Shown here one piece after another: positions 1 through 64,000 of a stretch of 64,000 nucleotides of DNA; position 1 is the stretch's first letter, and every line of letters begins with the position of its first letter. The position numbers were made by a program, and so were the translations under genes. This stretch comes from Candidatus Latescibacterota bacterium (lineage in GTDB: Bacteria; Latescibacterota; UBA2968; UBA8231), in assembly GCA_965248265.1 (NCBI GenBank), contig CBDFJF010000002.1, positions 2,784,001-2,848,000 of the forward strand. The letters are read 5' to 3'. Below the pieces are notes generated by a model. That model made no database searches and had not been told where the DNA came from. It saw nothing but the letters and a program-made list of their open reading frames with translations.

Positions 1-1068
1 TTCGACGACGGCCGGAAAGTCCACGTCCACGGCGCGGTGTACCTGCTCCATTCGGAGGATGGCATATCGTGGCGCCGACTGCGCAGCGGCGTCGTGGTTC
101 CCTTCCGCTGCGACACGCAGAACCAGGTCCTCTACGATGCCGGCGCCGGCGCCTACGTTGCATATCTGCGCGGCGCGGCGGCCGCGGGTACGTGGGGCCC
201 GGGCTGGGGGAGAAGGCGGACGGTCGCCCGCCTGACTTCGCCCGAGCTCACGCAGTTGCCGTTCGACTTCCATGAGGACACGACGCTTCCCAGGAGCCCG
301 GTCGGGCTTTACGACCGGCTGCCGCCGCAGTGCGCGCCGGTGGTCATGGCGGGTGACGAGCGTGATCCGCCGGCCACGGACGTCTACACGCCCTGCGTCA
401 ACCCGTACGTATGGGCGGACGACGCCATCTTTGCCTTCCCATCCATGTTCCGCCAATACGGCGAGCAGGACAGCCATGGGCGGGACCATCGAGGGCAGAA
501 CCCGAAAGACGGCCCAGTGGAGGTGCAGCTCGCCGTGAGCCGCGACGGCGTCACATTCGAACGGTTCCGCACGCCCTACGTTGGTCTTGGTCTGATAGAC
601 GAGCCGCACCTCGGAGGATCAGTCTACATGGGGGTGGGCCTGATCCGGCGAGGCAACTTCGTCTACCAGTACTACACCGAGGCAGCGACCACCCACGGAA
701 CCCCTGACACGGACGTGCGCATCTGGCAGGCCAAACAGCGTCTGGACGGTTTCGTCTCGGTAGATGCAGGGCCGGAGGACGGTTGGTTTGTGACGCCGCC
801 GATCGAGTTCGCTGGGAGCCGTCTGCAGCTGAACATCGACTGCGGCGCGTTGGGCGAAGCGTGGGTCGAACTCCAGGACGAAACCGGGAAGCCGTTACCC
901 GGGTACACCTTCGAGGACGCCGTGTCCGTCGACCGGAACGGTGTCGCCCAGGAGGTCTGGTGGCGGGGAGGCCCGGACGTCGGCTCGCTGAGGGGCCGGC
1001 CTGTCAGGTTGCGCGTCACGATGCGTTCGTTGAAGCTCTACGCCTTCCAGTTCGTGGAGGCCGGCTGA
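1..1068 (+). CDS. GH32/GH43-like beta-propeller protein with C-terminal beta-sandwich (5'-partial)
   Basis: Frame is open from position 1. Asp-box-like SEDGISW and SRDGVTF, DTQN, and the C-terminal RLDGFVS...LYAFQF signature typical of this family. Confidence 0.6.
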   Translation, partial: FDDGRKVHVHGAVYLLHSEDGISWRRLRSGVVVPFRCDTQNQVLYDAGAGAYVAYLRGAAAAGTWGPGWGRRRTVARLTSPELTQLPFDFHEDTTLPRSPVGLYDRLPPQCAPVVMAGDERDPPATDVYTPCVNPYVWADDAIFAFPSMFRQYGEQDSHGRDHRGQNPKDGPVEVQLAVSRDGVTFERFRTPYVGLGLIDEPHLGGSVYMGVGLIRRGNFVYQYYTEAATTHGTPDTDVRIWQAKQRLDGFVSVDAGPEDGWFVTPPIEFAGSRLQLNIDCGALGEAWVELQDETGKPLPGYTFEDAVSVDRNGVAQEVWWRGGPDVGSLRGRPVRLRVTMRSLKLYAFQFVEAG

Positions 1069-1285
1069 AGGGGGCGCGCCGAGCGGCGATTCTTGAAAAG
1101 GCACGGCGGTCCGGTTGTCCGGTCGCTCATATGGCAGATTCCCGACGCACCGTCCGAGTGGAACTACACCATTCGACCGTCCCATGCGAACTGATAAAAT
1201 TCCACTAATTTCTGCGCAGCCCCCGTCCGTCTGCTTCAGTCACCGCTTCTGACCTCCGAAGTCCCGCCATCGCTAATCGGCGCGG

Positions 1286-2685
1286 TCACGGCCGGGGCCG
1301 CCGTTGCCACCGCGGGTAACTGATCGACTCTGTGGCGGGGTGACCTGTAAACTTCACTTTGAACGGTATCTCATATAGATGTACGGCATAAGGCTCGAAG
1401 GAGTCCTCAAACACCCCGTTCTCGACGGCCACCAGTCGATGCTCAGAACGCACCGAAGCACCATCTGGTGCCAATCCGCCATCAGGAACAGGAACCTTGA
1501 ACCGAGCTTTGATCGGCGAATCGAGGCCGTTGACCGCGATCAGGAAGTAGCCGCTGTCAGTTTGCCGCAGTGACAGGTGCAGTGCTGTATATCCAAGTTC
1601 TCCTGATCCGTCCCAGGTGGGCCTTCGACTGTCCTTGGACCCTTCGATGATTTCCCACACGAGCCCGGGCGCCTCCGGTGCCAAGAGGTAAGGCGCAAGA
1701 AGGCGCAATTCCGCCGTCAGGTCCGCCCACTGCGACCAGTACGCCGGATCTGACTGGTTGATCCACCAGTCGCGCCCCTCCTCACGATAGTGGAAGGCAA
1801 AGTAAGTAACGCCGCTGATGCCGCGCGTCACAGCCATATAGGTCATGCAACGAACCTCGACTATCGTCGGGGCACGATCGGGGATGTTACTTTTATGTAA
1901 AAAATCGAGGCCCTGCACGGGCGCCATCTGAATCCACATCCAACCCAGCTTGCCCGCCGCGCCCTTCATCACACTGTCGGAGTATTGGGCAACATGGTTC
2001 AAGGTAAATACAGGGACCGGGTAAACGTCACCCGAGTGGATGTCGGCGACATCGCGATAGTCCTGATAGTCCTTGAGATATCCGTAGCCCAGGTTGATGT
2101 ATACCGGGTGCAGCGGATCAAGCCGCTTGATCAGGTCATATGCCGGCTTGAACCTTTCGGGTGGCACCCTGTAGGGCAGGTCGACGTTAGGCACACCCTC
2201 GGGGCCAGAGACGCGGATATTGGGCTCATCCTCCAACTCCCACACCAGCAGTCCGGGGGCATCGCGACAGGCCATAACTATCTGCTCAAGCACTTCCAGG
2301 TCTTCCCACACACCATTGCCCACTGAAGCCATCGCGTACATGCCGTTGGCATAAGCCTCATCAATGTCGGAACGCCATGACTCCAGGTTTAGGCGGGGCG
2401 GGTGTTGCCCGTGGGTAATGGCGAGATTGAAGCCCTTCTCGCCAGCATCCGGCAGAGAATAATGCCCGTGCCCGACCCAGCCTATGCCCACCGGGAAAAA
2501 CGGTTTCCCGTTTACATAGAGGCCTTCTGTGCGAATCTCCACACGCTTTACCGGCGGGGGCGGACCCGCCTGCGTCGGCAATGCGTTCAGGAAGACGATC
2601 CCCACGAGCATCAAACAGCTTGCGCCATAGCTCCGAGACCACTTAGGGATGAGCCAGTGTTGGTGTGTTGAGGTGATTTTGCCAT
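1286..2685 (-). CDS. Secreted glycoside hydrolase-like TIM-barrel protein, apparent 1-nt frameshift in signal peptide
   Basis: Main ORF 1286-2614 (NGKPFFPVG, WELEDEPN, DVYPVP). A strong AAGGAG RBS precedes an ATG at 2685 whose frame (MAKSPQH...AQAV) stops at 2611; one extra T in the TTT run at 2613-2615 would join the two. Confidence 0.55.
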
Positions 2686-2757
2686 AGCCAGTATCTCCTT
2701 AAGTATCTGTCTAGCGGGGATTTCCCATATAACACGATGGTTAGACAAGCGGTAACA

Positions 2758-2763
2758 TGTCAA
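2758..2763 (-). promoter_or_regulatory. -35 box (TTGACA) of IS110 circle-junction promoter
   Basis: Perfect TTGACA 13 nt before the right-end CT core. Joining the ends gives a 13+2+2 = 17-nt spacer to TATAAT. Confidence 0.8.
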
Positions 2764-2794
2764 CGCCAATCGTGGGCAAATATCGAGTCTCCGT

Positions 2795-3985
2795 TCAGTT
2801 GAGGATAGGTGTGTAAGGTCTGTTGTTTTTAAGGACGCTGAAGACGACGTGGAGCATCTTGTTGGCGACATGGGTGAGTGCGACGAGGTGGTGCTTGCCG
2901 CGATCGATCTGCCGTTGATAGACCTGAGTGAAGAGCGGGTCATGGCTCTTGAAGACGGCGATCTCACAAGCCTGCATGACGGCGGTGCGCAGATAGCGGC
3001 TGCCACGTTTGGACATCCTGCCACGGCCGACTTGGTCGCCGCTGTCGAACTGCTTGACGTCGAGGCCAGCGGTGGCGACGAACTTGCGAGCACCGTGCTG
3101 ATCCTCGGGATGAAACACCGGCAAGATCTCGGCGAGGATCGTTGGCGCCCAGACGGGTCCAAGACCGGGAATGGATTGCAGGAGGGTCTGTTGCTCGCTC
3201 ACGAGATCCCGCAATTGTTCGTCGAGTTGCGCGATCTGATCGATGAGCAGGTTGACGCGCTCCATGACAAAGCGGATCTCCAGGGCCAGATGCTGCTGGC
3301 GATGCGTGAGCGCGAAGGAGTCCTTGGCAGCCGCCTTCAGGGCCTGGGCCTGATCCCGTCCGAAGGCCCCACGGCTGGCATCCTTCAACAGCCGCGTCAG
3401 GCGCCGAATGTCGACGCGGGCCAGCTCATCCGCAGTGGGAAATTGAGCCAGGACGGCGCGACTGGCAGCGCCGAACAGATCGGCGAAGTGCTGTCGGTAT
3501 TCGGGGAAGGCCAGGTCGAGGAGACTGACCAGATGGGTCTTCTCGGCCTTGACCGTGTGGGCGCACTGGAAGCGCAACCGGGTGAGGTCCCGTAGCTGAC
3601 GTACCTGGCGATCGGGAATAGCGCAGACCTTCAGGTGCGTTTCTCGCAGCAGGTGGGCGATCAACAGTGCATCGGCACTGTCGGTCTTGGTGCCACGGAT
3701 GGTGATATTACGCCGCGCTGCAACGACCAGGGGGTTGAGGACCTCGACCGAGTAGCCAGCCAGGATCAACACTTCGTACAGGACCATCCAGTAGTGCCCA
3801 GTGGCCTCCATGCCGACGCGGATGTCGGCGGCGAGTTGTTCGGTCTCGGCGAGACGTCGACACAACTGCTCAACCCCTTCGCGGGAGTGCTGCACGGCAA
3901 GATTTCGGAAGACGGCCTGGCCGTCCTGATCCAACAGTGTGGCGCGGTGACTGCGTTTCGCCACATCGATACCGAGAGTCCACAT
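2795..3985 (-). CDS. IS110 family transposase/recombinase (DEDD RuvC-like + Transposase_20 domains)
   Basis: GIDVAK, MEATGHYW, KTDSADA, SIPGLG, DSG (catalytic Ser), SKRGSRYLR; AAGGAG RBS before ATG at 3985. Confidence 0.95.
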   Translation of the reverse strand: MWTLGIDVAKRSHRATLLDQDGQAVFRNLAVQHSREGVEQLCRRLAETEQLAADIRVGMEATGHYWMVLYEVLILAGYSVEVLNPLVVAARRNITIRGTKTDSADALLIAHLLRETHLKVCAIPDRQVRQLRDLTRLRFQCAHTVKAEKTHLVSLLDLAFPEYRQHFADLFGAASRAVLAQFPTADELARVDIRRLTRLLKDASRGAFGRDQAQALKAAAKDSFALTHRQQHLALEIRFVMERVNLLIDQIAQLDEQLRDLVSEQQTLLQSIPGLGPVWAPTILAEILPVFHPEDQHGARKFVATAGLDVKQFDSGDQVGRGRMSKRGSRYLRTAVMQACEIAVFKSHDPLFTQVYQRQIDRGKHHLVALTHVANKMLHVVFSVLKNNRPYTPILN

Positions 3986-4009
3986 TGGACGAGCTCCTTG
4001 GTCAAGAGA

Positions 4010-4265
4010 CCGAAGCTGCCCACGATCGGGTAACACCAGCTGGCACATCCTCGTAGCCAGATCAGGGAACATGGGTCCCATCAAGCGGTAAGTGCATGTG
4101 CTGGCGCGTATGGCGTTCTATCCGAGAGGACCGAGCCTCGAGGCACGAATAGCCAACCCCAGCAGCTTCACTGATCTAGGATTGCCTCACTGCATCAGAA
4201 AAGCAAGCACTGAGTGCACGCAGCTGGTCGGTGCCCCGCAGGTCAGACCTACCCGAAGTGGTCTG
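4010..4265 (-). ncRNA. Putative IS110 bridge RNA
   Basis: Lies downstream of the -10 box. 5' hairpin CAGACC/GGTCTG, long-range stem GAAGCTGC/GCAGCTTC, two internal loops closed by TGGC/GCCA and GCACAT/ATGTGC. The second loop carries TTACCGCTTG (4082-4091, identical to right end 2746-2755) and TACGAG (4050-4055, complementary to left-end CTCGTA). RNA ends are approximate. Confidence 0.75.
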
Positions 4266-4270
4266 CACTT

Positions 4271-4276
4271 ATTATA
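4271..4276 (-). promoter_or_regulatory. -10 box (TATAAT) of IS110 circle-junction promoter
   Basis: Perfect TATAAT 2 nt inside the left-end CT core (CT-CG-TATAAT). Confidence 0.8.
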
Positions 4277-4280
4277 CGAG

Positions 4281-4312
4281 GATAAATAAGGGCCCGTTAT
4301 CGGTAGTCAAAC
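4281..4312 (-). mobile_element. IS91-like oriIS end interrupted by the IS110 (continues at 2739-2742)
   Basis: TTGACTACCGATAACGGGCCCTTAT closely matches TTGACCACCGATAATGGGCCCTTAT at 9888-9912. The empty site would read ...TTATC-CT-AACC. Confidence 0.7.
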
Positions 4313-4314
4313 CC

Positions 4315-4386
4315 CTCGAAGGCGTCGGCCTGCCGTCACGGGCACCGCCGATCGCCCCCGCACGCGCCAATCCCCAGCATGGTTAG
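4315..4386 (+). pseudogene. IS91-family transposase C-terminal fragment
   Basis: Translates LEGVGLPSRAPPIAPARANPQH, nearly identical to the C-terminus of the transposase at 16380-17879. Confidence 0.8.
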
Positions 4387-4560
4387 GCACGATAGGCAGT
4401 AATTATGGCTAGTTTGGATGCCTCAGGGTCTTGATGTCGCGTGGACCTGGCGCTTTTGTGAGCGGCGCATTTCGATTTTGCGCGCCAGCAACTGACACCA
4501 GGACAGACGATGCGGACAGGGCCCGTGGGACGATTCGAGCATGAGAGACCGCGGCTTCAA
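4381..4560 (-). mobile_element. IS91-like oriIS non-coding end module (no transposase)
   Basis: Ends in TATCGTGCCTAACC. 4381-4470 aligns by eye with 15199-15290 (ttatgg..agttt.gat, tgtcg.gtgga, ttt.tga.cggcg). Right boundary approximate. Confidence 0.65.
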
Positions 4561-4576
4561 CTCGGTCACGGTAGGC

Positions 4577-5662
4577 TCATCCCAAACTCAGCTCGCGATC
4601 GGCTAGGGGCAGGTCGATGCGGACATGTCCCCGGCGGTGGGATTCGCGCATGGCGATAGCGATTTCCAGCGCCTCGCGGCCGAACTCGCCGGGGCAGATG
4701 AGCTCCTCGCCAGCCTCGATGGAGCGGCAGACCCCTTCGATGGCGTCGACCATCGAGCTGCGAGGATGCCAGGGATTGGGAAACTGGTGTTGAACGGCTA
4801 CGCCACTGTCGGGATCCGTCTTCCACAGCTCGAACTGCGCGTGGGCGTTGCGGGAGACGATGCGGCCGTGCTCCCCGATGAACTCCAGCATCCACTGGCG
4901 GCCGCCGTCGATCTCGGACCGCGAGTTGAGCCAGGCCTGCACGCCATTGTCGTAGACGACGTGCCCCGAACCACACAGGTCGGAGTCAGCGGCCGCGGCC
5001 TCGTCGCTGTCCATGTGTCCGAAAACCCAGCGCGCCGGCGCGCCGGCGAAGAGACGCATGAGAGCGAGGCTGTGACTGCCGATGTTGGACAGGCTGGCGG
5101 AGCAGTGACAGACGATGGAGCGCAGCTCGCCGATGGCGCCGTCGGCGATGGCCTGCCTGGCATTCGTGTACCAGCTGTACCAGTTGAGGTGGCAGGCCAT
5201 GGCCAGGATGGTGTTCGTCTCGCGGCAGGCTTCTATCATGGCGTCAGCCTCGGCGAGGGTCCGGCACATCGGCTTGGTGGCGAAGATGGCGCGGACGCCG
5301 GCCTGTGCGAGGCCGATGACGACTTCGGCCCGTTCGTCCGGTCGCGTAGTGACGGCGACGAGATCTGGCTTCTCTATTTGAACCAAATCCCGGAAATCCA
5401 GATAGAGCGCCTCGACGTGCCAGCGGCGGCGGAAGTCGTCGAGCTTGGCCTGATCGATGTCGGCGCCAGCGACGAGCTCGGCACCACGAGCCTCGATGAT
5501 GGCCGGTGCGTGAGCCCAGGGCCACGGGTAGTGAGCCATGCCGACGTGCTCGTCGTCGATGATGCTGCCCATGCGGCCGCAGCCGACGACGGCGGCGCGG
5601 TAGGAGTGCTGTGGCCGCGACTGCTCCACGACCTTGAAGGCTTCGGCGCGAAATCGACTCAT
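4577..5662 (-). CDS. Gfo/Idh/MocA family oxidoreductase
   Basis: VVGCGRMG Rossmann motif; ATKPM variant of EKP. Confidence 0.85.
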   Translation of the reverse strand: MSRFRAEAFKVVEQSRPQHSYRAAVVGCGRMGSIIDDEHVGMAHYPWPWAHAPAIIEARGAELVAGADIDQAKLDDFRRRWHVEALYLDFRDLVQIEKPDLVAVTTRPDERAEVVIGLAQAGVRAIFATKPMCRTLAEADAMIEACRETNTILAMACHLNWYSWYTNARQAIADGAIGELRSIVCHCSASLSNIGSHSLALMRLFAGAPARWVFGHMDSDEAAAADSDLCGSGHVVYDNGVQAWLNSRSEIDGGRQWMLEFIGEHGRIVSRNAHAQFELWKTDPDSGVAVQHQFPNPWHPRSSMVDAIEGVCRSIEAGEELICPGEFGREALEIAIAMRESHRRGHVRIDLPLADRELSLG

Positions 5663-5682
5663 GGTGCGAGAATTTAGGACGA

Positions 5683-5813
5683 CGTATAGGACCGATAAGG
5701 GGCAATATCATTAGTCTATGACGGCAGAGGTGGAGTGTCGAGAGGGATTGTGAGCCAGGCGTAGAGCAGCGGATTGGTGCGGCGAGCGATGGGCGAGTGG
5801 ATTGGGCCTCCGA
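5683..5813 (-). repeat. IS91-like oriIS end, near-identical to 12052-12172
   Basis: ~120-bp direct repeat starting cgtataggaccgataaggggcaatatcatt. The minus strand ends GTCCTATAC, like IS91/ISCR oriIS (TTCCTATAC). Confidence 0.8.
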
Positions 5814-5997
5814 GTGCACCGACGGGTGCTTTGAATGGACCGTGGAAGTGCCGCCCGGCAGCACCGCGACCGCCACGTTACCGTACACCGGCGACGTTCG
5901 CACGTTGGAGCCGGGAAGACATGAGATCCAGGACGAAGAGGGAGGGAAGGGGTGATCTGCGCCCGATCACCGATCACCGATTACCGCTTTTCCGGGA

Positions 5998-7368
5998 TCA
6001 ACGGCTCCCTCGCAGGCGCAGCAATTTGCCGCCGCCGGGAAGCAGACTGACCGCCGCCCTTGCTCCGTTCGAGGCCCGGTGCCATACCCCGGTTCCGGCG
6101 TCAAACACCTCCATCGGTCCCGGACCGTTTACCGTCGTGTCGCGGGCCGCTTTGTAATCCAGGTTGACGACCAGCGCATGCGTCGGGACATGGTACGCAC
6201 CGAAGTAGCCGACCAGGATATCGTCGGTGTCGTCCACGTTAAAGGCCGCATCGGCAGGCAACGGCATTGTGCCCGGTGGAAGCTTGCCGAGATGATACAC
6301 CCCCAGAGACTTCAGTGGCTGCAGTACCCGGGCGATAGCGATGAATTCGGGATGGATCATCCGCAATTCTTTGCCCAGCGGCGTGAGCGGTGCGGCGGCG
6401 TCTTTGACAGCGCGTGCGGGGCTGAAGGTGTCGTCGTCGAATTCGGAGATGCCGCCCTTGAATTCGGAGTACGCCCAATAAACAAATTGCGACAGGCCCT
6501 GGCCGCCGTAAGCCAGCGTGGTGTATGCCAGGTAACGTCCTTCGTCGGGGGTCGGGACGCGGGAATGCTCTGACACGGAAACCGCCTGCACGACGTTCAG
6601 AAACGGTATGCCGTGTTTTACGGCGGCCTCACGGATGAGTTCCAGATTCAGAAAGTAGTCATCTTTGTCGTGGGTCTTCATGAACGGATAGTGGTCCCAG
6701 CTGAGCAGGTCCGGTTTGACCACATCGATGAACTGTCGTAAATGCTCGCGGTAGGCGGTTACCCTGTCGCCGGAGGTGCCGAGCGCGCCGGCGCTGGCAT
6801 AGGTCGGGAACAGGTTGACCATGGCCAGGTGCTTCGGATCGTGCTTGCGCAGGTATGCCACCATCTCGGCGATTTTAGGGAACTCGGAGGCGGTGGGCTC
6901 ATCGAATACGTACCAGGCGTACATGGCGGGATGATCCCTGGCCTTTTCGATGAGGGCGTCGAGCAGCGGTCTGCGTGCCGGATCGTCCAAGGCGCCGGCT
7001 TTGGAGAGCGGTAACCAGGGCTTGACCTGCTGGCCGGCCAGCATGGTGACGCGCAGCCCGTGGGCGTGGGCAACGTCGAGGTCTTCCATACTGCTGCCCC
7101 ACACCAGGGTGAAGCCGCCGTCGGCAAGCTTCTTTGCCATCCCGTGCGTCAACGGTCCCCAGCGGTCGTAACCGCCGCCGGGGCCGTGGTAGTACGCAGT
7201 GATGGGGGTGCCGACCACCCACTCGCTGCCCGCCGGGCGCCCCGGCGCGGGCATTCCGGTGACCGGCCCGGTGGTCATCGTCCGGCAGCCGGAGACGACG
7301 AGCATTACCAGGGCAGCGGCCGCGTATGAAATGATGGCGGGTCTGGATGGTGATGGTGATTGTCGCAT
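5998..7368 (-). CDS. Putative lipoprotein glycoside hydrolase-like protein (paralog of 13088-14500)
   Basis: Lipobox-like VSGC; HPAMYAWYVFDEP, VNLFPTYAS, KPDLLSWDHY. Start uncertain (ORF extends to 7461). Confidence 0.6.
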   Translation of the reverse strand: MRQSPSPSRPAIISYAAAALVMLVVSGCRTMTTGPVTGMPAPGRPAGSEWVVGTPITAYYHGPGGGYDRWGPLTHGMAKKLADGGFTLVWGSSMEDLDVAHAHGLRVTMLAGQQVKPWLPLSKAGALDDPARRPLLDALIEKARDHPAMYAWYVFDEPTASEFPKIAEMVAYLRKHDPKHLAMVNLFPTYASAGALGTSGDRVTAYREHLRQFIDVVKPDLLSWDHYPFMKTHDKDDYFLNLELIREAAVKHGIPFLNVVQAVSVSEHSRVPTPDEGRYLAYTTLAYGGQGLSQFVYWAYSEFKGGISEFDDDTFSPARAVKDAAAPLTPLGKELRMIHPEFIAIARVLQPLKSLGVYHLGKLPPGTMPLPADAAFNVDDTDDILVGYFGAYHVPTHALVVNLDYKAARDTTVNGPGPMEVFDAGTGVWHRASNGARAAVSLLPGGGKLLRLRGSR

Positions 7369-7597
7369 TTTATTAATTCTCCCGATTACGTTGGTTGGTT
7401 TCTCCCCGCGTATAGAAAGCTGCTCACTATCCCTGGGTGCACGACACAAAAATCGAGGCAAGTATGAATAGCTTGGTTTTCTGTTCGGTTTCGTGTCGTA
7501 GCCATCAACCTGGCGCCCCCACGACCTTGGTCGTGGGACGCAATGGTCAGTCAGCTATATACAAAAGCCGTAATCCCACCCCCACCGTCCCTTGCCA

Positions 7598-9409
7598 CTA
7601 CTTTGATACCGCCAGCTTGACCGACTTCCAGATGCCGCCGGCGAAGAGTCCGTTGCCGACACGAACGGCAATCGTATTGACCGCGCCCGGCTCAAGCTTG
7701 CCGGTGACATCGATCGGGAAGCGTTTGTCCCAGGCGAGATCCGGGTGTTCGTGGTGACCGCCCGCCGCCACGCCATTGATCCACACGGTGGCCGTCTCGT
7801 CGACGGCACCGAAGTAGAGATAGAGCTTGGCGCCTTCGGGAACCTGGACAGCGGGCACGTCCCAGGTGAGCCGATACCAGGCGTCTTTGCCATGATACCG
7901 CACGCCCTGTTCATCCCAGAATCTGCCGATGACGATGTCGCGCCAGCCGTCCGGGTGCGGGTCGGCATTAAACCAACCGCCCTTGATGCCTTCGCCGTCG
8001 ACGCCGGTGCGGAATTTCCATGCCTTGGGTAAGTCGACGAGTTCGAACTTGTCCATGAGATCGCCAAACGTCTCTTCGTCGCTGTAACCGGATTGTGCAG
8101 ATGCAGCAGCGGCGCCGCTACCCGCCGCGTCCTTGACTTTGCGGCCGAGGTAGGCGGCATCGTCGATGCGCCGCGGGTTCCGGACTCGTCGCAGGGCGTC
8201 ATTGTACGCACTCGGCAGTCTTTCGTTCTGCCACCATGACATTTTCTCGCTGGTCCACCATTTCGGTTGCTCGCTGTAGACCCAGACATACCGGTCGGCG
8301 ATATGGAGCCCGCAGAAAACCGAATACTCGAACTCCTCCGGGAGGAAATAGTTCTGCTCGATATCATCGGCGTTCCATGGTTGTACGCCGGATGTATTAT
8401 CCATCCAGAGGCCGAAGGCAAGGCGTCCGTGCTTGCTGTACTGCCGCGGATTGCCGACCGCCGGTGTGTAACTCTCCACCCGCCGCCGTGCATTGGCGTA
8501 CTCGGCGTGCGTCCGGAAGCCGTAGGCTTCTTCGAAACCGTCGACGATGACGGTGCCGCCGCTGGCGGCGTCGTACATGCCGTCAAGCAGGTCCTTCAAT
8601 AAGCCGTAGGAGAACTGGCTCAGGTCATAAGCCCCGGCACCGCGCAGACCGCTCAAACCGTAACCGTAGGTCATCATCAGCGTGATGTCGGGATGGAACT
8701 TCTGAAAGGCGCGCATCAACTCCTGCCCGCGCTGGCGGACCTTCTCCTGGTATTCGTCGAGGCTTTTCGTGTCGGCGTGGGTTTGTTCGCCATACCGAAA
8801 GATGTTGCCCTTGTATTGCTCGACGTCGAACATGATACCTTTGCAGCCGCCGTCCTTGGAAACGCGCCCGGCCACCGTCGCGTTCTGAACCACGACAGCG
8901 AACGCTTCGTCGTCGAACCAGTCGACCGTGCCGGGGCAGACGTTGAAGCGCATGAAGTTGTCGGTCATGTTCTTGAAGGTTGCGTGGGCGGCCTTGAGGT
9001 CCTCGACGTGCTGTGTGAAGGCATCGTACTCGAACCGGTCCGGTCCCCAGACATTCCAGTCGAAGCGGAGGACCCTGCCATCAACAGTGGCGGCGTCGGT
9101 GTGAAAAATGACGCCGTCGAACCCGAACTGATCCATGGTTGCCGCATGGGCCCGCATGAACGCCGGATCCGGTTCGTCCCAGCCCCACTCGATCACTTTC
9201 TTATCCGGGCCGATGCGGACCAGATCGTCCGATCGCGCCATCGAGGCGACTGCGATGGCAATGGCCAAACCGGTAAATACCATATAGCAGCACCGGTTCC
9301 CGAATTTCCGGTCTCGTCGGACGGGGCGGACAGGTCCGCCGGATCGGCTCGATCTTTCCCGAAACCTGCAACCCGACACGCTATGATCCCGCGTCTTCAT
9401 GGTTTTCAA
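7598..9409 (-). CDS. Secreted protein, TIM-barrel-like N-terminus plus C-terminal GH2-type sugar-binding jelly-roll
   Basis: Hydrophobic signal; KKVIEWGWDEP, GIMFDVEQY; C-terminal FGAVDETATVWINGV...GGIWKSVKL. Confidence 0.6.
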   Translation of the reverse strand: MKTMKTRDHSVSGCRFRERSSRSGGPVRPVRRDRKFGNRCCYMVFTGLAIAIAVASMARSDDLVRIGPDKKVIEWGWDEPDPAFMRAHAATMDQFGFDGVIFHTDAATVDGRVLRFDWNVWGPDRFEYDAFTQHVEDLKAAHATFKNMTDNFMRFNVCPGTVDWFDDEAFAVVVQNATVAGRVSKDGGCKGIMFDVEQYKGNIFRYGEQTHADTKSLDEYQEKVRQRGQELMRAFQKFHPDITLMMTYGYGLSGLRGAGAYDLSQFSYGLLKDLLDGMYDAASGGTVIVDGFEEAYGFRTHAEYANARRRVESYTPAVGNPRQYSKHGRLAFGLWMDNTSGVQPWNADDIEQNYFLPEEFEYSVFCGLHIADRYVWVYSEQPKWWTSEKMSWWQNERLPSAYNDALRRVRNPRRIDDAAYLGRKVKDAAGSGAAAASAQSGYSDEETFGDLMDKFELVDLPKAWKFRTGVDGEGIKGGWFNADPHPDGWRDIVIGRFWDEQGVRYHGKDAWYRLTWDVPAVQVPEGAKLYLYFGAVDETATVWINGVAAGGHHEHPDLAWDKRFPIDVTGKLEPGAVNTIAVRVGNGLFAGGIWKSVKLAVSK

Positions 9410-9877
9410 TCTCCTTTCGCCGCTACCAGTTTTACCGATTTCCAGATGCCGCCGTAATTGGTGCGGTCGCGTACGCGCACTGTGAGGATATTGCTCTCGC
9501 CGATCTTCACTGCATCCCCGAGCGGGATCTCGAAGCGCTTATCCCAGCCAATGTCACCGATGACATGCTCGCCGATCTGCCGGCCGTTCAGGTAGACCCA
9601 GGCAGATTCATCGACGGCGCCGAACGAAAGCGAAAGGTCCCGCCCCTTTGTTGCCGCCGGCATTTCGAACTCGACGCGATACCAGGCAATGCCGTCGTAC
9701 TGATGACCCTGCGGCTCTCACCACTCGCCGATCTTGATCGGCTGCCACTGCGTCTTATCGACAAAGACGCCGCCCCAGTCCTGCTGCCGCCCTTGATCGT
9801 TGAAGTCAGGCCGGAAGATCCAGACTTTCGGCAGATCGGCAATAAAATCGTGCGTCGCCCATAGCTCCGCGAAGAAG
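9406..9877 (-). pseudogene. 5'-truncated GH2-type sugar-binding domain with in-frame TGA
   Basis: DLPKVWIFRPD...IGEW*EPQGHQYDGIAWYR...FGAVDESAWVYLNG...GGIWKSVKL. TGA at 9718-9720; truncated by the oriIS at 9878. Confidence 0.7.
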
Positions 9878-10234
9878 GATAAGAACGATAAGGGCCCATT
9901 ATCGGTGGTCAATATCTATTCGGGGGCTGTGTCGAATGAAAATCTGAACTTTTTGATGGATGGGGGATGGTTACATTGGCTTATGGGGGCTTGTTTTGGC
10001 GTGGATTCAGGCCCCGACTTGGTTTCGATGGCTGTTACAGACCCGCAAGGTCGATTCAGGCGCATCGATCCCATCGGATCAGACGGCGTAATCGAACTCA
10101 GACTGCTGGGAAAGCCTTGCCGGTGCGATGGGTGGAGGGCGAGCCGGCAGACCGACATCCTCGAGGTAAGACCGAATCGAAGCGGGATCCGTCAGGGCGG
10201 CAACGATCCTCATTTGCCCACCGCAGTCGCACTC
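9878..10234 (-). mobile_element. IS91-like remnant: oriIS end plus transposase C-terminus
   Basis: 10079-10234 encodes ECDCGGQMRIVAALTDPASIRSYLEDVGLPARPPPIAPAR...EFDYAV*. The end GTTCTTATCC lies ~200 bp past the stop, with hairpin CGATAA/TTATCG. Confidence 0.8.
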
Positions 10235-10418
10235 AGAAGAGGAGGATCGTCACCATGGCTACCACGTACCCCTCAACCTCCGATCCTGGACTCACGATAA
10301 TAGCCGTTATAACATCTATCCATATGGGAGTAGATCGCACATGACCTGTATCAGCTGCACAAGCCAAACGGCGCCATCCCCATCGACGACACCATGCGGG
10401 CGATGCACCATGCCGTTA

Positions 10419-10543
10419 CGCATCATCGACGCCGACCAGGTCTCCTTCGCACTGAAAACACCCTGGTCAGATGGCACCACCCACCTCCTGCTCTCGCCCT
10501 TCGAACTGCTCGAAAAACTGGCCGCCCTCTTGCCGCCACCACG
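10419..10543 (+). pseudogene. IS91-family transposase internal fragment
   Basis: RIIDADQVSFALKTPWSDGTTHLLLSPFELLEKLAALLPPPR. Confidence 0.8.
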
Positions 10544-10655
10544 CCCTTCCTACATGGAGAGCTGGCCGGGCTGCGAGCCCTCCCAGGAGCTGCGGGCACG
10601 GGTGGCGGATGACGAGGCGAGAGCGCGCCTGCTGCGTGAACCGTACTATCATTGA
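10544..10655 (+). pseudogene. C-terminal remnant of a probable PhyH-family gene
   Basis: PSYMESW...RARLLREPYYH* fused directly to the IS91 fragment, upstream of an intact PhyH gene. Confidence 0.35.
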
Positions 10656-10674
10656 CCAAACAGAGGCTGTTTCC

Positions 10675-11826
10675 ATGACCGACACCACCGCAGACGAACC
10701 TGCAGAGAAACCGTACCGCGCACCCGCTTTTGCCGATGCGCTGCCCGAGCTCGACGCGCCTGGAGCCACGCCCGAGAGGCTGGCTTTTCTCGAGGAGCAC
10801 GGCTTTCTCATTCTCACTGATTTCGTTGGCAGTCCGTGGATCGAGAGACTCCGCGAGGCCGGCCGCCGCGTCACCGAAGCCTGCGCGCCCCAGCACGGCT
10901 ACAGCAAGCTCGATTCCTCCAAGGGATACGTGCACCGCGCCAGGGATGACGAGCCGTCGGCCATCCGGGGCCTCGTTCATCCCGCCTTTGGCGAGCCGGT
11001 TTTTTCCGAGTTCCACGGCTCGGACGAGTTCCTCGGCTTCGTCGATTCCTGGTGCGGGCTGCAGCCCGAGGACACGGCCATGGGCGGCATGCTGCTGTGG
11101 TGCAACCCGCGCAAGAGCGAGATGGGACCCAGCTGGCACCGGGACACGACCTGGTGGGGTACGGGAAAACCCTACTTCTCTCAGAGCACCGAGAAAGAAG
11201 GTCCCGAGGCTTACTCCGAAGAAGCAGAGAGAAAACGCTGGGAGGAAATCCGCGCTGAAAACTCCAGGACCGTCTACGAGCGCAGCGGAGTGAGCCTGTT
11301 CCTCGCCCTCGTCGACGACGAGTGCCACGAGGTCATCCCGGGCAGCCACAACCGCTGGCGCACGCCGTTCGAGCACGACGTGCTCCTGCCCCAGGCCATG
11401 AAGGACCAGGGCGTGCCGCACACGCCGAGCTGGAACAAGAAGGACCCGCTGCCAAACCAGGTGGCCATCGGCCTCAAACCTGGGGAAGCCCTCATCCGCA
11501 TAGGCTCGAACATCCACACGGGGCACACGGTCCCCGAGCGCGAGCGCAACACCCTGAGCATCGGTTGGGGCAAGTGGCAGGGGCCGCCCGAAGAGCCGGC
11601 GGTGGCGGATGCGCGCATGGCGTGGCAGCTCGGCCCGGCCGTGCGGGACGCCCTGCCCTACGAGTGGATGAAAACGGCCTGGGACCGCTGGGCGGCGGGG
11701 CAGAAGCTGGGAGACACCCTCGAAGACCGGTATGCGGCCTTCGACATCCGCCAGATCAAAGCCGGCAACGTCGTGGGATGGCGAGGCGAGCTGGAGCGTC
11801 AGGCAGCGGCAGCCGGAGAAGCCTGA
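10675..11826 (+). CDS. Phytanoyl-CoA dioxygenase (PhyH) family Fe/2OG protein
   Basis: FLEEHGFLIL, WHRD, VIPGSH, IHTG facial-triad pattern. Confidence 0.8.
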   Translation: MTDTTADEPAEKPYRAPAFADALPELDAPGATPERLAFLEEHGFLILTDFVGSPWIERLREAGRRVTEACAPQHGYSKLDSSKGYVHRARDDEPSAIRGLVHPAFGEPVFSEFHGSDEFLGFVDSWCGLQPEDTAMGGMLLWCNPRKSEMGPSWHRDTTWWGTGKPYFSQSTEKEGPEAYSEEAERKRWEEIRAENSRTVYERSGVSLFLALVDDECHEVIPGSHNRWRTPFEHDVLLPQAMKDQGVPHTPSWNKKDPLPNQVAIGLKPGEALIRIGSNIHTGHTVPERERNTLSIGWGKWQGPPEEPAVADARMAWQLGPAVRDALPYEWMKTAWDRWAAGQKLGDTLEDRYAAFDIRQIKAGNVVGWRGELERQAAAAGEA

Positions 11827-12051
11827 CAGCCCTTTCAGACCATCAGCGATCCTGCAGGTGGGTGATGGGACCGGTGTCCCCGAAACCGTGGGCCATGGCG
11901 CGCTCTAGCATGGCCCGTCGGCGGGGACCCGCTGTGTGGGTGAGGTTGTCGCTGTAGAACCGGCCCCAGGCTTTCGTGTCGCCTTCCAAGAACCCGATCA
12001 CCCAGTCGTAGTACTCGGAGCTCTGCTCTCTCGTCGTGTACGTATAGGACA

Positions 12052-12484
12052 CGTATAGGACCGATAAGGGGCAATATCATTTGTCTATGACAGCAGAGGT
12101 GGAGTGTCGAGAGGGATTGTGAGCCAGGCGCAGCGGAGCGGATTGGTGCAGCGAGCGATGGGAGTGGATTGGCGCCTGTCGAACGGATCACGGATGCTGG
12201 TGTGCCCTTTTCGGGCCTCAACAGTGCACTGGTGGGCGCACCGGTCCGTTCGGATCAGGCCAGTCGTGTTCGATCAGGCTGCCAAATCGAACTCGGGTTG
12301 CGGGTCACGTCGTGGTGGCGCGATGGGTGGCGGCCGCGCCGGCAGGCCGACGCCTTCCAGGTAGGACCGGATCGAGGCGGGCTCGGTCAGGGCGGCTACG
12401 ATTTTCATGTGCCCGCCGCAGTCGGGGCATTCGCTGATATCGATCTGGAACACGCGCGCTAGCAGTTGACACCAGGACAGGGAG
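12052..12484 (-). mobile_element. IS91-like remnant: oriIS end plus transposase C-terminus
   Basis: 12274-12484 encodes LSWCQLLARVFQIDISECPDCGGHMKIVAALTEP...EFDLAA*; GTCCTATACG end ~220 bp downstream. Confidence 0.85.
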
Positions 12485-12814
12485 TGGTCATTTACGACCT
12501 GCAAGGCGGGCAATATTTACGCCGATGGCCACCTCGAGATAGCTGATCAGGATCGACTATACGAAGGGGGGTTTAGAGGATCGTACGTCGGATACGACGG
12601 TCCGGAAAGTTATGTGTGGGTACCGTTTTTTGGGCCTTAGTTAACAGGCGCCGAGTCTCACAAGATCGCGATCGCTATCGCCCGCGCTTAGGACCGGTAA
12701 CCTGCGGCAACGAATTCAGCTCCTCATAGTCAGTCAGTGCTATGGGAGGCTTTTTTGTGGCAAGATGCGGCTCTTTCCCCCGCACTAACCGCCAGCATTG
12801 TCCGAAACAATTGC

Positions 12815-12905
12815 GACAATCATGGCAGACGGATTCGCGGAGATATTGATAGTCCAAAGTCACCTGGTCAAGGAGCCCTACCCCCCCTACAGTGTGGAAT
12901 TTTGG
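12815..12905 (+). repeat. Direct repeat copy 1 (copy 2 at 14860-14970)
   Basis: Shared core atag[t/a]ccaaagtcacc[t/c]ggtcaagg[a/t]gccctaccccc...cagtg[t/g]ggaa. Confidence 0.7.
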
Positions 12906-13087
12906 TGGACTTTCAGACTGTTACAAGCGCGGATATTGACGAACAAGCGTGGACAGGAGGGAAGATAGGGAAATGGCGAAAAGCCTGGCCAAATAAGGCT
13001 TCATCGTAAGTGTTCGGTGTCAGGAGTCAAGTGCTCAGTCCAATCGGTCCAATCCGAGCGATGCGAACCGAGCAACTGAACTCCGGA

Positions 13088-14500
13088 CTATTCCTGCAAC
13101 CCCGCCAGGCGCATAAGTTTTCCCCCGCCGCGCAACAGGCTTACCTGCGCCCGCGACCCACCCGACGCTGCACTCCAAGTTCGCGACGTCGCGTTGAATA
13201 CCTCCAGCAGCTCCGGGCCGATTACCGTTGTGGTTATCGCCCGCGTGTAGTCCAGGTTTACCGCCAGTACATGGGTCGGGTTGTCGTTGGCACCGAAATA
13301 TCCCAAAAGGATGCCCCTCTCCCGTTTTGCGGACACCGGGGGATCCACAGTAAATTCAGCGTCGGCCGGTAGCCCGACCGCGCCAGAGGGGACGGCGCCC
13401 AGATGATACGCAGCCAGGGACGTCAGCGGTTGCACCTCCAGACCAACGGCAACAAACTCGGGGTGGATTTCTTGTAGGGCCTGGCCCAGCGGGGTCAGGG
13501 TGCCATTGACATTGACGACACCGCCCTCGAACAGCGGATCGGAAACAGGTATGTAAACGAACTGAAAGAGGCCTTGGCCGCCGTAGGCTAATGTGGTGTA
13601 GGCCAGGAATCTGCCCTCGGCACCGTTGGGTATGCGGTGGGTTGGAGCCACAGAGCAAGCCTGTACCACGTTGACGAAGGGGATCCCGCCGTATAATGCT
13701 GCCTCGCGCGCGAGCGCCAAATTCATAAAGTACGTATTGCCCGCATGCAGGTTTGCGCCTACTTCATCGATAGCCCCCTCCGTGTAGAGGTTGTAATGAT
13801 CGTAACTGATCAGGTCCGGCTTGACGACGTCGACGAACTGGCGGAGATACTCCCGGTAGGCGGTCTCCGTATCGTTTGGATGACCCGGCCCGGAGACGCC
13901 AAGCGCCATAGCACTGGCATACGTAGGGAACAGATTTATGAGGACCATGTGGTTGGGATCACGCTCACGGATGTGGGCCACCAACCTACCCAGAGCCGGG
14001 TTCTCGCCGCCCCAGATTTCGTCGGCTAGGTAATAGGCGTACATCGCCGGATGGTTCTTCACCCGCTCGATCATCGCATCGAGTCCCGCCCTCCGTGCCG
14101 GGTCATCCAAATAGCCGGGGATCGCCCCTTGGTCGCCGAGTTCTTGGGGAAAGAAAAGCGCACGGTGCCCCTGAGCGTGAGCAGCGTCGAGATCATCCTC
14201 ACCCTGGCACCAGACCAGGTTGAAGCCCTCATCATTTAGTCTTGCAGCGACCCCGGGCGTCATTAATCCGAATTGCCCTCCCGCCCCAGGGCCTTGGTAA
14301 TAGCCAAGGATGGGGTCACCGATCTCCCAATTGCTGCCCATGGGTCGCCCACGCGCGGCACCTGAGGCGGACATGTCCGATGTTGCGCATGCTACCGCTC
14401 CCAGCAGTATGAGGCCCAAGACCCTGTACAACCAAATTATGCCAGGGTGCCGAAGCTTAGATACTAATTCTTTATTGCTTATTGGCTTAATTTCACTCAT
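13088..14500 (-). CDS. Putative lipoprotein glycoside hydrolase-like protein (paralog of 5998-7368)
   Basis: Lipobox-like AVAC; HPAMYAYYLADE, INLFPTYAS, KPDLISYDHY, LAYTTLAYGGQGL. Confidence 0.6.
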   Translation of the reverse strand: MSEIKPISNKELVSKLRHPGIIWLYRVLGLILLGAVACATSDMSASGAARGRPMGSNWEIGDPILGYYQGPGAGGQFGLMTPGVAARLNDEGFNLVWCQGEDDLDAAHAQGHRALFFPQELGDQGAIPGYLDDPARRAGLDAMIERVKNHPAMYAYYLADEIWGGENPALGRLVAHIRERDPNHMVLINLFPTYASAMALGVSGPGHPNDTETAYREYLRQFVDVVKPDLISYDHYNLYTEGAIDEVGANLHAGNTYFMNLALAREAALYGGIPFVNVVQACSVAPTHRIPNGAEGRFLAYTTLAYGGQGLFQFVYIPVSDPLFEGGVVNVNGTLTPLGQALQEIHPEFVAVGLEVQPLTSLAAYHLGAVPSGAVGLPADAEFTVDPPVSAKRERGILLGYFGANDNPTHVLAVNLDYTRAITTTVIGPELLEVFNATSRTWSAASGGSRAQVSLLRGGGKLMRLAGLQE

Positions 14501-14859
14501 TCTTCTGATTTTCTTTCTTTGTTCTGCCTTGGCTCGGGGTTCAAGTGGAATACGGAATGGGACGCTTTCCTTTGAGGTGATACGACCCCCTGCAGTTGCT
14601 TGTCAAGTTATTTATTCTTTGGCCCGGCGAGCCCAGGGCTGCCAGCTTGGGCTTATGAGCAAACTCATTTGACGGGGACTTGTAGGCGCCGCCAAATGCC
14701 TTGACAAACTCGGCAAATTCACCCTCCGATATTTTTCAAATTCGATGCGAAGTTCCCGGTAGGTCATGACGAGCAATCCCCGCGACAAAATAAGCGTCGT
14801 TAACGCATCAAGACCGACAGCGGACTATGCTAGATTGGCATAACCATGCTATACCTGTG

Positions 14860-14970
14860 GACAATGACGACAGTCGTGGCGCCGGATGCGCAGAGGTATT
14901 AATAGACCAAAGTCACCCGGTCAAGGTGCCCTACCCCCTACCCCATCCAGCAGTGGGGAACTTTTGAAAG
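14860..14970 (+). repeat. Direct repeat copy 2
   Basis: See 12815-12905. Confidence 0.7.
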
Positions 14971-15080
14971 AAACAAATGGGGCGTCAGGTGATGACCGTT
15001 GCCGTCCGTCAGGTAATAAATTGACGCACGCTACGAAGTAGGGGGTGGAAACCGGTGTGCACCTTTCCCAATCGGGGACC

Positions 15081-15198
15081 ATGAACCTGCTCTCGCGTGC
15101 ATTGCTGACGTTGGCTGGCCTTTCCGGCGCCCTCGCTCCCGCGCAGCCCCAAAGTCCTGGCGACTTGGAACGGGAGGTCGCGGCTCTTCTCGCCGAGA
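15081..15198 (+). pseudogene. Signal-peptide-bearing gene start truncated by oriIS
   Basis: MNLLSRALLTLAGLSGALAPAQ...EVAALLAE, then runs into gtataggacgaa. Confidence 0.4.
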
Positions 15199-15538
15199 GT
15201 ATAGGACGAATTAGTGGCGTTATGGTGAGTTTAGATCTGCACGAGGCCTGGTGTCGAGTGGATCTTGGGATCTTTCTGAACGGCGGAATGCGGGGTTGAG
15301 GCTTTAGACGGGCGTGCCGAAGAGGAGGAATCCACGGCTGAGATAGGTTTCTTACCGTTTTTGCCACCCGGATGATCAGTTGGGGCGCAACAAACCAAGC
15401 GCGCTGTGATCAGGCCGCGTATTCGAACTCAGACTGCTGATCGTGCCTTGCCGGAGCAATTGGCGGAGGCCTTGCTGGCAGGCCGACCCCCTCGAGGTAT
15501 GACCGAATCGAGGCGGGGTCGGTCAGCGCAGCAACAAT
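15199..15538 (-). mobile_element. IS91-like remnant: oriIS end plus transposase C-terminus
   Basis: 15410-15538 encodes IVAALTDPASIRSYLEGVGLPARPPPIAPARHDQQSEFEYAA*; TTCGTCCTATAC end ~210 bp downstream. Confidence 0.8.
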
Positions 15539-15539
15539 G

Positions 15540-16156
15540 TACCGGTGCGGCAATGGGTGCTGAGTCTGCCGTATGAGATCCGCTATCGCCTGGCCTGGGA
15601 CGGCGAGTTGGTCGGCGCCCTGCTGGGCGTTTTTCTGCGCGTCGTCTACGGCTGGTATCGACGTCAGGCACGAAAGCAGGGATACGAACACAGTCGCTGC
15701 GGCTCGGTGACGTTCGTGCAGTGATTCGGGTCATCTTTGAATCTCAATCCTCACGTCCATGTCCTCATGATCGACGGCGTCTACGGCAATGGCGAGGCGG
15801 GTCCGGAGTTCGTGGCCGCACCGACCCTTAGCGATGATGATGTGCAACAGATCGTCGAGACCACGGCGCGACGCGTTGTGCGCCTGCTGCAACGCCGTGG
15901 CCTGCTGGAAGAGGGCCATGTCGATCCGCTGTGGGAGCAGGAGCCCCTGCTGGCGATGATCACGGCGGCTTCGATCCAGGGCCAGGTGGCTACCGGCGAG
16001 CGCGCCGGTCAACCTGTGCGCCGACGCTTGCTCGATCCTCAAGAGGGCATCCGCACCGGCCCGCTGTGCTTCGCTTCGCGTGGATTCTCTTTGCATGCGG
16101 CCACCCGCGTGCCGGCCACCGACCGCACTCGCCTGGAAAGACTGTGCCGCTACGTT
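15540..16156 (+). pseudogene. IS91-family transposase internal fragment with nonsense codon
   Basis: VPVRQWVLSLPYEIRY...FVQ*FGSSLNLNPHVH...LERLCRYV; TGA at 15722-15724. Confidence 0.85.
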
Positions 16157-16220
16157 GGAGTCTCTCTTCTTGGCCAACAACCCTTTGCTGAGGGGAGCGC
16201 TGCCGTTGGATTTGGCGGGC

Positions 16221-17879
16221 GCATAGTGAGGATAAACAGCATTATCGGTAGTCAGTCAAGGTGTTTTGGGCTTTTTCGATTGCGTTGAGGGCCGTGCTTT
16301 TGCGTTGATCGTGGTGCGGTGAACGATGGGGCAGCGGATAGGGTGCCCGGATCAGCGCTTGCGGGCGCAGCGGCAGCTGTCAGCGAGAGATGGGGACGCA
16401 GCGCTGTCTGGGGTGGGGCTCAGGCGGCAAAGTCGAACTCGTGTTGGGATCGGGCCGTGCCGGAGCGATGGGCGGCGCGCGCGACGGCAGGCCGACACCC
16501 TCCAGGTAGCGCTGGATCGAGCCGGGCTCGGTGAGGGCGGCGACAATCCTCATGTGGCCGCCGCAAGCGGGGCACACGGTAACGTCTATTCGAAAAACTC
16601 TCCGGAGGAGGTCAGCCCAGGCCAGGCGGTGCCGGCGTTGGGCGGGGGTGGGCTCCGCAGTATGCGTACAGGGGTTCGCTTCGGGGGCCCCTTCCTTCGG
16701 GCTCGGTACGATCCGTGCCCGGTCGGCGGCGTTGGGTGCCAGGACGCCGTGATAGCGCACCAGGTTGAGGCGCCGCGGCGGTACCAGGGCGGCCAGTTTC
16801 TCAATCAATTCTTGCGGCGAGAGTTCAATTCGATAAGTGCCGTCGGACCAGACCGTTTTCAGGTCAAAGGCCACTCTCTCGGCATCCAGGATCTGCAGTC
16901 GGCCCGCTGCCAGCGGCGGTCGATTGACGTAGCGGCACAGCCTTTCCAGGCGGGTGCGATCGGCGGCCTGCACGCGGGTGGCCGCATGCAGGGAGAAACC
17001 GCGCGCGGCGAAGCACAACGGACCGGTGCGGATGCCCTGTTGGGGATCGAGCAGACGCCGGCGCACGGGCTGGCCGGCGCGCTCGCCGGTGGCTACCTGG
17101 CCCTGGATCGAAGCCGCCGTGATCGTGGCCAGCAGCGGCTCCTGCTCCATGAGCAGATCGGTATTGCTCTCTTCCAACAGGCCGCGCCGTTGCAGCAGGA
17201 GCACCACCCGTTGGGCCGTGGTCTCGACGATCTGTTGCACGTCGTCGTCGCTCAGTGGTGGCGCCGGCACGAATTCCGGACCGTCCTCGCCGTCGACGTA
17301 GACACTGTCGATCATGAGGACATGGTTGTGGGGATTGAGGTTTAAAGCAGAACCGAATCGCTGCACGAAGGTGACTGAGCCGCAGCGACTGTCTTCATAA
17401 CCCTGCTCCCGTGCCTGACGACGATACCAGCCGTAGACGACACGCAGGAAGACGGCCAGCACCGCCCCGACCAGCTCTTTGTCCCATGCCAGGCGATAGC
17501 GGATCTCGTACGGCAGGCTGAGCACCCACTGCCGCACCGGTACCTGAGGCAGGACCTCGTCGGTGAGTCGGGCGGCGGTGTCCGCCATCCGTCGTCCCAT
17601 ACAACTCGGGCAGAAGGAACGTCGTTGGCACGAGAACGCGACGACGCGATCCTTGCAGCAGTCCTTGCACCGCACCCGCAGAAACCCGTGAGCGAGAATT
17701 CCGCACCGGAGATAGGCGTGCAGCTCGTCCTCGACGTGGATCGGCAGCTGCCGATCCGAGGTGCGGGTGCGCTCGATGAAGGTCTCCATGTGCTCGGCCA
17801 GCACCTGGTAGAGGGGGTCTGTCTCGGGTGTGCGGGCAGGCTCGCCAGCGACGCAGACACATCTTCCCCGGTGTAACAA
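16221..17879 (-). mobile_element. Near-complete IS91-family element
   Basis: Transposase plus oriIS-like end (GATAATGCTGTTTATCCTCACTATGC) ~200 bp downstream of the expected stop. terIS end not defined. Confidence 0.75.
16380..17879 (-). CDS. IS91 family transposase (Zn-binding + Y2/HUH domains), C-terminal frameshift
   Basis: YLRCGILAHGF..C..C, FSCQRRSFCPSC, NPHNH (HUH), LCRYVNRP, VRYHGVLAPN. The homologous end EFDFAA* (stop 16420-16422) is out of frame by one base near 16447. Confidence 0.9.
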   Translation of the reverse strand: MLHRGRCVCVAGEPARTPETDPLYQVLAEHMETFIERTRTSDRQLPIHVEDELHAYLRCGILAHGFLRVRCKDCCKDRVVAFSCQRRSFCPSCMGRRMADTAARLTDEVLPQVPVRQWVLSLPYEIRYRLAWDKELVGAVLAVFLRVVYGWYRRQAREQGYEDSRCGSVTFVQRFGSALNLNPHNHVLMIDSVYVDGEDGPEFVPAPPLSDDDVQQIVETTAQRVVLLLQRRGLLEESNTDLLMEQEPLLATITAASIQGQVATGERAGQPVRRRLLDPQQGIRTGPLCFAARGFSLHAATRVQAADRTRLERLCRYVNRPPLAAGRLQILDAERVAFDLKTVWSDGTYRIELSPQELIEKLAALVPPRRLNLVRYHGVLAPNAADRARIVPSPKEGAPEANPCTHTAEPTPAQRRHRLAWADLLRRVFRIDVTVCPACGGHMRIVAALTEPGSIQRYLEGVGLPSRAPPIAPARPDPNTSSTLPPEPHPRQRCVPISR

Positions 17880-18030
17880 CTGCTACTCGCAAAATGGCTC
17901 GGGTGTCAGAATTCTTCGGGCATGGCATGCCGCCGCATAAGCGAAACTGCGCTTGCCTACGGCGAATCAACCGATGGCGGATGCACGTGGGGTAAGCCGA
18001 TCGTGATCGGCGTTTGGGGAAGATGGCAGG

Positions 18031-18237
18031 ATGAGGGGTACAGTTGAAGATGCCATCAAGGTATCTCGGGGGTTGGAGGAGCTGGATTACCTATGGATCG
18101 AGGAGCCTTTGCAGGAGTTCGACATTCGAGATACCATGGAGATCAGGGACGGTTATATGTACGTGCCACAGACGCCCGGGTTGGGACGAGAGATAGACTG
18201 GGAGCAGATTGAGGCCAGGACCATTATGAGGATATGA
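18031..18237 (+). pseudogene. Mandelate racemase/enolase superfamily remnant
   Basis: LWIEEPL joined directly to the C-terminal RDGYMYVPQTPGLG; the N-terminus and middle are missing. Confidence 0.65.
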
Positions 18238-18240
18238 AAT

Positions 18241-19245
18241 CTACAGTTCCTCAACCCCCACGAACCTGCCTGTGCCACGACTGCTGACAGCTGCCTCTAC
18301 CAACGCAAGAGTGTGAATCGCATCAGCATAGTGGGAGCGAACCAAGGATCGTTCGCCGGTCTCGATGGCGCGCAACCAGGCGCCGGCCTTATCCAAGCCC
18401 AGGCTGTTCTCTTTGGGTACTGACTCGTCCAACTCCTGTCCATTGAGGTAGCCGATAATGCGGTCCTGGGTCATGTTCGCGTGCAGCCGCAGGTGAGGTC
18501 CGATAACATCGAGATCGAAGCTGAATTCTTCGGTGCCGCAGTGATTGGTGTGTGTGCCGAAGACGCCGTTGTCGAGCGCGTAGGTCATCTGGATGGCGTT
18601 CTCGGCGTCGAATTCGGTGCGATCCAGCGCCATGTTCTTGACCGCCAGCGCATGGGCTTGAACCGGTTTGGGATTGCGCAGGACGAAACGGACACAGTCG
18701 AGCAGGTGGATGGCCTGCTCGGCAATGGGACCACCGCTGATCTGCTGCTGTAGAAACCACGGCGCCATCCCGAAGCTCAGGTAGTAACCGACTGTACAGA
18801 CGGTGTTGACCAGATGGACGGTCTCGTTTGCCAGCAGATCTTTCAGCCTTTCGTAGAGCGGGACATATCGCAATTGAAAACCAACAGCAGCGATTACGCC
18901 GGCTTTTTCGATTTGCTCCAGACAGGCCCGTCCGTCAGCCATGTTCAGCGCAGGCGGCTTTTCGATCATCAGGTGGACACCCCGTTCACAAGCCATACGT
19001 ACCGGCTCAAGACGGACGGGAGGAGGCGCAGTGATTATCAATCCATCGATCTCGTGCGCGAACAATGTGTCGAGTTCATCCGTGGCGATCTGCGCACCGA
19101 CTTGTGTCGCCAGTTGCTGTGCGGCTTCCAGGCGGCTGCTGTGAACGGCGACGACCTGCGCCCCATGGGCAGCAACGGCTCCGCCAAGTTTGCGCCCCAT
19201 GTTGCCAGCGCCAACGATTCCGATCTTTAAAGCATTCTGGTTCAT
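18241..19245 (-). CDS. Gfo/Idh/MocA family oxidoreductase
   Basis: IVGAGNMG, IEKPP; AAAGGAGG RBS. Confidence 0.85.
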   Translation of the reverse strand: MNQNALKIGIVGAGNMGRKLGGAVAAHGAQVVAVHSSRLEAAQQLATQVGAQIATDELDTLFAHEIDGLIITAPPPVRLEPVRMACERGVHLMIEKPPALNMADGRACLEQIEKAGVIAAVGFQLRYVPLYERLKDLLANETVHLVNTVCTVGYYLSFGMAPWFLQQQISGGPIAEQAIHLLDCVRFVLRNPKPVQAHALAVKNMALDRTEFDAENAIQMTYALDNGVFGTHTNHCGTEEFSFDLDVIGPHLRLHANMTQDRIIGYLNGQELDESVPKENSLGLDKAGAWLRAIETGERSLVRSHYADAIHTLALVEAAVSSRGTGRFVGVEEL

Positions 19246-19258
19246 TGACAGCCCTCCT

Positions 19259-20212
19259 TTAGCCTGATGGGCAGCCTGCAAGTTTCGCAATGAGCCAATC
19301 ATAAGCGGACTTTCTCGCTTCAATCGGGAAGCTGTGACCTCCATCAAATTCGTACTTGGCTAAATCGTTGCCCTTGCCGTAGAGATCATAGAGTTCTTGG
19401 GCTTCTGAGTGAGCTGTTCGCTTGATCGTCACCATTTCCTCGGAGCCACCGATGTGATCCTGGATCCCAAACACTTCGAAGAATGGCCGCGGAGCCAGCA
19501 CCTTGAGGAGTTCCGCGTATCGAACACCATAGGGCGCATCGTCTCCGTTTAACGCCACCATGCCGCCACCGCTGATGACAGCCGCAGCAATCCGTTCATC
19601 GTGAGGCATGGTCCGCAGGACGGTGTCCGCGCCAAGGGAATGGCCAATGACTCCGATGCGCTGAGGGTCGACGCCGTCATACTGGCTGAGCACATCCATC
19701 GCCCTTATAGCATCATAAGCTGGTTTCCACCTGATTGAACCCCAGGTCCCGCCAGGGGCTGTGCAGCAGGCATCCGGGCTGTTTTCGAGGATTGAGGCGG
19801 TCTGCCAGCGCTCACGCAATTGTGGATCGAATCGCTCTCCAACTTTGTTGGCGTCCGGAGCAAGAACCACGAACCCCTCGCGTACCAGTTCGAAACCGTA
19901 AGCCTGGTCCGGCCAATGAGGGCACCTTCCGACGACCTGGTCCTTTCCGAGGTCACACTCCCAGGCACATTGGTGAAGTGCAAGAACTGCCGGCAGCTTT
20001 CCTTCTGGTCTTGACCTTGGCACAAGCAAGTATGCCGGCACGCGCTCGCCCTGCTCCGCATCATAGAACAGTTTGATCTCGGTGTGAGTGCGATATTCCT
20101 TTTGCGCGACCTCTTCAATATTCAGATGGCCTCGATCAGGGAATGGCCCACACCATTTTTGGATCTTTCCTAGAAGCTCCGCTCGCATTCGTGCATGTTC
20201 TTCCGTTTTCAT
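19259..20212 (-). CDS. Alpha/beta hydrolase (dienelactone hydrolase/esterase-like)
   Basis: GHSLG nucleophile elbow, VPAYLLVP, FDGGHSFP. Confidence 0.8.
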   Translation of the reverse strand: MKTEEHARMRAELLGKIQKWCGPFPDRGHLNIEEVAQKEYRTHTEIKLFYDAEQGERVPAYLLVPRSRPEGKLPAVLALHQCAWECDLGKDQVVGRCPHWPDQAYGFELVREGFVVLAPDANKVGERFDPQLRERWQTASILENSPDACCTAPGGTWGSIRWKPAYDAIRAMDVLSQYDGVDPQRIGVIGHSLGADTVLRTMPHDERIAAAVISGGGMVALNGDDAPYGVRYAELLKVLAPRPFFEVFGIQDHIGGSEEMVTIKRTAHSEAQELYDLYGKGNDLAKYEFDGGHSFPIEARKSAYDWLIAKLAGCPSG

Positions 20213-20235
20213 TGTGTCACCGTCACGTCAGACGT

Positions 20236-20808
20236 TTACTGGACGCTCGCAGGCCAGGCGGGCCAATATTGCACCAGCCGTCCGTCCACGAACTGGAAGG
20301 TGCCGCGAAAGGATCGCTGGTGGGTTCCTATATGCCAATGGCACTGCTCGACCTCAAGCATTCTGGGCGTGAGCACAACTTCGAGGGGTTTGACGGCTTC
20401 GGTTGGCACGGCACGTAGAAACTCAACCGTGGTCTGCACGTCTGGCTCCAAGTCTGCTGCCGCAGACTTCGTGTCTTCCGAGCTGGAGATAAATCTGGCA
20501 CCGAGTTTGACGACCCTGTCTCCGGTGCGCAAGCCCGCTGCTTCGGCAGGACCATCCGGCAGGACGAGCAAAAGAGTGCCTGCCTGCTCAGGATCCCACC
20601 ACACACCCAATTTGGGCTGGTCTGCCGTGACGGATTCGCAATCTGATGGGGGCCCACCCAGGATCCACGAAACGTCCGATTGTGTTCGCCAAACACCTTT
20701 GACCATGTCTGTCGACACCCATGCGCCGAACATAGCGTCGAACTGCTGATAGCGGTTTGCGGTACAGCCGGAGTGGGCGAGACAGAGTAATGCCGCAATG
20801 AGTCTCAT
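20236..20808 (-). CDS. PDZ-domain putative lipoprotein
   Basis: MRLIAALLCLAHSGC signal; KLGV...PDGPAEAAGLRTGDRVV PDZ motif. Confidence 0.6.
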   Translation of the reverse strand: MRLIAALLCLAHSGCTANRYQQFDAMFGAWVSTDMVKGVWRTQSDVSWILGGPPSDCESVTADQPKLGVWWDPEQAGTLLLVLPDGPAEAAGLRTGDRVVKLGARFISSSEDTKSAAADLEPDVQTTVEFLRAVPTEAVKPLEVVLTPRMLEVEQCHWHIGTHQRSFRGTFQFVDGRLVQYWPAWPASVQ

Positions 20809-21124
20809 CTGAGGGCCGTGCTTGTCCCAGATGCGGTCGACGGATATCAGCTCGGGCATGGCTCGGCCTCTCCAGATAGTTGCTCAACAAGCTTTCACGG
20901 CGACATCTAAAGGCCTAATCTCAGGCTTTCGCAGCCGTGGATGCCAGAGATAAATGGTAGCGATGTGCATGTGTGAAGGACAGGGACCACCTCGTAACAG
21001 CGTCCGGTGGTCCATCCAAGTACTGCCCGATGTGGACCCATCGACGCTGTTCGCATACCGGGTGTGATACCCTACTGAAAGGAGTGCACGATGCCCATTC
21101 CCAAGCCTGGTTCTGGATGTAGCG

Positions 21125-21556
21125 TTCGATGGGGAAGATGCTGAGGGCGTGTTTGCCCTGTGCGAGCGTTTACCCGAATTGCGCCTGATGCTCGAGCACA
21201 CCGCCGGCGTCCCCGTAGACGGCAACGCGCCCGATGGCCAATGGGTCGAACATATGCATCAAGCCGCAACTTATTCGCAGGTCTGGATGAAGGTTTCGGC
21301 TATGATGGAGCACAGCACCGTACAGCCAGCGCCTGCGGATGTCGCGTTCTACACACCGACGCTGGATGCACTCTGGGAGATCTTCGGGAAAGAGCGCATG
21401 GCGTACGCCAGCAACTGGCCGGTCTGCGAGCGCTCAGGAACCTATGCGCAGTGTATGGCTATCGTTCGGTCCTATTTTGCCGATAAGAGCGAGGACGCAC
21501 GAGAAAAATTCTTCTGGAAAAACTCGCAGAAGATCTATCGGTGGAGGGAACGATAA
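21125..21556 (+). pseudogene. Amidohydrolase (lactonase-like) C-terminal fragment
   Basis: PELRLMLEH, VWMKVSA, FGKERMAYASNWPV; N-terminal half absent. Confidence 0.7.
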
Positions 21557-21560
21557 GCCC

Positions 21561-22406
21561 ATGATCAACTTCTTCAGATCCGCCTTCACCTGGAAGGACC
21601 ATCCCTGGCGACCGGATCCAACCTACAAATGGAAGGGCGGTTTCGTGGGCGAAGCCGGGGAAGTCTACCATGTCCGCTTCAATCTGCAGTCGCGCTGCCA
21701 GGTGGTGGAAGACGCGACCGGTAGCTCCGCCGAGTTCTTTCTTGGCTCGCCGTGCCGGAGCGAATATACCATTGCCAGGCGAAACCTGTTCCAGGTTCCC
21801 AGCAACGAATACCGGATGGTATTCAGTCGAAAATCCAGCGTGCTAATCGCGAGAAGGCCAAGCAATGAGTCAGAGCGATCGATCACATCGCTGGCCGAAG
21901 ATTTACAGGATTACACGATTGACATCCGCACCTATGACGAATCAGAAGATCTTACGACCGATCAAGCCATCGTCGACGCAGCCCTCAACAACGATGTTAT
22001 GAGCGCGTTTTCGACCTATCGAGATCGAGGATTCACCGTGACCGTCGAGTATCCGGTCAACCTGATCAACGTCAACGCCGAGACACCGCAGTTCCAGGTC
22101 TGTACGGGCCCTGTCTTGCTGCCTGATCTGGTTACGTGGAACGGTGAGGAAGTGGAGCGGGTCTTTGTCGCCGATGCGGCCATCTCCGCAATGGACTGGG
22201 TCGAATTCATCCTGCGCCGCGAAGTCGAGGCCGCACCTGAAGAGCGTGCATGGCTGGATCAGCCGCGCGGTCGCGATCGCCTGGAACTGGTTGATCCCAA
22301 CAACATCCCACCGGGTTATCCCCCGGCTCGCCCCAAGCCGCTCGTATTCAACGAGACCTGGGAGATGGAAGCCACCAACGTGATAAGGCGGGCATTGAAT
22401 GCCTGA
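21561..22406 (+). CDS. Hypothetical protein
   Basis: Long ORF in operon context, RBS-like GGAGGG upstream, overlaps the next gene. Confidence 0.6.
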   Translation: MINFFRSAFTWKDHPWRPDPTYKWKGGFVGEAGEVYHVRFNLQSRCQVVEDATGSSAEFFLGSPCRSEYTIARRNLFQVPSNEYRMVFSRKSSVLIARRPSNESERSITSLAEDLQDYTIDIRTYDESEDLTTDQAIVDAALNNDVMSAFSTYRDRGFTVTVEYPVNLINVNAETPQFQVCTGPVLLPDLVTWNGEEVERVFVADAAISAMDWVEFILRREVEAAPEERAWLDQPRGRDRLELVDPNNIPPGYPPARPKPLVFNETWEMEATNVIRRALNA

Positions 22407-23511
22407 ACCGACAACCGTGTTCAGAGTAGGTCTGGTCGGCTGCGGCGGTATGGGTAGATCGCACCTGCGGTCGATTCGCGACGATTTGCCCGAATTCGAG
22501 ATCGCCTCGGTGTGCGACTTCTATCCGGCGGCCATCGAAGAAACACGGAAACAGTTCGAGGTCAGCGCGACCTACGACGATTTCGAGAACATGTATGACG
22601 CTGAGGATCTGGATCTCGTCGTCGTGGCGACGCAGACCCGCGGGCATTGCGCACCGACCGTGGCGGCGCTGGCGCGTGGCATCACGGTTCTGTGCGAGAA
22701 GCCGATTGCCATCGATCTGGTCGAGGCGGACGAGATGGTCGAAGCGGCCGCGAAATCGAGCAGTTGCCTGGCGATCAATCAGCAGAACCACGTCAGCCAG
22801 GCGATCCGCAAGGCGCAAGAGCTTGTGCGGCAGGGCACGATCGGCGAGCCTGTCCTGATCCGTGGCCTCAACAAGGGCGGCCGCAAAAGCGGCAACGAGT
22901 TCACGGAGATGGGCACCCATGTGACGGACCAGATGCTGTGTCTCGGCGGGACCGTCGAGTGGTGCTCGGGAACCCTCTATTGCGGGGAACGCCTGGCCGG
23001 AGTCGACGACATCATGGAGGCTACGACGATGTCACCGAAGGACCGGGACTCCGGATTGGTGATGGGCGAGCGCGCCGTCGGCCACTACGGGTTCGGTGGT
23101 GGCGTGTTGGGGGAAATACAGTTTCTGGGGTATGAAACGGGGTACAACCCCAACTACGGGGTGGATGTCCTCGGGACGGAGGGACAGCTGGGTGTGCGCT
23201 CAGCCAATGAGGCAGGCTTGTGGCATCTGCCGCGTCCGATGTCGGGCAGTCCGGGTGATTTCGGTGACTGGCAGAGGGTGGAAATCGGGGATGTGTCACC
23301 TGGCGTCCGTATCTCCACCATGTACCGCGAGCTCATGCAGGCGCACGCTGAGGGCGTCGACCCCTCGGCCAGCGGTGACAATGGCCGCACGGCGTTCGAG
23401 ATGATCCTGGGCCTGTACGAGTCGCACCGTGCAGGCGGTCAACGTATATCCCTGCCGCTCAGCCAACGGCATCATCCACTGGAACGCTGGCGCGCGGAGG
23501 ATGGGAGTTAA
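22399..23511 (+). CDS. Gfo/Idh/MocA family oxidoreductase
   Basis: LVGCGGMG, LCEKPIA. Confidence 0.85.
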   Translation: MPEPTTVFRVGLVGCGGMGRSHLRSIRDDLPEFEIASVCDFYPAAIEETRKQFEVSATYDDFENMYDAEDLDLVVVATQTRGHCAPTVAALARGITVLCEKPIAIDLVEADEMVEAAAKSSSCLAINQQNHVSQAIRKAQELVRQGTIGEPVLIRGLNKGGRKSGNEFTEMGTHVTDQMLCLGGTVEWCSGTLYCGERLAGVDDIMEATTMSPKDRDSGLVMGERAVGHYGFGGGVLGEIQFLGYETGYNPNYGVDVLGTEGQLGVRSANEAGLWHLPRPMSGSPGDFGDWQRVEIGDVSPGVRISTMYRELMQAHAEGVDPSASGDNGRTAFEMILGLYESHRAGGQRISLPLSQRHHPLERWRAEDGS

Positions 23512-23527
23512 TCACGGTTATCTCGGG

Positions 23528-24286
23528 CTACTCGACCATCGCCTCCCGGATGCTCTCGAGCTCGGCGTCGTTCAGGCCGATCGCCCGTACGTAGCCTTCA
23601 ATGCCACCGTGTCGCTCCTGCAGATCCTGGAGCAGGTTGAGCATTATCCCGGGTGGGCAGATCTGTTTCTCGAATTCCTGCCAGGTTATGTCGTCGGCTG
23701 AGATGTCAGGATTGTCGTCAAGGTGGCGTGCCAGCAGGAATCGACCGCTGAGGGTGTAGTCCTCGACGATGGTCTCTTCGGGGACTCCCGCGATTCCGAG
23801 TAACAACGCGGCGATCATACCCGTTCTGTCGGTGCCGGCCGAGCAGTGAAAGAGCGCCGGCAGCGAATCAGGGAGAGCCAGCAGTGACAGCGTTTCGCGC
23901 AGCTGTGACCGCCTGTTGTCGAGGATGATCGGGTACGCCAGACGCTTCATCTCAGCCATCTCCGCTGACTTCGGCCTGTCCCTGAGTTCTCGCAGTTGCA
24001 CATCTCCGGTCATGTTCTGATGGTAGTAGGTTACCTGGTCGGAGGCGAAGAAGGGATTGCTCAGCGTCTGCAGCTCCTCGCTCTTGCGCAAGTCGATGAC
24101 CGTGCGAAGGCCATAGTCCAGAAACGGCTGCAGTGAGCTCGCAGAGGTCAATCGGTGCAGGGAATCGGAGCGCAGCAGCCGGCCCCAGCGGGTAAATCTT
24201 CCGTCTTCAGTCGCATAGCCGCCCAGATCCCTGGTGTTGTAGGTCCCCGGAATTGGCAACCGGCGTTTCGGATGCACGTCAGTCAT
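23528..24286 (-). CDS. Tyrosine-protein phosphatase family protein (Y_phosphatase3)
   Basis: NTRDLGGY, VIDLR, HCSAGTDRTG P-loop. Confidence 0.85.
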   Translation of the reverse strand: MTDVHPKRRLPIPGTYNTRDLGGYATEDGRFTRWGRLLRSDSLHRLTSASSLQPFLDYGLRTVIDLRKSEELQTLSNPFFASDQVTYYHQNMTGDVQLRELRDRPKSAEMAEMKRLAYPIILDNRRSQLRETLSLLALPDSLPALFHCSAGTDRTGMIAALLLGIAGVPEETIVEDYTLSGRFLLARHLDDNPDISADDITWQEFEKQICPPGIMLNLLQDLQERHGGIEGYVRAIGLNDAELESIREAMVE

Positions 24287-24311
24287 TAGGCAACCTTCCC
24301 GATGTAAGTTT

Positions 24312-25334
24312 TCAGTCCCGCCAGAGTACGACACCCATGTGATAGCGTTGGTGCATGGGAATGCGTTGACAATAATAAGCGGTGAGAATGGTGCCGTCCG
24401 CCAACTGCACGCAGGACGGGTAGCCCCCATCCGTACCCTTGCTGCTGGTGTTTGACTCGTGGGCAGGCGTGTTGAACAGTACGCGCGGAGCATCCCAGGT
24501 GATGCCCTCATCGCGACTGATGCTGGCGTAGACACCGAGCATGCCCCGCAAGCGCACTCCGTAGGTGAGCAAGATCGACTCGTCCTGAAGCTGCAGAAGA
24601 TGGGCCGGCATATGTCGGTCAGGCGTTACCGGACCGCGACAGATCCATGATTGCCCGCCATCGACTGAGACAAAGATTTCGGTTTTGGCGGTTCTCGCCG
24701 TCCGGCATGCAGCCAGCAGCTTGCCGTCGCTTAGGACCAGCAGGTTGGTTTCGTTGTAGCGCTCGCCAATAAGCCGGGCATCGCCCCAGGTTCGCCCGTC
24801 GTCGTCGCTGAAGTAGATCCAGGCACTGTCGCCGTTCTCGTCCGCATCGTCGGGTGACGAATAGCATGAAACGGCCAGGCGATTTCCCGGCAACGTCACG
24901 ATATTTCCGAAGAGAAAGAGTTTGCTGGTTTCAGGGGCAAACACCTTGCTTTCGTGGGTCCAGGTGGTGCCGCCATCTTCAGACCTGGAGACAATAGGTG
25001 CTAGAAAGGGTTGGTAGGGTACTGGCTTCGAGGGTCGTACTCCCTTTGGGGAGATGTTACTCCTGCCGCTGCACACGACGACCAATGCACCGTCGTGTGT
25101 CAAACCCGCCGCCAAATTACCGCGAGCGGTGCCCTTTGCGTTGGGGACCGGCACGCTCAAGAATGACCAGCTTCTGCCTCCGTCCTGGCTGCGCCAGCAT
25201 TCCGCCTCGCCTTCCCACAGCAGGTGACAGGGCTCGCCGAAGACGGCGGCGACGATGCCGCCATCGGGCATAAGGGTGAGATTCGGCCAGGCGCACTTGT
25301 TGTCGATGGCTACGTATCGTTCGAGAATGTCCAC
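24312..25334 (-). CDS. Sialidase-like BNR/Asp-box beta-propeller protein
   Basis: SQDGGRSW, SEDGGTTW, SDDDGRTW, SVDGGQSW, SRDEGITW; GGYP; GTG start with GAGG RBS. Confidence 0.8.
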   Translation of the reverse strand: MDILERYVAIDNKCAWPNLTLMPDGGIVAAVFGEPCHLLWEGEAECWRSQDGGRSWSFLSVPVPNAKGTARGNLAAGLTHDGALVVVCSGRSNISPKGVRPSKPVPYQPFLAPIVSRSEDGGTTWTHESKVFAPETSKLFLFGNIVTLPGNRLAVSCYSSPDDADENGDSAWIYFSDDDGRTWGDARLIGERYNETNLLVLSDGKLLAACRTARTAKTEIFVSVDGGQSWICRGPVTPDRHMPAHLLQLQDESILLTYGVRLRGMLGVYASISRDEGITWDAPRVLFNTPAHESNTSSKGTDGGYPSCVQLADGTILTAYYCQRIPMHQRYHMGVVLWRD

Positions 25335-25568
25335 GGTTTTCCTCTCGCTGTCGTGTATGGTGAGGATTAAGGCCTTATTCGGCACTGGGTCAAGCGAACA
25401 GGCACCGGTCCTTACCGGTCAGACGGGTTCGCTGGTTGTGACAGGTTGCAAACTGGACGAACATTTCGAGAATACACGACGGTATTCGCGGGGGATGCTA
25501 ACGAGGAGGGTGCATCTCGCCGAGACTGAGTTGAAGGAATAAGGCAATCGCCGAGAGGCAGACTATCG

Positions 25569-26732
25569 ATGGGAAGGCGCTCGAGCGAAGTGTTGGATCT
25601 TCAGTGGTTTCGCACCCATCTGCTGGAGGGCATTCTGCCGTATTGGCTGCGGCATGCGGTCACGCAGACAGGGTATCTGCACCCTCACCTTGACCAGAGG
25701 TGGCAACCCACCGGGAAGAGATATGCCAGCCTGGTCTCCCAAACGAGGCTGATCTACAACTTCTGTGTGGGCTATGAGTTGACCCGGGACCCGGCCTACC
25801 GACAGGCCCTGGAGGCTGGCACGCACTTCCTGGTCGAGCATTTCTGGGACCCCAGGCACGGTGGCTGGTTCAGCGCCTGCAACCCCGATGGCAGTATCCT
25901 GCGAGAGCAAAAGGATTGCTACGGGCATGCCTTCGCGATCTTCGCGCTGGCCCACGTGGCCGGCATCACGGATGAGACGGCATGGCGGGAAGCGGCGACC
26001 AGGACTTGGGAACTCCTCCAGACACACTTTCAGGATGACTATGGCGGATTTGCACTAAGTATGACGCGGGATTTCCAAGCGAACAGTCAAACCAAGTCGC
26101 AGAATCCCGTCATGCACCTGTTCGAGGCACTCCTGGCGCTGGGAGACCTGGAGGGTATGGAAAGCATCCATCAGGACGCCCTTCGCGTGAGCGATTTCGT
26201 GGTGAAACAGCTGTGCCGGCCATCCGATCGTCGGCTTCCTGAAATCTATACTCTTGCCTGGGAGGAGTTGCCCGAAGAGGAAGACGGGAGGTTGGATCTG
26301 GGTCACGCTTTCGAATGGGCGTACCTGCTCTCGTCGGCCGTCGAGCGAGGATTTCCCGAGGCTTATCTGACGCAGGCGGATGCCTTCCTGGACTACGGGC
26401 TACAACTGGCCTACGATCCAGCAGATGGCGGCATCCGGTCGCCCGCTTCCCCGGACGGGCAGAGGGTCTGCTCGACCAAGGGGTGGTGGGAGCAGTGTGA
26501 AGCTATTCGAGCGTTGATGCACTTCGCCATCCTTCGAGGAAGGCGAGAGTTCCTGGAACCGCTGCAGCATGTCGTGGATTTCGCCAAGCACACCTATGTG
26601 GATCCCAACCATGGGGGTTGGTACAGCAGCCCCAGTTCGCGGTACAAAGGCAGCGAATGGAAGGTGGATTACCATGTGGTAGGCATGTGCCGGGAAGCCA
26701 TTCGTCTGCTGAAACAGGCAGCCGATGACTAG
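25569..26732 (+). CDS. AGE-family epimerase (cellobiose/N-acylglucosamine 2-epimerase-like)
   Basis: QTRLIY, YGHAF, NPVMHLFEA, GHAFEW, WWEQCEA, WKVDYH. Confidence 0.85.
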   Translation: MGRRSSEVLDLQWFRTHLLEGILPYWLRHAVTQTGYLHPHLDQRWQPTGKRYASLVSQTRLIYNFCVGYELTRDPAYRQALEAGTHFLVEHFWDPRHGGWFSACNPDGSILREQKDCYGHAFAIFALAHVAGITDETAWREAATRTWELLQTHFQDDYGGFALSMTRDFQANSQTKSQNPVMHLFEALLALGDLEGMESIHQDALRVSDFVVKQLCRPSDRRLPEIYTLAWEELPEEEDGRLDLGHAFEWAYLLSSAVERGFPEAYLTQADAFLDYGLQLAYDPADGGIRSPASPDGQRVCSTKGWWEQCEAIRALMHFAILRGRREFLEPLQHVVDFAKHTYVDPNHGGWYSSPSSRYKGSEWKVDYHVVGMCREAIRLLKQAADD

Positions 26733-26819
26733 TGGACAAATAAGAACGGTGTGCGATGAAGCTGGATAACGACTCGTGGTGCGAGGCGCTCAGCGAGTTC
26801 CTGGACTGGGAAGATTGAG

Positions 26820-28979
26820 ATGGGGACTGAAGACAGGACGCACTATCAAGAGACAGCTTTCAACATGGGACGTGGTGCGGCCAACCTGACGTCACTGCCC
26901 CCGTATGATCTGCGCAATGTGGAGATGAGGGTGTTTCCCATGCGAGCCAACATGGACAGCCTCCAGCGCATGGTTGACAGGTACGTGAATCTCATGCCGC
27001 CAGAAATCGCCGAGTTTCGTCCGTCGCTGCCGTACGTGCTGCTCGAGTTGGTGCACTACGGAAGGATGGCGACGAACCGGAGTGATGTCGGATGGCTGAG
27101 CCAGAGCGAAGTCGTCTTCGAGATCCCACTCGACTGGTACGTCAAGGAAGTGGACGGTAGCTACACCCACAAGGGAACGGCCTCGGTATCGCCCTTCATA
27201 TTCGTCGACCAGCCCGCCTCGCAGGCGACGGGGCGTGAGGTTTTCGGCTGGCCAAAGGTCGAAGGCTGGCCAACGTCTGGACACACTCTCGGATCGCCCA
27301 GTGATCCCAGTCGTACCCTCGTGGAGATCGAAACCAAGCTATTCCCGCATGTGCACGAGGGCGTTCCCCAGAAGGAGCTCATCCTCCGTCTGGATCGACA
27401 GAAACCACCGAAGATCTCGACGGTACCGCCAACGATGGATCAACTGCCGTCGACGGCGCTCGGACGTGGGTTCGAGGCCTGGCCGCGGTTGATGCAGCTC
27501 ATGGTTGATTCAGTGGCACAGTTCTACAGCGACCCCGAGGCCACAGTGACTCGGTTCGCAGCCATGCTGCAAGGGCTGGCCCGGCTGCGGCCCCCATCTG
27601 CCAACCTCATCAACCTGAAGCAATTCCGCGACGCACAGTATTCAACATCGATCTGCTACCAGGCGATCGTCAACTCAGAGATAAGGTTCACGAAATTCCA
27701 TGCGGGCGGTATGCTGGGTGACGAGAGTTTGCTTGGCGGCGACCCGAGCGGAGGGTACACGGTCTTCCTGAAGGACCACGAGACCCTTCCGATCCTCAAG
27801 GATTTAGGTGTCGAAGGGAACGCCGTTCCATACCACGACTCCGCCGTTGCTGTCAGGCCGGATTTCCCGTTCTGGATGGATGCCGATATGTGCTACGGAT
27901 TCGGCCAGAACATCTGCTGGCGAACCCGCAATTTGAAAGGCTGGTTCCGTTGGTCGACCAAGGGGGACACCGAGACGGTAGAATTGGTGCCCGGCAAGAA
28001 GAGTCCCGCCGCACAGGGGCATGCTTATGATACGGCGCGCGGGCCGGCGATCATCTCGCTGCCTGGTCCCTGGAAGTTCCCGAAAGCAACGTTGCGGGTG
28101 TTGCCGTTGCCTGTGCGCGATCCAGAGGCGCTGACATCATTCTGTGCGTCGTACCTGCAGAACAACATGACGTACCTGTTTGGGGTGCCGAAGAACGCGA
28201 TGGTGTACCTGCTTGTCTGGAGTTACACCGGGGTCCTGACGGACAACGTCGACGTGGGGTTCTGGGCAAGTCGCCGTGTGCATTTTTCCATTCCTATCGA
28301 CATCGAGGGCCATTTCGATCCCCTTAAATATCCTACCGGTCTATTGTCTCCGTTCGCTTTTTCTGATTCCGACATCGGGACGACGACGGCCCGCGAACTC
28401 TACGGATGGCCCACCGAGTTGAGCCAGATTCATTCACCGCAAGACAACTGGATGGACGACTGCGGCCCCGACGTATCACGGCCCCAGATACTCCTTGAAC
28501 TCAATGCCTCCGCGTTGCAATCGGTGACCGACGACGATCAGATGAAAATCCGGCCCCTCATGAAGATCGTACAGAATCCGCCAAACTTCACGGAGCCCGG
28601 ACCGGCGCCCTCCATGAATAAGATCTGGACGCAACTACAGGGCTACCTGCAGTCCGAGTATTCACTCAAACAATTCAGGGATGCTGAATCGCCCGAAGAA
28701 GCCTGCTACCAGGCAGTGGTCAAGACGACACAGCAGGTGCTGGACACGACGGTACAGATCGAACCGATGGAAAGACTGCAAGTGAGGTTGAAGCGTTATG
28801 CCAGCCAGCCGATCGCTACCACGCTGGGGCTGGTCAAGCAAGGCGCAAAAACCGATGCGAATGGAGTTGACGTCCTGACGCCGGTGCATCCGTTCTGGGC
28901 TCAGTTAGACTTTCAAGTGGGCCCCGCCCAGAATCTATGGACGGCAGCTATCGGGCCGACGAGCGCCACTACGGGTTGA
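26820..28979 (+). CDS. Tandem acetoacetate decarboxylase-like domain protein
   Basis: Two repeats: GREVFGWPK/LKQFRDA..CYQAIV and ARELYGWPT/LKQFRDA..CYQAVV. Confidence 0.65.
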   Translation: MGTEDRTHYQETAFNMGRGAANLTSLPPYDLRNVEMRVFPMRANMDSLQRMVDRYVNLMPPEIAEFRPSLPYVLLELVHYGRMATNRSDVGWLSQSEVVFEIPLDWYVKEVDGSYTHKGTASVSPFIFVDQPASQATGREVFGWPKVEGWPTSGHTLGSPSDPSRTLVEIETKLFPHVHEGVPQKELILRLDRQKPPKISTVPPTMDQLPSTALGRGFEAWPRLMQLMVDSVAQFYSDPEATVTRFAAMLQGLARLRPPSANLINLKQFRDAQYSTSICYQAIVNSEIRFTKFHAGGMLGDESLLGGDPSGGYTVFLKDHETLPILKDLGVEGNAVPYHDSAVAVRPDFPFWMDADMCYGFGQNICWRTRNLKGWFRWSTKGDTETVELVPGKKSPAAQGHAYDTARGPAIISLPGPWKFPKATLRVLPLPVRDPEALTSFCASYLQNNMTYLFGVPKNAMVYLLVWSYTGVLTDNVDVGFWASRRVHFSIPIDIEGHFDPLKYPTGLLSPFAFSDSDIGTTTARELYGWPTELSQIHSPQDNWMDDCGPDVSRPQILLELNASALQSVTDDDQMKIRPLMKIVQNPPNFTEPGPAPSMNKIWTQLQGYLQSEYSLKQFRDAESPEEACYQAVVKTTQQVLDTTVQIEPMERLQVRLKRYASQPIATTLGLVKQGAKTDANGVDVLTPVHPFWAQLDFQVGPAQNLWTAAIGPTSATTG

Positions 28980-28994
28980 TGGGTAATAGACACG

Positions 28995-29921
28995 TCAGGT
29001 TCTGCGCGCGAGCAGTGCGGCGGCGTTGAAGACGATCCGCGCCGCCGTCAGGGCAGCGTTTCCGTCCAGGTCCTTCTCGGGCGCGAATTCCACCAGGTTG
29101 AAGCCACAGAATTTCGCCTTGGCCGCCATACCGTGCAGGAGCTCGACGACATTCCAGTAGGTGAGCCCGCCAGGGGTCGGGGCCAATACGGCCGGCATGA
29201 TACTCGAATCGAGGGAGTCGCAATCGAAAGCCACGTATACCTGGCTGTCAGCACGGATCAGATCGACCACTTGCTCGATTCCGTAGCGGTGAATCTGCTG
29301 CGCAGTGACGATGCGGACTCCCCAGTCCAGGGCCTCCTGATAATCCGCTCTCCTGGCACTCCCAACCGAGCGCATGCCGACCTGGATGATGTGCTCGACC
29401 CAGGGCATCTCGGAGGCGCGGCGCATGTTGCTGCTCAGACCGCAGCGCTCGCCGTCCACTTCGTCGCGCCAGTCGATGTGGGCGTCGATCTGCAGAATGG
29501 TCACTGGTCCCCGGCCCTCGTAGGCCTGCAGGACCGGAATAGGTACGGAGTCGTCGCCGCCGAGTACGACCGGGGCGGCGCCTTTATCCAGAATTTGTTT
29601 CACGGCTCTGGTTATGGCGGCTCGGTTGCCGGCTAAGTCGCTGGCGCTCGTGGGCAGGTCTCCGGCATCCACGACAGGTCCGTATTCATCCTCTGAAAGC
29701 GAACCGTCGATTTCGAAGTCGTGATGGGTGAGTTGACCGCTGTAGACGGAGATCGCCTGGCGAATGGCTGCAGGCGATCCGGACGAATAGAGACCCGGAC
29801 CGGGGTAGGGGGTGGCTATTGGAACGCCCAGGATAGCGGATGCAGCTTCCAGTTGAGACAGGTCACGGCAGTAGGGAAGGCCGAGAAAAGTGGCCGGGTC
29901 ATGGGTGTGTACTTGTGACAT
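28995..29921 (-). CDS. Arginase/agmatinase (ureohydrolase) family protein
   Basis: GGDDS, DAHID, DCDSLD, PTPGGL; GAGGAG RBS. Confidence 0.85.
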   Translation of the reverse strand: MSQVHTHDPATFLGLPYCRDLSQLEAASAILGVPIATPYPGPGLYSSGSPAAIRQAISVYSGQLTHHDFEIDGSLSEDEYGPVVDAGDLPTSASDLAGNRAAITRAVKQILDKGAAPVVLGGDDSVPIPVLQAYEGRGPVTILQIDAHIDWRDEVDGERCGLSSNMRRASEMPWVEHIIQVGMRSVGSARRADYQEALDWGVRIVTAQQIHRYGIEQVVDLIRADSQVYVAFDCDSLDSSIMPAVLAPTPGGLTYWNVVELLHGMAAKAKFCGFNLVEFAPEKDLDGNAALTAARIVFNAAALLARRT

Positions 29922-29997
29922 GTCGGTTGTCTCCTCGTTACACGGCGTGTAAAAGACCAATTGGCTGGCCCCAAAATCGATTCTGGTGACAGGTGAG

Positions 29998-30716
29998 ATG
30001 AAGCGACTGCTTGGATTGTCGCTCCCCATGATGTTGATTGCCGTTGCCCTTGTTGGGTGTAGCAGCGGGGCCAAGGTCTGGACGCAGAAATACGACGATA
30101 TGACGGTGAAGGAAGAGTATCAGTACTACCACCAGTCCGAGACAGACAGGCGAGTGAAAAATGGATGGTATAACTCATACCATCCCAATGGTGCGTATCA
30201 TGAGGTGGGCATCTACAAAGAGGACAAGCGGGATGACAGATGGACTGCATACTTCCCCAATGGGAAGATAATGAGCGAAGAGAACTACCGTGATGGAAGA
30301 GAGCTGTCACCCAATGGTGTGGACCGGTTCTACAATCTCGTTCGCAGCGGCTTCTATAATGAACAGCGTTTCTTCCGCGTTATACCCGGGTTTGTGGTCC
30401 AGTGGGGGATGCACGGTGATCCACATGTCGGGGCGAAGGCAACAAACAGGGTACGATCACCTACGCGCAGACGAACAGGCCCAACTCCCGCACGACCCAG
30501 TTGTTTATCAATCTGGGTGACAACAGCAGCAACCTCGACGGACAGGGCTTCGCCCCATTCGGGACTATTATCGCAGGCATGACGACGGTTGAAGCCATCA
30601 ACTCTGAGTATCAGGAGAAACCAAATCAGCAGTATATCGGGGAAGGCGGAAACACGTACCTGAGAAAGGCCTTCCCCGGCCTCGACTACATCAAGACGGC
30701 TTATATCGTGGAGTGA
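29998..30716 (+). pseudogene. MORN-repeat lipoprotein N-terminus joined to a frameshifted cyclophilin-type PPIase
   Basis: LVGC lipobox, YHPNG/YFPNG repeats, then FFRVIPGFVVQWG. Frame break near 30438, then SRTTQLFINLGDN...FAPFG. Confidence 0.65.
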
Positions 30717-30733
30717 GTCGTGCCGTTACGGGC

Positions 30734-32137
30734 CTATCGCCCGTGTTCTTCGACTGCTGCCTCGACCTGCCTGCTGATCTCGTTCCTGTCATATTCGGCC
30801 TGCGCTCGTGCCACATCCTCGGCACTTGGCCGAACGTCGGGCCATCCTTCTTCGTTGGCGACCCGCCAGGCCAGGCGAGCTCCCAGGAAGGCCGCTTCCT
30901 GCATGTCGCGGGCCTGCAGCTTGTCCACCGTGTCAGCCGCGGTGTGGTAGTAGGCCGTGATGACGCTCTCCGTACCCGGATCTCGAATGAACCCGCAGGG
31001 CACTCCCTGGGCCATGAAAGGGTAGTGGTCGGCGAACAGATGATCAGGCTCCTCCAAATGGGATTCCGCGACACCGATGGGTACATCGTCCGTCAGGGAC
31101 GTTGACAGCGATTCGAAATAGTCGGACGTGTCCGGGCCGAACAATGCCATACCCTTGGGACCGGGACCGCCGGCTGCATCCAGGTTGAACATGAACCGTG
31201 TACGGGCGATATCCTCGGGGTGGGTGTCGACGTATGCGTGCGCCCCGATCAGCCCGAGCTCTTCGACCCCGAAGAGGATGAAGCGCACCCGGCGCTTGAG
31301 CTGGTCGGCACGCAGCCCAAACACCCGCGCGATCTCGAGTGTGGCGACCAGCCCCGACTTGGGATCCTGGGCCCCCTGTGAAATATCATGGCCGTCATAG
31401 TGATTGCCGATGACGACCATCTCGCCATCGGACTCGGTATCACCGCTAACGTCACCGATAATATTCCATGATGTTTTTCTCTCCTGAGTGTCCGTGCTTT
31501 CGATCTCGGCCTGGATCGAGCCATGCCGTTGAATCAGCCGCTGCAACAGCAGGCCGGTCTCTTTCGACACCATGATGGCTGGAATCTGGCCCCAGCGGTT
31601 GAAGCCCACGGCGCCGGTGAAGGGGCCAAGTCCCTCGGTGTGTCCGGTCCAGATGAATGCCGCCCCTTGTGCCAGCACGGTGCGGTTGTACTTCTCGGTA
31701 CGGTGAATCCAGCGATCGGCGTTCGGTGGATTGGTGCCGGCTACGAGGACAATGTTGCCTTCCAGCTCTGCCGCCCTGGTGTCAAAGTCCTCTGGAGCTC
31801 CATGGCCCAGATCGATGACACACCCACTCACCAGTCCGGGAGCCGCCATCGGCATCGACAAACACTCCAGATCCCGTCTCCTCGGTGCCGTCATCGTGAA
31901 CCGGGCGCTGCCCCTGTTCCAGCCGTTGTACTCAAACGCCTCGCCGTGGACGTTATCGAGACCGTAGTCGCGTAGTTTGCCTTCCAGAAAGCGAGCGGCT
32001 TCTGCCTCTTCGGGCGTCCCGGCGAAGCAGCTGCCCAGGTCGTCGCAGAGGATCTGCAGGTTGGTCCAGATCGCGCTCGAGGTGAATATCTGGCCGGCGA
32101 GAAACTGGTCGAGCGCCAGTGCGTCATCGCTGATCAT
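30734..32137 (-). CDS. M28 family peptidase with PA domain
   Basis: GNHYDGH, GAQD, GVEELGLIGA, FNLD, DHYPF, YHTAADT. Confidence 0.85.
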   Translation of the reverse strand: MISDDALALDQFLAGQIFTSSAIWTNLQILCDDLGSCFAGTPEEAEAARFLEGKLRDYGLDNVHGEAFEYNGWNRGSARFTMTAPRRRDLECLSMPMAAPGLVSGCVIDLGHGAPEDFDTRAAELEGNIVLVAGTNPPNADRWIHRTEKYNRTVLAQGAAFIWTGHTEGLGPFTGAVGFNRWGQIPAIMVSKETGLLLQRLIQRHGSIQAEIESTDTQERKTSWNIIGDVSGDTESDGEMVVIGNHYDGHDISQGAQDPKSGLVATLEIARVFGLRADQLKRRVRFILFGVEELGLIGAHAYVDTHPEDIARTRFMFNLDAAGGPGPKGMALFGPDTSDYFESLSTSLTDDVPIGVAESHLEEPDHLFADHYPFMAQGVPCGFIRDPGTESVITAYYHTAADTVDKLQARDMQEAAFLGARLAWRVANEEGWPDVRPSAEDVARAQAEYDRNEISRQVEAAVEEHGR

Positions 32138-32173
32138 CGAAATCCTCCGAGAAGTAGCCTACAACGCGACTGC

Positions 32174-32917
32174 CTACAGCTTCAGAAGACGCTTTGCGTT
32201 GCCACCCAGCACCAGCTTTTTGTCTTCGTCGCTGATATCGGCGGTGATGATCTTGCCCATCTGAGCGCGCGGGTCCATCAACGGTATGTCCGAACCGAAG
32301 AGCACGCGGTCGGCGCCCGCCTCCTCAACCAGTTGCTCGATAACTCCCGGTGTACGAAAAGTAGAGCAGGTCTCCAGGTAGATGTTGGGATGGTCCTTGG
32401 CGGCGTCGATGGCCTGACGCCGTGCCGGCGGACAGTTGCCGGAGTGACCGGAGACGAAGTTCGCCTTGGGATACCTCGACGCCACATCGCCCATGTACTT
32501 GGGCCAGGCACCCTCCTCGATACCGGTATGCCAGATCACCACCAGCTCGTGGTCGTTGGCAAACTCGTATATCGGCCACCATATCGGATCGCTGAGGGGA
32601 ATGCAGACGAACGGGGGATAGAGCTTGATCGCGCTCAGGCCGAGCTGATCGATAGCTCGCTCTAATTCCGGCACCATGGTCTCCGGCATCAGCGGTGAGA
32701 CGTAGGCGAAGCCGATGTAGCGATCCGGGTGGGCGGCTACCAGTCCGGCTGTGAGGTCGTTGCTGCGTCGACCCTCCGGGTGCCAGATGTCGAACAGGAC
32801 GGAGCGGTCGATGCCGACGGCATCGAGGGCGGGGAATAACATGTCCGGTCGCGTCTCGGCCACGCCCCAGCGTCCAGGATGGCCATGGAAATCGATAACC
32901 TCCGAACCTGCGATCAT
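32174..32917 (-). CDS. Amidohydrolase family protein
   Basis: DFHGH, IKLYP, WHTG, GHSG, LFGSD. Confidence 0.85.
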   Translation of the reverse strand: MIAGSEVIDFHGHPGRWGVAETRPDMLFPALDAVGIDRSVLFDIWHPEGRRSNDLTAGLVAAHPDRYIGFAYVSPLMPETMVPELERAIDQLGLSAIKLYPPFVCIPLSDPIWWPIYEFANDHELVVIWHTGIEEGAWPKYMGDVASRYPKANFVSGHSGNCPPARRQAIDAAKDHPNIYLETCSTFRTPGVIEQLVEEAGADRVLFGSDIPLMDPRAQMGKIITADISDEDKKLVLGGNAKRLLKL

Positions 32918-33708
32918 CTTTCACCTCCTGCCAGAATGCGTTCCACGTTGTCCGTGCACATCGCCCGAAGCGCGGTCTCATCCAGACCAACGCTGTGCAT
33001 GTAGTAGAGGATCGGCCCCATGGCGAGGCGCGGGTAGAACGAACCGTAGAGCAGGCGCTCGGTACCGTATTCGTTGACCAGTGCCTCGAGCTCACGCAGA
33101 ACCTCGTAGCGGCTCAGCTCGATGTAGGTGTTGGGTAGCTTCAGGAACGGCCGCACGTAGAATGAGTGGACGTAGTGGGCACCCAGCAGCACGGTCACCA
33201 GATCAGGGAAGGCGCGCAAAATGTCCATTACTTCAGTAACAGGGGTATTGGTGCGTACCGTCCAGGTCGGGTCCCAGGTGTCGTGCAGGGAGATCCAGAC
33301 CGGAATCCGCTCCTGTTGAAGCCACTCGAGCACGTCACCGTAGACCCAGTCCACGAATGGGATCCCTGCGGCCCCGGAGTCGTGGATGCGCACGTTGTTG
33401 AGCTTGCCCGCGGTTCGCAGTTCCTGCAATTGCTTGAGCGCATCGGGTTCAGGGCTTGCCATCCATTGTGGGATGAAGGCGTCCTCGTGGCCGTCCAGCC
33501 ATTCGTACAGCAGGTCGTTCCCGGTAACGGCGCTGAGGACCTCGCCGTGTTGGTGATGGATGACCGCGCGGTCGACACCGTGACGGTGCATCTCCGTCAA
33601 CAGCTCGTCTGGTGTGTCCAACGGAGAAGGCCGGGATTTGACGTGGCCTACTCCGATGTTGGCGTCGATGACGGGTACCTGAGCCTTGAAGCTCAGCTCG
33701 TTTGGCAC
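32914..33708 (-). CDS. Amidohydrolase-fold protein with degenerate metal site
   Basis: IDANIGVG in place of DxHxH; LLYGSFYP; 4-bp overlap with the next gene. Confidence 0.65.
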   Translation of the reverse strand: MPNELSFKAQVPVIDANIGVGHVKSRPSPLDTPDELLTEMHRHGVDRAVIHHQHGEVLSAVTGNDLLYEWLDGHEDAFIPQWMASPEPDALKQLQELRTAGKLNNVRIHDSGAAGIPFVDWVYGDVLEWLQQERIPVWISLHDTWDPTWTVRTNTPVTEVMDILRAFPDLVTVLLGAHYVHSFYVRPFLKLPNTYIELSRYEVLRELEALVNEYGTERLLYGSFYPRLAMGPILYYMHSVGLDETALRAMCTDNVERILAGGER

Positions 33709-33718
33709 AATCGACCTC

Positions 33719-35845
33719 CTATAGTTTTACCGCGCGAACGCGGTTGTTGAAGTAGTCGGTGATCAAGAGTATGTCGTCGCCGTATAGGCAGATGCCATAG
33801 GGTTCATTCAGGCTCGCCTGCGTCGCCGGTCCGCCGTCGCCGCTGTCTCCCTGGACATCGCAGCCGGCGATCGTTTCCAGGGTGCCGTCGGAAGCTATAC
33901 GGCGCACCCGGTTGTTGTTGGTGTCGCAGACATAGACGACGCCATCTGCGGTAATGGCGATGCCGTTTGGATTATTGAGTTGTGCTTCCACCGCGGGTGT
34001 TCCGTCAGCCGAGAAGCCGGGCTCACCAGTGCCGACGATGGTGGTGATGATTCCATCCGTTGCCACCTTCCGCACCGCGTGGTTGGAGCTGTCGGCCAGG
34101 TAGATGTTGCCCTGGCGGTCGAAGCAGATGGCGTTGACGGCTCCGATGCGGGCCCGGGTCGCCGGACCACCGTCGCCCGAGTAGCCGATTTCGCCGACAC
34201 CGGCAACCGTTGTGATGATGTCGGTACGAGAGTCGATTCTGCGGACCCGGCCGATGGTGCCGTCGGCGAGGTAGATGTCGTCATTGGGTCCGTGGGCGAC
34301 CATGTTCACGGCCAGCATGCAGGCGCTGGAGGCCGGGCCTCCATCTCCTTTATCCCATTGAAATCCGGTGCCGGCGATGGTCGTTATGACGCCGCTCTCG
34401 TCGACTCGCCGCACGTAGCCGTGGCGGGTGTCGGCGATGACGACGCGTCCACGCGAATCGACTGACACACCGTGGGGGTTGCTCAGATAGGCTTCGGGTC
34501 CCGGTCCGCCATCACCGCCGTAGGCCCTGGCGCCGTTGCCAGCCACGGTGCGGATGATGCCGGCTGTGTCGATAGCCCGGATGCGCTGATTGAAAAAGTC
34601 AGCGAAGTAGATATGGCCGTCGGGGCCGATGTTGATGCCGGTGGGCGCGCAGAGAAAGGCATTTTCCGCCGGCTCACCATCGTGAATGCTGGTACCGCCC
34701 AGTACAGTAGTCACGATGCCGGTCGCGCCATCATAGCGGCGCACCCGTCCGGAGCAGTCGCACCAGTGGACGGTGCCGTCCGGGTCGGCGCAGATACCGG
34801 CTTCGACGGAGTTGCAGGTGGTCTCAGAGCCATGCAGTCCCTCTTCGCCCCAACCCGGCACTCCGTTGCCGACCAGGGTCGTGACGACTCCAGTTACGGC
34901 GTCGACCTTGCGAACGCGGTAACCGTATTTCTCGCCGACGAACAGATTGTCATGGACGTCGAGACAAATGGCGTCCGGCATCAGGGTGCTGGCCTCAGCC
35001 GCCGGTCCGCCGTCACCATTCGAGGCCGGCATGCCGTTGCCGAGCACGGTGGTGATGATACCGGTGGCCATGTCGATCTTGCGAATCCGGTGGTTGGAGT
35101 TGTCGCAGACGTAAAGGTCGCCCGTGGAGTCGAAGGCCAGGTGTTCGGGGTGGAAGAAAGACGCCTCACTGGCCGGGCCGCCGTCGCCATGGTAACCGCC
35201 CCAGGTGAGCCCGCCCCAGTCCTCGAGGCCTCTACCAACGTACGGCTTGCTATTTTCCCGCTCAGACGGGTAGTGGCGGCCATCATGGCCGGCGAAGTGC
35301 TGGATGATGCCAGTTTTGGCGTCGACCTTCCTGATCGTGTTCTGCCATTCACTGGACACGTAGAGGTTGCCGTCCTCGTCCACGGCCATGCCGCAGTGGA
35401 CGTCGAACTCCGCCTCCAGCGCCGGACCGCCATCGCCACCATGACCGGTGCGACCGGAGCCGGCTACTCTGGTAATGACACCGGTCCTCGCATCGATGCG
35501 TCGTATGGTGTTATTGGCCAGGTCGGCCGTGTAGTAGTTGCCCTGACTGTCCAGGTATAGGCTGTGGGGGCCGCGAAACTGTGCATCGATGGCTGGCCCT
35601 CCATCGCCGCTGTTGCCGGGCACACTGCCGCCGGCGAAGGCGTGCAGGATGCCGTCCTGATCGATGCGCCAGAAGCGGTTGGCTTGCCAGTCGGCGACAA
35701 TCAGGTCGCCGTCCGCTCTGCGCACCACACCAATGGGCCAACCCACGTGCGCCTCCTTGGCGGGAATACCGTCCCGGTAGGGGACGCCGGCGATACCGGT
35801 GATATGGCCGGCCGGCAGTTTTTCGAAGGTCGTCTTCAGGTCCAA
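33719..35845 (-). CDS. NHL-repeat beta-propeller protein
   Basis: Many GDGGPA...P.G.A.D..G..Y.AD..N.RIR repeats. Confidence 0.9.
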   Translation of the reverse strand: MDLKTTFEKLPAGHITGIAGVPYRDGIPAKEAHVGWPIGVVRRADGDLIVADWQANRFWRIDQDGILHAFAGGSVPGNSGDGGPAIDAQFRGPHSLYLDSQGNYYTADLANNTIRRIDARTGVITRVAGSGRTGHGGDGGPALEAEFDVHCGMAVDEDGNLYVSSEWQNTIRKVDAKTGIIQHFAGHDGRHYPSERENSKPYVGRGLEDWGGLTWGGYHGDGGPASEASFFHPEHLAFDSTGDLYVCDNSNHRIRKIDMATGIITTVLGNGMPASNGDGGPAAEASTLMPDAICLDVHDNLFVGEKYGYRVRKVDAVTGVVTTLVGNGVPGWGEEGLHGSETTCNSVEAGICADPDGTVHWCDCSGRVRRYDGATGIVTTVLGGTSIHDGEPAENAFLCAPTGINIGPDGHIYFADFFNQRIRAIDTAGIIRTVAGNGARAYGGDGGPGPEAYLSNPHGVSVDSRGRVVIADTRHGYVRRVDESGVITTIAGTGFQWDKGDGGPASSACMLAVNMVAHGPNDDIYLADGTIGRVRRIDSRTDIITTVAGVGEIGYSGDGGPATRARIGAVNAICFDRQGNIYLADSSNHAVRKVATDGIITTIVGTGEPGFSADGTPAVEAQLNNPNGIAITADGVVYVCDTNNNRVRRIASDGTLETIAGCDVQGDSGDGGPATQASLNEPYGICLYGDDILLITDYFNNRVRAVKL

Positions 35846-35944
35846 GGTTGCCTCAGCGACTCTGGTTTAGTCACAGAAGTCAAATACCTATTCTATGGGG
35901 ATCGGGTAGTGCGGTAGCCGGTAGTTCAACTCAGGGGAATTCCA

Positions 35945-37255
35945 ATGACCACCACTACTCCCAGCCTGGCCAGTAAAGAGCGACTGTTGATCCGTGCCCG
36001 CAAGGTCATCCCTGGATGCTCCCAGGCATTCAGCAAGGGTGCGAACCAGTACCCGCAGAGCGTGAACCCCCATTACCTGGTGCGCGGCAAGGGGGCGCGG
36101 GTTGAAGATGCTGACGGCAACAGCTATCTCGATTTCACCATGGGGCTTTGCCCGGTCATTCTTGGGTACGCCGATCCAGACGTCAATGCGGCAGTGCAGG
36201 AGCAGCTCGCCGAAGGCACCATTTTCACGCTATCACACCCGGTGGAGATCGAGCTTGCCGAACTCCTCGTCGACATCATTCCGTGCGCCGAGATGGTCCG
36301 CTACGGCAAGAACGGATCCGATGCCACAACCGGAGCCGTACGGCTAGCTCGCGCCTATACCCGGCGGGACCGGGTGGCCTGTTGTGGGTATCACGGCTGG
36401 CACGATTGGTACATCGGGACTACCACCAGGAATCTTGGAGTGCCGGTCCAGGTGGCCGAGCTGACCCACTCATTTCCGTATGACGATATCGACGCGCTCG
36501 AACAGCTGCTGACTGCCCACCAGGACCAGTTCGCCTGCGTCATCATGGAGCCGACGACGATATTCGAGCCGTCGCCGGGGTACCTGCAGGCGGTCAAGGA
36601 GCTCTGTCAGCGCCACGGTACCCTGCTCATCTTCGACGAGATCGTCACCGGTTTTCGCCTGGCCATGGGCGGCGCCCAGGAGCTATTTGATGTCACGCCG
36701 GATCTGGGTTGTTTCGGCAAGGCCATGGCCAATGGCTACCCGATTTCCGTCATCGCCGGCCGCGCCGATGTCATGCGCTGCTTCGAGGAGGCGTTTTTCT
36801 CCTACACTTTTTCGGGTGAGGCCGTGGGCTTGGTGGCTTCGCTGGCGACGATCGGTAAACTGGGTCAACTCAGCGTCCACGATCAACTCTGGGAGCAGGG
36901 TGAGCGCATCATCGACGGCTTCAACCAACAGGCCAGCCAGTACGAGCTGGGACAGCACATGCGGTGCGTCGGCTATGGGCCTCGCAGCGTGCTGCAGTTC
37001 ACGACCCCGGATGGGGAAGAGGATGTGGTGCTGAAGACCCTGTTTCAACAGGAGTACATGCGTCGGGGAATACTGACGTGCAATTGCCACAACATGTGTC
37101 TGGCACATACAGGTGAAGTCGTCGACCAGTTGTTGGGTGTGTACGATGATGTGATGGAGCTGGTGGGTGACCTCGTGTTAGGAGGCGAGGACCTGCGTTC
37201 CCACGTGGAAGGGGAGTTGCCGCAGCCCGTATTCAGGCGCCCGTTGCCTGAATAG
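35945..37255 (+). CDS. Class III PLP aminotransferase (glutamate-1-semialdehyde aminomutase-like)
   Basis: KNGSDAT, GYHGWHD, FDEIVTGFR, FGKAMANG. Confidence 0.85.
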   Translation: MTTTTPSLASKERLLIRARKVIPGCSQAFSKGANQYPQSVNPHYLVRGKGARVEDADGNSYLDFTMGLCPVILGYADPDVNAAVQEQLAEGTIFTLSHPVEIELAELLVDIIPCAEMVRYGKNGSDATTGAVRLARAYTRRDRVACCGYHGWHDWYIGTTTRNLGVPVQVAELTHSFPYDDIDALEQLLTAHQDQFACVIMEPTTIFEPSPGYLQAVKELCQRHGTLLIFDEIVTGFRLAMGGAQELFDVTPDLGCFGKAMANGYPISVIAGRADVMRCFEEAFFSYTFSGEAVGLVASLATIGKLGQLSVHDQLWEQGERIIDGFNQQASQYELGQHMRCVGYGPRSVLQFTTPDGEEDVVLKTLFQQEYMRRGILTCNCHNMCLAHTGEVVDQLLGVYDDVMELVGDLVLGGEDLRSHVEGELPQPVFRRPLPE

Positions 37256-37262
37256 CGTTCGG

Positions 37263-38078
37263 CTAGGCCCCGAGGGGCAATGGGGGCACCGAATGTTCCT
37301 TAACGATGAATCTGTCAGCATGCAGCGAGACGAAGTTGAAGCATGGCGGGTGTTCCTCATCAAAGCTCACATCCTCTTCATCCGGCCATAGGTTGACCTG
37401 GCAGCAGGTGCTGGCAACGCCGATGTAGGCAATACCGTCTTTGTGCATGTGCGTACCACGATGAATATGTCCGAAGAAAACACCCCTGAGTCGCTCCCTG
37501 GCGGGCACCAGCGCCTGATGCAGTTCGTCGCCATCCAGCATGCCCACGTTGGAGGTGAACCATTTATTGTCCATGTCGAGGGGTGAGTGGTGGATGAAAA
37601 CGGTGAACGACCCAGTGTGTTGCTCGACGTCCTCCCGGATAAAATCGAGCTGCTCCTGTCCTAACTTGCCAAAGTGTCCGGCCTCGTCGAACGGCTGGTG
37701 TGAATCCAGAACCAGAAATCGTTCGTCCTGGCATGTGAATCGGTAGCAGTTCAGATTTGATGCTGATACGAAATCCTCTTTGGGGCCCATGGCGAGATGT
37801 TTTCGCAAGCCGTCGCGATCATCATGATTGCCGGTTGCGAAATACATCGGCACCCGAATCTGGGAAAAGGCTTCCGCGGCTAACTCGTACTCGATCTGAG
37901 TTCCACGACGCGCCACGTCCCCGGTGTGAATGACGAACTGTGGTGGCGTGGGCAGGTTGCTGATGGCTTCAACGACCTGCATCAGGTTGCGGAACGGGTT
38001 GTTGCCGAAGGTGACCCAGTCCCGGTCCTCCCCCAAGTGCGAATCGCTGATATGGACAAAGTGCAGGGGATCTCTCAT
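37263..38078 (-). CDS. Metallophosphoesterase (Icc/CpdA-like)
   Basis: DSH, HTGD, GNHD, HH, GHIH motifs. Confidence 0.85.
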   Translation of the reverse strand: MRDPLHFVHISDSHLGEDRDWVTFGNNPFRNLMQVVEAISNLPTPPQFVIHTGDVARRGTQIEYELAAEAFSQIRVPMYFATGNHDDRDGLRKHLAMGPKEDFVSASNLNCYRFTCQDERFLVLDSHQPFDEAGHFGKLGQEQLDFIREDVEQHTGSFTVFIHHSPLDMDNKWFTSNVGMLDGDELHQALVPARERLRGVFFGHIHRGTHMHKDGIAYIGVASTCCQVNLWPDEEDVSFDEEHPPCFNFVSLHADRFIVKEHSVPPLPLGA

Positions 38079-38102
38079 GCGTGGTATCCGTGGCGCAGGG
38101 GA

Positions 38103-38465
38103 TTAGTCACCAATCAACCGCTGTACCTCATCGCGGAACTGCCGGACGATGCTCAGGGTTGCTTCCTGGTCCATGCCGACGTAGTCATGAACGGAGAGAT
38201 TTCGGGCGTTCAGGAACTGATTCCACAACTCCAAGTCCTCGATGAGTCGCAATTGCGCCGCAGACTTCAGTGCGTCCCGAGGGCTGTAGGTTTCCAAGCC
38301 CGCCTCATCCGCCTCACGCTTGAAGTGCTTCCACACGTATTCAAAGGTGCTTTCGAATGTCTTTGCCAGCGCAGCCTGGCCAAGAGCGTCCTGCGGATCG
38401 GCCGCACTGGCATCCAAGGCTTCGCCCAGAAGTGCGAAGGCCTTCAGTAGCTTGTCGTCATTCAT
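38103..38465 (-). CDS. HEPN domain toxin (HI0074/HepT-like)
   Basis: FESTFEYVWK, SPRDALK, RNLSVHDY (RX4HXY). Confidence 0.8.
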   Translation of the reverse strand: MNDDKLLKAFALLGEALDASAADPQDALGQAALAKTFESTFEYVWKHFKREADEAGLETYSPRDALKSAAQLRLIEDLELWNQFLNARNLSVHDYVGMDQEATLSIVRQFRDEVQRLIGD

Positions 38466-39039
38466 GTAACTGCATCCCAGACTTTCGCAGCAGTTCGCAC
38501 CAGACTTCGTGCGAGCCCGCCAAGAACACAAGATCCTCCGACAGGCCGCTCAGGAAAGAGGCATCTGCGCGAGACAGATCCACCAGTTGCGCCGTAGCAA
38601 GGGACTTCTCGTTCCAGGCGGCGACGAGGTCCAACATCATTGAAAGCGCGGGAAACTCGAGCGGATCGTGACAGAAGAGTCCCAGGTCGTAATCCGAGTG
38701 TCTTTTCGCCGTGCCGCGTGCGCGAGATCCGAAGAGCACGACCACTGCACCTGGGTTCGCTGCATGCAAGGATTCAATGAGGTCTGCTACCAACAAGCCC
38801 GGCACTTGCCGGCGACGAAGCGGCAAGGAGAGTACGTCAGCGGGTGCCAGATCGAGGGCCACAAGGATTTTCGCGAGGGCAGATGGCAGGGCTGTTTTGC
38901 CGGCCAGGTAGTTGCCCACCGTGTTGCGATGGATACCGACGGAATCGGCAAAGTCCTGCACCGAGTTGAAACCCCGCTGGTGGATCTCACGCTGCAATCT
39001 TGAGGCATCGAGTAGGAGCTGTGCCGATTCGGTTTTCAT
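38458..39039 (-). CDS. XRE-HTH plus minimal nucleotidyltransferase (MntA-like antitoxin)
   Basis: SVQDFADSVGIHRNTVGNY helix-turn-helix; GSRARGTAKRHSDYD (GSX10DXD). Confidence 0.8.
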   Translation of the reverse strand: MKTESAQLLLDASRLQREIHQRGFNSVQDFADSVGIHRNTVGNYLAGKTALPSALAKILVALDLAPADVLSLPLRRRQVPGLLVADLIESLHAANPGAVVVLFGSRARGTAKRHSDYDLGLFCHDPLEFPALSMMLDLVAAWNEKSLATAQLVDLSRADASFLSGLSEDLVFLAGSHEVWCELLRKSGMQLHE

Positions 39040-39042
39040 GAT

Positions 39043-39086
39043 ATGCCTATTATAAATAGGCATCTGCATAATAGCAATATGCAGAT
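39043..39086 (-). promoter_or_regulatory. Sigma70 promoter TTGCTA-17-TATAAT overlapped by two palindromes
   Basis: -35 at 39072-39077, -10 at 39049-39054. Inverted repeats ATGCCTATT-ATA-AATAGGCAT (39043-39063) and ATCTGCATA-N7-TATGCAGAT (39062-39086). Confidence 0.75.
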
Positions 39087-39146
39087 ACTGGTGCCGCAAT
39101 CTCGAGGCGAGTGCTGTCCTCAAAGGAAGGATTCATACCCTGATAC

Positions 39147-39180
39147 CTTGACCGACGACAGACAAGCTGTTTATAACCAC
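39147..39180 (+). promoter_or_regulatory. Putative promoter TTGACC-18-TATAAC (copy 1)
   Basis: CTTGACCGACgaCAGACAAgctgtTTATAACCAC, repeated at 41388-41421. Confidence 0.55.
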
Positions 39181-39236
39181 TGTCCGTAGCACATTAAGAC
39201 GAAAGCAAAGCAACCACAAAACGAAGGGTCTCACCG

Positions 39237-39683
39237 ATGGACACACAAGTGCCAATGATCAGCACGAGCACGACAGGCCCACTGGGGGTCGTTCATCTTC
39301 CCAGGCTGTGGTTGAAGATGCGACTGGCCGCCAAAGACAAGCTTGCTGAGGGCTACCGGGCGGGGGAGGGCGGGTTCGACGAGATGCTGCTCCAAGCTCT
39401 CGGCATTGATTCGAAGGCTGCCATTGCCTTCGTGCGAGAATCGCAGCCGAGCTATCTGGCCTTCGAGGCGTGGGTAAAGGAGAACGCGGTGCCTGACAAC
39501 CTGACGCCAGATGCTATCAAACAGTTCAACGACCAAATCCTCTCGATCGCCAAGCCAGAGCCATGGCACTCGGAGATGCTCGACACGCTTGGTCTACCGA
39601 AGGATGGCAAGCAGTGGCTGGCGACGGACCTCAACGATCAGGAAGACTGGCAAGACTTCCACCTGGCCTTGCTGGAGGCATGA
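39237..39683 (+). CDS. Hypothetical protein (DUF5069-like)
   Basis: GPLGVVHLPRLWLK...GFDEMLL pattern; ATGA overlap with the next gene. Confidence 0.55.
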   Translation: MDTQVPMISTSTTGPLGVVHLPRLWLKMRLAAKDKLAEGYRAGEGGFDEMLLQALGIDSKAAIAFVRESQPSYLAFEAWVKENAVPDNLTPDAIKQFNDQILSIAKPEPWHSEMLDTLGLPKDGKQWLATDLNDQEDWQDFHLALLEA

Positions 39684-41314
39684 GCGCGCAGCATGACCTG
39701 TTGGGGCACTGGCCCTTCGAGAGCGACCTTCAGGATCACTCTACTTCGAAGCTGGGCTCAAGCGCAGCCAATGTTGCCGTCGGCAGCATCGCGGGTGAGA
39801 GTGGGCCGGCAACGGGGGCCGTGTTCGACGGCAGGACGAGCGTAATCGAGGTAGCCGATCATCTCTCGCTGCGACTCGGCGACCGCCCATTTTCCGTATC
39901 CCTCTGGTTACACACCGATGCCGGCGAAGGCGACGTCATCGGCGATCTGGTGAACTGTTACGACCCTGACAAGCGCACGGGGTTCACCCTTTCGGTCACC
40001 AGTTTGAATGGCGTTACCGGTTCACCGTTGGTCAACGACCGCAACCTCCACTTCGGCATCGACGATGGGCGTCCGGATGGGAAGTGGCTCGATTGTGGGC
40101 GACCCGGTGAGGCGGTCAAAATCGCCGCCCTGCATGTTCATGAGGGCGACCTCTTCGCCGGCACCTTCGAACTTGAAGCTGACCAGACGGGGCATATGTG
40201 GCGCTACGAGGACGATGGCCGTTGGCAGGATCTTGGCGGCTGCCCCGACGGTTCCAGCAACGTACCTGCGATCACTCACTTCGACGGTGACCTTTATTGC
40301 AGCAGCGGCCGCTATCGGACCGAGGGTTCCTTTCTCGGCCCAAGGCGCAACATGCGTCCCGGAGGACATGTCTACCGCATCTGCGCCGATGGACAGTGGG
40401 TCGACTGTGGCCTGGTTGGCGCTGACGGCGCCAGACCCAACGACGCCCCGGAGGACAGCCATTACACCGACAAAGCTGACGAGACCACGATGCTGGTCCC
40501 GTTTCGCGGGGAGATGCTGGCGGTGAGCGCCCACCGGCGCGGCGTGTGGCGCTATGACGGAGACACCTCATGGAAACGCATCGGACCTGACGAGCGGTTG
40601 ATTTCCTTCACTGTCTTCCAGGGGCAGCTCTACGGCACCATCAACGGCGGTCCTGTGATGCGCTACGACGGCGATGACGACTGGGCTGATTGTGGCAAAC
40701 CGGCAACGTCGACGCAGACCTACGGTGCCGCGATTTATCAGAATGAACTGTACGTCGGCACCTGGCCCGAGGGAGAAGTCTACCGCTACGATGGCGACCG
40801 CGAGTGGCACCCGCTGCCACCCCTTGGGCTGGAACGTGAAGTCATGTGTCTGGTCGTCTACAACGGCAAACTCTACGCCGGCGCCCTGCCCATGGGCCAT
40901 GCGTACCGCCTGGACGGAGACGAATTCACCTTCGTCGGCAATCTCGACGACTCAGAGGCTGTGCTGCGGCGCGTATGGACGATGGCCGTCTACCGGGGCA
41001 GGCTGTTCGGTGGCACCCTGCCCTCCGGCCGTGTGCGCAGTCTCCAGGCAGGCGCCATGGCAACTTGCGATCGCTCGTTGGCCTCGGGTTGGCGCCATAT
41101 CGCCGCTGTCCGCCGTTCACGCAAGCTACAGCTTTTCGTCGACGGCGGGCTTGTTGCTTCCAGTCCGTGTGACGACTTCGACCTGTCCTGCGACCGGCCG
41201 TTGCGCATCGGCCAGGGCCAGCACGCCGCGCTTTCGGGGGCGCTCTCGGATCTGCGTCTCTACGGGCGCGCGCTCACGGTGCAGGAGATAGCTGAGCTGG
41301 CGACGCGGCGGTAG
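39680..41314 (+). CDS. LamG/concanavalin-like domain split by a beta-propeller insert
   Basis: N-terminal LLGHWPFE..FSVSLW and C-terminal WRHIAAVR..LFVDG..LRLYGRALT; central YDGD..W repeats. Confidence 0.7.
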   Translation: MSAQHDLLGHWPFESDLQDHSTSKLGSSAANVAVGSIAGESGPATGAVFDGRTSVIEVADHLSLRLGDRPFSVSLWLHTDAGEGDVIGDLVNCYDPDKRTGFTLSVTSLNGVTGSPLVNDRNLHFGIDDGRPDGKWLDCGRPGEAVKIAALHVHEGDLFAGTFELEADQTGHMWRYEDDGRWQDLGGCPDGSSNVPAITHFDGDLYCSSGRYRTEGSFLGPRRNMRPGGHVYRICADGQWVDCGLVGADGARPNDAPEDSHYTDKADETTMLVPFRGEMLAVSAHRRGVWRYDGDTSWKRIGPDERLISFTVFQGQLYGTINGGPVMRYDGDDDWADCGKPATSTQTYGAAIYQNELYVGTWPEGEVYRYDGDREWHPLPPLGLEREVMCLVVYNGKLYAGALPMGHAYRLDGDEFTFVGNLDDSEAVLRRVWTMAVYRGRLFGGTLPSGRVRSLQAGAMATCDRSLASGWRHIAAVRRSRKLQLFVDGGLVASSPCDDFDLSCDRPLRIGQGQHAALSGALSDLRLYGRALTVQEIAELATRR

Positions 41315-41387
41315 CTCGAATCATCCGGCCCAGTTTCATAACCGTAGTCATACCGCCGTAGAGGTAGGTCAATAGGCGATGCGCACT

Positions 41388-41421
41388 CTTGACCGACTGC
41401 AGACAAAACCATTATAACCAC
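41388..41421 (+). promoter_or_regulatory. Putative promoter TTGACC-18-TATAAC (copy 2)
   Basis: CTTGACCGACtgCAGACAAaaccaTTATAACCAC. Confidence 0.55.
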
Positions 41422-41499
41422 CATAAATACCCATATATACCCACTGCCAGAACTGTTCGCACTGCCACAACATGAGTCCCCTATAGATCGGAGACTGGA

Positions 41500-43794
41500 A
41501 TGAACACCAATGCCATCAGGGTCGCATTCCTCTCAGTGGTGTGTCTGAGCACCAGTTCCTCCCAATCACACGCAGCAGACGCTGGTCAGATGCCCGACTG
41601 GTTCGGCGCACCTGTCGAGCGCGACCGGCATACCACGTTGATTGCCCGCTTCGACGACGCCGAGAGCTGTGATGCCGATTACGCACGCGGGGACCATCGG
41701 TCCAACGGGCTTTGGTTCGACCCTTCTGTGAACGGCAAGCTCGGAGGCGGCGTTTCGATCGACAAAGGCCAGTCGCAGATCCATTTCTCCGGTAAGGGCA
41801 ACATGCGGGAAGCTCGTGGCACGCTGCAGTTGTGGGTGCGTGGCAAGAAGGGCGGAAACATCTGGAACGACGGCAAGGGTCACTGGTTCTTCTCGGCTCG
41901 GGCCACCGACAATGACCTCCAACTCTACAAACACACGGATAACAAGCTGAGGTTGGTTTGGGGCCGAAGACCGTACAAGGGCGAGGAGAACGTGGTCGGT
42001 TCGCTCGAGGTCCCCGTGCACGACCTGAAACCTAAAGCCTGGCATCACCTGGCGGTTTCCTGGGATTCAAATGCGGGACGCATCTGGTTGGCAGTGAATG
42101 GGAAATGGCGCAGCATTCAAATGGAAAGCCCGATGAATGTGCACGAGTTCTTCCTGGTCTTTCTCGGAGCTTCCCATGATGGCGGCTGGGACAAGAAGGA
42201 CGCGACCATCGCCTTTGCCACCGCGGGAGCAACGCTGGACGAGCTCAAGATCAGTGACATCACTATGCCGGAGATGGTGGCTTTGCACGGCTCGGAGACC
42301 CATCTGACGGACGATCTGGCCATACGGCTCAACGACGCCATCACCAAGCATCTCGATTTTATGGCGATGCACCAGCGTAACGGCGCCTGGAGCGCGCCGG
42401 CCTACTCATGGCCAGCCATGATACCATGCGAGACCAGCTATCGTCCCTTCGCGCACGCTGGCCGCTGGGTCAACTTCGTGCACGGCGCCAACGGAACTCC
42501 TGGCCTGGGCCAGCTCTACCTGCTGGCCTACAAGGTTCTGGGCGATCAGCGCTATCTGGACATTGCCGAGCAGGCCGGTGATTGGGTGGTAGCTGCTCAA
42601 GACCCGGAAGGCTACTGGTTCTTCCGCTACGATCGCCACACGGCAAGCAGGCCGACGATGAAGGGGAAGGAGACGCGGACGGCCTTCCATGATGGGTTGC
42701 AGCACATGCCGGCTATGTTGCTGGCTTCTCTCTATGAGACCACGGGAGACGTGAAGTGGCTGCAGGCCTTCAAGCGTTCGTCCGAGTTTCTGCTGGGGGC
42801 GCAGAATCCGAACGGCAGCTGGTCACACAATTACGATGTCGCCACGAAAACGAGCGAAAATCGCTTCGGCGAGCTGCAGGCAGGCGATTTCAGCAACGGC
42901 ATCATGCATTCGCAGATGACGGTTATGCTGATGGCCTACGGAATCACGGGTGAAAATAAGTACGCGGAGTCTTTGGTGCGGGCCGCCGACTGGATCATCA
43001 GCGCACAGCTGGGGCCGCCGACCTATGGCTGGGCCGCTCACTACAATGAGGACAACAAGCCTTCATGGGGGCGGGTTTTCGAGCCGCCCTCGATGTCTGG
43101 AGTTGGTGCGCAGGATTTGCTGATGTCGATGTACGACATGACGGGGAACGCGGGCTACCTGGAACCGGTGGCCAAGTACGCTCGGTGGCAGCAGGAGAGC
43201 TCGACGGTAACGCTGACGTTTGCCGATGGCGCTGAAAAGCAGGGGAGTTCGCAATACTACGAGATCGACACTGGCAGGGGAATTCGATCGAATAACAAGA
43301 CCATCGTTCACCTGGACGATGCCGAAGAGCGGGCGGCAATGCTAGCGGATCTGATGGCCAATCCGGACAAGCTCTCGGACGAGGAGTTTCGCTGGGTGGG
43401 TCCGCCCGATCCGGATGCCACGGCCGATCACCTCGCCATGAGGCAGGGTGGAGCCAGACCGGAACCGCAGGCCATGACCGAGGCCGAGATGGTCGCCTGG
43501 ATTGAGGAGATGACGCCGAAAGTGGAGCAGATGCTGGCAACGCAGAATGCTCACGGTGTCTGGCCCCGGGTCGACGATCGCATCACCACCATCGGCCAGA
43601 AGGTGATGATGTTCGAGTACAACATCAGCGAGATGCTCACAATGCTGCAGCAATCGAAGATTCTTTCCGGCGAGCTCGACGGTCAGATCTGGATCTACCC
43701 ATCGATCCTGCCTTATTACCATGGCTTGCCGCTGTTGAAGTATCGCAACTGGCGGGCGGGGGCGACGAAGGCCCTGATGTCGATGTCGCACTAG
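41500..43794 (+). CDS. Secreted LamG plus (alpha/alpha)-toroid protein (pectate lyase PL10-like)
   Basis: Signal peptide; WHHLAVSWD; QW-like repeats AQDPEGYW, AQNPNGSW; GWAAHY...GRVFEPP. Confidence 0.55.
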   Translation: MNTNAIRVAFLSVVCLSTSSSQSHAADAGQMPDWFGAPVERDRHTTLIARFDDAESCDADYARGDHRSNGLWFDPSVNGKLGGGVSIDKGQSQIHFSGKGNMREARGTLQLWVRGKKGGNIWNDGKGHWFFSARATDNDLQLYKHTDNKLRLVWGRRPYKGEENVVGSLEVPVHDLKPKAWHHLAVSWDSNAGRIWLAVNGKWRSIQMESPMNVHEFFLVFLGASHDGGWDKKDATIAFATAGATLDELKISDITMPEMVALHGSETHLTDDLAIRLNDAITKHLDFMAMHQRNGAWSAPAYSWPAMIPCETSYRPFAHAGRWVNFVHGANGTPGLGQLYLLAYKVLGDQRYLDIAEQAGDWVVAAQDPEGYWFFRYDRHTASRPTMKGKETRTAFHDGLQHMPAMLLASLYETTGDVKWLQAFKRSSEFLLGAQNPNGSWSHNYDVATKTSENRFGELQAGDFSNGIMHSQMTVMLMAYGITGENKYAESLVRAADWIISAQLGPPTYGWAAHYNEDNKPSWGRVFEPPSMSGVGAQDLLMSMYDMTGNAGYLEPVAKYARWQQESSTVTLTFADGAEKQGSSQYYEIDTGRGIRSNNKTIVHLDDAEERAAMLADLMANPDKLSDEEFRWVGPPDPDATADHLAMRQGGARPEPQAMTEAEMVAWIEEMTPKVEQMLATQNAHGVWPRVDDRITTIGQKVMMFEYNISEMLTMLQQSKILSGELDGQIWIYPSILPYYHGLPLLKYRNWRAGATKALMSMSH

Positions 43795-43802
43795 CCCCAC
43801 CT

Positions 43803-45755
43803 ATGTCGGGCCTGTTTACCTACCGATCGCTCGTAGTCGGCACCCTATTCACCCTCGCCATCAGCGTCGGTTTTACCTACGCGCGGCTGGTGCTGTCGGC
43901 GGCGGGGATGTCGTCCGACTACATCACCGCTGGCGCCATCTTTCTGTTCTTCATCCTGACCGCCTTCATCAATCCGATCATCAGGCTGTTCAGGAGATCC
44001 TGGAGCTTTTCGCGCGCCGAACTGATCATCATCTACGTCATGATGATTGTCGCCTCGGCGATTCCGACTTGGGGATTCTCCGGCAACTTCGTCGGCATGC
44101 TGCCGGCCGTCTATTTCTTCGCCACGCCGGAGAACAACTGGAAGGAACTCCTCCATCCCCACATCAAGAGCTGGATGGTGATTCAGGACGAAGACGCCAT
44201 CCGCTACTTCTATGAAGGCCTGCCAGAGGGAGCCTCCATACCGTGGGGAGAGTGGGTGGTGCCGCTGGCGGCGTGGGGTTCCTTCATCATCGCCATATAC
44301 CTGATGATGGTCACCTGCATGGTCTTGATCCGGCGGCAGTGGATGGACCATGAGCGCCTGAGTTTCCCACTGGTCCAACTGCCGCTGGAGATGATCGAGG
44401 ACGACGGCGGCATTCTCAGTCCGTTTCTCAAGGACCCGCTGATGTGGCTCGGCTTCCTGGTTCCGTTCTCACTGCTGGGCATGACAGGACTCAACCACTA
44501 CTTCCCCCAGGTACCGGAGCCCAACCTCTACAACTACACCAATCTGTTCGGTCCCGGAGGCGGTGGTCTGGAGTTCCTGCTCAATTTCATGGTGATCGGG
44601 CTGGCGTATTTCTTGAGCCTGGACGTGGCGCTGAGTATCTGGCTGTTCCACGTGCTGGTGAGGCTGCAGATGGGGATCGAGTCCCTGGTCGGCCACCAGA
44701 TTCCAGGTGAGATTGAGATCTTCATGGAAGGTACCCTCACCGTCGCGCATCAGGGGATGGGAGCGATGGTGGCCCTGGTCTTGTACGGCCTCTTCCTCAG
44801 CAGGGGGCACCTGAAGTCGGTGGCGCGCAAGGTATGGTTCAATTCGGATGAGATCGACGACAGTGAAGAGATCCTGTCGTACCGGACGGCGACGCTGATT
44901 CTGGGAATCTGCACCCTGTACGTGAACGGCTGGCTCAACATGTCGGGTATGCCGCTATGGGTGAGTGTGGTTTTTCTGGCGGTTGCCTTCTCCATCTTCT
45001 ATGGCCTGTCGCGCATCATCGCCGAGGGGGGTATCGGCTTCACGCGGCCACAAATGACGGCTCAACCCCCGGTGATCAATTTCCTTGGTACCGACGCGGT
45101 CACAGCCCCTGGAATCGTCAGCATGGCCTTTACCTACAGCTGGGCTGGCAATCTGCGGGTACTGGTCATGGCTTCCGTCATCAATTCGATGAAAATGGCC
45201 GAGCGTGTCGGGGTGCTGCGCCGGCCCTTGTTCTGGGCCATTCTGCTGGCGATCGTCGTCAGCCTCTTCAGCTCCATCCTGCTGATTATCTGGTTGGGCT
45301 ACCGGCACGGCGGCATCAACCTGGAAGGCTATGTCTATCAACACATGGGCACCGGCGTCGCCTATTTCGCCGCCTACAAGATCACCAACCCTGCCAACCT
45401 CATCGACCAGCTCGATATCGTCGGTCCTCGCTTCGTCTATACCGGCATCGGTGCGGGGGTGATGAGCTTGCTGATTTTTCTCCGGCACCATTTTCTGTGG
45501 TGGCCGACGCATTATCTGGGTTTCGCCATCAGCGCCACCAATATGACATCAGCCTGCTGGTTCGGTATCATGATAGGTTGGTTGTGTAAGCTGCTGGTGC
45601 TGAAGTACGGTGGGCCGAAGCCGTACCAGCGTCTGCGGCCGCTGTTTTTGGGGTTCATCCTGGGGCAGATTTCTGGCTCGGGGTTCTGGACAGTGCTGGA
45701 TTTTGTTCTGGGCGGGACCGGCAACAAGGTCCCTGTATTCTCGCATCATTTCTAA
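43803..45755 (+). CDS. Polytopic membrane protein (DUF6785/DUF6784-like putative transporter)
   Basis: Many TM segments; RRQWMDHERLSFPL, WWPTHYLG, KYGG..YQRLRPLFLG. Confidence 0.7.
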   Translation: MSGLFTYRSLVVGTLFTLAISVGFTYARLVLSAAGMSSDYITAGAIFLFFILTAFINPIIRLFRRSWSFSRAELIIIYVMMIVASAIPTWGFSGNFVGMLPAVYFFATPENNWKELLHPHIKSWMVIQDEDAIRYFYEGLPEGASIPWGEWVVPLAAWGSFIIAIYLMMVTCMVLIRRQWMDHERLSFPLVQLPLEMIEDDGGILSPFLKDPLMWLGFLVPFSLLGMTGLNHYFPQVPEPNLYNYTNLFGPGGGGLEFLLNFMVIGLAYFLSLDVALSIWLFHVLVRLQMGIESLVGHQIPGEIEIFMEGTLTVAHQGMGAMVALVLYGLFLSRGHLKSVARKVWFNSDEIDDSEEILSYRTATLILGICTLYVNGWLNMSGMPLWVSVVFLAVAFSIFYGLSRIIAEGGIGFTRPQMTAQPPVINFLGTDAVTAPGIVSMAFTYSWAGNLRVLVMASVINSMKMAERVGVLRRPLFWAILLAIVVSLFSSILLIIWLGYRHGGINLEGYVYQHMGTGVAYFAAYKITNPANLIDQLDIVGPRFVYTGIGAGVMSLLIFLRHHFLWWPTHYLGFAISATNMTSACWFGIMIGWLCKLLVLKYGGPKPYQRLRPLFLGFILGQISGSGFWTVLDFVLGGTGNKVPVFSHHF

Positions 45756-45840
45756 GAGGAAAGAGGAGTCCACATAGTGAACGGTATCGCTTCACTACGT
45801 CACCGAGCTCCGGTGACAACTACGGAAAAGGGGAAATGAG

Positions 45841-46566
45841 ATGAATCAGGTATCACCAGAGGTTTTCGAGGGACTCAGGGAGCTGGACACAGCGACCCTG
45901 TTCAACGCCGTAATCGAGGCACGGGGAGCGAGCCAGGGCGGTAGAGAGCTGGAGGGCCAGGGAGGGATGCCCCTGAACTACATGGCGCCGGGAATGCAGT
46001 GCATGCTGCCCCAGCACGGCATGGCGGTCGGCTACGCCGTCACCTGCGAGCTGTCGACACACGATCCAGACGGACCAACCATTCCGTGGTATGACTACTA
46101 CGACTTCCTCGACGAGTCTCCGGGGCCGATGGTGACGATCATGAAGGATGTCGACACCATCGCCGGTCGCGGCGCCTCTCTCGGTGATGGCATGTCGGCC
46201 ACACACAAGCATCTGGGCGTAACGGGCATCGTCGTCGACGGCTCGATACGCGATCTCGCCGGTATCGAGCGTGTCGGGCTGCCCGTGTGGGGGACGGGAG
46301 TAACCCCCGGTCACGGAATCTTGAGTCTGGTGCGCCAGAATGAGCCCATTGTCGTCAACGAGCTCGTCATCCATCCGGGCGAGATCGTCGCTGCCGACCG
46401 CGATGGAGTTGTCAAGATTCCGGCGGGTGACGACGTGGCAAAGGTCGTGGAGAAAGGGCGCGAAATCCTCGAACGCGAGGCCGATTACCATGCCATATTC
46501 GCCGACCCCAATCTGACCTGGGCAGGCGTCAAGGAGTACCAGGCTAACATGAGGAAGAGCAGGTAG
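45841..46566 (+). CDS. RraA family / HMG aldolase-like protein
   Basis: VGYAVT, GDGM, VVDGSIRDL, PGEIVAADRDGVV. Confidence 0.8.
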   Translation: MNQVSPEVFEGLRELDTATLFNAVIEARGASQGGRELEGQGGMPLNYMAPGMQCMLPQHGMAVGYAVTCELSTHDPDGPTIPWYDYYDFLDESPGPMVTIMKDVDTIAGRGASLGDGMSATHKHLGVTGIVVDGSIRDLAGIERVGLPVWGTGVTPGHGILSLVRQNEPIVVNELVIHPGEIVAADRDGVVKIPAGDDVAKVVEKGREILEREADYHAIFADPNLTWAGVKEYQANMRKSR

Positions 46567-46888
46567 GGAAAGGGAGCGGACGATGGTGAATCCGGTTGCC
46601 AACGACATCGGCAATGTACACGTCTCTCAAATTGGCGTGCGTAGTCGATCGCCTCCTGGATGCCGCCAGTGGTTGAGGGTGACGACAAACTCGCGCAGCC
46701 TCTGGCACTCGTCGTCTGTCAGAATCCCCGGCACGACGAGAAACTGTCATGACATCACCTCAATCGCCCCGGTCTTCGTCCCCTCGCCGTCAGGCGTGGA
46801 GGAGAGGAGCCGATTTGTGTACCTTTCCGACCACTCGTTGGAGCCTGCATGACATTTGAGCGACCATTGAGGACTGTGGCGGCAATTT

Positions 46889-48973
46889 ATGGCACCTGAG
46901 CCAGCACTAGCGCGAGTAAAGATTCCCTTCGGCCAGGCCATGCGCATGGTTGGGCCGTATGCGGGGAACAAGATCGTTGAACAGATCCGCAGTATCTCCC
47001 TGATCGTCGCCTACTTGGTGTTGTTCCAGCTGATCGTGCTTGGTATTCCGATCGCCGACGCCACGGTTGTGGCGCTGGGCATCGGTGTCGTCATCCTCGG
47101 CTTGGCCCTCTTTATGGAAGGGCTGTTCCTCGGACTCATGCCCCTGGGCGAAATCTGCGGCATCATGCTGCCCCAGAGGACGGCGCTACCGGTCATCCTC
47201 ATCTTTGCCTTCATCCTCGGACTCGGGGCGACATTCGCTGAGCCAGCGATCGGCGTCCTCAAATCGGCCGGAATTTCGGTGAAGGCATGGAATGCGCCGC
47301 TCCTCTTCCTGCTGCTGAACAAACATTCGGCCATCCTCGTGTGGGCGGTAGGCGGTGGCGTCGGCCTCGCCGTGCTCTTCGGTATGTTGCGGTTTCTCTA
47401 TCACTGGTCCCTGAAGCCTTTCATCTTCTTGCTCTACGCCGCCATCGGATCGATCTCCCTGTGGGCTTTTTACGATCCCAATCTCGTCCATATCACGGGA
47501 CTAGCCTGGGACTGCGGCGCTGTGACCACCGGACCGGTCACTGTGCCTCTCGTGCTGGCCCTCGGAATCGGCATCTCGCGCGTGGCCTCCCAGGGAGAGG
47601 GCGGCACGGCGGGTGGATTCGGGGTCGTCACCCTGGCATCTGCCTTTCCCATCCTGGCTGTCCTCGGGCTGGGTCTGATGTTGCTGCCGGGCACGCTGAG
47701 CCCAATGAGCGATGTCGAGTTCGCGAGCCAGGCGAACCGGACCCAGGCAGTGCAGCTGTTTGACGACGAACGCGAGCTCAAAGGTTACGTCCTGCGTCAC
47801 GGCAGCGTGGGGGCGCGGTCCGCTTTTTTCGGTGACGGAGATGCACTCGACGATGAAGTCGCCAGAATTTCCGGTGATGCAGCCGAGCAGACCGCGACCT
47901 TCGGAAGTCCTTCAGCGTTCGAGCGTTGGCTCCTCACCAACGGCAGTCACCAACAGCGCGTACGCGTGTACGAAACGGAACAGCGCGTGCGCGAAAAGCT
48001 CGCGAAGTTGGCCGACGCCCCGGAAGGTCAGCTGGACACGAAGGAGCTGTTCGCCCGCAACAGTCTCGCCGCAGTACAGGCGATCGTGCCGTTGAGCCTG
48101 CTCCTGATTCTCGTTTTGCTCGTCGTCCTTCGCGAGCGGATCAGGCGTGCTGACGAGGTAGCGCTCGGTATCCTGCTGGCCGTGATGGGGATGTCGCTGT
48201 TCAGCGTCGGTATCGAGCTTGGCCTGTCCCGTTTAGGCAGCGAAATCGGCACCAACCTGCCGTCGTCGTTCAAAGCTGTGGAGATGGGCCAGGAGAAAAC
48301 CGTCATCCGCAACTTCGATCCCGCCATCGTTTCGCAGGCGATCACCCAGGAGGGGGAGCTGCGTGGGTTTTTCACCAGCAAGACCGAAGAGGGCTACGAG
48401 GAGCTGCCATACTCTCCCGATAGTTACGACGTCAGCACCGGCCGCTATTCATTCACGCCGCTTCGGGGTCCGCTGTTCGAGGGTATTTTCGGCGTTTTGG
48501 TGGTCGTCTTCTTCGGATTCATGATGGGCTACAGCGCCACTCTGGCGGAACCTGCCCTGAATGCGCTGGGGGCCACCGTGGAGGAGCTGACCGTCGGCAC
48601 CTTCCGCAAGACTCTGCTCATGCAGGCAGTTGCCATCGGTGTCGGTGTCGGCATTGCCCTCGGCGTCGCCAAGATCATCTACGACTGGCCGTTGATCTGG
48701 ATGCTGGTACCGCCCTATGCCGCATTGATGGTGCTCACCGTCATTTCCAGCGAGGATTTCGTCAACATCGGTTGGGACAGCGCCGGCGTCACCACCGGAC
48801 CCGTGACGGTGCCGCTGGTATTGGCCATGGGGCTCGGTATCAGCGCCCAGGTGGGAAGCGTCGAGGGCTTCGGCATTCTCGCACTCGCATCCGTCTGTCC
48901 GATTCTGGCAGTCCTCCTCGTGGGTCTCCACGTCACCCATCGCCGCCGTGAAGAAGTGGAATCGGCGTCATGA
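46889..48973 (+). CDS. DUF1538 double-domain membrane protein
   Basis: Two copies of ATxAEPA...WDxGxVTTGPVTVPLVLA. Confidence 0.8.
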   Translation: MAPEPALARVKIPFGQAMRMVGPYAGNKIVEQIRSISLIVAYLVLFQLIVLGIPIADATVVALGIGVVILGLALFMEGLFLGLMPLGEICGIMLPQRTALPVILIFAFILGLGATFAEPAIGVLKSAGISVKAWNAPLLFLLLNKHSAILVWAVGGGVGLAVLFGMLRFLYHWSLKPFIFLLYAAIGSISLWAFYDPNLVHITGLAWDCGAVTTGPVTVPLVLALGIGISRVASQGEGGTAGGFGVVTLASAFPILAVLGLGLMLLPGTLSPMSDVEFASQANRTQAVQLFDDERELKGYVLRHGSVGARSAFFGDGDALDDEVARISGDAAEQTATFGSPSAFERWLLTNGSHQQRVRVYETEQRVREKLAKLADAPEGQLDTKELFARNSLAAVQAIVPLSLLLILVLLVVLRERIRRADEVALGILLAVMGMSLFSVGIELGLSRLGSEIGTNLPSSFKAVEMGQEKTVIRNFDPAIVSQAITQEGELRGFFTSKTEEGYEELPYSPDSYDVSTGRYSFTPLRGPLFEGIFGVLVVVFFGFMMGYSATLAEPALNALGATVEELTVGTFRKTLLMQAVAIGVGVGIALGVAKIIYDWPLIWMLVPPYAALMVLTVISSEDFVNIGWDSAGVTTGPVTVPLVLAMGLGISAQVGSVEGFGILALASVCPILAVLLVGLHVTHRRREEVESAS

Positions 48974-48992
48974 CCTGCAGCGTGAGACAGTC

Positions 48993-50108
48993 ATGGAAAC
49001 GGTAAAAGCGGCCCTCGTCACCTGCACCATCTACAATCCCGTAACCGACAAGGTGCTGGACACCTTGAAGGCGCTGGATGTGCAGGAGTATCACTTGCAG
49101 CCGAGTCGCGCCGTCGTTCTCAAGCGTCGGACCGGGTTCCTCGGCATCGGAGCGGGAATCGTGATGGAAGAGGAGCCGGCGGACAAGCTCATGTTCTTCG
49201 TCCCCTTGGCTGATGCGAAGATCGCCGTCCAGGCGCTGGTGGCCGCCGGCAGCCTGAATATCCCCGGCCATGGCAGCGCCGTGTACGAGGAGGTGGAGAT
49301 CTGTCGGGGATCCACCTGGGAAGAGCACTCGCTGACCCCTGTCCCCGGAACAGAAAGCATCGTCACCGAAGAGAACCTCGCCAGCCTGACCTGCACCGTG
49401 CAGCGCGGCCGCGGTGACAGAATCGTCAAAGCCGTACTCGGCCTGGGCGTGCCTATGCCCCATGTCACCACCGGCGAGGGCACCGGGTTGCGGGAGAAGC
49501 TGGGATTGATCAGAGTTGCCGTACCAGCTGGAAAGGATGTCGTGCACGCCGTCGCTTCAGAGCACGAAGCGACCGACATTCTCGGATCACTCGTCGACAC
49601 GGCGAGACTGGACCGCTTCGGTTCCGGCTTCATCTACGAGTCGCCCATTGCCGGGGGCGTCGTCAACAACATGGTCATCCGCGGCCAGCGGCACTCCGCC
49701 AGTATTGAGCAACTGATCGGCGCCGTCGACAAGCTGATGGGATCCACCGACTGGCGCAAACGATCCCTGGGCGGCGACGACCCCACCAAGAGACACAAAT
49801 ATCTCTTCGACCTCGTCAGCCTGACCTTAATCTGCAATGAAGGTCGAGCCAGCGATCTTGTGCGGGCGGCGCTAGCCGCCGGCGCCGGAGGAGCGACGAT
49901 CAGCAAAGCGCGCCACGCCCACATGGATGGCGCCGTCACCGCGGTATCCGCGGCGCGAGAGATGACTGACCTGGTTATCGGGACGGATATGGTTGACGAA
50001 ATCTCCGCGAGCCTGGAAGCGGTCGGTGTGTTCGACGAGGAGACGGCAGGGCTTGTGGCGCTGAAGACTGTGAAGGTCGCCTGCACCCACCCGTTCGTCG
50101 ATCGCTGA
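48993..50108 (+). CDS. Tandem PII-like domain protein
   Basis: PGHGSAV, GEGTG..LG...KDVV...GSGFIY, AAGAGGATI motifs; downstream of DUF1538. Confidence 0.6.
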   Translation: METVKAALVTCTIYNPVTDKVLDTLKALDVQEYHLQPSRAVVLKRRTGFLGIGAGIVMEEEPADKLMFFVPLADAKIAVQALVAAGSLNIPGHGSAVYEEVEICRGSTWEEHSLTPVPGTESIVTEENLASLTCTVQRGRGDRIVKAVLGLGVPMPHVTTGEGTGLREKLGLIRVAVPAGKDVVHAVASEHEATDILGSLVDTARLDRFGSGFIYESPIAGGVVNNMVIRGQRHSASIEQLIGAVDKLMGSTDWRKRSLGGDDPTKRHKYLFDLVSLTLICNEGRASDLVRAALAAGAGGATISKARHAHMDGAVTAVSAAREMTDLVIGTDMVDEISASLEAVGVFDEETAGLVALKTVKVACTHPFVDR

Positions 50109-50302
50109 GACTGCCTCGCACGGCCGCGACGCGTCCACCTCATCGAAGTATAGGTTTCAGCTTCTGCCCGTCCGGCCTGTCGAGAATTCGCTGATTCGCA
50201 TTCTCGATAATCCACTACATGAAACGCGCGTCGTCCTCGGTGAGGGCGGCGAACGGTGCCTCGAGTCAAAGTGACGCCCCTCGCACTCCGAACTAGAAGA
50301 GG

Positions 50303-50391
50303 GAGGCCAGGTACCATGTCATATTCGCCGATCCCGATCTGACCTGGGAGGGTATCAAGGATGTCCAGAAAAAGATGTTCTCGAAGAAATA
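50303..50391 (+). pseudogene. 3' fragment of an RraA paralog
   Basis: EARYHVIFADPDLTWEGIK matches EADYHAIFADPNLTWAGVK at 46477-46533. Confidence 0.7.
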
Positions 50392-50406
50392 GAGAGATAG
50401 CGGATC

Positions 50407-51945
50407 ATGGCAGACCCGGCCACACTGGGGAATAAGAAAGAGCGCTTACAGTGGTTCAACGAGATGGGTTTCGGCCTGTTCATCCACTGGAGCATGGACA
50501 GCCAGATCGGCTCGGTGATTGGTCACTCCATGGCCACGGCGTCCGAGGATTACCTGGAGAAGTACACGCAGGTTCTTCCATCGATGTTCAACCCGAAGCG
50601 ATTCGACCCGGATGATTGGGCCGCTGTGGCGAAGCTTGCCGGGATCCGCTACGTCGTATTCACGACCAAGCATCACAACGGCTTCTGCATGTTTCACACC
50701 GAGAGCACGCAGTTCAACATCTCGAACACACCGTTCAGGAGGGATATCACAGGCGAGGTAGCAGAGGCCTTCCGCAAGCAGGGCATAGCCATCGGGTGGT
50801 ACCATTCACCCGATGACTTCTACTTCCTCCATGGCAAGGGACTGCCGATTCACCGGGGAGTGAAACCAGAGCAATGCGATGGGCTTCTGGAACACAATCA
50901 GATGCAGATCAGGGAGCTGCTGACGAACTACGGCAAGATCGACATCATGTTCTTCGACGGTCCGTCGGACGGCCTCAGGGAGCTGTGCTGGGAAATCGAT
51001 CCGGACATCGTCGTCACGAGGGGTGCCATCAAGACTCCGGAGCAACACATCCCTGGGGTTCAGTCCGAGGAGCCCTGGGAAGCCTGCGTGACCATGGGCA
51101 CGGGATGGCAGTACAAGCCGACGAACGAAGTGTACAAGTCGGGGACACAGATGATTGAGCTCCTGATCGAAACCAGGGCCAAAGGAGGGAACCTGCTCCT
51201 CAATGTTGGTCCCAAACCGGACGGCGAGCTGCCGATAGAGCAGGAGGCGATCCTGCGCGAGATCGCCCTGTGGAACTTCGTCAACGACGAGGCGATATAC
51301 GGAGTCCGTCCCTGGAGGGTCCCGTTTGAAGGGGATGTCTGGTTCACGAAGAAGGGGGAGGACACGGTCTATGCCGTCGTAAAAAGCGACGAGCCCTGGG
51401 CGCAGCGCGAACGACGGGAGCTATCCCTGTTCTCGGTGAAGGCCAGCGATCAGACCAGCGTGCAACTGTTGGGGCAGATGCCTGAGGCCATGTACGCCGA
51501 GCGCCCGGCGGTGGAGTGGAATCAGGTAGATGATCGGCTGCAGATCAGTGCTCTGCGAACGCAACGACTCTACAACAACAGGCGTTGGCCCAACCCCATT
51601 GTCCTCAAGATCACGCATGCGCAACTCGGTATGGTGCCACCCACCGTGGCCACAGGGAAGGCGGTCTGGGATACCTCCTCCTCATGCTGTCAGTTTGAGG
51701 CGACTCTTGTAGATCTGGAAGCGGGCGAGGGGGTCGAAGTCGGTTTCGAGTACAGGCTTAGGAAACTGCTGACAGACGCATCCGATGACTGGCAGGCGAC
51801 CGAGTTTGAGAGCCGCCAGTCGACGGGTGAGTTCTCAGGACAGTCCGAAGAGCTCGAGACGGATATCACCTACGAATTCCGTGCCGTGGCTCGCCATCGG
51901 GCCATCACCGTTTACGGTGACAAAGTTGCTTTCCGTACCAACTGA
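50407..51945 (+). CDS. Alpha-L-fucosidase (GH29)
   Basis: FGLFIHW, FTTKHHNGF, MFFDG, GGNLLLNVGP. Confidence 0.9.
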   Translation: MADPATLGNKKERLQWFNEMGFGLFIHWSMDSQIGSVIGHSMATASEDYLEKYTQVLPSMFNPKRFDPDDWAAVAKLAGIRYVVFTTKHHNGFCMFHTESTQFNISNTPFRRDITGEVAEAFRKQGIAIGWYHSPDDFYFLHGKGLPIHRGVKPEQCDGLLEHNQMQIRELLTNYGKIDIMFFDGPSDGLRELCWEIDPDIVVTRGAIKTPEQHIPGVQSEEPWEACVTMGTGWQYKPTNEVYKSGTQMIELLIETRAKGGNLLLNVGPKPDGELPIEQEAILREIALWNFVNDEAIYGVRPWRVPFEGDVWFTKKGEDTVYAVVKSDEPWAQRERRELSLFSVKASDQTSVQLLGQMPEAMYAERPAVEWNQVDDRLQISALRTQRLYNNRRWPNPIVLKITHAQLGMVPPTVATGKAVWDTSSSCCQFEATLVDLEAGEGVEVGFEYRLRKLLTDASDDWQATEFESRQSTGEFSGQSEELETDITYEFRAVARHRAITVYGDKVAFRTN

Positions 51946-52199
51946 GTTTCCCACGCACGCGGCATGAATACGCGGCGAACGAAAATCACCGATTTCTCGG
52001 TCTGCCTCTGGGATCGCTTCATCGACATGGATTCGGGGCCCGGCGTCAGATTGACTCCCTCCTTTCTGCTGACTAACGAACCGGGGGTGGCCCGCGATTA
52101 TTTCGATGAGTTGAGCCGAGCACCTTCGCCAGAGTTGAATTCGAGCTTTACTCCGACCAGGTTCGCGGCGCTCAGCTGCTGTTTTATGTCAACGACAAC

Positions 52200-52812
52200 G
52201 TCACAACGCAGACGCAGCCGATGTCCGTCCGCGTCAACGGTGAGGAACCACTGAGTCACACGCAGGATCCCGAACGCATGCTCACCGGCGGATGGGACCG
52301 TGCCGACATTCCCGCTGCTATGCTTGTGCGGGGCGGCAATGAATTCGTCTTCGGCGACAACGGCGTCCTCTATGTCGATCCGCTGCCGGGTGGGGGTAGC
52401 AGTCGCAGCTTCGACAAAGGGCAAACTTGGCATACCGGGAGCCTCGGTGCCGGCCGCGATCTCGAGGGCGAATACATGGTGCGTCTGCGCCTTCACGGTC
52501 ATCCACCCGAGGGCACGGTGACTTCCGACGTCATCGACCTGGCCGATCCGGACGGAGCCAATGTTGTGGTTGGTGGCAACCCACAGCACACCGGTCTTCG
52601 GATCAGGTTTGGCGGTGAATTCACGGCAGCCGATGCGATGCTCTTCCACCACTTTTTCCAGTGTCGACGTCGATGGCGAACAGCACGGCGCCTTCCTGTC
52701 CCAGTTCGGACCCCCAGAGCAGGTCAATGTCGCGCACCGGGTCGTGGGAGATCCAGCCACCCTGAAACCAACCACCGACTATGGGGCGACCCAGATCGAA
52801 GTAAATGCCCAT
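52200..52812. pseudogene. Two convergent gene fragments
   Basis: Plus-strand fragment (...SRSFDKGQTW...GEYMVRLRL) and a frameshifted minus-strand fragment (MGIYFDLGRP...DVDTGK/VVEEHRIG) meet near 52560. Confidence 0.4.
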
Positions 52813-52843
52813 GTACAGTACCTATCCTGCAGATGGCAGTAGT

Positions 52844-53446
52844 TCAGATGGTGAGACCGAGAGTCTGAAGGTCTCGTTCCAGTTGGTTTGGGTTCTCGAA
52901 GGCAATAACGCTCATGCCGAGCGTCCGAGCCGGTTCGAGCATCTGCGGCTTGTCATCGACGTAGACGCAGCACTTGGCAGGCTGCGAGGTCTTGTGTAGT
53001 GCCAGTTTGTAGATCGCGGGATCGGGTTTTCTCAATCCGGCCACATGGGAGAAGACGCCGTCCTTGAAGCGGTGCAGAAACCCATAGGTCTTTTCCAGGT
53101 AGTCAACTCTGTCCTCAACATTATCTGACAAAAAAAGCATCTCGTAGCCGGCCACGCGCAGACGATCCACCAGTGCTACCGTGCCTTCTATAGGTTCATA
53201 CGCGTGGAGCCAGACGTTGGCGATCTCGTTCGTGGGAACCTGCAGATTCCAGCTCTGCTTTGCCCCATCCCAGAATTCGGCAACAGATATCTCGCCAAAG
53301 CGATACCGGCTGCCGAGATCACCCATCAGTACATCTCTGACTTTGTCCGCCGCGATATCGTACGCGGCGCTTATGCGCTCGATCGCCCTGGCCGAACCAT
53401 CCGTGAAATACACCCCGCCCAGATCGCAGATGACGGTCTTGATCAT
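52844..53446 (-). CDS. HAD family phosphatase
   Basis: DLGGV, KPDPAIY, VDD. Confidence 0.85.
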   Translation of the reverse strand: MIKTVICDLGGVYFTDGSARAIERISAAYDIAADKVRDVLMGDLGSRYRFGEISVAEFWDGAKQSWNLQVPTNEIANVWLHAYEPIEGTVALVDRLRVAGYEMLFLSDNVEDRVDYLEKTYGFLHRFKDGVFSHVAGLRKPDPAIYKLALHKTSQPAKCCVYVDDKPQMLEPARTLGMSVIAFENPNQLERDLQTLGLTI

Positions 53447-54282
53447 GCAGGGATCGGAGCTTCCGCCACCAGACTGTCGAGCACGCGACCGATAGGAAGA
53501 TCCTGACGCTCGCGATTCAGGAAAAAGCTGACATGCGAATAACCGACCTCGCTCAACACTTCCAGGGCGTCTTCGAAGTTCGCGGCCACCCGATGCGGAT
53601 CATGGGCATCGGCGCCGACGACGACGGGGATGCCTCGTTGCTGCATTTCGCCAAGCATCTCACGCCCTGGATTCATTTCGGCGACTGTCTTATTGAGCCC
53701 GGACGTATTCAACTCCATCGCTGTTCCCGTCGCGGCGATGCGGTCGAGGCAATGACGAACAGTATCAGCGACGTCCTCATAGTTCCACTCCGACGGTGAT
53801 ACGATCTTGACCAGGTCAGGATGCGCGATGGTATCGAATAATCCGGTTTCCGCCGCCATCGCGATATGGTCAAAGTAGGTTCTCTGAAAGGCCGCGAGGT
53901 CTCCGGTGAAAAAGCGCTCTTTGTAGTCTTTGAGGTGGGGGTGAACGGAACCGAGCACGTGATTGAAATCGGCACGACCATGCAAGTCCTCGAGCCAGGC
54001 TTCCATTCCGGGGACGTAATCGCTTTCCATTCCCAGACGAACATCCACGCAATCCTGCCACTCCTCTCGCGCGCGTTCGACCAGTGCCACATAATCGTCG
54101 AGCTCTTCCACGCTCATGCGTACGCCGGGCGACCAGCCGTCGTTGGTCGGATTGTGGCAAGTGACGACGATCCCCTTGAGTCCGCGCCGTTGCCCTGCCG
54201 CGGCGTACTCTTCTGGTTGACCTCGGGCATGTTTGCACAAGGGCGTGTGCATGTGCTGCTCGTAGAGAACTCGTTCTCTCAT
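53443..54282 (-). CDS. Histidinol-phosphatase HisJ/PHP family
   Basis: HMHTPLCKHA, GSVH, AHPD, ELNTSG, GADAH. Confidence 0.85.
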   Translation of the reverse strand: MRERVLYEQHMHTPLCKHARGQPEEYAAAGQRRGLKGIVVTCHNPTNDGWSPGVRMSVEELDDYVALVERAREEWQDCVDVRLGMESDYVPGMEAWLEDLHGRADFNHVLGSVHPHLKDYKERFFTGDLAAFQRTYFDHIAMAAETGLFDTIAHPDLVKIVSPSEWNYEDVADTVRHCLDRIAATGTAMELNTSGLNKTVAEMNPGREMLGEMQQRGIPVVVGADAHDPHRVAANFEDALEVLSEVGYSHVSFFLNRERQDLPIGRVLDSLVAEAPIPA

Positions 54283-54643
54283 GTGTTCAGGCTCCGTCTC
54301 CGAGGCGCCAGTGGGTGCCCATCAAGCAGGTGGGCTCTCCTGTTTTGTCAATCTGGTAGTAGATGGAGCCATCCGACGCACACGCGCCAAACCAACAAAA
54401 ATGGGAAATTCCGGTCTGCAAGGCCAATCAAACATGAAGCGCACCGGTTCCAAGTCATGCCTCAGCTGGGAACGCTCTGGAGTGCGGTCGCCGTTGACGA
54501 GGGATTCAGCTAACTTGCTAAGATTCGGCAGTCCACATTGTAGCAAAACGATTGTAACACCTCTGCAACTGTAACACCCCTGCAACTCCCCGTCCTCGAT
54601 TACTCGACGAGGCCCTCAGGCCGTGAGATGGGAAGAAAGAGAT

Positions 54644-55924
54644 ATGCGACACCGCCGTCTGATATCGCTGATCATCGTCGGATTGCTGCTCTCAGTGCCG
54701 CCGCCGGCCGTCGTGGCCAAGGACGCCACCGAAGGCCTCGAACATGCTGCCCGAGACGCGCGCGACAAAGCGAAGAAGGGGTACGAGCACCTGAGCCGGC
54801 GCCGCACCTTCGATATCGAGGGCGTGCCATACGGAGCCACCGGCCTGCCAATCGCCTTCTTCACGCCCTCGAGCGGCCTACACTACGGTGGCTGGTTGGA
54901 GGTCGCCAACTACGGGCGCGAGCCGTACACCTACCGCGCCAACGTGCAGTGGTACCTGACGACCAAGGGCAAGCGCAACCATCACATGCGCCTGGAATTC
55001 CCTGCGCCCTTCGGTTTCCCGGTCAACGCTCGTATTCTCACCCGCGACCTCAAGAACAGGGGGGCGAACTTTTTCGGAATCGGTAACGATACCGAGATCA
55101 GTGACAAACAGGTCGACAGGGAATCGGACTACTACCGCTACCTCCTTGAGCAACAGCAATCCGCCGTCGATGTGGAGTTCGCCCGGCTGGAACCGATGGT
55201 CATTTTCGGTGGGCTTCGGTTCAACCGCAGTGTTCCGAGCCGCATCGATGAGGAGAAGGCGGATGCCTACTATGTCTTCAACCTGAGGGACAGCGAGGTG
55301 CTGGGCCGGAGCGGTGGTTGGGCGAACTTTCTCGTTGCGGGCGTCATGTACGACTCGCGAGACGACCAGGAGATGCCAACGACGGGGATGCTGAGTGAGG
55401 CGTCTATCCAGCTGGGTGGGTCGGTGCTCGGAGCAGATTACGGGTACCAGCGTATCACGCTTATCAACACGCACTATTGGAGGCCGAGTTGGCCGCAGGC
55501 CAAGCCGTACGTTCTGGTCACCCGTGCCGTCTTCGAGAATCTCGGCGACGAAGCTCCTTTCTACGAATTGACCGAGGTTGGTGGATCGATTCGCGGCATC
55601 GAGGTTGGTGGGGGATCGTTCATGCGGGGTTACCGGTCGCGGCGATTCGCCGACCGGCAGAAGATGCTGTATTCCGGCGAGTTGCGGCGCACCTTCAAGA
55701 GCGTGCGGTGGCGTGGCCACTACTTTGAGACGCTGGGTATGATCTATGTCGATGCGGGTCGCGTGGCGTCGAGCGTCACCGACGTGCTCGCTCCAGCAGG
55801 GCTGCACACGAGCGCGGGCGTCGGTTACCGAGCCACCTGGAACTCACAGCTCAGCGTCCGGTCCGACTTCGCGGTCTCACCCGAGGGGCAGGTATTTCTG
55901 CTGTCCTTCGGGAATCTGTTCTGA
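54644..55924 (+). CDS. Omp85 (BamA/TamA-like) outer-membrane beta-barrel
   Basis: Signal peptide, YDSRD, MRGY..RRF, DAGRV, C-terminal Phe; no POTRA domains evident. Confidence 0.8.
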   Translation: MRHRRLISLIIVGLLLSVPPPAVVAKDATEGLEHAARDARDKAKKGYEHLSRRRTFDIEGVPYGATGLPIAFFTPSSGLHYGGWLEVANYGREPYTYRANVQWYLTTKGKRNHHMRLEFPAPFGFPVNARILTRDLKNRGANFFGIGNDTEISDKQVDRESDYYRYLLEQQQSAVDVEFARLEPMVIFGGLRFNRSVPSRIDEEKADAYYVFNLRDSEVLGRSGGWANFLVAGVMYDSRDDQEMPTTGMLSEASIQLGGSVLGADYGYQRITLINTHYWRPSWPQAKPYVLVTRAVFENLGDEAPFYELTEVGGSIRGIEVGGGSFMRGYRSRRFADRQKMLYSGELRRTFKSVRWRGHYFETLGMIYVDAGRVASSVTDVLAPAGLHTSAGVGYRATWNSQLSVRSDFAVSPEGQVFLLSFGNLF

Positions 55925-56269
55925 TCGTTGACGTCGTCGGTTTCCTAACCATGTTCGGTCAAAACGGCACAAACAAGATTTGGCCTTGTTCAACCGGAAA
56001 TGGCAACAAGTGGGGCGTCGGGCTTTGGCTGTTGCGTCGCGAGGCGATGATGCGGACGATGATGCTCGAGTAGGATGGCTGTGGATCAGCTTGCAGTAAC
56101 GAAAAACGGGCTTTGGCCTTATCTTAGGGTACCTCCTGGGAATGGGGTTTGTTCCCTCCGGTTCCCCTCCGGTCAGCTCTCAACTGTTGTGGGCTGATCG
56201 CGGTTCTGCTCTCCTCCCACTGCTATGTCTCCGCACTCCCCCTTTACAAGCACTGGATTGGGAATACCC

Positions 56270-56551
56270 ATGGCTCTGGGTCTATCGTACCGCTGTCTGT
56301 GCGGTGAAAAGTTCAAGTACTACTTGCCCAAGGAGAAGGTCTACGGCGAAACGCTCAGCCGCGCCGTAGACTGGCAGGCGGTGGACGCCCGCGAGGAAGC
56401 CGATGGTGAAATCGACGAGGTCAAACGCGTTGCCGACACCACCGGCTGCACCTTTGTGGATGGCCGTCGCACGATGCATCTCACCTGCCCAACCTGCGCC
56501 TCCGAGGTCGACCTGCTCGACCATTTCCGCAGTCGCCTCCTGTCGGCATAG
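56270..56551 (+). CDS. Small Cys-rich (zinc-ribbon-like) hypothetical protein
   Basis: CLCG...CPTC. Confidence 0.55.
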   Translation: MALGLSYRCLCGEKFKYYLPKEKVYGETLSRAVDWQAVDAREEADGEIDEVKRVADTTGCTFVDGRRTMHLTCPTCASEVDLLDHFRSRLLSA

Positions 56552-56633
56552 GTCCACGCGCTGAGGCCACGCGCTGAGGCCAAGCGCTGTACCAGGATTG
56601 GCTGTGATCGCGACTCGGTGCGCCAAGTGCCGG

Positions 56634-57581
56634 TTAGCTCTCAGGGAGATAACCGTCGCGAAAATCGATCCGTGCCTGGGTGTCTTCGCGATAGGTGATC
56701 GGCTTCGGGTCAAGCCATTCGACAATGGCATCCTTGATTGAGTGAGCGAAGAAATGATTGCCGGCGGGGGAGTAGTGGCCGATCAAGTAGCGTTGGGCGT
56801 AATCGTCGACTGACAGATCGAACTGCCTGTAGTCTGCCTCGTGAACGGGATTCATGTCGAAGGTGGTGTGGCCCTGTTGCTGGAGGTAGTCAGCGATCTC
56901 CTGGTCGTACCGGGGCTCTCCGGCAATGAGCTGCCGCATGGCCGCGGGACAGAACAGGACGAGCATCAACTTCTTGCCGCTTTTGTCGGCGAACGCCGCC
57001 GCCTTGTCGATGATGAGCCTGGTCGCTGCAAAGGCGTACGCCGTACGCAGAGTGCCAACCTGGTGCCCCATCTCTGACGAGCCCTCGTCGATTGCCCTGC
57101 AGTTGAGCTGCTCGGCGAGCCGGTTCAGCCGGGCAACGTCGACATCATCGGTATCTCCCCGGTCGAACAAGGTCATCTGCAGCATCAGGTCATCCTGTAG
57201 CCTGTCGACCATGAACTCTTCATCGGCCATGCTGTAGAGAGATTCGGGCGTCGGTGTCAGACTCTCACGCTCCATCAGTTCGCCGTTTTCCAGATCCATC
57301 TCGATGTTGGCCCAGAAATTCCCGTGAAACATTCGAGTTCTGCCGTAGGTATTGAGGCGGCAGTCCCGGTCCTGGTAGATGGCAGCGCGGCGGGCACCGT
57401 CCGGGGTCGAGGTGGAGATCGTCAACGAACCGTCGACGCCGTCTCGGGGCATGTAGTTTCCAAGAGTATATCCGAGTTCAGCGTCGTATTGAGCCCAGCT
57501 GGGTTCGTCCGGCGACAGAAACGCATCGATCTCCTCTCTTGTGACAACGCTCGATCTGATCCACTGCTCGTATGAAGCCAT
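56634..57581 (-). CDS. Hypothetical protein, possible SGNH-like family member with internal deletion
   Basis: CRLNTYG followed abruptly by RTRMFHGN; C-terminal GHYSPAGN; GAGG RBS. Confidence 0.45.
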   Translation of the reverse strand: MASYEQWIRSSVVTREEIDAFLSPDEPSWAQYDAELGYTLGNYMPRDGVDGSLTISTSTPDGARRAAIYQDRDCRLNTYGRTRMFHGNFWANIEMDLENGELMERESLTPTPESLYSMADEEFMVDRLQDDLMLQMTLFDRGDTDDVDVARLNRLAEQLNCRAIDEGSSEMGHQVGTLRTAYAFAATRLIIDKAAAFADKSGKKLMLVLFCPAAMRQLIAGEPRYDQEIADYLQQQGHTTFDMNPVHEADYRQFDLSVDDYAQRYLIGHYSPAGNHFFAHSIKDAIVEWLDPKPITYREDTQARIDFRDGYLPES

Positions 57582-57693
57582 CTCTGTCCTCTCTTTTTGT
57601 GTGCCTACGTAATCCTTGCCAGGCATGCCAGGATTGCCAACGTTAGATAATCATTTCATCATCGAGATACCAACAATTTGACTGGGGGAATCC

Positions 57694-58037
57694 TTGTCGC
57701 TGACGGAACAGCAAGCTCGTTTCTTCGATGTGTTCGGTTACCTGAGCTTCCCAGGCCGCTTCGCCGCCGACACGCCTCTTTCGGCGGCAGCACCAACTGC
57801 CGGATGTTCACGATCAATCTGCAGCAGCGTTTCCGTGATGAAGATGAGGAGCTGATGCGTGAGTGTATAGGCAGTCTGGCCGGTTTCTGGTATGAGCGGG
57901 TCTATACTCCGCTCATGGTTGAGAGTGCTGGTCCGCAACGGATGCGCCACCTGGAGCAACGCCTGGCTCATGCTGGCCACCTGCCGGGTCTGGTTGCCGA
58001 GGCGCGGCAGAAGATGAAGGAACCGAACCGTTTCTGA
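57694..58037 (+). pseudogene. PhyH-family remnant with the middle deleted
   Basis: LTEQQARFFDVFGYLSFPG joined out of frame to HASFGGSTNCRMFTINL. Confidence 0.6.
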
Positions 58038-58039
58038 CC

Positions 58040-59035
58040 ATGGCCAACCGCAACGTCCCACCGATCAGCGGCACCCGTGTGCCGGCAGAAGTGATGCGCT
58101 CTTTTGTCGGTGGCTTGTTCGCACAGGTTGGCATGACACCCGAACGCTGTGCTGAGATGGCCGACTATTTGGTGCGCAGTGACCTGAAATGCGTCTTCAG
58201 CCATGGCACCAGTGCGGCTCCCGGGTACGCACGGGAAATGCGGGAGGGTAGGGTCAATCCGGTCCCAGACGTCCGCGTTGTTGAGGATACTGCTTCGGCG
58301 ACCGTCGTCGATGGGGATGGGGGGCTTGGGTATTTTCCCACCCACGAGGCGATGCAGATTACTATCAGAAAAGCCCTCAACACCGGTACTGCTGCCGCGA
58401 CGACGACGAATCACTTTCATTTCGGCGCCGCCGGCACCTGGTCTCGCATCGCCCTCGAACACGACTGCATTGGTCTGGCACTGTCGTCGAATCGTTTCGC
58501 CGTCAACCAAGAAAGGACGGTTCTCGATGCTGTCACCTATGGACCGCTCAGCATCGCCATCCCCGCCGGAGAGCAGCCGGCCTTCGTGTTCGATGGAGGC
58601 GGCATCAACGTGCCGTACACGGAAGAGCGTTTCCACGAATCACCAGCTGTCTTCTTCAAAGGACTCGGACTGAATGCAGCCGTCACTATTCTCGGTGGCC
58701 TATTGGCCGGCATCTACAGACGGGAAATAGTGGAGTCGCAGAAGAAGTGGACATCCAACCAGGGCTCATTCCTGGCTGTCTTCAATGTCTCCCGCTTCAT
58801 GCCCATCGACGAGTTCAAAGCGGAGATGGATCGCTATATTGAAGACGTTAGCAAGACAGAACTCCTTCCCGGTACCGAGCAGGCGTTGTTGCCGGGCGGA
58901 CTCGAGCATGCCTGGACGCAGGAAAGCCTGCGTCTCGGCATTCCCGTCAGCGATGAGCATCGAGAAAGGCTGGAGAAAGCGGCTGCTGAGTACGGTATTG
59001 AGGCTCCCTTCGGGCGCTTTGAGCGATTCGGATAG
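58040..59035 (+). CDS. Ldh_2 family (malate/L-lactate dehydrogenase-like) oxidoreductase
   Basis: FSHG, VDGDGGLG, HFGAAG, LLPG. Confidence 0.85.
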   Translation: MANRNVPPISGTRVPAEVMRSFVGGLFAQVGMTPERCAEMADYLVRSDLKCVFSHGTSAAPGYAREMREGRVNPVPDVRVVEDTASATVVDGDGGLGYFPTHEAMQITIRKALNTGTAAATTTNHFHFGAAGTWSRIALEHDCIGLALSSNRFAVNQERTVLDAVTYGPLSIAIPAGEQPAFVFDGGGINVPYTEERFHESPAVFFKGLGLNAAVTILGGLLAGIYRREIVESQKKWTSNQGSFLAVFNVSRFMPIDEFKAEMDRYIEDVSKTELLPGTEQALLPGGLEHAWTQESLRLGIPVSDEHRERLEKAAAEYGIEAPFGRFERFG

Positions 59036-59094
59036 TCCGTGTCCGCCCGAAGTCTTTTCCCTCCTTCAACCATCGACTGCATGGAGGTAACGTG

Positions 59095-61593
59095 ATGGCC
59101 GCCTACGAATCGATCGACATATCAGGTGCGTGCAATGCCGGAGCAGAGCTCTTCGGTGAGGACGAGTTTCCGAGCGGAGAGCAGACCTTTCAAGGGCTGC
59201 CCTTCGCCATCGGCGGCAACGGCGCCACAGCGACACAATGTCTCATCGCCGCCGGGCCCGGACATGCGACGGATCCGCTTTCCATTCCGATCGGTGCAGA
59301 GGCGCACCATGTGGTTTTCGCTCACCGCTTGCTCGAATCGCAAATCTCGAAGGGCGGACCGATTGGCGAGGAGGTGGGGGCTTACGTGTTTCACCTGGCC
59401 GGTGGAGAATCCCACACGGTATCCGTGCGCGAACGCTTCGAGATCTGCACCGTGCCACCGGACGGCGGAGCGCCGTTCCTGGCCAATCCGGACCATGCCG
59501 ACGAGGTGCTGCCGCGCTGGAAGGGCCATTGGACCGACGCGGGCCGGCGCCAGACGGAAGTCAACCGCGGGACAGCGAGATGGTTCGTGCTGTGGTCGTG
59601 GAGGAATCCGACGCCTGACAAACCGATCCAGTCGATCGAAGTCGTCCCCGGCTCTCGGGTGCTGGCTATCGGCGGCATCACGCTGAGCCACCTCGAGGAA
59701 GACCCGATCTGTCGGGAAGGGCTGCGCGACGTCGTCATTACCCTGACCCAGGAGAAGGACGCAGAGAAACCGTTCGACTTGGAGGTCGTCGTCGACCGCG
59801 GGGTGGCGACGTATCCGTACCCGCTGCCCGAGATGACGGCTGACGAGTTCGTGAAGGACGACCACAAGGGTTGGGGAGAGCCGCAGAACGAGAAGAGCAG
59901 CCCGACCCAGGTCGAGATTGCTGCCTCTCCGTCGGCGACGGTGACGGTGAACCGTGGAGGCGAGCCGCTAGGAAACGTGAACTGGGGAGAGGTGCTCGAG
60001 CGTGGCGAGGCAACGTCGGAATCGCGGGTGCATGTTGAACTCGTCGATAGCGGTCGCACCTGGGTGCACACGAGAGTAATCGATGATGCAACCGGCAAGC
60101 CAGTGCCTTGCCGCATCCATTTTCGTTCGCCCAAGGGAGTGGCCTATGCACCGCACGGCCACCACGCCCACGTGAATTCGAACAACGGCACTTGGCATTT
60201 CGACGTCGGCGGTGATATGCGACTCGGCCAGGCGTCCTACGCCTACATCGACGGAACGTGCCAGGGTTGGCTGCCCCGTGGCGAGGTGATCGTCGACGTG
60301 GCGCGCGGATTCGAGTACGAGCCGGTTCGGCAGAAACTGGAAATCAAGGACGGCCAACGCGAGCTGGAGCTGAGACTGAAGCGCTGGTGCCACATGAGCG
60401 AGGATGGGTGGTACAGCGGTGACTCACACGTGCACTTTCTCTCGGCACAGGGCAGTCACACTGAGGCGAACGGCGAAGATCTGAATGTCGTCAACATGCT
60501 GCAGTCGCAGTGGGGCACCCTGTTCACGGACAAACAGGAGTTCACCGGCGGTCCCAGCGTCTCGGACGACGGCAACAGCATCGTCTACGTCTCACAGGAA
60601 AACAGGCAGCATTTCCTCGGTCATCTGATCCTGTGGGGGTTGAAAGAGCCGGTCATGCCCTGGTGCTCGGACGGCCCCGGTGAGGCGGAGCTCGGGGGCA
60701 CGCTGGAAGTGACGATGTCGGACTGGGCTGACCAGACCCACGAGCAGGGTGGGACTGTGGTCATTCCCCATCTGCCCAATCCGAATGGGGAACCGGCAAC
60801 GCTGATCGCCACCGGTCGGGCCGACGCGGTCGAAATGTTGCGTCACGCCGAATTCAATCATCACGAGTACTATCGATATCTCAATTGCGGCTACAAGCTG
60901 CCGCTCGTGGGTGGCACCGACAAGATGTCGAGTGACGTGCCGGTGGGGATCTATCGCACCTACGCCAAGCTGGGGCCGAACGAAGAATTCAACTACGACA
61001 CATGGTGTGCCGCGGTGACGGCAGGCCGGACAGTCCACAGCGGCGGACCGATGCTCAAGTTCAGTGTCGATGGCCACGAAATCGGCGACACAGTGAGCTT
61101 GCCGGGAAACGGCGGCACCGTCGAAGTCGAGGCGGAGGCGGAGAGCATTTTTCCCATCCACTGCCTGCAGGTGGTGCAGGAGGGCCGGGTCGTGGCGGAG
61201 ACATCTGAGGCAACCGGCGCACGCAAGCTCCATCTCAAAGCGCCGGTACAGGTCAGCGGTCACTCCTGGTTGGCGGCGCGGGTGTCAGGCCCGAACTATG
61301 CGTCGGTACCGCATTACGACGGCTGGGGGCGGGGCATCTTCGCCCATACGTCACCCGTCTACATCGCCTGCGGTGGGGAGTGGTGGATGTTCAACCAGGA
61401 CACGGCGACCTACATGCTGACCCTCGTCGATGGCTGCATCGAGTACATCCGCAACACCAGCCGCCTCCACGAAAAAGGAACGGTCACCCATCATCACGGA
61501 GAACAGGATCACCTGGAATACCTGGAACGGCCGTTCCACCAGGCGCGTGCGGCGCTCCACAAACGCATGCACAAGCTGGGGATTCCGCACTGA
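59095..61593 (+). CDS. CehA/McbA-like PHP-domain metallohydrolase
   Basis: WYSGDSHVH, GHLILWG, YYRYLNCG..LVGGTD, AHTSPVY. Confidence 0.7.
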   Translation: MAAYESIDISGACNAGAELFGEDEFPSGEQTFQGLPFAIGGNGATATQCLIAAGPGHATDPLSIPIGAEAHHVVFAHRLLESQISKGGPIGEEVGAYVFHLAGGESHTVSVRERFEICTVPPDGGAPFLANPDHADEVLPRWKGHWTDAGRRQTEVNRGTARWFVLWSWRNPTPDKPIQSIEVVPGSRVLAIGGITLSHLEEDPICREGLRDVVITLTQEKDAEKPFDLEVVVDRGVATYPYPLPEMTADEFVKDDHKGWGEPQNEKSSPTQVEIAASPSATVTVNRGGEPLGNVNWGEVLERGEATSESRVHVELVDSGRTWVHTRVIDDATGKPVPCRIHFRSPKGVAYAPHGHHAHVNSNNGTWHFDVGGDMRLGQASYAYIDGTCQGWLPRGEVIVDVARGFEYEPVRQKLEIKDGQRELELRLKRWCHMSEDGWYSGDSHVHFLSAQGSHTEANGEDLNVVNMLQSQWGTLFTDKQEFTGGPSVSDDGNSIVYVSQENRQHFLGHLILWGLKEPVMPWCSDGPGEAELGGTLEVTMSDWADQTHEQGGTVVIPHLPNPNGEPATLIATGRADAVEMLRHAEFNHHEYYRYLNCGYKLPLVGGTDKMSSDVPVGIYRTYAKLGPNEEFNYDTWCAAVTAGRTVHSGGPMLKFSVDGHEIGDTVSLPGNGGTVEVEAEAESIFPIHCLQVVQEGRVVAETSEATGARKLHLKAPVQVSGHSWLAARVSGPNYASVPHYDGWGRGIFAHTSPVYIACGGEWWMFNQDTATYMLTLVDGCIEYIRNTSRLHEKGTVTHHHGEQDHLEYLERPFHQARAALHKRMHKLGIPH

Positions 61594-61880
61594 GAACCGA
61601 GTTCAGCGACGTCACGGTTTTGTCTGTTCGCGTGCCGGACCCAACGGTACCCGGATGTGCGCGTTGGCCTGGGCAAGGGAATCCGTATCTGCTCAGAGCA
61701 TCGGCACAACCCGCTATCGTCGCCTCGATCGGTATCGCCGCAGAGTCGAAGGCGTAGGCTCGGGTACGGACCAGGTCCGCGGTGGCTGCCACGGGGTCAT
61801 GGGTCGCCTGTGCCAACAGATTGCGAGTCGCCTGCAGTTCACGGTCCAGGCCAGCGGCTTTGGCGTGCAGCTGCGAGGGA

Positions 61881-62852
61881 CTAGCTCTTGTTGCTGGTGT
61901 GCCAGTCGGCCATGACCTGCTCGGTGCGCCGGATTAATTCTTCGTCTTTCTCACTGCGCACAGCCGTGGGGTCCTGTCCGGTCCAGTCGTAATACCCCTT
62001 GCCGGCGTCGAGGCCGGTTTCACCGCGTTCGACCATGGCCTGCAGAAAGGCCAGCGGCTCTTCCCAGCCACCCAGCTCCTTCCACAAATGGCCGGCCACA
62101 CTGACGTGCATCTTGAGACCGTTGATGTCGCGTTGCTTGAGCGGGCCCGCCGTCGTGAACCGCGGGGATAGACCCAGCTGGACTGCCAGGTCGATGGACT
62201 CGGCGTCGGCGACACCGGTGACGAGCAAGTGTACAGCTTCACGAATGATGGCATGCTGCAGGCGATTGATCAGAAAACCGGGGCCATCCTTGTTCACTCG
62301 AACGGTAAGTCGTCCCAACCGCTCCCAGATTTCGCAGGACCGATCCATGGTCTCGTCGGAGGTTTTGTCGCCGCGAATGATTTCGACGACGGGGACGATG
62401 TGCGCGGGTTGTACAAAGTGGGAGCCGCCGATGCGGTCCTGATGAGTCATGCGTTCGCCCAGGGTTGTAATCGGCAAGCCGGAAGTGTTGCTGGCGAGCA
62501 CGGTTTCGCGCGGTGCGATCGCATCCATCTGTTCGAAGAGTACCTGCTTGCCTTCCAGGTTTTCGGAGATCGATTCGACGACGAACTCGGCCGAGTCAAC
62601 AGCGTCTACCACGTCCGTGGTGGGTCTGATCCGATTGACGACGGCGTCGGCGGTTTCTCCTCGTAACTGATCGTGTCTCTCCAGGTCGCCGGCATAACGG
62701 CGGATATTCGCTATTGCATTGTCCAGGGTCTCTTGCCGGCGACTCATCAATACGGCTTCAGTGCTGCCCAGCGCCAGTACCAGAGTGATCTGACTCCCCA
62801 TCAATCCACCGCCCATGACGGCTGACTTATTCAGAAAAAGATCCTGTCCCAT
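61881..62852 (-). CDS. 3-hydroxyacyl-CoA dehydrogenase family protein
   Basis: GGGLMG, ESISENL, ASNTSG, SHFVQP, PGFLINRLQ. Confidence 0.9.
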   Translation of the reverse strand: MGQDLFLNKSAVMGGGLMGSQITLVLALGSTEAVLMSRRQETLDNAIANIRRYAGDLERHDQLRGETADAVVNRIRPTTDVVDAVDSAEFVVESISENLEGKQVLFEQMDAIAPRETVLASNTSGLPITTLGERMTHQDRIGGSHFVQPAHIVPVVEIIRGDKTSDETMDRSCEIWERLGRLTVRVNKDGPGFLINRLQHAIIREAVHLLVTGVADAESIDLAVQLGLSPRFTTAGPLKQRDINGLKMHVSVAGHLWKELGGWEEPLAFLQAMVERGETGLDAGKGYYDWTGQDPTAVRSEKDEELIRRTEQVMADWHTSNKS

Positions 62853-62949
62853 GGTTCCCCTTTTTCATATTCCTTTACTTCGTGAATGCGGCTGTTGAGA
62901 GTGCGGACAAAAAAGATATCACACAACAAGAGAACGGGTAAGGTGAGAC

Positions 62950-64000
62950 ATGGCTGACTACGGACTCTACTGGGGCGAAATCCACAACCACAACGAACTG
63001 GGTTACGCTCAGGGTAGTATCGGGCGCAGCTACGACATCGCGCGCTCGCACCTTGATTTCTATTCCTTCACTCCGCACGGTCTCCACGCCGATGGGGGCT
63101 CGCCCGATGGTTTTCCGATTGTCAACGCCAACTGGGACAAGATCAGGCAGGCTGCCATTGACTATAATGCCCCCGGTGCATTCACCTGCTTTCTCGGCTA
63201 TGAGTGGCACTCACATCGGTGGGGGCATCTGCACGTGGTCAGCGCAGAGGATGCCGAGTCCATGTTCTGCGCCAGTTCGTACCAGGAGCTGCAGGATCAT
63301 TTTCGCGGTCGGCCCACGATCATGGTGCCGCACCACACCGGCTATCATCAAGGCGTCGATTGGGAGCTGTTCGACGAGGAAGTCTCTCCCGTGGTCGAGA
63401 TTTTTTCGGAGCATGGTTGCTCTGAGCGGGATATCGGTTCGTTCCCGATGCTCGGGCACAGTGGCGGCCCGGGAGCGTCGCAATTCACGCTGCAGCAAGG
63501 CCTGGCACTAGGTCACAAATTCGGCTTCACGGCCGGTACCGATAACCATGACGGTTATCCCGCCGGGTACGGGTTGGGCCTGACCGGCGTGTGGGCACGG
63601 GAGAACACGCGCGAGGGGATTTTGGAAGCATTGCGGGCCCGCCGCACCCTCGCCGTCACCGGAGATCGGATCTGCCTCACCTTCAATGCCGGAGATGCGC
63701 CCATGGGTAGCGTCGTTGAGGGGAGCAGCCCCACGGAATTGTCTTACGAAGTGCAAGGATGGGACTTCATCAAACAGGTCGAGTTGGTGCGCGACAACGT
63801 GCCGGTCCAGGTGAAGACGCCTGACTACACGGCCCCACAGGCATCGGGTGAGCAGCTCTACCGGGTGCGCCTTGAGTACGGCTGGGGGCCGATGAAGGGG
63901 TACCAGGTCTACGACTGGAAGGGCAGCCTGAAGGTCGAACACGGCTGCCTGAAGCAGGTGATACCCTGCTTTACTTCTGATCCCTTTGACGAGCAGCGGC
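62950..64000 (+). CDS. DUF3604/PHP-like protein (3'-partial)
   Basis: MADYGLYWGEIHNH, GYEWH, PHHTGY, GFTAGTDNHDG; no stop within the window. Confidence 0.7.
   Translation, partial: MADYGLYWGEIHNHNELGYAQGSIGRSYDIARSHLDFYSFTPHGLHADGGSPDGFPIVNANWDKIRQAAIDYNAPGAFTCFLGYEWHSHRWGHLHVVSAEDAESMFCASSYQELQDHFRGRPTIMVPHHTGYHQGVDWELFDEEVSPVVEIFSEHGCSERDIGSFPMLGHSGGPGASQFTLQQGLALGHKFGFTAGTDNHDGYPAGYGLGLTGVWARENTREGILEALRARRTLAVTGDRICLTFNAGDAPMGSVVEGSSPTELSYEVQGWDFIKQVELVRDNVPVQVKTPDYTAPQASGEQLYRVRLEYGWGPMKGYQVYDWKGSLKVEHGCLKQVIPCFTSDPFDEQR

Follow-up and report, generated by a model that had tools for sequence, protein, structure and literature searches.

An IS110-group insertion sequence whose predicted bridge RNA appears to be aimed at the replication origins of IS91-family elements

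Among the sequences targeted by bridge-RNA elements, REPs, attC sites and Tn21 inverted repeats are already known. The IS110-group element described here lies in a stretch of 64,000 nucleotides from a Candidatus Latescibacterota bacterium (GenBank assembly GCA_965248265.1, contig CBDFJF010000002.1, positions 2,784,001 to 2,848,000; hereafter the window, in whose numbering coordinates are given unless stated otherwise), and it raises the question of which sequence its RNA is written against. The initial annotation proposed the oriIS ends of IS91-like elements, several of which it recognised in the neighbourhood.

The element is a complete member of the IS110 group and occupies 1,538 bp of the minus strand (2743-4280), the CT core being counted at both junctions, which were read directly. 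The core stands at 2743-2744 and at 4279-4280, and a single CT is present in homologous ends that are free; neither terminal inverted repeats nor any duplication beyond this dinucleotide were found, in which respects the element conforms to its group. The bounds given earlier (2739-4395) enclose it but have to be trimmed on both sides, as the start takes in four target bases (AACC) and the end takes in a neighbouring free oriIS-like end. The recombinase gene (2795-3985, minus strand, 396 aa) is intact, and its product matches DEDD_Tnp_IS110 (PF01548, E = 2.6e-40, profile positions 1-155 of 155) and Transposase_20 (PF02371, E = 2.1e-17) in Pfam, as well as the transposases of IS621 (8wt6, E = 5.5e-18) and ISCro4 (9t56, E = 8.7e-19) in the PDB. 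By these matches the element is an IS110-group insertion sequence with a predicted DEDD/serine bridge recombinase, composed of an N-terminal DEDD (RuvC-like) and a C-terminal Tnp domain. Two more full-length copies, 84.7-84.8% identical to it, reside in the same genome. Both junctions of the window element are bridged by contigs of public runs (X1-X4, one sample; records 1 and 8), and in these contigs no empty site, no circle junction and no RNA ends were seen, the check comprising X1-X4 and the uncovered parts being uninformative.

A -35 hexamer (TTGACA) can be read at the right end (2758-2763, minus strand) and a -10 hexamer (TATAAT) at the left end (4271-4276, minus strand), and a TTGACA-N17-TATAAT promoter would assemble only on the circle junction. 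The bridge RNA may thus be transcribed from a promoter that is put together on the excised circle, and recombination would presumably follow the mechanism of IS621.

The RNAalifold consensus of 14 homologues places the core of the predicted bridge RNA at 4012-4170 on the minus strand, with an outer stem and two loop regions, one target-binding and one donor-binding; 6 of the 42 predicted pairs show compensatory changes. The Rfam scan of window positions 1-20000 at E<=1 matched no family, so that there is none by which the predicted RNA could be named. The two target guides proposed initially, ATTCGTGCCT at 4141-4150 and GGATAG at 4118-4123, are present on the minus strand as written, and their assignment and register proved to be right. 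Both fit the arrangement described for IS621 (PMC11208160), where the left guide reads like the left flank with the core and the right guide pairs with the core and the right flank. The left target guide is thus read as TTCGTGC-CT, seven nucleotides plus core (4141-4149), and the right one as GGATAG, with CT-ATCC as its reverse complement. In two relatives, G012 and G007, the homologous nine nucleotides equal left flank plus core at 9/9 positions, which fixes the IS621-like register and rules out a donor-like one with the left guide ending before the core, while the homologous hexamer of the copies c2, f6 and G011a equals core plus right flank at 6/6. The predicted donor loop, in turn, is complementary to the ends of the window element itself. 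The left donor guide CTTACCGCTTG (4082-4092, minus strand) shares 10 contiguous bases with the terminus of the right end, GTTACCGCTTGT-CT, and the right donor guide TACGAG (4050-4055, minus strand; reverse complement CT-CGTA) fits the core and the first four left-end bases, CT-CGTATAAT.

All of the oriIS-like strings listed earlier were found again on the minus strand of the window, namely TATCGTGCCTAACC at 4381-4394, TATCGGTCCTATAC at 5684-5697 and 12053-12066, ATTCGTCCTATAC near 15199, and TATCGTTCTTATCC, which starts at 9877 (9877-9890) and not at 9878. The degenerate pattern TATCGNNCCTAWMC, with at most one mismatch, has five matches in the window against 0.48 expected, and 0 of 100 shuffles reached five; the match at 18492 is unlike an oriIS end, and the copy at 15199 was missed by the pattern and found by reading the sequence. 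The end at 5684 lies 22 nt ahead of an ATG at 5662, and several ends are found directly upstream of host genes. An intact IS91-family Y2 transposase gene is also present (16380-17879, minus strand; Pfam Y2_Tnp, E = 6.5e-26, and Zn_Tnp_IS91, E = 2.3e-19), with an oriIS end, ...TTTATCCTCA-CT-ATGC, about 165 nt downstream of it (near 16219-16280), and its product is 38-43% identical to the annotated transposases of IS91, ISCR1 and ISVsa3. In 3/3 of the annotated plasmid elements examined (ISCR1, ISVsa3 and an IS91-family gene) the motif ...TTTAT/TTTGA-N-TTCCTATAC occurs 225-243 nt past the transposase stop, and the oriIS ends of the window's genome close with ...TTAT-N5-C-CT-AT(A/C)C.

A profile search of the genome gave 59 oriIS ends at E<=0.01, the seeds including three rebuilt empty sites, which makes the matches there circular. 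For 17 of the 59 ends, the remnant of a Y2 transposase gene on the same strand lies within 900 nt upstream, at a distance of 165-330 nt. The remaining 42 have no detectable remnant in that interval, which was counted against the proposal and means that most targets are solo or decayed ends. Among 49 parsed free ends, the dinucleotide at the insertion position is CT in 41 and TT in 8, and the core of a palindrome, ATAA-N6-7-TTAT, stands just 5' of the left flank in 35. The hairpin signal of the ends is weak (mean best stem 4.1 bp vs 3.3 bp in shuffles) and the palindrome is short. GT follows 24 of the 49 ends, including GTTC four times and GTCC four times, and the other 25 differ. Target tetranucleotides reported for the IS91 family include GTTC, CTTG and GTCC (PMC13181058), and the GT after these 24 ends would fit with such targets.

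The initial annotation had suggested that the flanks of homologous IS110 copies be collected, and those from the same genome, from related genomes and from one metagenome are mostly situated in homologous oriIS ends. Judged by eye, the left junction is oriIS-like in 5/5 cases in the window's own genome and in 5/6 distinct cases elsewhere. Among the 19 distinct right junctions from the different genomes, 16 open with A[AT][ACG]C, the last four bases of an oriIS end, a class that makes up 6 of the 256 possible 4-mers. Three right junctions (L020=L131, L023 and L121) are not oriIS-like, and the oriIS likeness of the left flank of G011c is unconvincing. As for the profile, it did not report the left flank of f6 in the own genome and gave only E = 0.62 for c2, and outside the own genome it matched at one locus only (L014/L015/L123). 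In all oriIS insertions the CT that is used is the same one, four bases short of the terminus, and the orientation is constant, the IS110 left end adjoining the IS91 body. The copies c2 and c3, which differ at 3 of 1,536 bases and both have intact ORFs, lie in two different oriIS sub-types, and their near-identity is an apparent sign of recent activity in the lineage. The lineage was found in one bacterial family and one metagenome, and the order-level genome search, which comprised the same 76 genomes as the family-level one, gave no further copies. Relatives with 55-67% recombinase identity (L037, L038 and L132) are inserted in unrelated sites, ...C-CT-TTCC/TTCT, and were excluded from the oriIS evidence; the target specificity is therefore lineage-specific.

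The guides vary from copy to copy and suit different oriIS sub-types. In a test of guide-target pairing the real pairs beat the shuffled ones: in an exact permutation of 7 independent pairs, 3 of 5,040 arrangements reach the observed total, and with 9 pairs p was 7e-5 in the LT test and 7e-4 in the RT test. As the compared copies are related to each other, the p-values of these permutations overstate independence. The conservative permutation left out one of c2/c3 and also f6, the register of which is ambiguous; the guide region of f6 is 3 nt shorter, and TT is found at its left junction. The predicted 13-mer of c2/c3, searched genome-wide at up to three mismatches, gave no oriIS end, and their guide fits the c3 site only with one guide base bulged out. 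A shifted register (ATCCTCC vs ATCCTCC-CT-type ends) and a one-base bulge have both been considered. Several resident copies show 3-5 mismatches in the left flank.

Removal of the window element restores, as had been claimed, ...CCGATAACGGGCCCTTATTTATC-CT-AACCATCG, which starts with AACC after the CT, is an IS91-family oriIS terminus and aligns with the other ends. The left part of this occupied end (...TTTGACTACCGATAACGGGCCCTTATTTATC) is located at 4281-4325 and the right part, the last four bases AACC, at 2739-2742, both on the minus strand; the 49 free ends finish in six different 4-mers, and AACC is among them. The profile match of the occupied end at C2:2788272 is partly by construction, as the rebuilt site was among the seeds. 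The caveat attached to the proposal holds, in that the left guide agrees with the occupied site at only 2/7 non-core positions; the right guide agrees at 3/4, so the guides of the window copy are not complementary throughout to the site in which it sits. The predicted 13-mer of the window copy has 85 sites in the genome at up to two mismatches. Of these, 6 coincide with oriIS ends defined by the profile and lie on the correct strand, where about 3e-4 would be expected; the joint-best site is GTCGTGC-CT-ATCC, followed by GTTC.

We lean towards the explanation that the window copy stands off the target of its guide, either through off-target insertion, half-match or structure-assisted, or through later mutation of the guide. 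The left guide fits the neighbouring free end ...CTGCCTATCGTGC-CT-AACC (4381-4436, minus strand; profile E = 1.1e-5), 100 bp from the occupied site, at 6/7 positions plus core, and c2 and c3 occupy two different sub-types with the same guide. Half-match insertion is reported for IS621, and the target stem-loop is described as a second specificity determinant of ISPpu10, both in preprint abstracts. On the other hand, the mismatch tolerance of IS621 is low, as reported by Durrant et al., and the explanation concerns a single copy only and is compatible with one at the level of the lineage. The ill-fitting site may thus have been reached by mismatch-tolerant or half-match insertion, or the guide may have been altered after insertion, and if the copy is off-guide, its match to the end at 4381 would be uninformative on that insertion event. 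An inverted 64-nt Y2 fragment lies between the two tandem ends (4314-4377); its origin by recombinase-mediated inversion was considered and rejected, as CT is not palindromic and both ends have the same orientation.

Overall, the sister sites, the 9/9 guides, the permutation, the enrichment in the genome and the terminal motif support the initial claim of a bridge RNA aimed at IS91-type oriIS ends, and we put the probability at roughly 85% that this is an IS110 lineage whose target loops are directed at the closing ~13 bases of IS91-family oriIS ends. To these bases the short subterminal palindrome contributes its 3' side, which is followed by the CT and by A(T/A)NC as the last four bases, and insertion takes place at this CT, four bases short of the IS91 terminus. 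The sequences establish the anatomy of the element, what its target is, and that guides and targets are complementary and specifically so. To judge from its position, such an insertion would split the origin 4 nt from the nick site and inactivate that IS91 end.

The alternative that the targets are REP- or MITE-like short repeats, derived from IS91 ends only historically and used by the IS110 lineage as an abundant safe harbour that has no functional tie to IS91 transposition, appears improbable to us, and it concerns the selective reason for targeting, the sequence identity of the targets being undisputed. The ends are numerous and clustered, several of them (that at 5684, for instance) stand just ahead of host genes, the 42 ends without an upstream remnant suggest that they spread or persist alone, and IS110 elements that target REPs are reported (IS621, ISPpu9/10). 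Against this stand the 17 ends that come after Y2 remnants at 165-330 nt, the end belonging to the window's intact Y2 gene, the terminal motif, which is that of annotated ISCR1, ISVsa3 and IS91 elements, and the GT-type tetranucleotides after nearly half of the parsed ends (24/49). That the insertions are not sequence-directed but a by-product of a mobile-element-rich region of C2, where IS110 copies (w, c2, c3 and f6/f5, full-length and internally deleted) and many oriIS ends are gathered at 2.65-2.80 Mb, is hardly credible and already contradicted by the constant CT and orientation in every oriIS case, by the same junction position in other genomes and a metagenome contig, by the specificity of the guide-target pairing, and by the small space that the 59 ends fill (about 3.5 kb of the 7.3-Mb genome).

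The lineage aimed at oriIS ends can in many respects be compared to IS621 and ISCro4. It has the same DEDD and Tnp domains, in a recombinase homologous to the IS621 and ISCro4 proteins of solved structure, a predicted left-end non-coding RNA with two internal loops upstream of the gene, a CT core, and a -35 hexamer at the right end with a -10 hexamer at the left. The guides also correspond, the left target guide having 9 nt in the top-strand sense and the right one pairing with core and right flank. It differs in its natural target, which is, to judge from the insertion sites, the IS91-family oriIS terminus and not a REP, in the left donor guide, which has 10 contiguous bases and ends one base before the core, and in the left-flank mismatches (3-5) that several copies tolerate.

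With the IS1111 element that targets the Tn3 family it has in common that the specific target is a recognition sequence at the end of a transposon from a different family, where insertion is, from what is reported of that element, expected to cripple the end. IS1111 elements, however, form a different subgroup, with subterminal inverted repeats and with the seekRNA downstream of the gene, and the victim there is a DDE element of the Tn3 family, whereas here it is the replication origin of a rolling-circle HUH/Y2 element. Partridge and Hall are said to have described in 2003 an IS110-family element specific to the terminal sequence of another transposon family. The IS1111-attC group (ISKpn4, ISPst6) and the REP-targeting ISPa11, ISPpu9 and ISPpu10 resemble the present lineage in that their targets are short, repeated and partly palindromic. 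For ISPpu10 a stem-loop of the target, immediately 5' of the bases that pair, is reported as a determinant of specificity, and the oriIS ends likewise have ATAA-N6-7-TTAT at this place. Unlike in those elements, the target here is the end of another mobile-element family, and the palindrome is short and its role putative.

Relatives of IS91 and ISCR mobilise resistance and catabolic genes via one-ended transposition. A natural guide set for their conserved ...TTCCTATAC-type origins is thus of interest for how IS91/ISCR-type elements are kept in check. The IS91/ISCR-type replication origin appears to be an unreported natural class of bridge-RNA target: our literature searches gave no report of an IS91 origin as target, and Supplementary Data 2 of Durrant et al. 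2024, which gives natural target motifs per guide, might list the class. With its several guides and several origin sub-types, the lineage also represents a natural series for mismatch tolerance and guide evolution, including two copies 3/1,536 bases apart that have the same guide and lie in different sub-types. It is also a clear instance of a programmable RNA that one transposon family turns on the functional end of a second. One may speculate further, at the risk of being more probably wrong than right, that the lineage is a natural RNA-guided antagonist of IS91-family elements, engaged in an arms race of guide versus origin with a possible benefit to the host. If this is true, the target guides would diversify along with the oriIS sub-types, and an insertion would in each case cut the origin off from the nick site and so silence the IS91 end, or else ride along with it. 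IS91 ends, for their part, land inside IS110 copies.

The insertion sequence (1,538 bp, window positions 2743-4280, minus strand) carries the dinucleotide CT at both junctions (4279-4280 and 2743-2744), and its recombinase gene (2795-3985, minus strand, 396 aa) is preceded by a non-coding left end (LE) of about 290 nt and followed by about 50 nt. The recombinase matches Pfam DEDD_Tnp_IS110 (E 2.6e-40) and Transposase_20 (E 2.1e-17), and among solved structures it finds matches in the IS621 transposase (8wt6, E 5.5e-18) and in ISCro4 (9t56, E 8.7e-19). Both junctions are bridged in contigs of four public runs from one sample, and neither the empty site nor a circle junction was found in those contigs. 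TTGACA in the right end (RE; 2758-2763, minus strand) and TATAAT in the LE (4271-4276, minus strand), read from the sequence, would be separated by 17 nt on a circle closed at the CT, and this pair might drive transcription from the joined circle.

The LE was aligned across 12 copies from the own and related genomes, and the consensus fold, built on 14 homologous cores, has 42 pairs, six of them with compensatory changes, and an energy of -42.45 kcal/mol. An Rfam scan gave no match. The predicted RNA holds two loop regions inside one outer stem. In the first loop, copies differ in the nine bases 5' of a small conserved hairpin (TTCGTGC-CT in the window copy, 4141-4149) and in the hexamer 3' of it (GGATAG, 4118-4123). 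The second loop is almost constant; here CTTACCGCTTG (4082-4092) equals the RE terminus GTTACCGCTTGT-CT across 10 bases, and TACGAG (4050-4055) is the reverse complement of the LE sequence CT-CGTA. This layout is the one reported for IS621, where a nine-base left target guide is in the top-strand sense and the right guide pairs with the top strand, the core being included (PMC11208160).

Judged by its sequence, the occupied target is an oriIS end of the IS91 family, i.e. the replication-origin end of such an element. Removal of the insertion gives ...TTTGACTACCGATAACGGGCCCTTATTTATC-CT-AACC|ATCG, and alignment bears out the resemblance of this restored site to the oriIS strings listed in the initial annotation. 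The IS91/ISCR terminal motif given there is confirmed, since the three plasmid records examined (IS91, ISCR1 and ISVsa3 types) all carry such termini, ...GGTTTATACTTCCTATAC, ...GCGTTTATTCTTCCTATAC and ...GCGTTTGAACTTCCTATAC, 225-243 nt past the transposase stop codon. The IS91-family (Y2) transposase of the window is 38-43% identical to the plasmid-annotated IS91, ISCR1 and ISVsa3 transposases, and its gene, the only intact Y2 gene in the window (16380-17879; Pfam Y2_Tnp, Zn_Tnp_IS91), has an oriIS end 165 nt downstream. A nucleotide profile made from nine ends, three of which are rebuilt empty sites so that matches at those three are circular, finds 59 ends at E<=0.01 in the 7.3-Mb genome; a same-strand Y2 remnant lies within 900 nt upstream in 17 of the 59, and none was detected over that distance in 42. 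Forty-nine free ends were parsed, ten being skipped (three occupied, seven with deviating termini). The insertion position is CT in 41 and TT in eight, the terminal four bases are ATAC (15), ATCC (14), ATGC (7), AACC (7), AAGC (4) or ATTC (2), and the next two bases past the terminus are GT in 24/49. IS91-family insertions are described as adjoining GTTC, CTTG or GTCC, with the tetranucleotide abutting oriIS (PMC13181058). Solo or truncated right ends of IS91 type are scattered in large number over the genome, mainly at 2.2-2.8 Mb of its contig C2, and tblastn gives 47 Y2 segments, many of them short and C-terminal.

Besides the window copy, the own genome carries c2 and c3, both full-length and 84.7-84.8% identical to it, together with an internally deleted copy, f6/f5, and a number of end fragments. 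All five left junctions in this genome (window copy, c2, c3, f6 and locus L128) follow an oriIS-like ...TTAT-N5-6 before the core, which is CT in four and TT in f6. The profile matches three of the five at E<=0.01, two of those three being seeds; c2 scores no better than E 0.62, and no profile match was reported for the f6 left junction. In the same family, 76 related genomes were searched and 12, including the own genome, had any match; a metagenome contig encodes a recombinase at 78% identity. These sources add six distinct left junctions, five of them oriIS-like by eye (the flank of G011c being doubtful), and a C-terminal Y2 remnant lies 220-270 nt upstream in three of the six. Among 19 distinct right junctions (eight in the own genome, 11 elsewhere), 16 start with A[AT][ACG]C, a class of six of the 256 possible 4-mers; the exceptions are L020 (the same as L131), L023 and an RE-LE junction in genome G010 (L121). 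In the last, at L121:1378 (G010 C2, near 3780211), the RE terminus meets the LE through a single CT, TTTACCGCTTGT-CT-CGTATAAT, a head-to-tail arrangement in the chromosome that represents a tandem copy or else a junction that has integrated. Loci L014 (G009 C53) and L015 (G011 C1), from genomes placed in different genera, have in common a 3.9-kb stretch, 99.7% identical, in which a truncated IS110 copy occupies an oriIS end accompanied by a Y2 remnant; they were counted once, and the sharing could be due to transfer, contamination or close kinship. At window position 4283 one contig of the public run X4 (30 letters shown) leaves the left junction for a different flank of oriIS type, ...AATGGTGCTTTATCGATC-CT, a hint that the sampled population has a further insertion of a near-identical copy.

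In related genomes G012 and G007 the left flanks CATTTTAC-CT and TATTTGCC-CT match the guides GATTTTAC-CT and GATTTGCC-CT at 9/9 positions, each match ending exactly there, and this fixes the guide register that the initial annotation had proposed. Right guides match at 6/6 positions in c2 (GCTTAG/CT-AAGC), f6 (GGATAG/CT-ATCC) and G011a (GTATAG/CT-ATAC). Over nine copies, own guide-target pairs agree at 40/63 left and 30/36 right non-core positions, cross-pairs having on average 2.5/7 and 2.5/4 matches; shuffled pairings give p = 7e-5 (left) and p = 7e-4 (right), values that overstate independence as the copies are related. With f6 (ambiguous register) and one of the twins c2/c3 left out, 3 of 5,040 permutations of the seven pairs reach the observed total, with the same overstatement of independence among related copies. 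Relatives at 55-67% identity occupy unrelated sites that are fitted by their own guides, and the specificity is therefore a property of the guides of this lineage, not of the protein family.

The window copy itself fits poorly: its guide predicts TTCGTGC-CT-ATCC and the occupied site reads ATTTATC-CT-AACC (left 2/7, right 3/4). At a distance of about 100 bp, the free end ATCGTGC-CT-AACC (4381-4394) agrees with the left guide at 6/7 positions plus the core. With CT fixed, the genome has 85 sites that differ from the prediction at no more than two positions. Six of these coincide with oriIS ends defined by the profile and lie on the correct strand, against about 0.0003 expected, and another two resemble oriIS ends by eye. 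GTCGTGC-CT-ATCC, with GTTC after it, is one of the two best. The window guide is thus written for an oriIS sub-type with several free copies, and the window copy sits outside that sub-type. Either mismatch-tolerant insertion or a later change of the guide may explain this. Copies c2 (C2:2703918-2705453) and c3 (C2:2724257-2725792) differ at 3 of 1,536 bases, with both genes intact (396 aa), which points to recent transposition within the genome; their sites belong to two different sub-types, ATAACCA-CT-AAGC and ATCCTCA-CT-ATGC, and thus one guide recently served two sites. Preprint abstracts report half-match insertion by IS621 and, for ISPpu10, a stem-loop just 5' of the target as second specificity determinant. 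A short ATAA-N6-7-TTAT palindrome stands just 5' of the target position in 35/49 oriIS ends, weakly above shuffles.

Several neighbouring arrangements involve IS91-type ends. An inverted 64-nt piece of a Y2-gene 3' end (4314-4377), 72-80% complementary to three other window copies, lies between the occupied end and the tandem free one at 4381. A 617-nt inverted repeat occupies 15539-16155 and 16927-17543 (85% complementarity). A partial Y2 copy (aa 112-336) in opposite orientation abuts the intact IS91-like element at its oriIS end and suggests nested IS91 insertions. Upstream of fragment f8, at C2:1778109, the interior of an IS110 relative (70% identical, truncated at about position 468) directly adjoins an oriIS-like end, ...AAAAGGGCCTTTATCTTCACTATAC|GT, apparently the result of an IS91-type insertion into the IS110; a similar joint at window 3134 is seen in a single public-run contig. 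The oriIS-like end at 5684-5697 stops 22 nt upstream of the ATG (5662) of a GFO/IDH/MocA oxidoreductase gene (4577-5662, minus strand), and the occupied end precedes the next gene by about 55 nt; oriIS regions of ISCR1 are reported to carry outward promoters (PMC6218425). Paralogous genes at 5998-7461 and 13088-14500 (DNA segments 71-77% identical), for which Pfam gave no match, each adjoin an oriIS-like end, and 112 nt at 5682-5793 recur at 12051-12162 with 95% identity.

Among the full texts searched, the passages on both families describe no IS110-family element targeting an IS91/ISCR oriIS; they name REPs, attC sites and Tn21 inverted repeats as natural targets. The mechanism is that of known bridge RNAs; what appears to be new is the target class, the IS91-family oriIS. 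The insertion CT is placed four bases in from the IS91 terminus, and 1.5 kb now part the nick site and tetranucleotide from the rest of the origin. Co-mobilisation of the IS110 element with IS91 would be an alternative outcome; inactivation of the invaded IS91 end is likely, because the functional right end of IS91, reported as the last 82 bp together with the tetranucleotide (PMC13181058), is split here.

Follow-up and report, generated by a model that had tools for sequence, protein, structure and literature searches.

Within the IS110 family, the IS110 and IS1111 groups are set apart by their ends: elements of the IS110 group combine a long left end with a short right one, and those of the IS1111 group carry the RNA in a long right end, with subterminal inverted repeats of 7–17 bp. 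Among described systems, the one closest in organization to the element reported here is IS621 of Escherichia coli (PDB 8wt6), which combines both protein domains of the recombinase with a D/E/D/D/S catalytic set and a CT core, encodes its RNA in the long left end, and rebuilds its promoter across the joined ends. In its RNA a target loop precedes a donor loop; in both loops the 5′ guide is same-sense and the 3′ guide antisense, and a two-base handshake follows each 3′ guide. At the level of sequence, all of these features recur at our locus, as does the G-T wobble at donor position 12 that is described for IS621 and is shared by 8 of the 12 relatives here. The two systems differ in that their proteins are distant (E 5.5e-18, over two partial stretches; 396 aa here versus a 328-residue IS621 chain), that the left donor guide here extends further out, over 10 contiguous bases, and is mismatched (A-A) at position 7, that an extra hairpin stands ahead of the target loop, and that the loops are tied into a three-way junction by what is probably a closing helix, together with a longer donor stem. 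IS621 also targets REP elements, whereas the targets here are IS91-like ends.

Comparing proteins only, the best solved relative by sequence is the ISCro4 transposase (PDB 9t56; E 8.7e-19), which is alike in domain order and motifs. With respect to targets, IS4321 and IS5075, of the IS1111 group, insert into the terminal repeats of Tn21-family transposons. They and the element here are members of the same family that target the end of another mobile element, and they differ in group and build, since the group of IS4321 and IS5075 has long subterminal repeats and an RNA predicted in the right end, whereas our element is long at its left end and targets IS91-family ends. ISPpu9 and ISPpu10 of Pseudomonas putida, which are also IS110-family elements, are reported to insert into one repeated intergenic host sequence; we liken them by that description only, and their targets are REP-type repeats, unlike the IS91 ends here.

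Here we analyse an element at 2743..4280 of a 64-kb window (64,000 nucleotides, the whole stretch of DNA under analysis) from a Candidatus Latescibacterota genome, with all coordinates read on the minus strand. Judging from sequence, we consider it highly probable that this is a bridge-recombinase insertion sequence of the IS110 group of the IS110 family, with the mechanism, guide register and targets set out below included in that judgement. It is an ordinary new member of the kind described in 2024, and the known mechanism is unchanged by it.

Element boundaries and paralogous copies

The element spans 1,538 bp and is structurally intact, with no long terminal inverted repeats (Table 1). Its right end is 52 nt long and its RNA modules lie in the 295-nt left end, an arrangement that departs from the definition of the IS1111 group. 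Two paralogous copies in the same genome, L002 and L003, have ends that are fixed independently by empty sites in which the CT is present once, with the 13-mer formed by left flank, CT and right flank found intact elsewhere in the genome three times for the L002 type and five times for the L003 type. These two copies differ at only 3 of 1,536 bases and yet occupy different insertion sites, which points to recent movement of the family, while nine fragmentary copies in the same genome indicate that decay is common.

The window copy is without a near-identical sister, its closest copies being 84–85% identical. Searching the genome for its empty twin gave no exact match and a single one-mismatch match in an unrelated context, and searching the genomes of 20 relatives with the right flank gave two weak partial matches and no orthologous empty site. 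In four public runs, all from one sample and the sole runs with the locus, contigs bridged both junctions exactly; neither the circle joint 2743–4280 nor an empty site was found in these contigs, a result that decides nothing, as rare forms are dropped from contigs.

Table 1. Features of the element and its flanks, in window coordinates.
Feature	Position	Strand	Basis or remark
Whole element	2743..4280	-	CT core present at either end, with one copy belonging to the target
Left core CT	4279..4280	-	Junction also in L002, L003 and 9 relatives
Right core CT	2743..2744	-	Sequence
Left flank	4281..4311	-	Conserved terminal motif of an IS91-like element end, read as target
Right flank	2734..2742	-	Terminal stretch of this same IS91-like end; followed by the region upstream of the next gene
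Recombinase ORF, 396 aa	2795..3985	-	DEDD/Ser; Pfam, NCBIfam and structure-chain matches
-35 hexamer TTGACA	2758..2763	-	Right end, 13 nt from core; TTGACT/TTGACA in 9/10 relatives
-10 hexamer TATAAT	4271..4276	-	Left end, 2 nt from core; TAT(A/G)(A/T)(A/T) in 10/10 relatives
Predicted RNA 5′ stem-loop	4244..4265	-	Single-sequence fold; RNA start placed near 4264 from the -10 position
Hairpin 'a', upstream of target loop	4165..4204	-	Helix 1; 2/5 pairs changed on both sides
Proposed closing helix P1, 5′ strand GGGGU	4156..4160	-	Helix 2; partner 4027-4031
Target-binding loop module	4111..4155	-	Stem enclosing the 5′ and 3′ guide strands, with hairpin 4126-4139 between them; helices 3, 4; guide-flank covariation in relatives
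Left target guide, 7 nt + CU	4141..4149	-	Placed by homology with relatives whose guides match flanks; at least one exact genomic match elsewhere
Right target guide	4118..4124	-	Followed by handshake bases AA 4116-4117
Donor-binding loop module	4034..4106	-	Outer stem 4101-4106/4034-4039, inner stem 4092-4095/4043-4046, hairpin 4065-4079; helices 5, 6, 7
Left donor guide	4080..4091	-	10 nt identical to right end; next come A, mismatched at donor position 7, and U, in a G-U pair with first core base
Left-donor segment of right end	2746..2755	-	Identical to left donor guide
Right donor guide UACGAG	4050..4055	-	Reverse complement of left end 4280-4275; followed by handshake GA 4048-4049

The recombinase

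An earlier note on this DNA had described the reading frame and its catalytic motifs as intact, and our comparisons agree. The 396-aa product, whose AAGGAG ribosome-binding site lies at 3994–3999, matches Pfam PF01548 (2.2e-40) and PF02371 (1.8e-17) and scores 231.9 bits against a cut-off of 140 for NCBIfam NF033542 ('IS110 family RNA-guided transposase'), with the IS621 and ISCro4 chains both matching at E ~1e-18. Aligned to IS621, residues D7, E60, D102, D105 and S315 fall on D11, E60, D102, D105 and S241, so that all five are present, with the catalytic roles of the IS621 residues taken from its structure paper. Members of the clade share 47–78% protein identity and come from several phyla-level sources. 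To call the protein a candidate reprogrammable recombinase, as the note did, is reasonable.

A promoter split between the ends

The left end reads CT (4280–4279), CG and TATAAT (4276–4271), and the right end reads TTGACA (2763–2758), 13 nt and CT (2744–2743). Joined at one CT, the two ends bring the hexamers to a spacing of 13 + 2 + 2 = 17 nt, a spacer that exists only after joining, and scanning the integrated copy for a complete promoter returned no promoter-like sites. Both halves are kept in all 10 relatives examined, with L016 and L100 carrying one additional base in the right-end segment and L100 having a weaker −35. At the sequence level, the two halves of the consensus sigma-70 promoter that had been proposed for the joined ends are present.

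By analogy with IS621, the element would excise as a circle, and joining of the right and left ends across the CT would create this consensus promoter, which in turn would drive both the bridge RNA and the recombinase. One loop of the RNA would hold the donor junction and the other the target, and the recombinase would swap strands at the CT, aided by the handshake bases.

A bridge RNA structure predicted from relatives

Folded singly, the sequence is ordinary (z = −1.32, with 21 of 200 shuffles folding at least as well), and the structure is therefore argued from relatives only. Our seven-helix model pairs 94.3% of cells, compared with 86.7 ± 0.8 in shuffles (0 of 500 reach the observed value) and with 44–55% in controls that slid the partner strands by 1–3 columns. 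Among 12 relatives, 13 of the 32 helix pairs are changed on both sides.

The clade RNA also seems to be closed by an extra helix, P1, in which four of five pairs are invariant and the fifth shows a compensatory change in L100; the window copy is without one C in the 3′ strand of this helix (4027–4031). A different helix, between bases 5′ of the target loop and bases after it, paired 80.3% of cells against 93–97% for the helices it would replace, and we kept it as a possible alternative state only. Pairs suggested by RNAalifold between part of the left donor guide and the 3′ donor strand hardly vary and were left out.

Scanning 2500–4600 against Rfam at E up to 1 gave no matches. A covariance model built here, R1, reached at least 119 bits only for its 11 source loci or loci identical to one of them, with 29 weak matches elsewhere (at most 22.8 bits, all on the gene strand and upstream of the ORF) among the 160 loci searched; as its strong matches are limited to source loci, R1 says little on distant relatives.

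Donor guides and their register

Exactly two copies of the 10-mer TTACCGCTTG lie in the 64-kb window, one at 2746–2755 in the right end and one at 4082–4091 in the RNA loop, against a chance expectation of 0.05, and none of 100 shuffles held two matches. Adding to this the complementarity of 4055–4050 to 4280–4275, we recover both donor matches that had been read in the second loop, the 10-nt copy of the right end and TACGAG.

The identity between loop and right end stops at 2746, one base short of the core, where the next RNA bases A, U and G stand opposite T, C and T. The earlier note had seen this end point and suggested a variant donor geometry from it; the end point of contiguous identity is as described, while the inference of a variant geometry is weak and only partly supported, the register looking like that of IS621. 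In the IS621 structure, the left donor guide pairs with positions 1–8 only, so that it takes in the first of the two core bases and leaves out the second, and the IS621 donor screen tolerated a mismatch at the position that corresponds to the conserved mismatch of this clade (position 7).

Across the clade, a constant two RNA bases separate the 10-nt copy from the hairpin, and they stay in register with donor positions 7 and 8. Position 7 of the guide is A in 10 of 12 elements, giving an A-A mismatch, and U in L016 and L100. Position 8 is U in eight and C in four, both of which can pair with the bottom-strand G, and never a purine. In L100 the left donor guide pairs unbroken through the core C, in L016 it pairs at 7 and wobbles at 8, and in L098 a change of G to A at position 6 is found in guide and right end alike.

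Were the left donor guide instead to end at donor position 6, the A and U would form an unpaired linker, only the right donor guide would read the core, and a guide shifted outward would amount to a variant geometry. We think this unlikely. The mismatch at position 7 in most elements would fit it, as would a guide that outreaches the 8-nt guide of IS621 by three bases on the side away from the core, and the two-base linker A131-U132 that in IS621 follows the left donor guide with the same letters as here. Against it stand the pairing through this segment in L100 and L016, the lack of purines at position 8 in all 12 elements, and the constant number of bases from 10-mer to hairpin, which implies that register is kept. 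Most likely, then, the left donor guide uses the IS621 register, reaching out to the first core base, with a fixed A-A mismatch at 7 and G-U or G-C pairing at 8 in the clade, an argument that draws on two divergent relatives and on base identity.

As for the handshake, the base that directly follows the right donor guide is able to pair with target position 7 in eight of the 12 elements (hand count). A k-mer search for copies of the guide or right end at loci with 33–40% protein identity gave mostly AT-rich chance matches and was set aside.

IS91-family ends as targets

Locating copies of the flank motif by BLAST of the flanks against the genome, we found the target motif downstream of Y2_Tnp/Zn_Tnp_IS91 genes, with copy-to-copy similarity stopping 6–7 nt past the CT in four of five near-full copies. 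The natural targets in this genome are most probably the terminal ~20 bp of IS91-family elements or their solo ends, and the window copy sits in one such end. Given this gene context and these limits of similarity, we prefer IS91-like ends to an initial reading of the motif as a promoter of the host, and asking whether the motif lies just upstream of ORFs proved uninformative, with 388 of 500 random positions passing. IS91-family ends were not found as an IS110 target class in the papers searched, and may, like this clade, already be listed in the supplementary tables of the bridge-RNA papers.

Target guides and the site of the window copy

Scoring the target guides of 12 elements against their own flanks, we obtained mean matches of 3.42 of 5 for the right guide and 5.08 of 7 for the left, compared with 1.42 and 2.81, respectively, for guides set against the flanks of other elements (142 pairs). 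These scores bear on whether the loops are guides at all. Were the left end no more than a 5′ leader that regulates the recombinase gene, the end matches would be protein-bound subterminal repeats, and the silence of Rfam at this locus would be in keeping with that. We consider this highly improbable, as covariation is seen in the helices on either side of both loops, the 3′ strand in the first loop varies together with the right flank across unrelated sites, unlike a protein-bound repeat, and the protein belongs to a family in which RNA guidance has been shown.

Reading the loops as guides, we find that those of the window copy fit its own flanks poorly: in the standard register the left guide matches at 2 of 7 positions (4 of 7 as the best of three offsets) and the right guide at 3 of 5, scores that were reached by 42 and 27, respectively, of the 142 swapped-guide pairs. 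Empty targets that suit these same guides do exist elsewhere in the genome, at least one of them exact and several near-exact. The misfit would reflect either insertion of the window copy through a one-arm ('half-match') or trans-guided event, or guides that were altered after insertion.

At conserved RNA positions the window copy departs from 11 of 11 relatives, in having handshake AA and not AC, two changed bases and the C missing from P1. Given these departures, and with no near-identical sister in the genome, it may be less active than L002 and L003. One could go further and take it for a well-preserved relic that is no longer mobile, its ORF still open and its guide RNA drifted. The same departures and lone standing would favour such a relic, together with the misfit between target guides and flanks and the common decay to which the fragmentary copies attest. 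We hold this to be somewhat unlikely, since the ORF, catalytic residues and both donor guides are intact and the promoter halves are at consensus, and since exact and near-exact empty targets suit a functional guide better than a drifted one.

Meaning for the family

As one more complete and readable bridge-recombinase system, the element allows its ends, promoter halves, four guides and handshake bases to be assigned from its letters, and the small clade around it offers natural variation at informative positions: a donor mismatch fixed at position 7, a first core base faced by either U or C, and a compensatory change at position 6. It also exhibits a natural target class, the ends of IS91-family elements.

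Tentatively, as a possibility that we think less likely than not, the clade might represent a distinct bridge-RNA architecture and ecology, in which a three-way junction (formed with an invariant closing helix and an extended donor stem) and an obligatory left-guide mismatch beside the core go together with homing, in this genome, to the origin-side ends of IS91-family rolling-circle elements. If true, the element would be an RNA-guided parasite of another transposon, severing the last 8–9 bp of its host IS91-family element, and copies at sites that fit one guide arm only would be natural half-match insertions. Copies residing in sites that match part of their guides bear on the specificity of these enzymes as editing tools.

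Layout of the element and its recombinase

Judged from its sequence, window 2743–4280 is an intact IS110-group element of the bridge-recombinase kind, readable in full; it is a new member of a kind already known. What an earlier note on this DNA observed is confirmed, and the architecture that it described is supported. With non-coding ends of 295 nt on the left and 52 nt on the right, it is laid out as IS110-group elements are, unlike those of the IS1111 group, the two groups being separated by their arrangement of long and short ends (PMC11208160). The ORF product, whose ATG stands 8 nt 3' of an AAGGAG, matches PF01548 (DEDD_Tnp_IS110) at 2.2e-40 and PF02371 at 1.8e-17, scores 231.9 bits against NCBIfam NF033542 'IS110 family RNA-guided transposase' (cut-off 140), and aligns with the ISCro4 and IS621 transposases of known structure at E ~1e-18. 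In the alignment to IS621, D7, E60, D102, D105 and S315 fall on its catalytic residues (roles taken from PMC11208158), and the ORF and its catalytic motifs are intact, as had been claimed.

Features of the window referred to in the text
Feature	Position	Strand	Detail
Left terminus of the element	4280–4271	minus	CT-CG-TATAAT
Right terminus of the element	2763–2758; 2744–2743	minus	TTGACA; CT, after 13 intervening bases
Recombinase ORF	ATG 3985 to stop 2795	minus	396 aa
5' donor strand	4091–4082		10 bases
Right-end bases copied in the 5' donor strand	2755–2746		10 bases
3' donor strand	4055–4050		UACGAG
Empty site upstream of the element	4393–4380	minus	inside a second IS91-like end remnant
GC-rich repeat	4314–4376		~60 nt, more than 10 genome places
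Short ORF right of the element	2611–2684	minus	24 codons, good ribosome-binding site
IS91-family transposase gene	16380–17879	minus	499 aa, Y2_Tnp and Zn_Tnp_IS91 domains

By arithmetic on the sequence, TTGACA and TATAAT would come to lie 17 nt apart once the ends were joined at a single CT, which bears out the consensus promoter halves read there earlier; in the integrated copy, no promoter-like sites were predicted on either strand of 2650–4400 at the threshold of the prediction tool. These halves are kept in ten of ten relatives (47–78% protein identity), with a -35 hexamer at the matching core distance in the right end (TTGACT in nine, a weaker hexamer in relative L100, and one extra base in L100 and L016) and CG followed by a TAT-type hexamer in the left end. 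Such splitting of promoter halves across the ends has been described for IS110 elements (PMC11208160).

Contigs from four public runs of one sample, a data form that drops rare forms, span both junctions exactly and hold no end-to-end joint. Over window 2400–4600 these runs (X1–X4) gave exact contigs together with many contigs 90–95% alike to parts of the element, so that diverged copies or related strains coexist in the sample. Right of the element, the short ORF lies 5' of a 442-aa ORF and overlaps its start, an arrangement kept in a 79%-identical paralogue (G000:C2:2726507).

Bridge RNA and donor-guide register

In the proposed check by folding and covariance, a single-sequence fold of the left end was not unusual (z = -1.32) and Rfam gave no match to the left-end RNA region. 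Helices covary across an alignment of twelve distinct sequences, the relatives among them coming from genomes and metagenomes. A seven-helix model pairs 94.3% of cells, compared with 86.7 ± 0.8 in column shuffles (0 of 500 reaching 94.3%) and 44–55% in controls with the partner slid by 1–3 columns, and 13 of its 32 pairs change on both sides. The model comprises, like the IS621 RNA (PMC11208158), two internal-loop modules in which a stem encloses a 5' strand, a hairpin and a 3' strand, with an extra hairpin 5' of the first (target) module and an additional outer stem on the donor module. Possibly, the two modules are drawn together into a three-way junction by a closing GGGGU/ACCCC helix, for which support is thin, since four of the five pairs are invariant and L100 alone shows a compensatory change. 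Pairing these bases in an alternative way was weaker (80.3% of cells) and would be at most a possible alternative state. A covariance model made from the alignment strongly recognized only its own 11 loci among 160, and in relatives further removed it gave weak matches only (≤22.8 bits), lying upstream of the ORF.

In the second loop, read on the minus strand like the rest of the element, the 5' donor strand is a same-sense copy of right-end bases and the 3' donor strand complements the CT together with the four left-end bases next to it, confirming what had been noticed there; the 10-mer occurs at those two places only within the window, against 0.05 expected. The CGAG of the right donor guide is invariant among the relatives, and the base opposite donor position 12 (a T, counted through the joined ends with the first core base as 8) is A in 4/12 and G in 8/12, a G-T pair at this position being reported for IS621 too (PMC11208158). 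In relative L098, G has become A at donor position 6 in guide and right end alike.

As claimed, contiguous identity of the left donor guide ends one base short of the core, and the variant donor geometry suggested from this, in which the A and U after the 10-mer would be an unpaired linker, we consider unlikely. The IS621 left donor guide (A123–C130) itself pairs with positions 1–8 only and is followed by a linker (PMC11208158), and across the present clade the two RNA bases before the donor hairpin keep register with donor positions 7 and 8. Guide position 8 is U in 8/12, C in 4/12 and a purine in none, U and C both being pairable with the bottom-strand G; position 7, reported as the mismatch-tolerant one in the IS621 donor screen, is A opposite A in 10/12 and U in L016 and L100, and in L100 the guide pairs unbroken through the core C. 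Because the IS621 guide covers positions 1–8 only and the clade's bases stay in register with 7 and 8, we read the left donor guide as IS621-like, reaching three bases further out and carrying a clade-specific position-7 mismatch; the early stop of identity stands, and what it reflects is probably a conserved mismatch in a known register.

Target loop, genome copies and boundaries

In the relatives' target loop, the 5' strand predicts the left flank and the 3' strand, read backwards, the right flank. Guides scored 3.42 of 5 (right) and 5.08 of 7 (left) against their own flanks (12 elements each), and 1.42 of 5 and 2.81 of 7 against another element's flanks (142 pairs); L015 entered this scoring without a right flank, L097 without a left flank, and the guides of the full-length paralogues L002 and L003 are identical. 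Each 3' guide is followed by two bases with the behavior of handshake bases, in that AC follows the target guide in 11/12 and could pair with donor positions 7 and 6, and the base after the donor guide could pair with target position 7 in 8/12 (hand count).

Searching the genome (two contigs, 7.3 Mb) returned 12 element matches, namely the window copy, L002 and L003 at 84–85% identity to it, and nine fragments. L002 and L003 differ at 3 of 1536 bases and occupy different insertion sites, so the element family moved recently. Uninterrupted 13-mers of left flank, CT and right flank occur exactly elsewhere in the genome (three for L002, five for L003), which fixes the ends of both at CT and gives an empty site carrying CT once. 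The corresponding 13-mer of the window copy had no exact match in the genome and one at one mismatch, in unrelated context, and no orthologous locus was found in twenty related genomes; its ends thus rest on homology with the paralogues and relatives.

A decayed copy, L005/L006 (G000:C2:2652853–2653866), carries a 3-nt deletion in its target loop and has TT at its left and CT at its right junction, the outcome that recombination between a CT-core donor and a TT-core target would give. In L095, a metagenome locus with a 76%-identical relative, another coding sequence takes the place of the 5' part, and the right end (near 1738–1760) is followed by CT and by bases like its own left end, which may reflect either insertion into a half site resembling the donor or a tandem junction.

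IS91-family ends as targets

One conserved motif occurs in the left flanks of the window copy, L002 and L003 and recurs in the genome (49 copies in a loose-pattern search, 46 on contig C2); by sequence comparison, it is the terminal region of IS91-family elements. Across 47 HSPs, the IS91-family gene is represented by 5 near-full-length copies as well as numerous C-terminal remnants; the motif follows the gene in 4/5 of the former, with copy-to-copy similarity ending 6–7 nt past CT, and 16/49 motif copies lie ≤400 nt downstream of an IS91-like C-terminal match. In a paralogue of the gene that lies to the right of the window copy, neither the motif nor the opening bases of the right flank are present. 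The IS91 origin end lies 3' of the transposase gene (PMC13181058); the motif end should, we infer, be the origin-side end of the IS91-like elements. Two metagenomic relatives (L093 and L094) are inserted in the same kind of motif, and in the papers searched no account of an IS110 element targeting an IS91 end was found.

The end motif frequently stands solo, directly upstream of genes; its reading as a promoter was dropped in favor of the terminal region. The plus strand of the GC-rich repeat encodes a C-terminal peptide of the IS91-like transposase, so that the repeat is a remnant of that gene lying inverted between two end motifs. At G000:C2:1134287–1156245, a single 60-nt version of the motif recurs eight times on one strand, nearly identical each time and 1.3–5.7 kb apart, with several of the copies adjoining IS91-like C-terminal remnants in an array-like arrangement. 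The 223 nt left of L002 (G000:C2:2707353–2707575) are repeated 1.9 kb away at 100% identity, with the target site empty there, and are a local duplication of an IS91-like end.

Misfit between the window copy and its site

Against its own guides, the window copy's real flanks score 2/7 on the left in the standard register (4/7 at best over three offsets) and 3/5 on the right, values that 42/142 left and 27/142 right pairs with flanks other than their own also reach. The target predicted by these guides has at least one exact, empty match on the other contig, near G000:C1:1110827, and near-exact matches at several further genome places; one of these, the empty site ~105 nt upstream of the element, agrees at 6/7 left positions, the core and 3/5 right positions. 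The left flank of L002 matches its own guide at 3/7 only, and for L003 a fit requires either a shifted register or an additional RNA base.

IS621 is reported to insert also where the core and only one arm match (preprint 10.64898/2026.08.31.748434), and insertion by such a match may be one explanation of the window copy's misfit; guidance in trans by another copy is another, and a change of the guides after insertion yet another. The left flank of L012, a solo left-end fragment, resembles the window copy's, and sites of this type may therefore have had a matching guide in the past. At conserved RNA positions, the window copy also differs from 11/11 relatives, with AA as handshake bases, two changed bases and one C missing from the 3' strand of the proposed closing helix. 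Three points are worth keeping: the IS91-end targets, the guide/site misfit of the window copy and, for the clade, an RNA that possibly forms a three-way junction.
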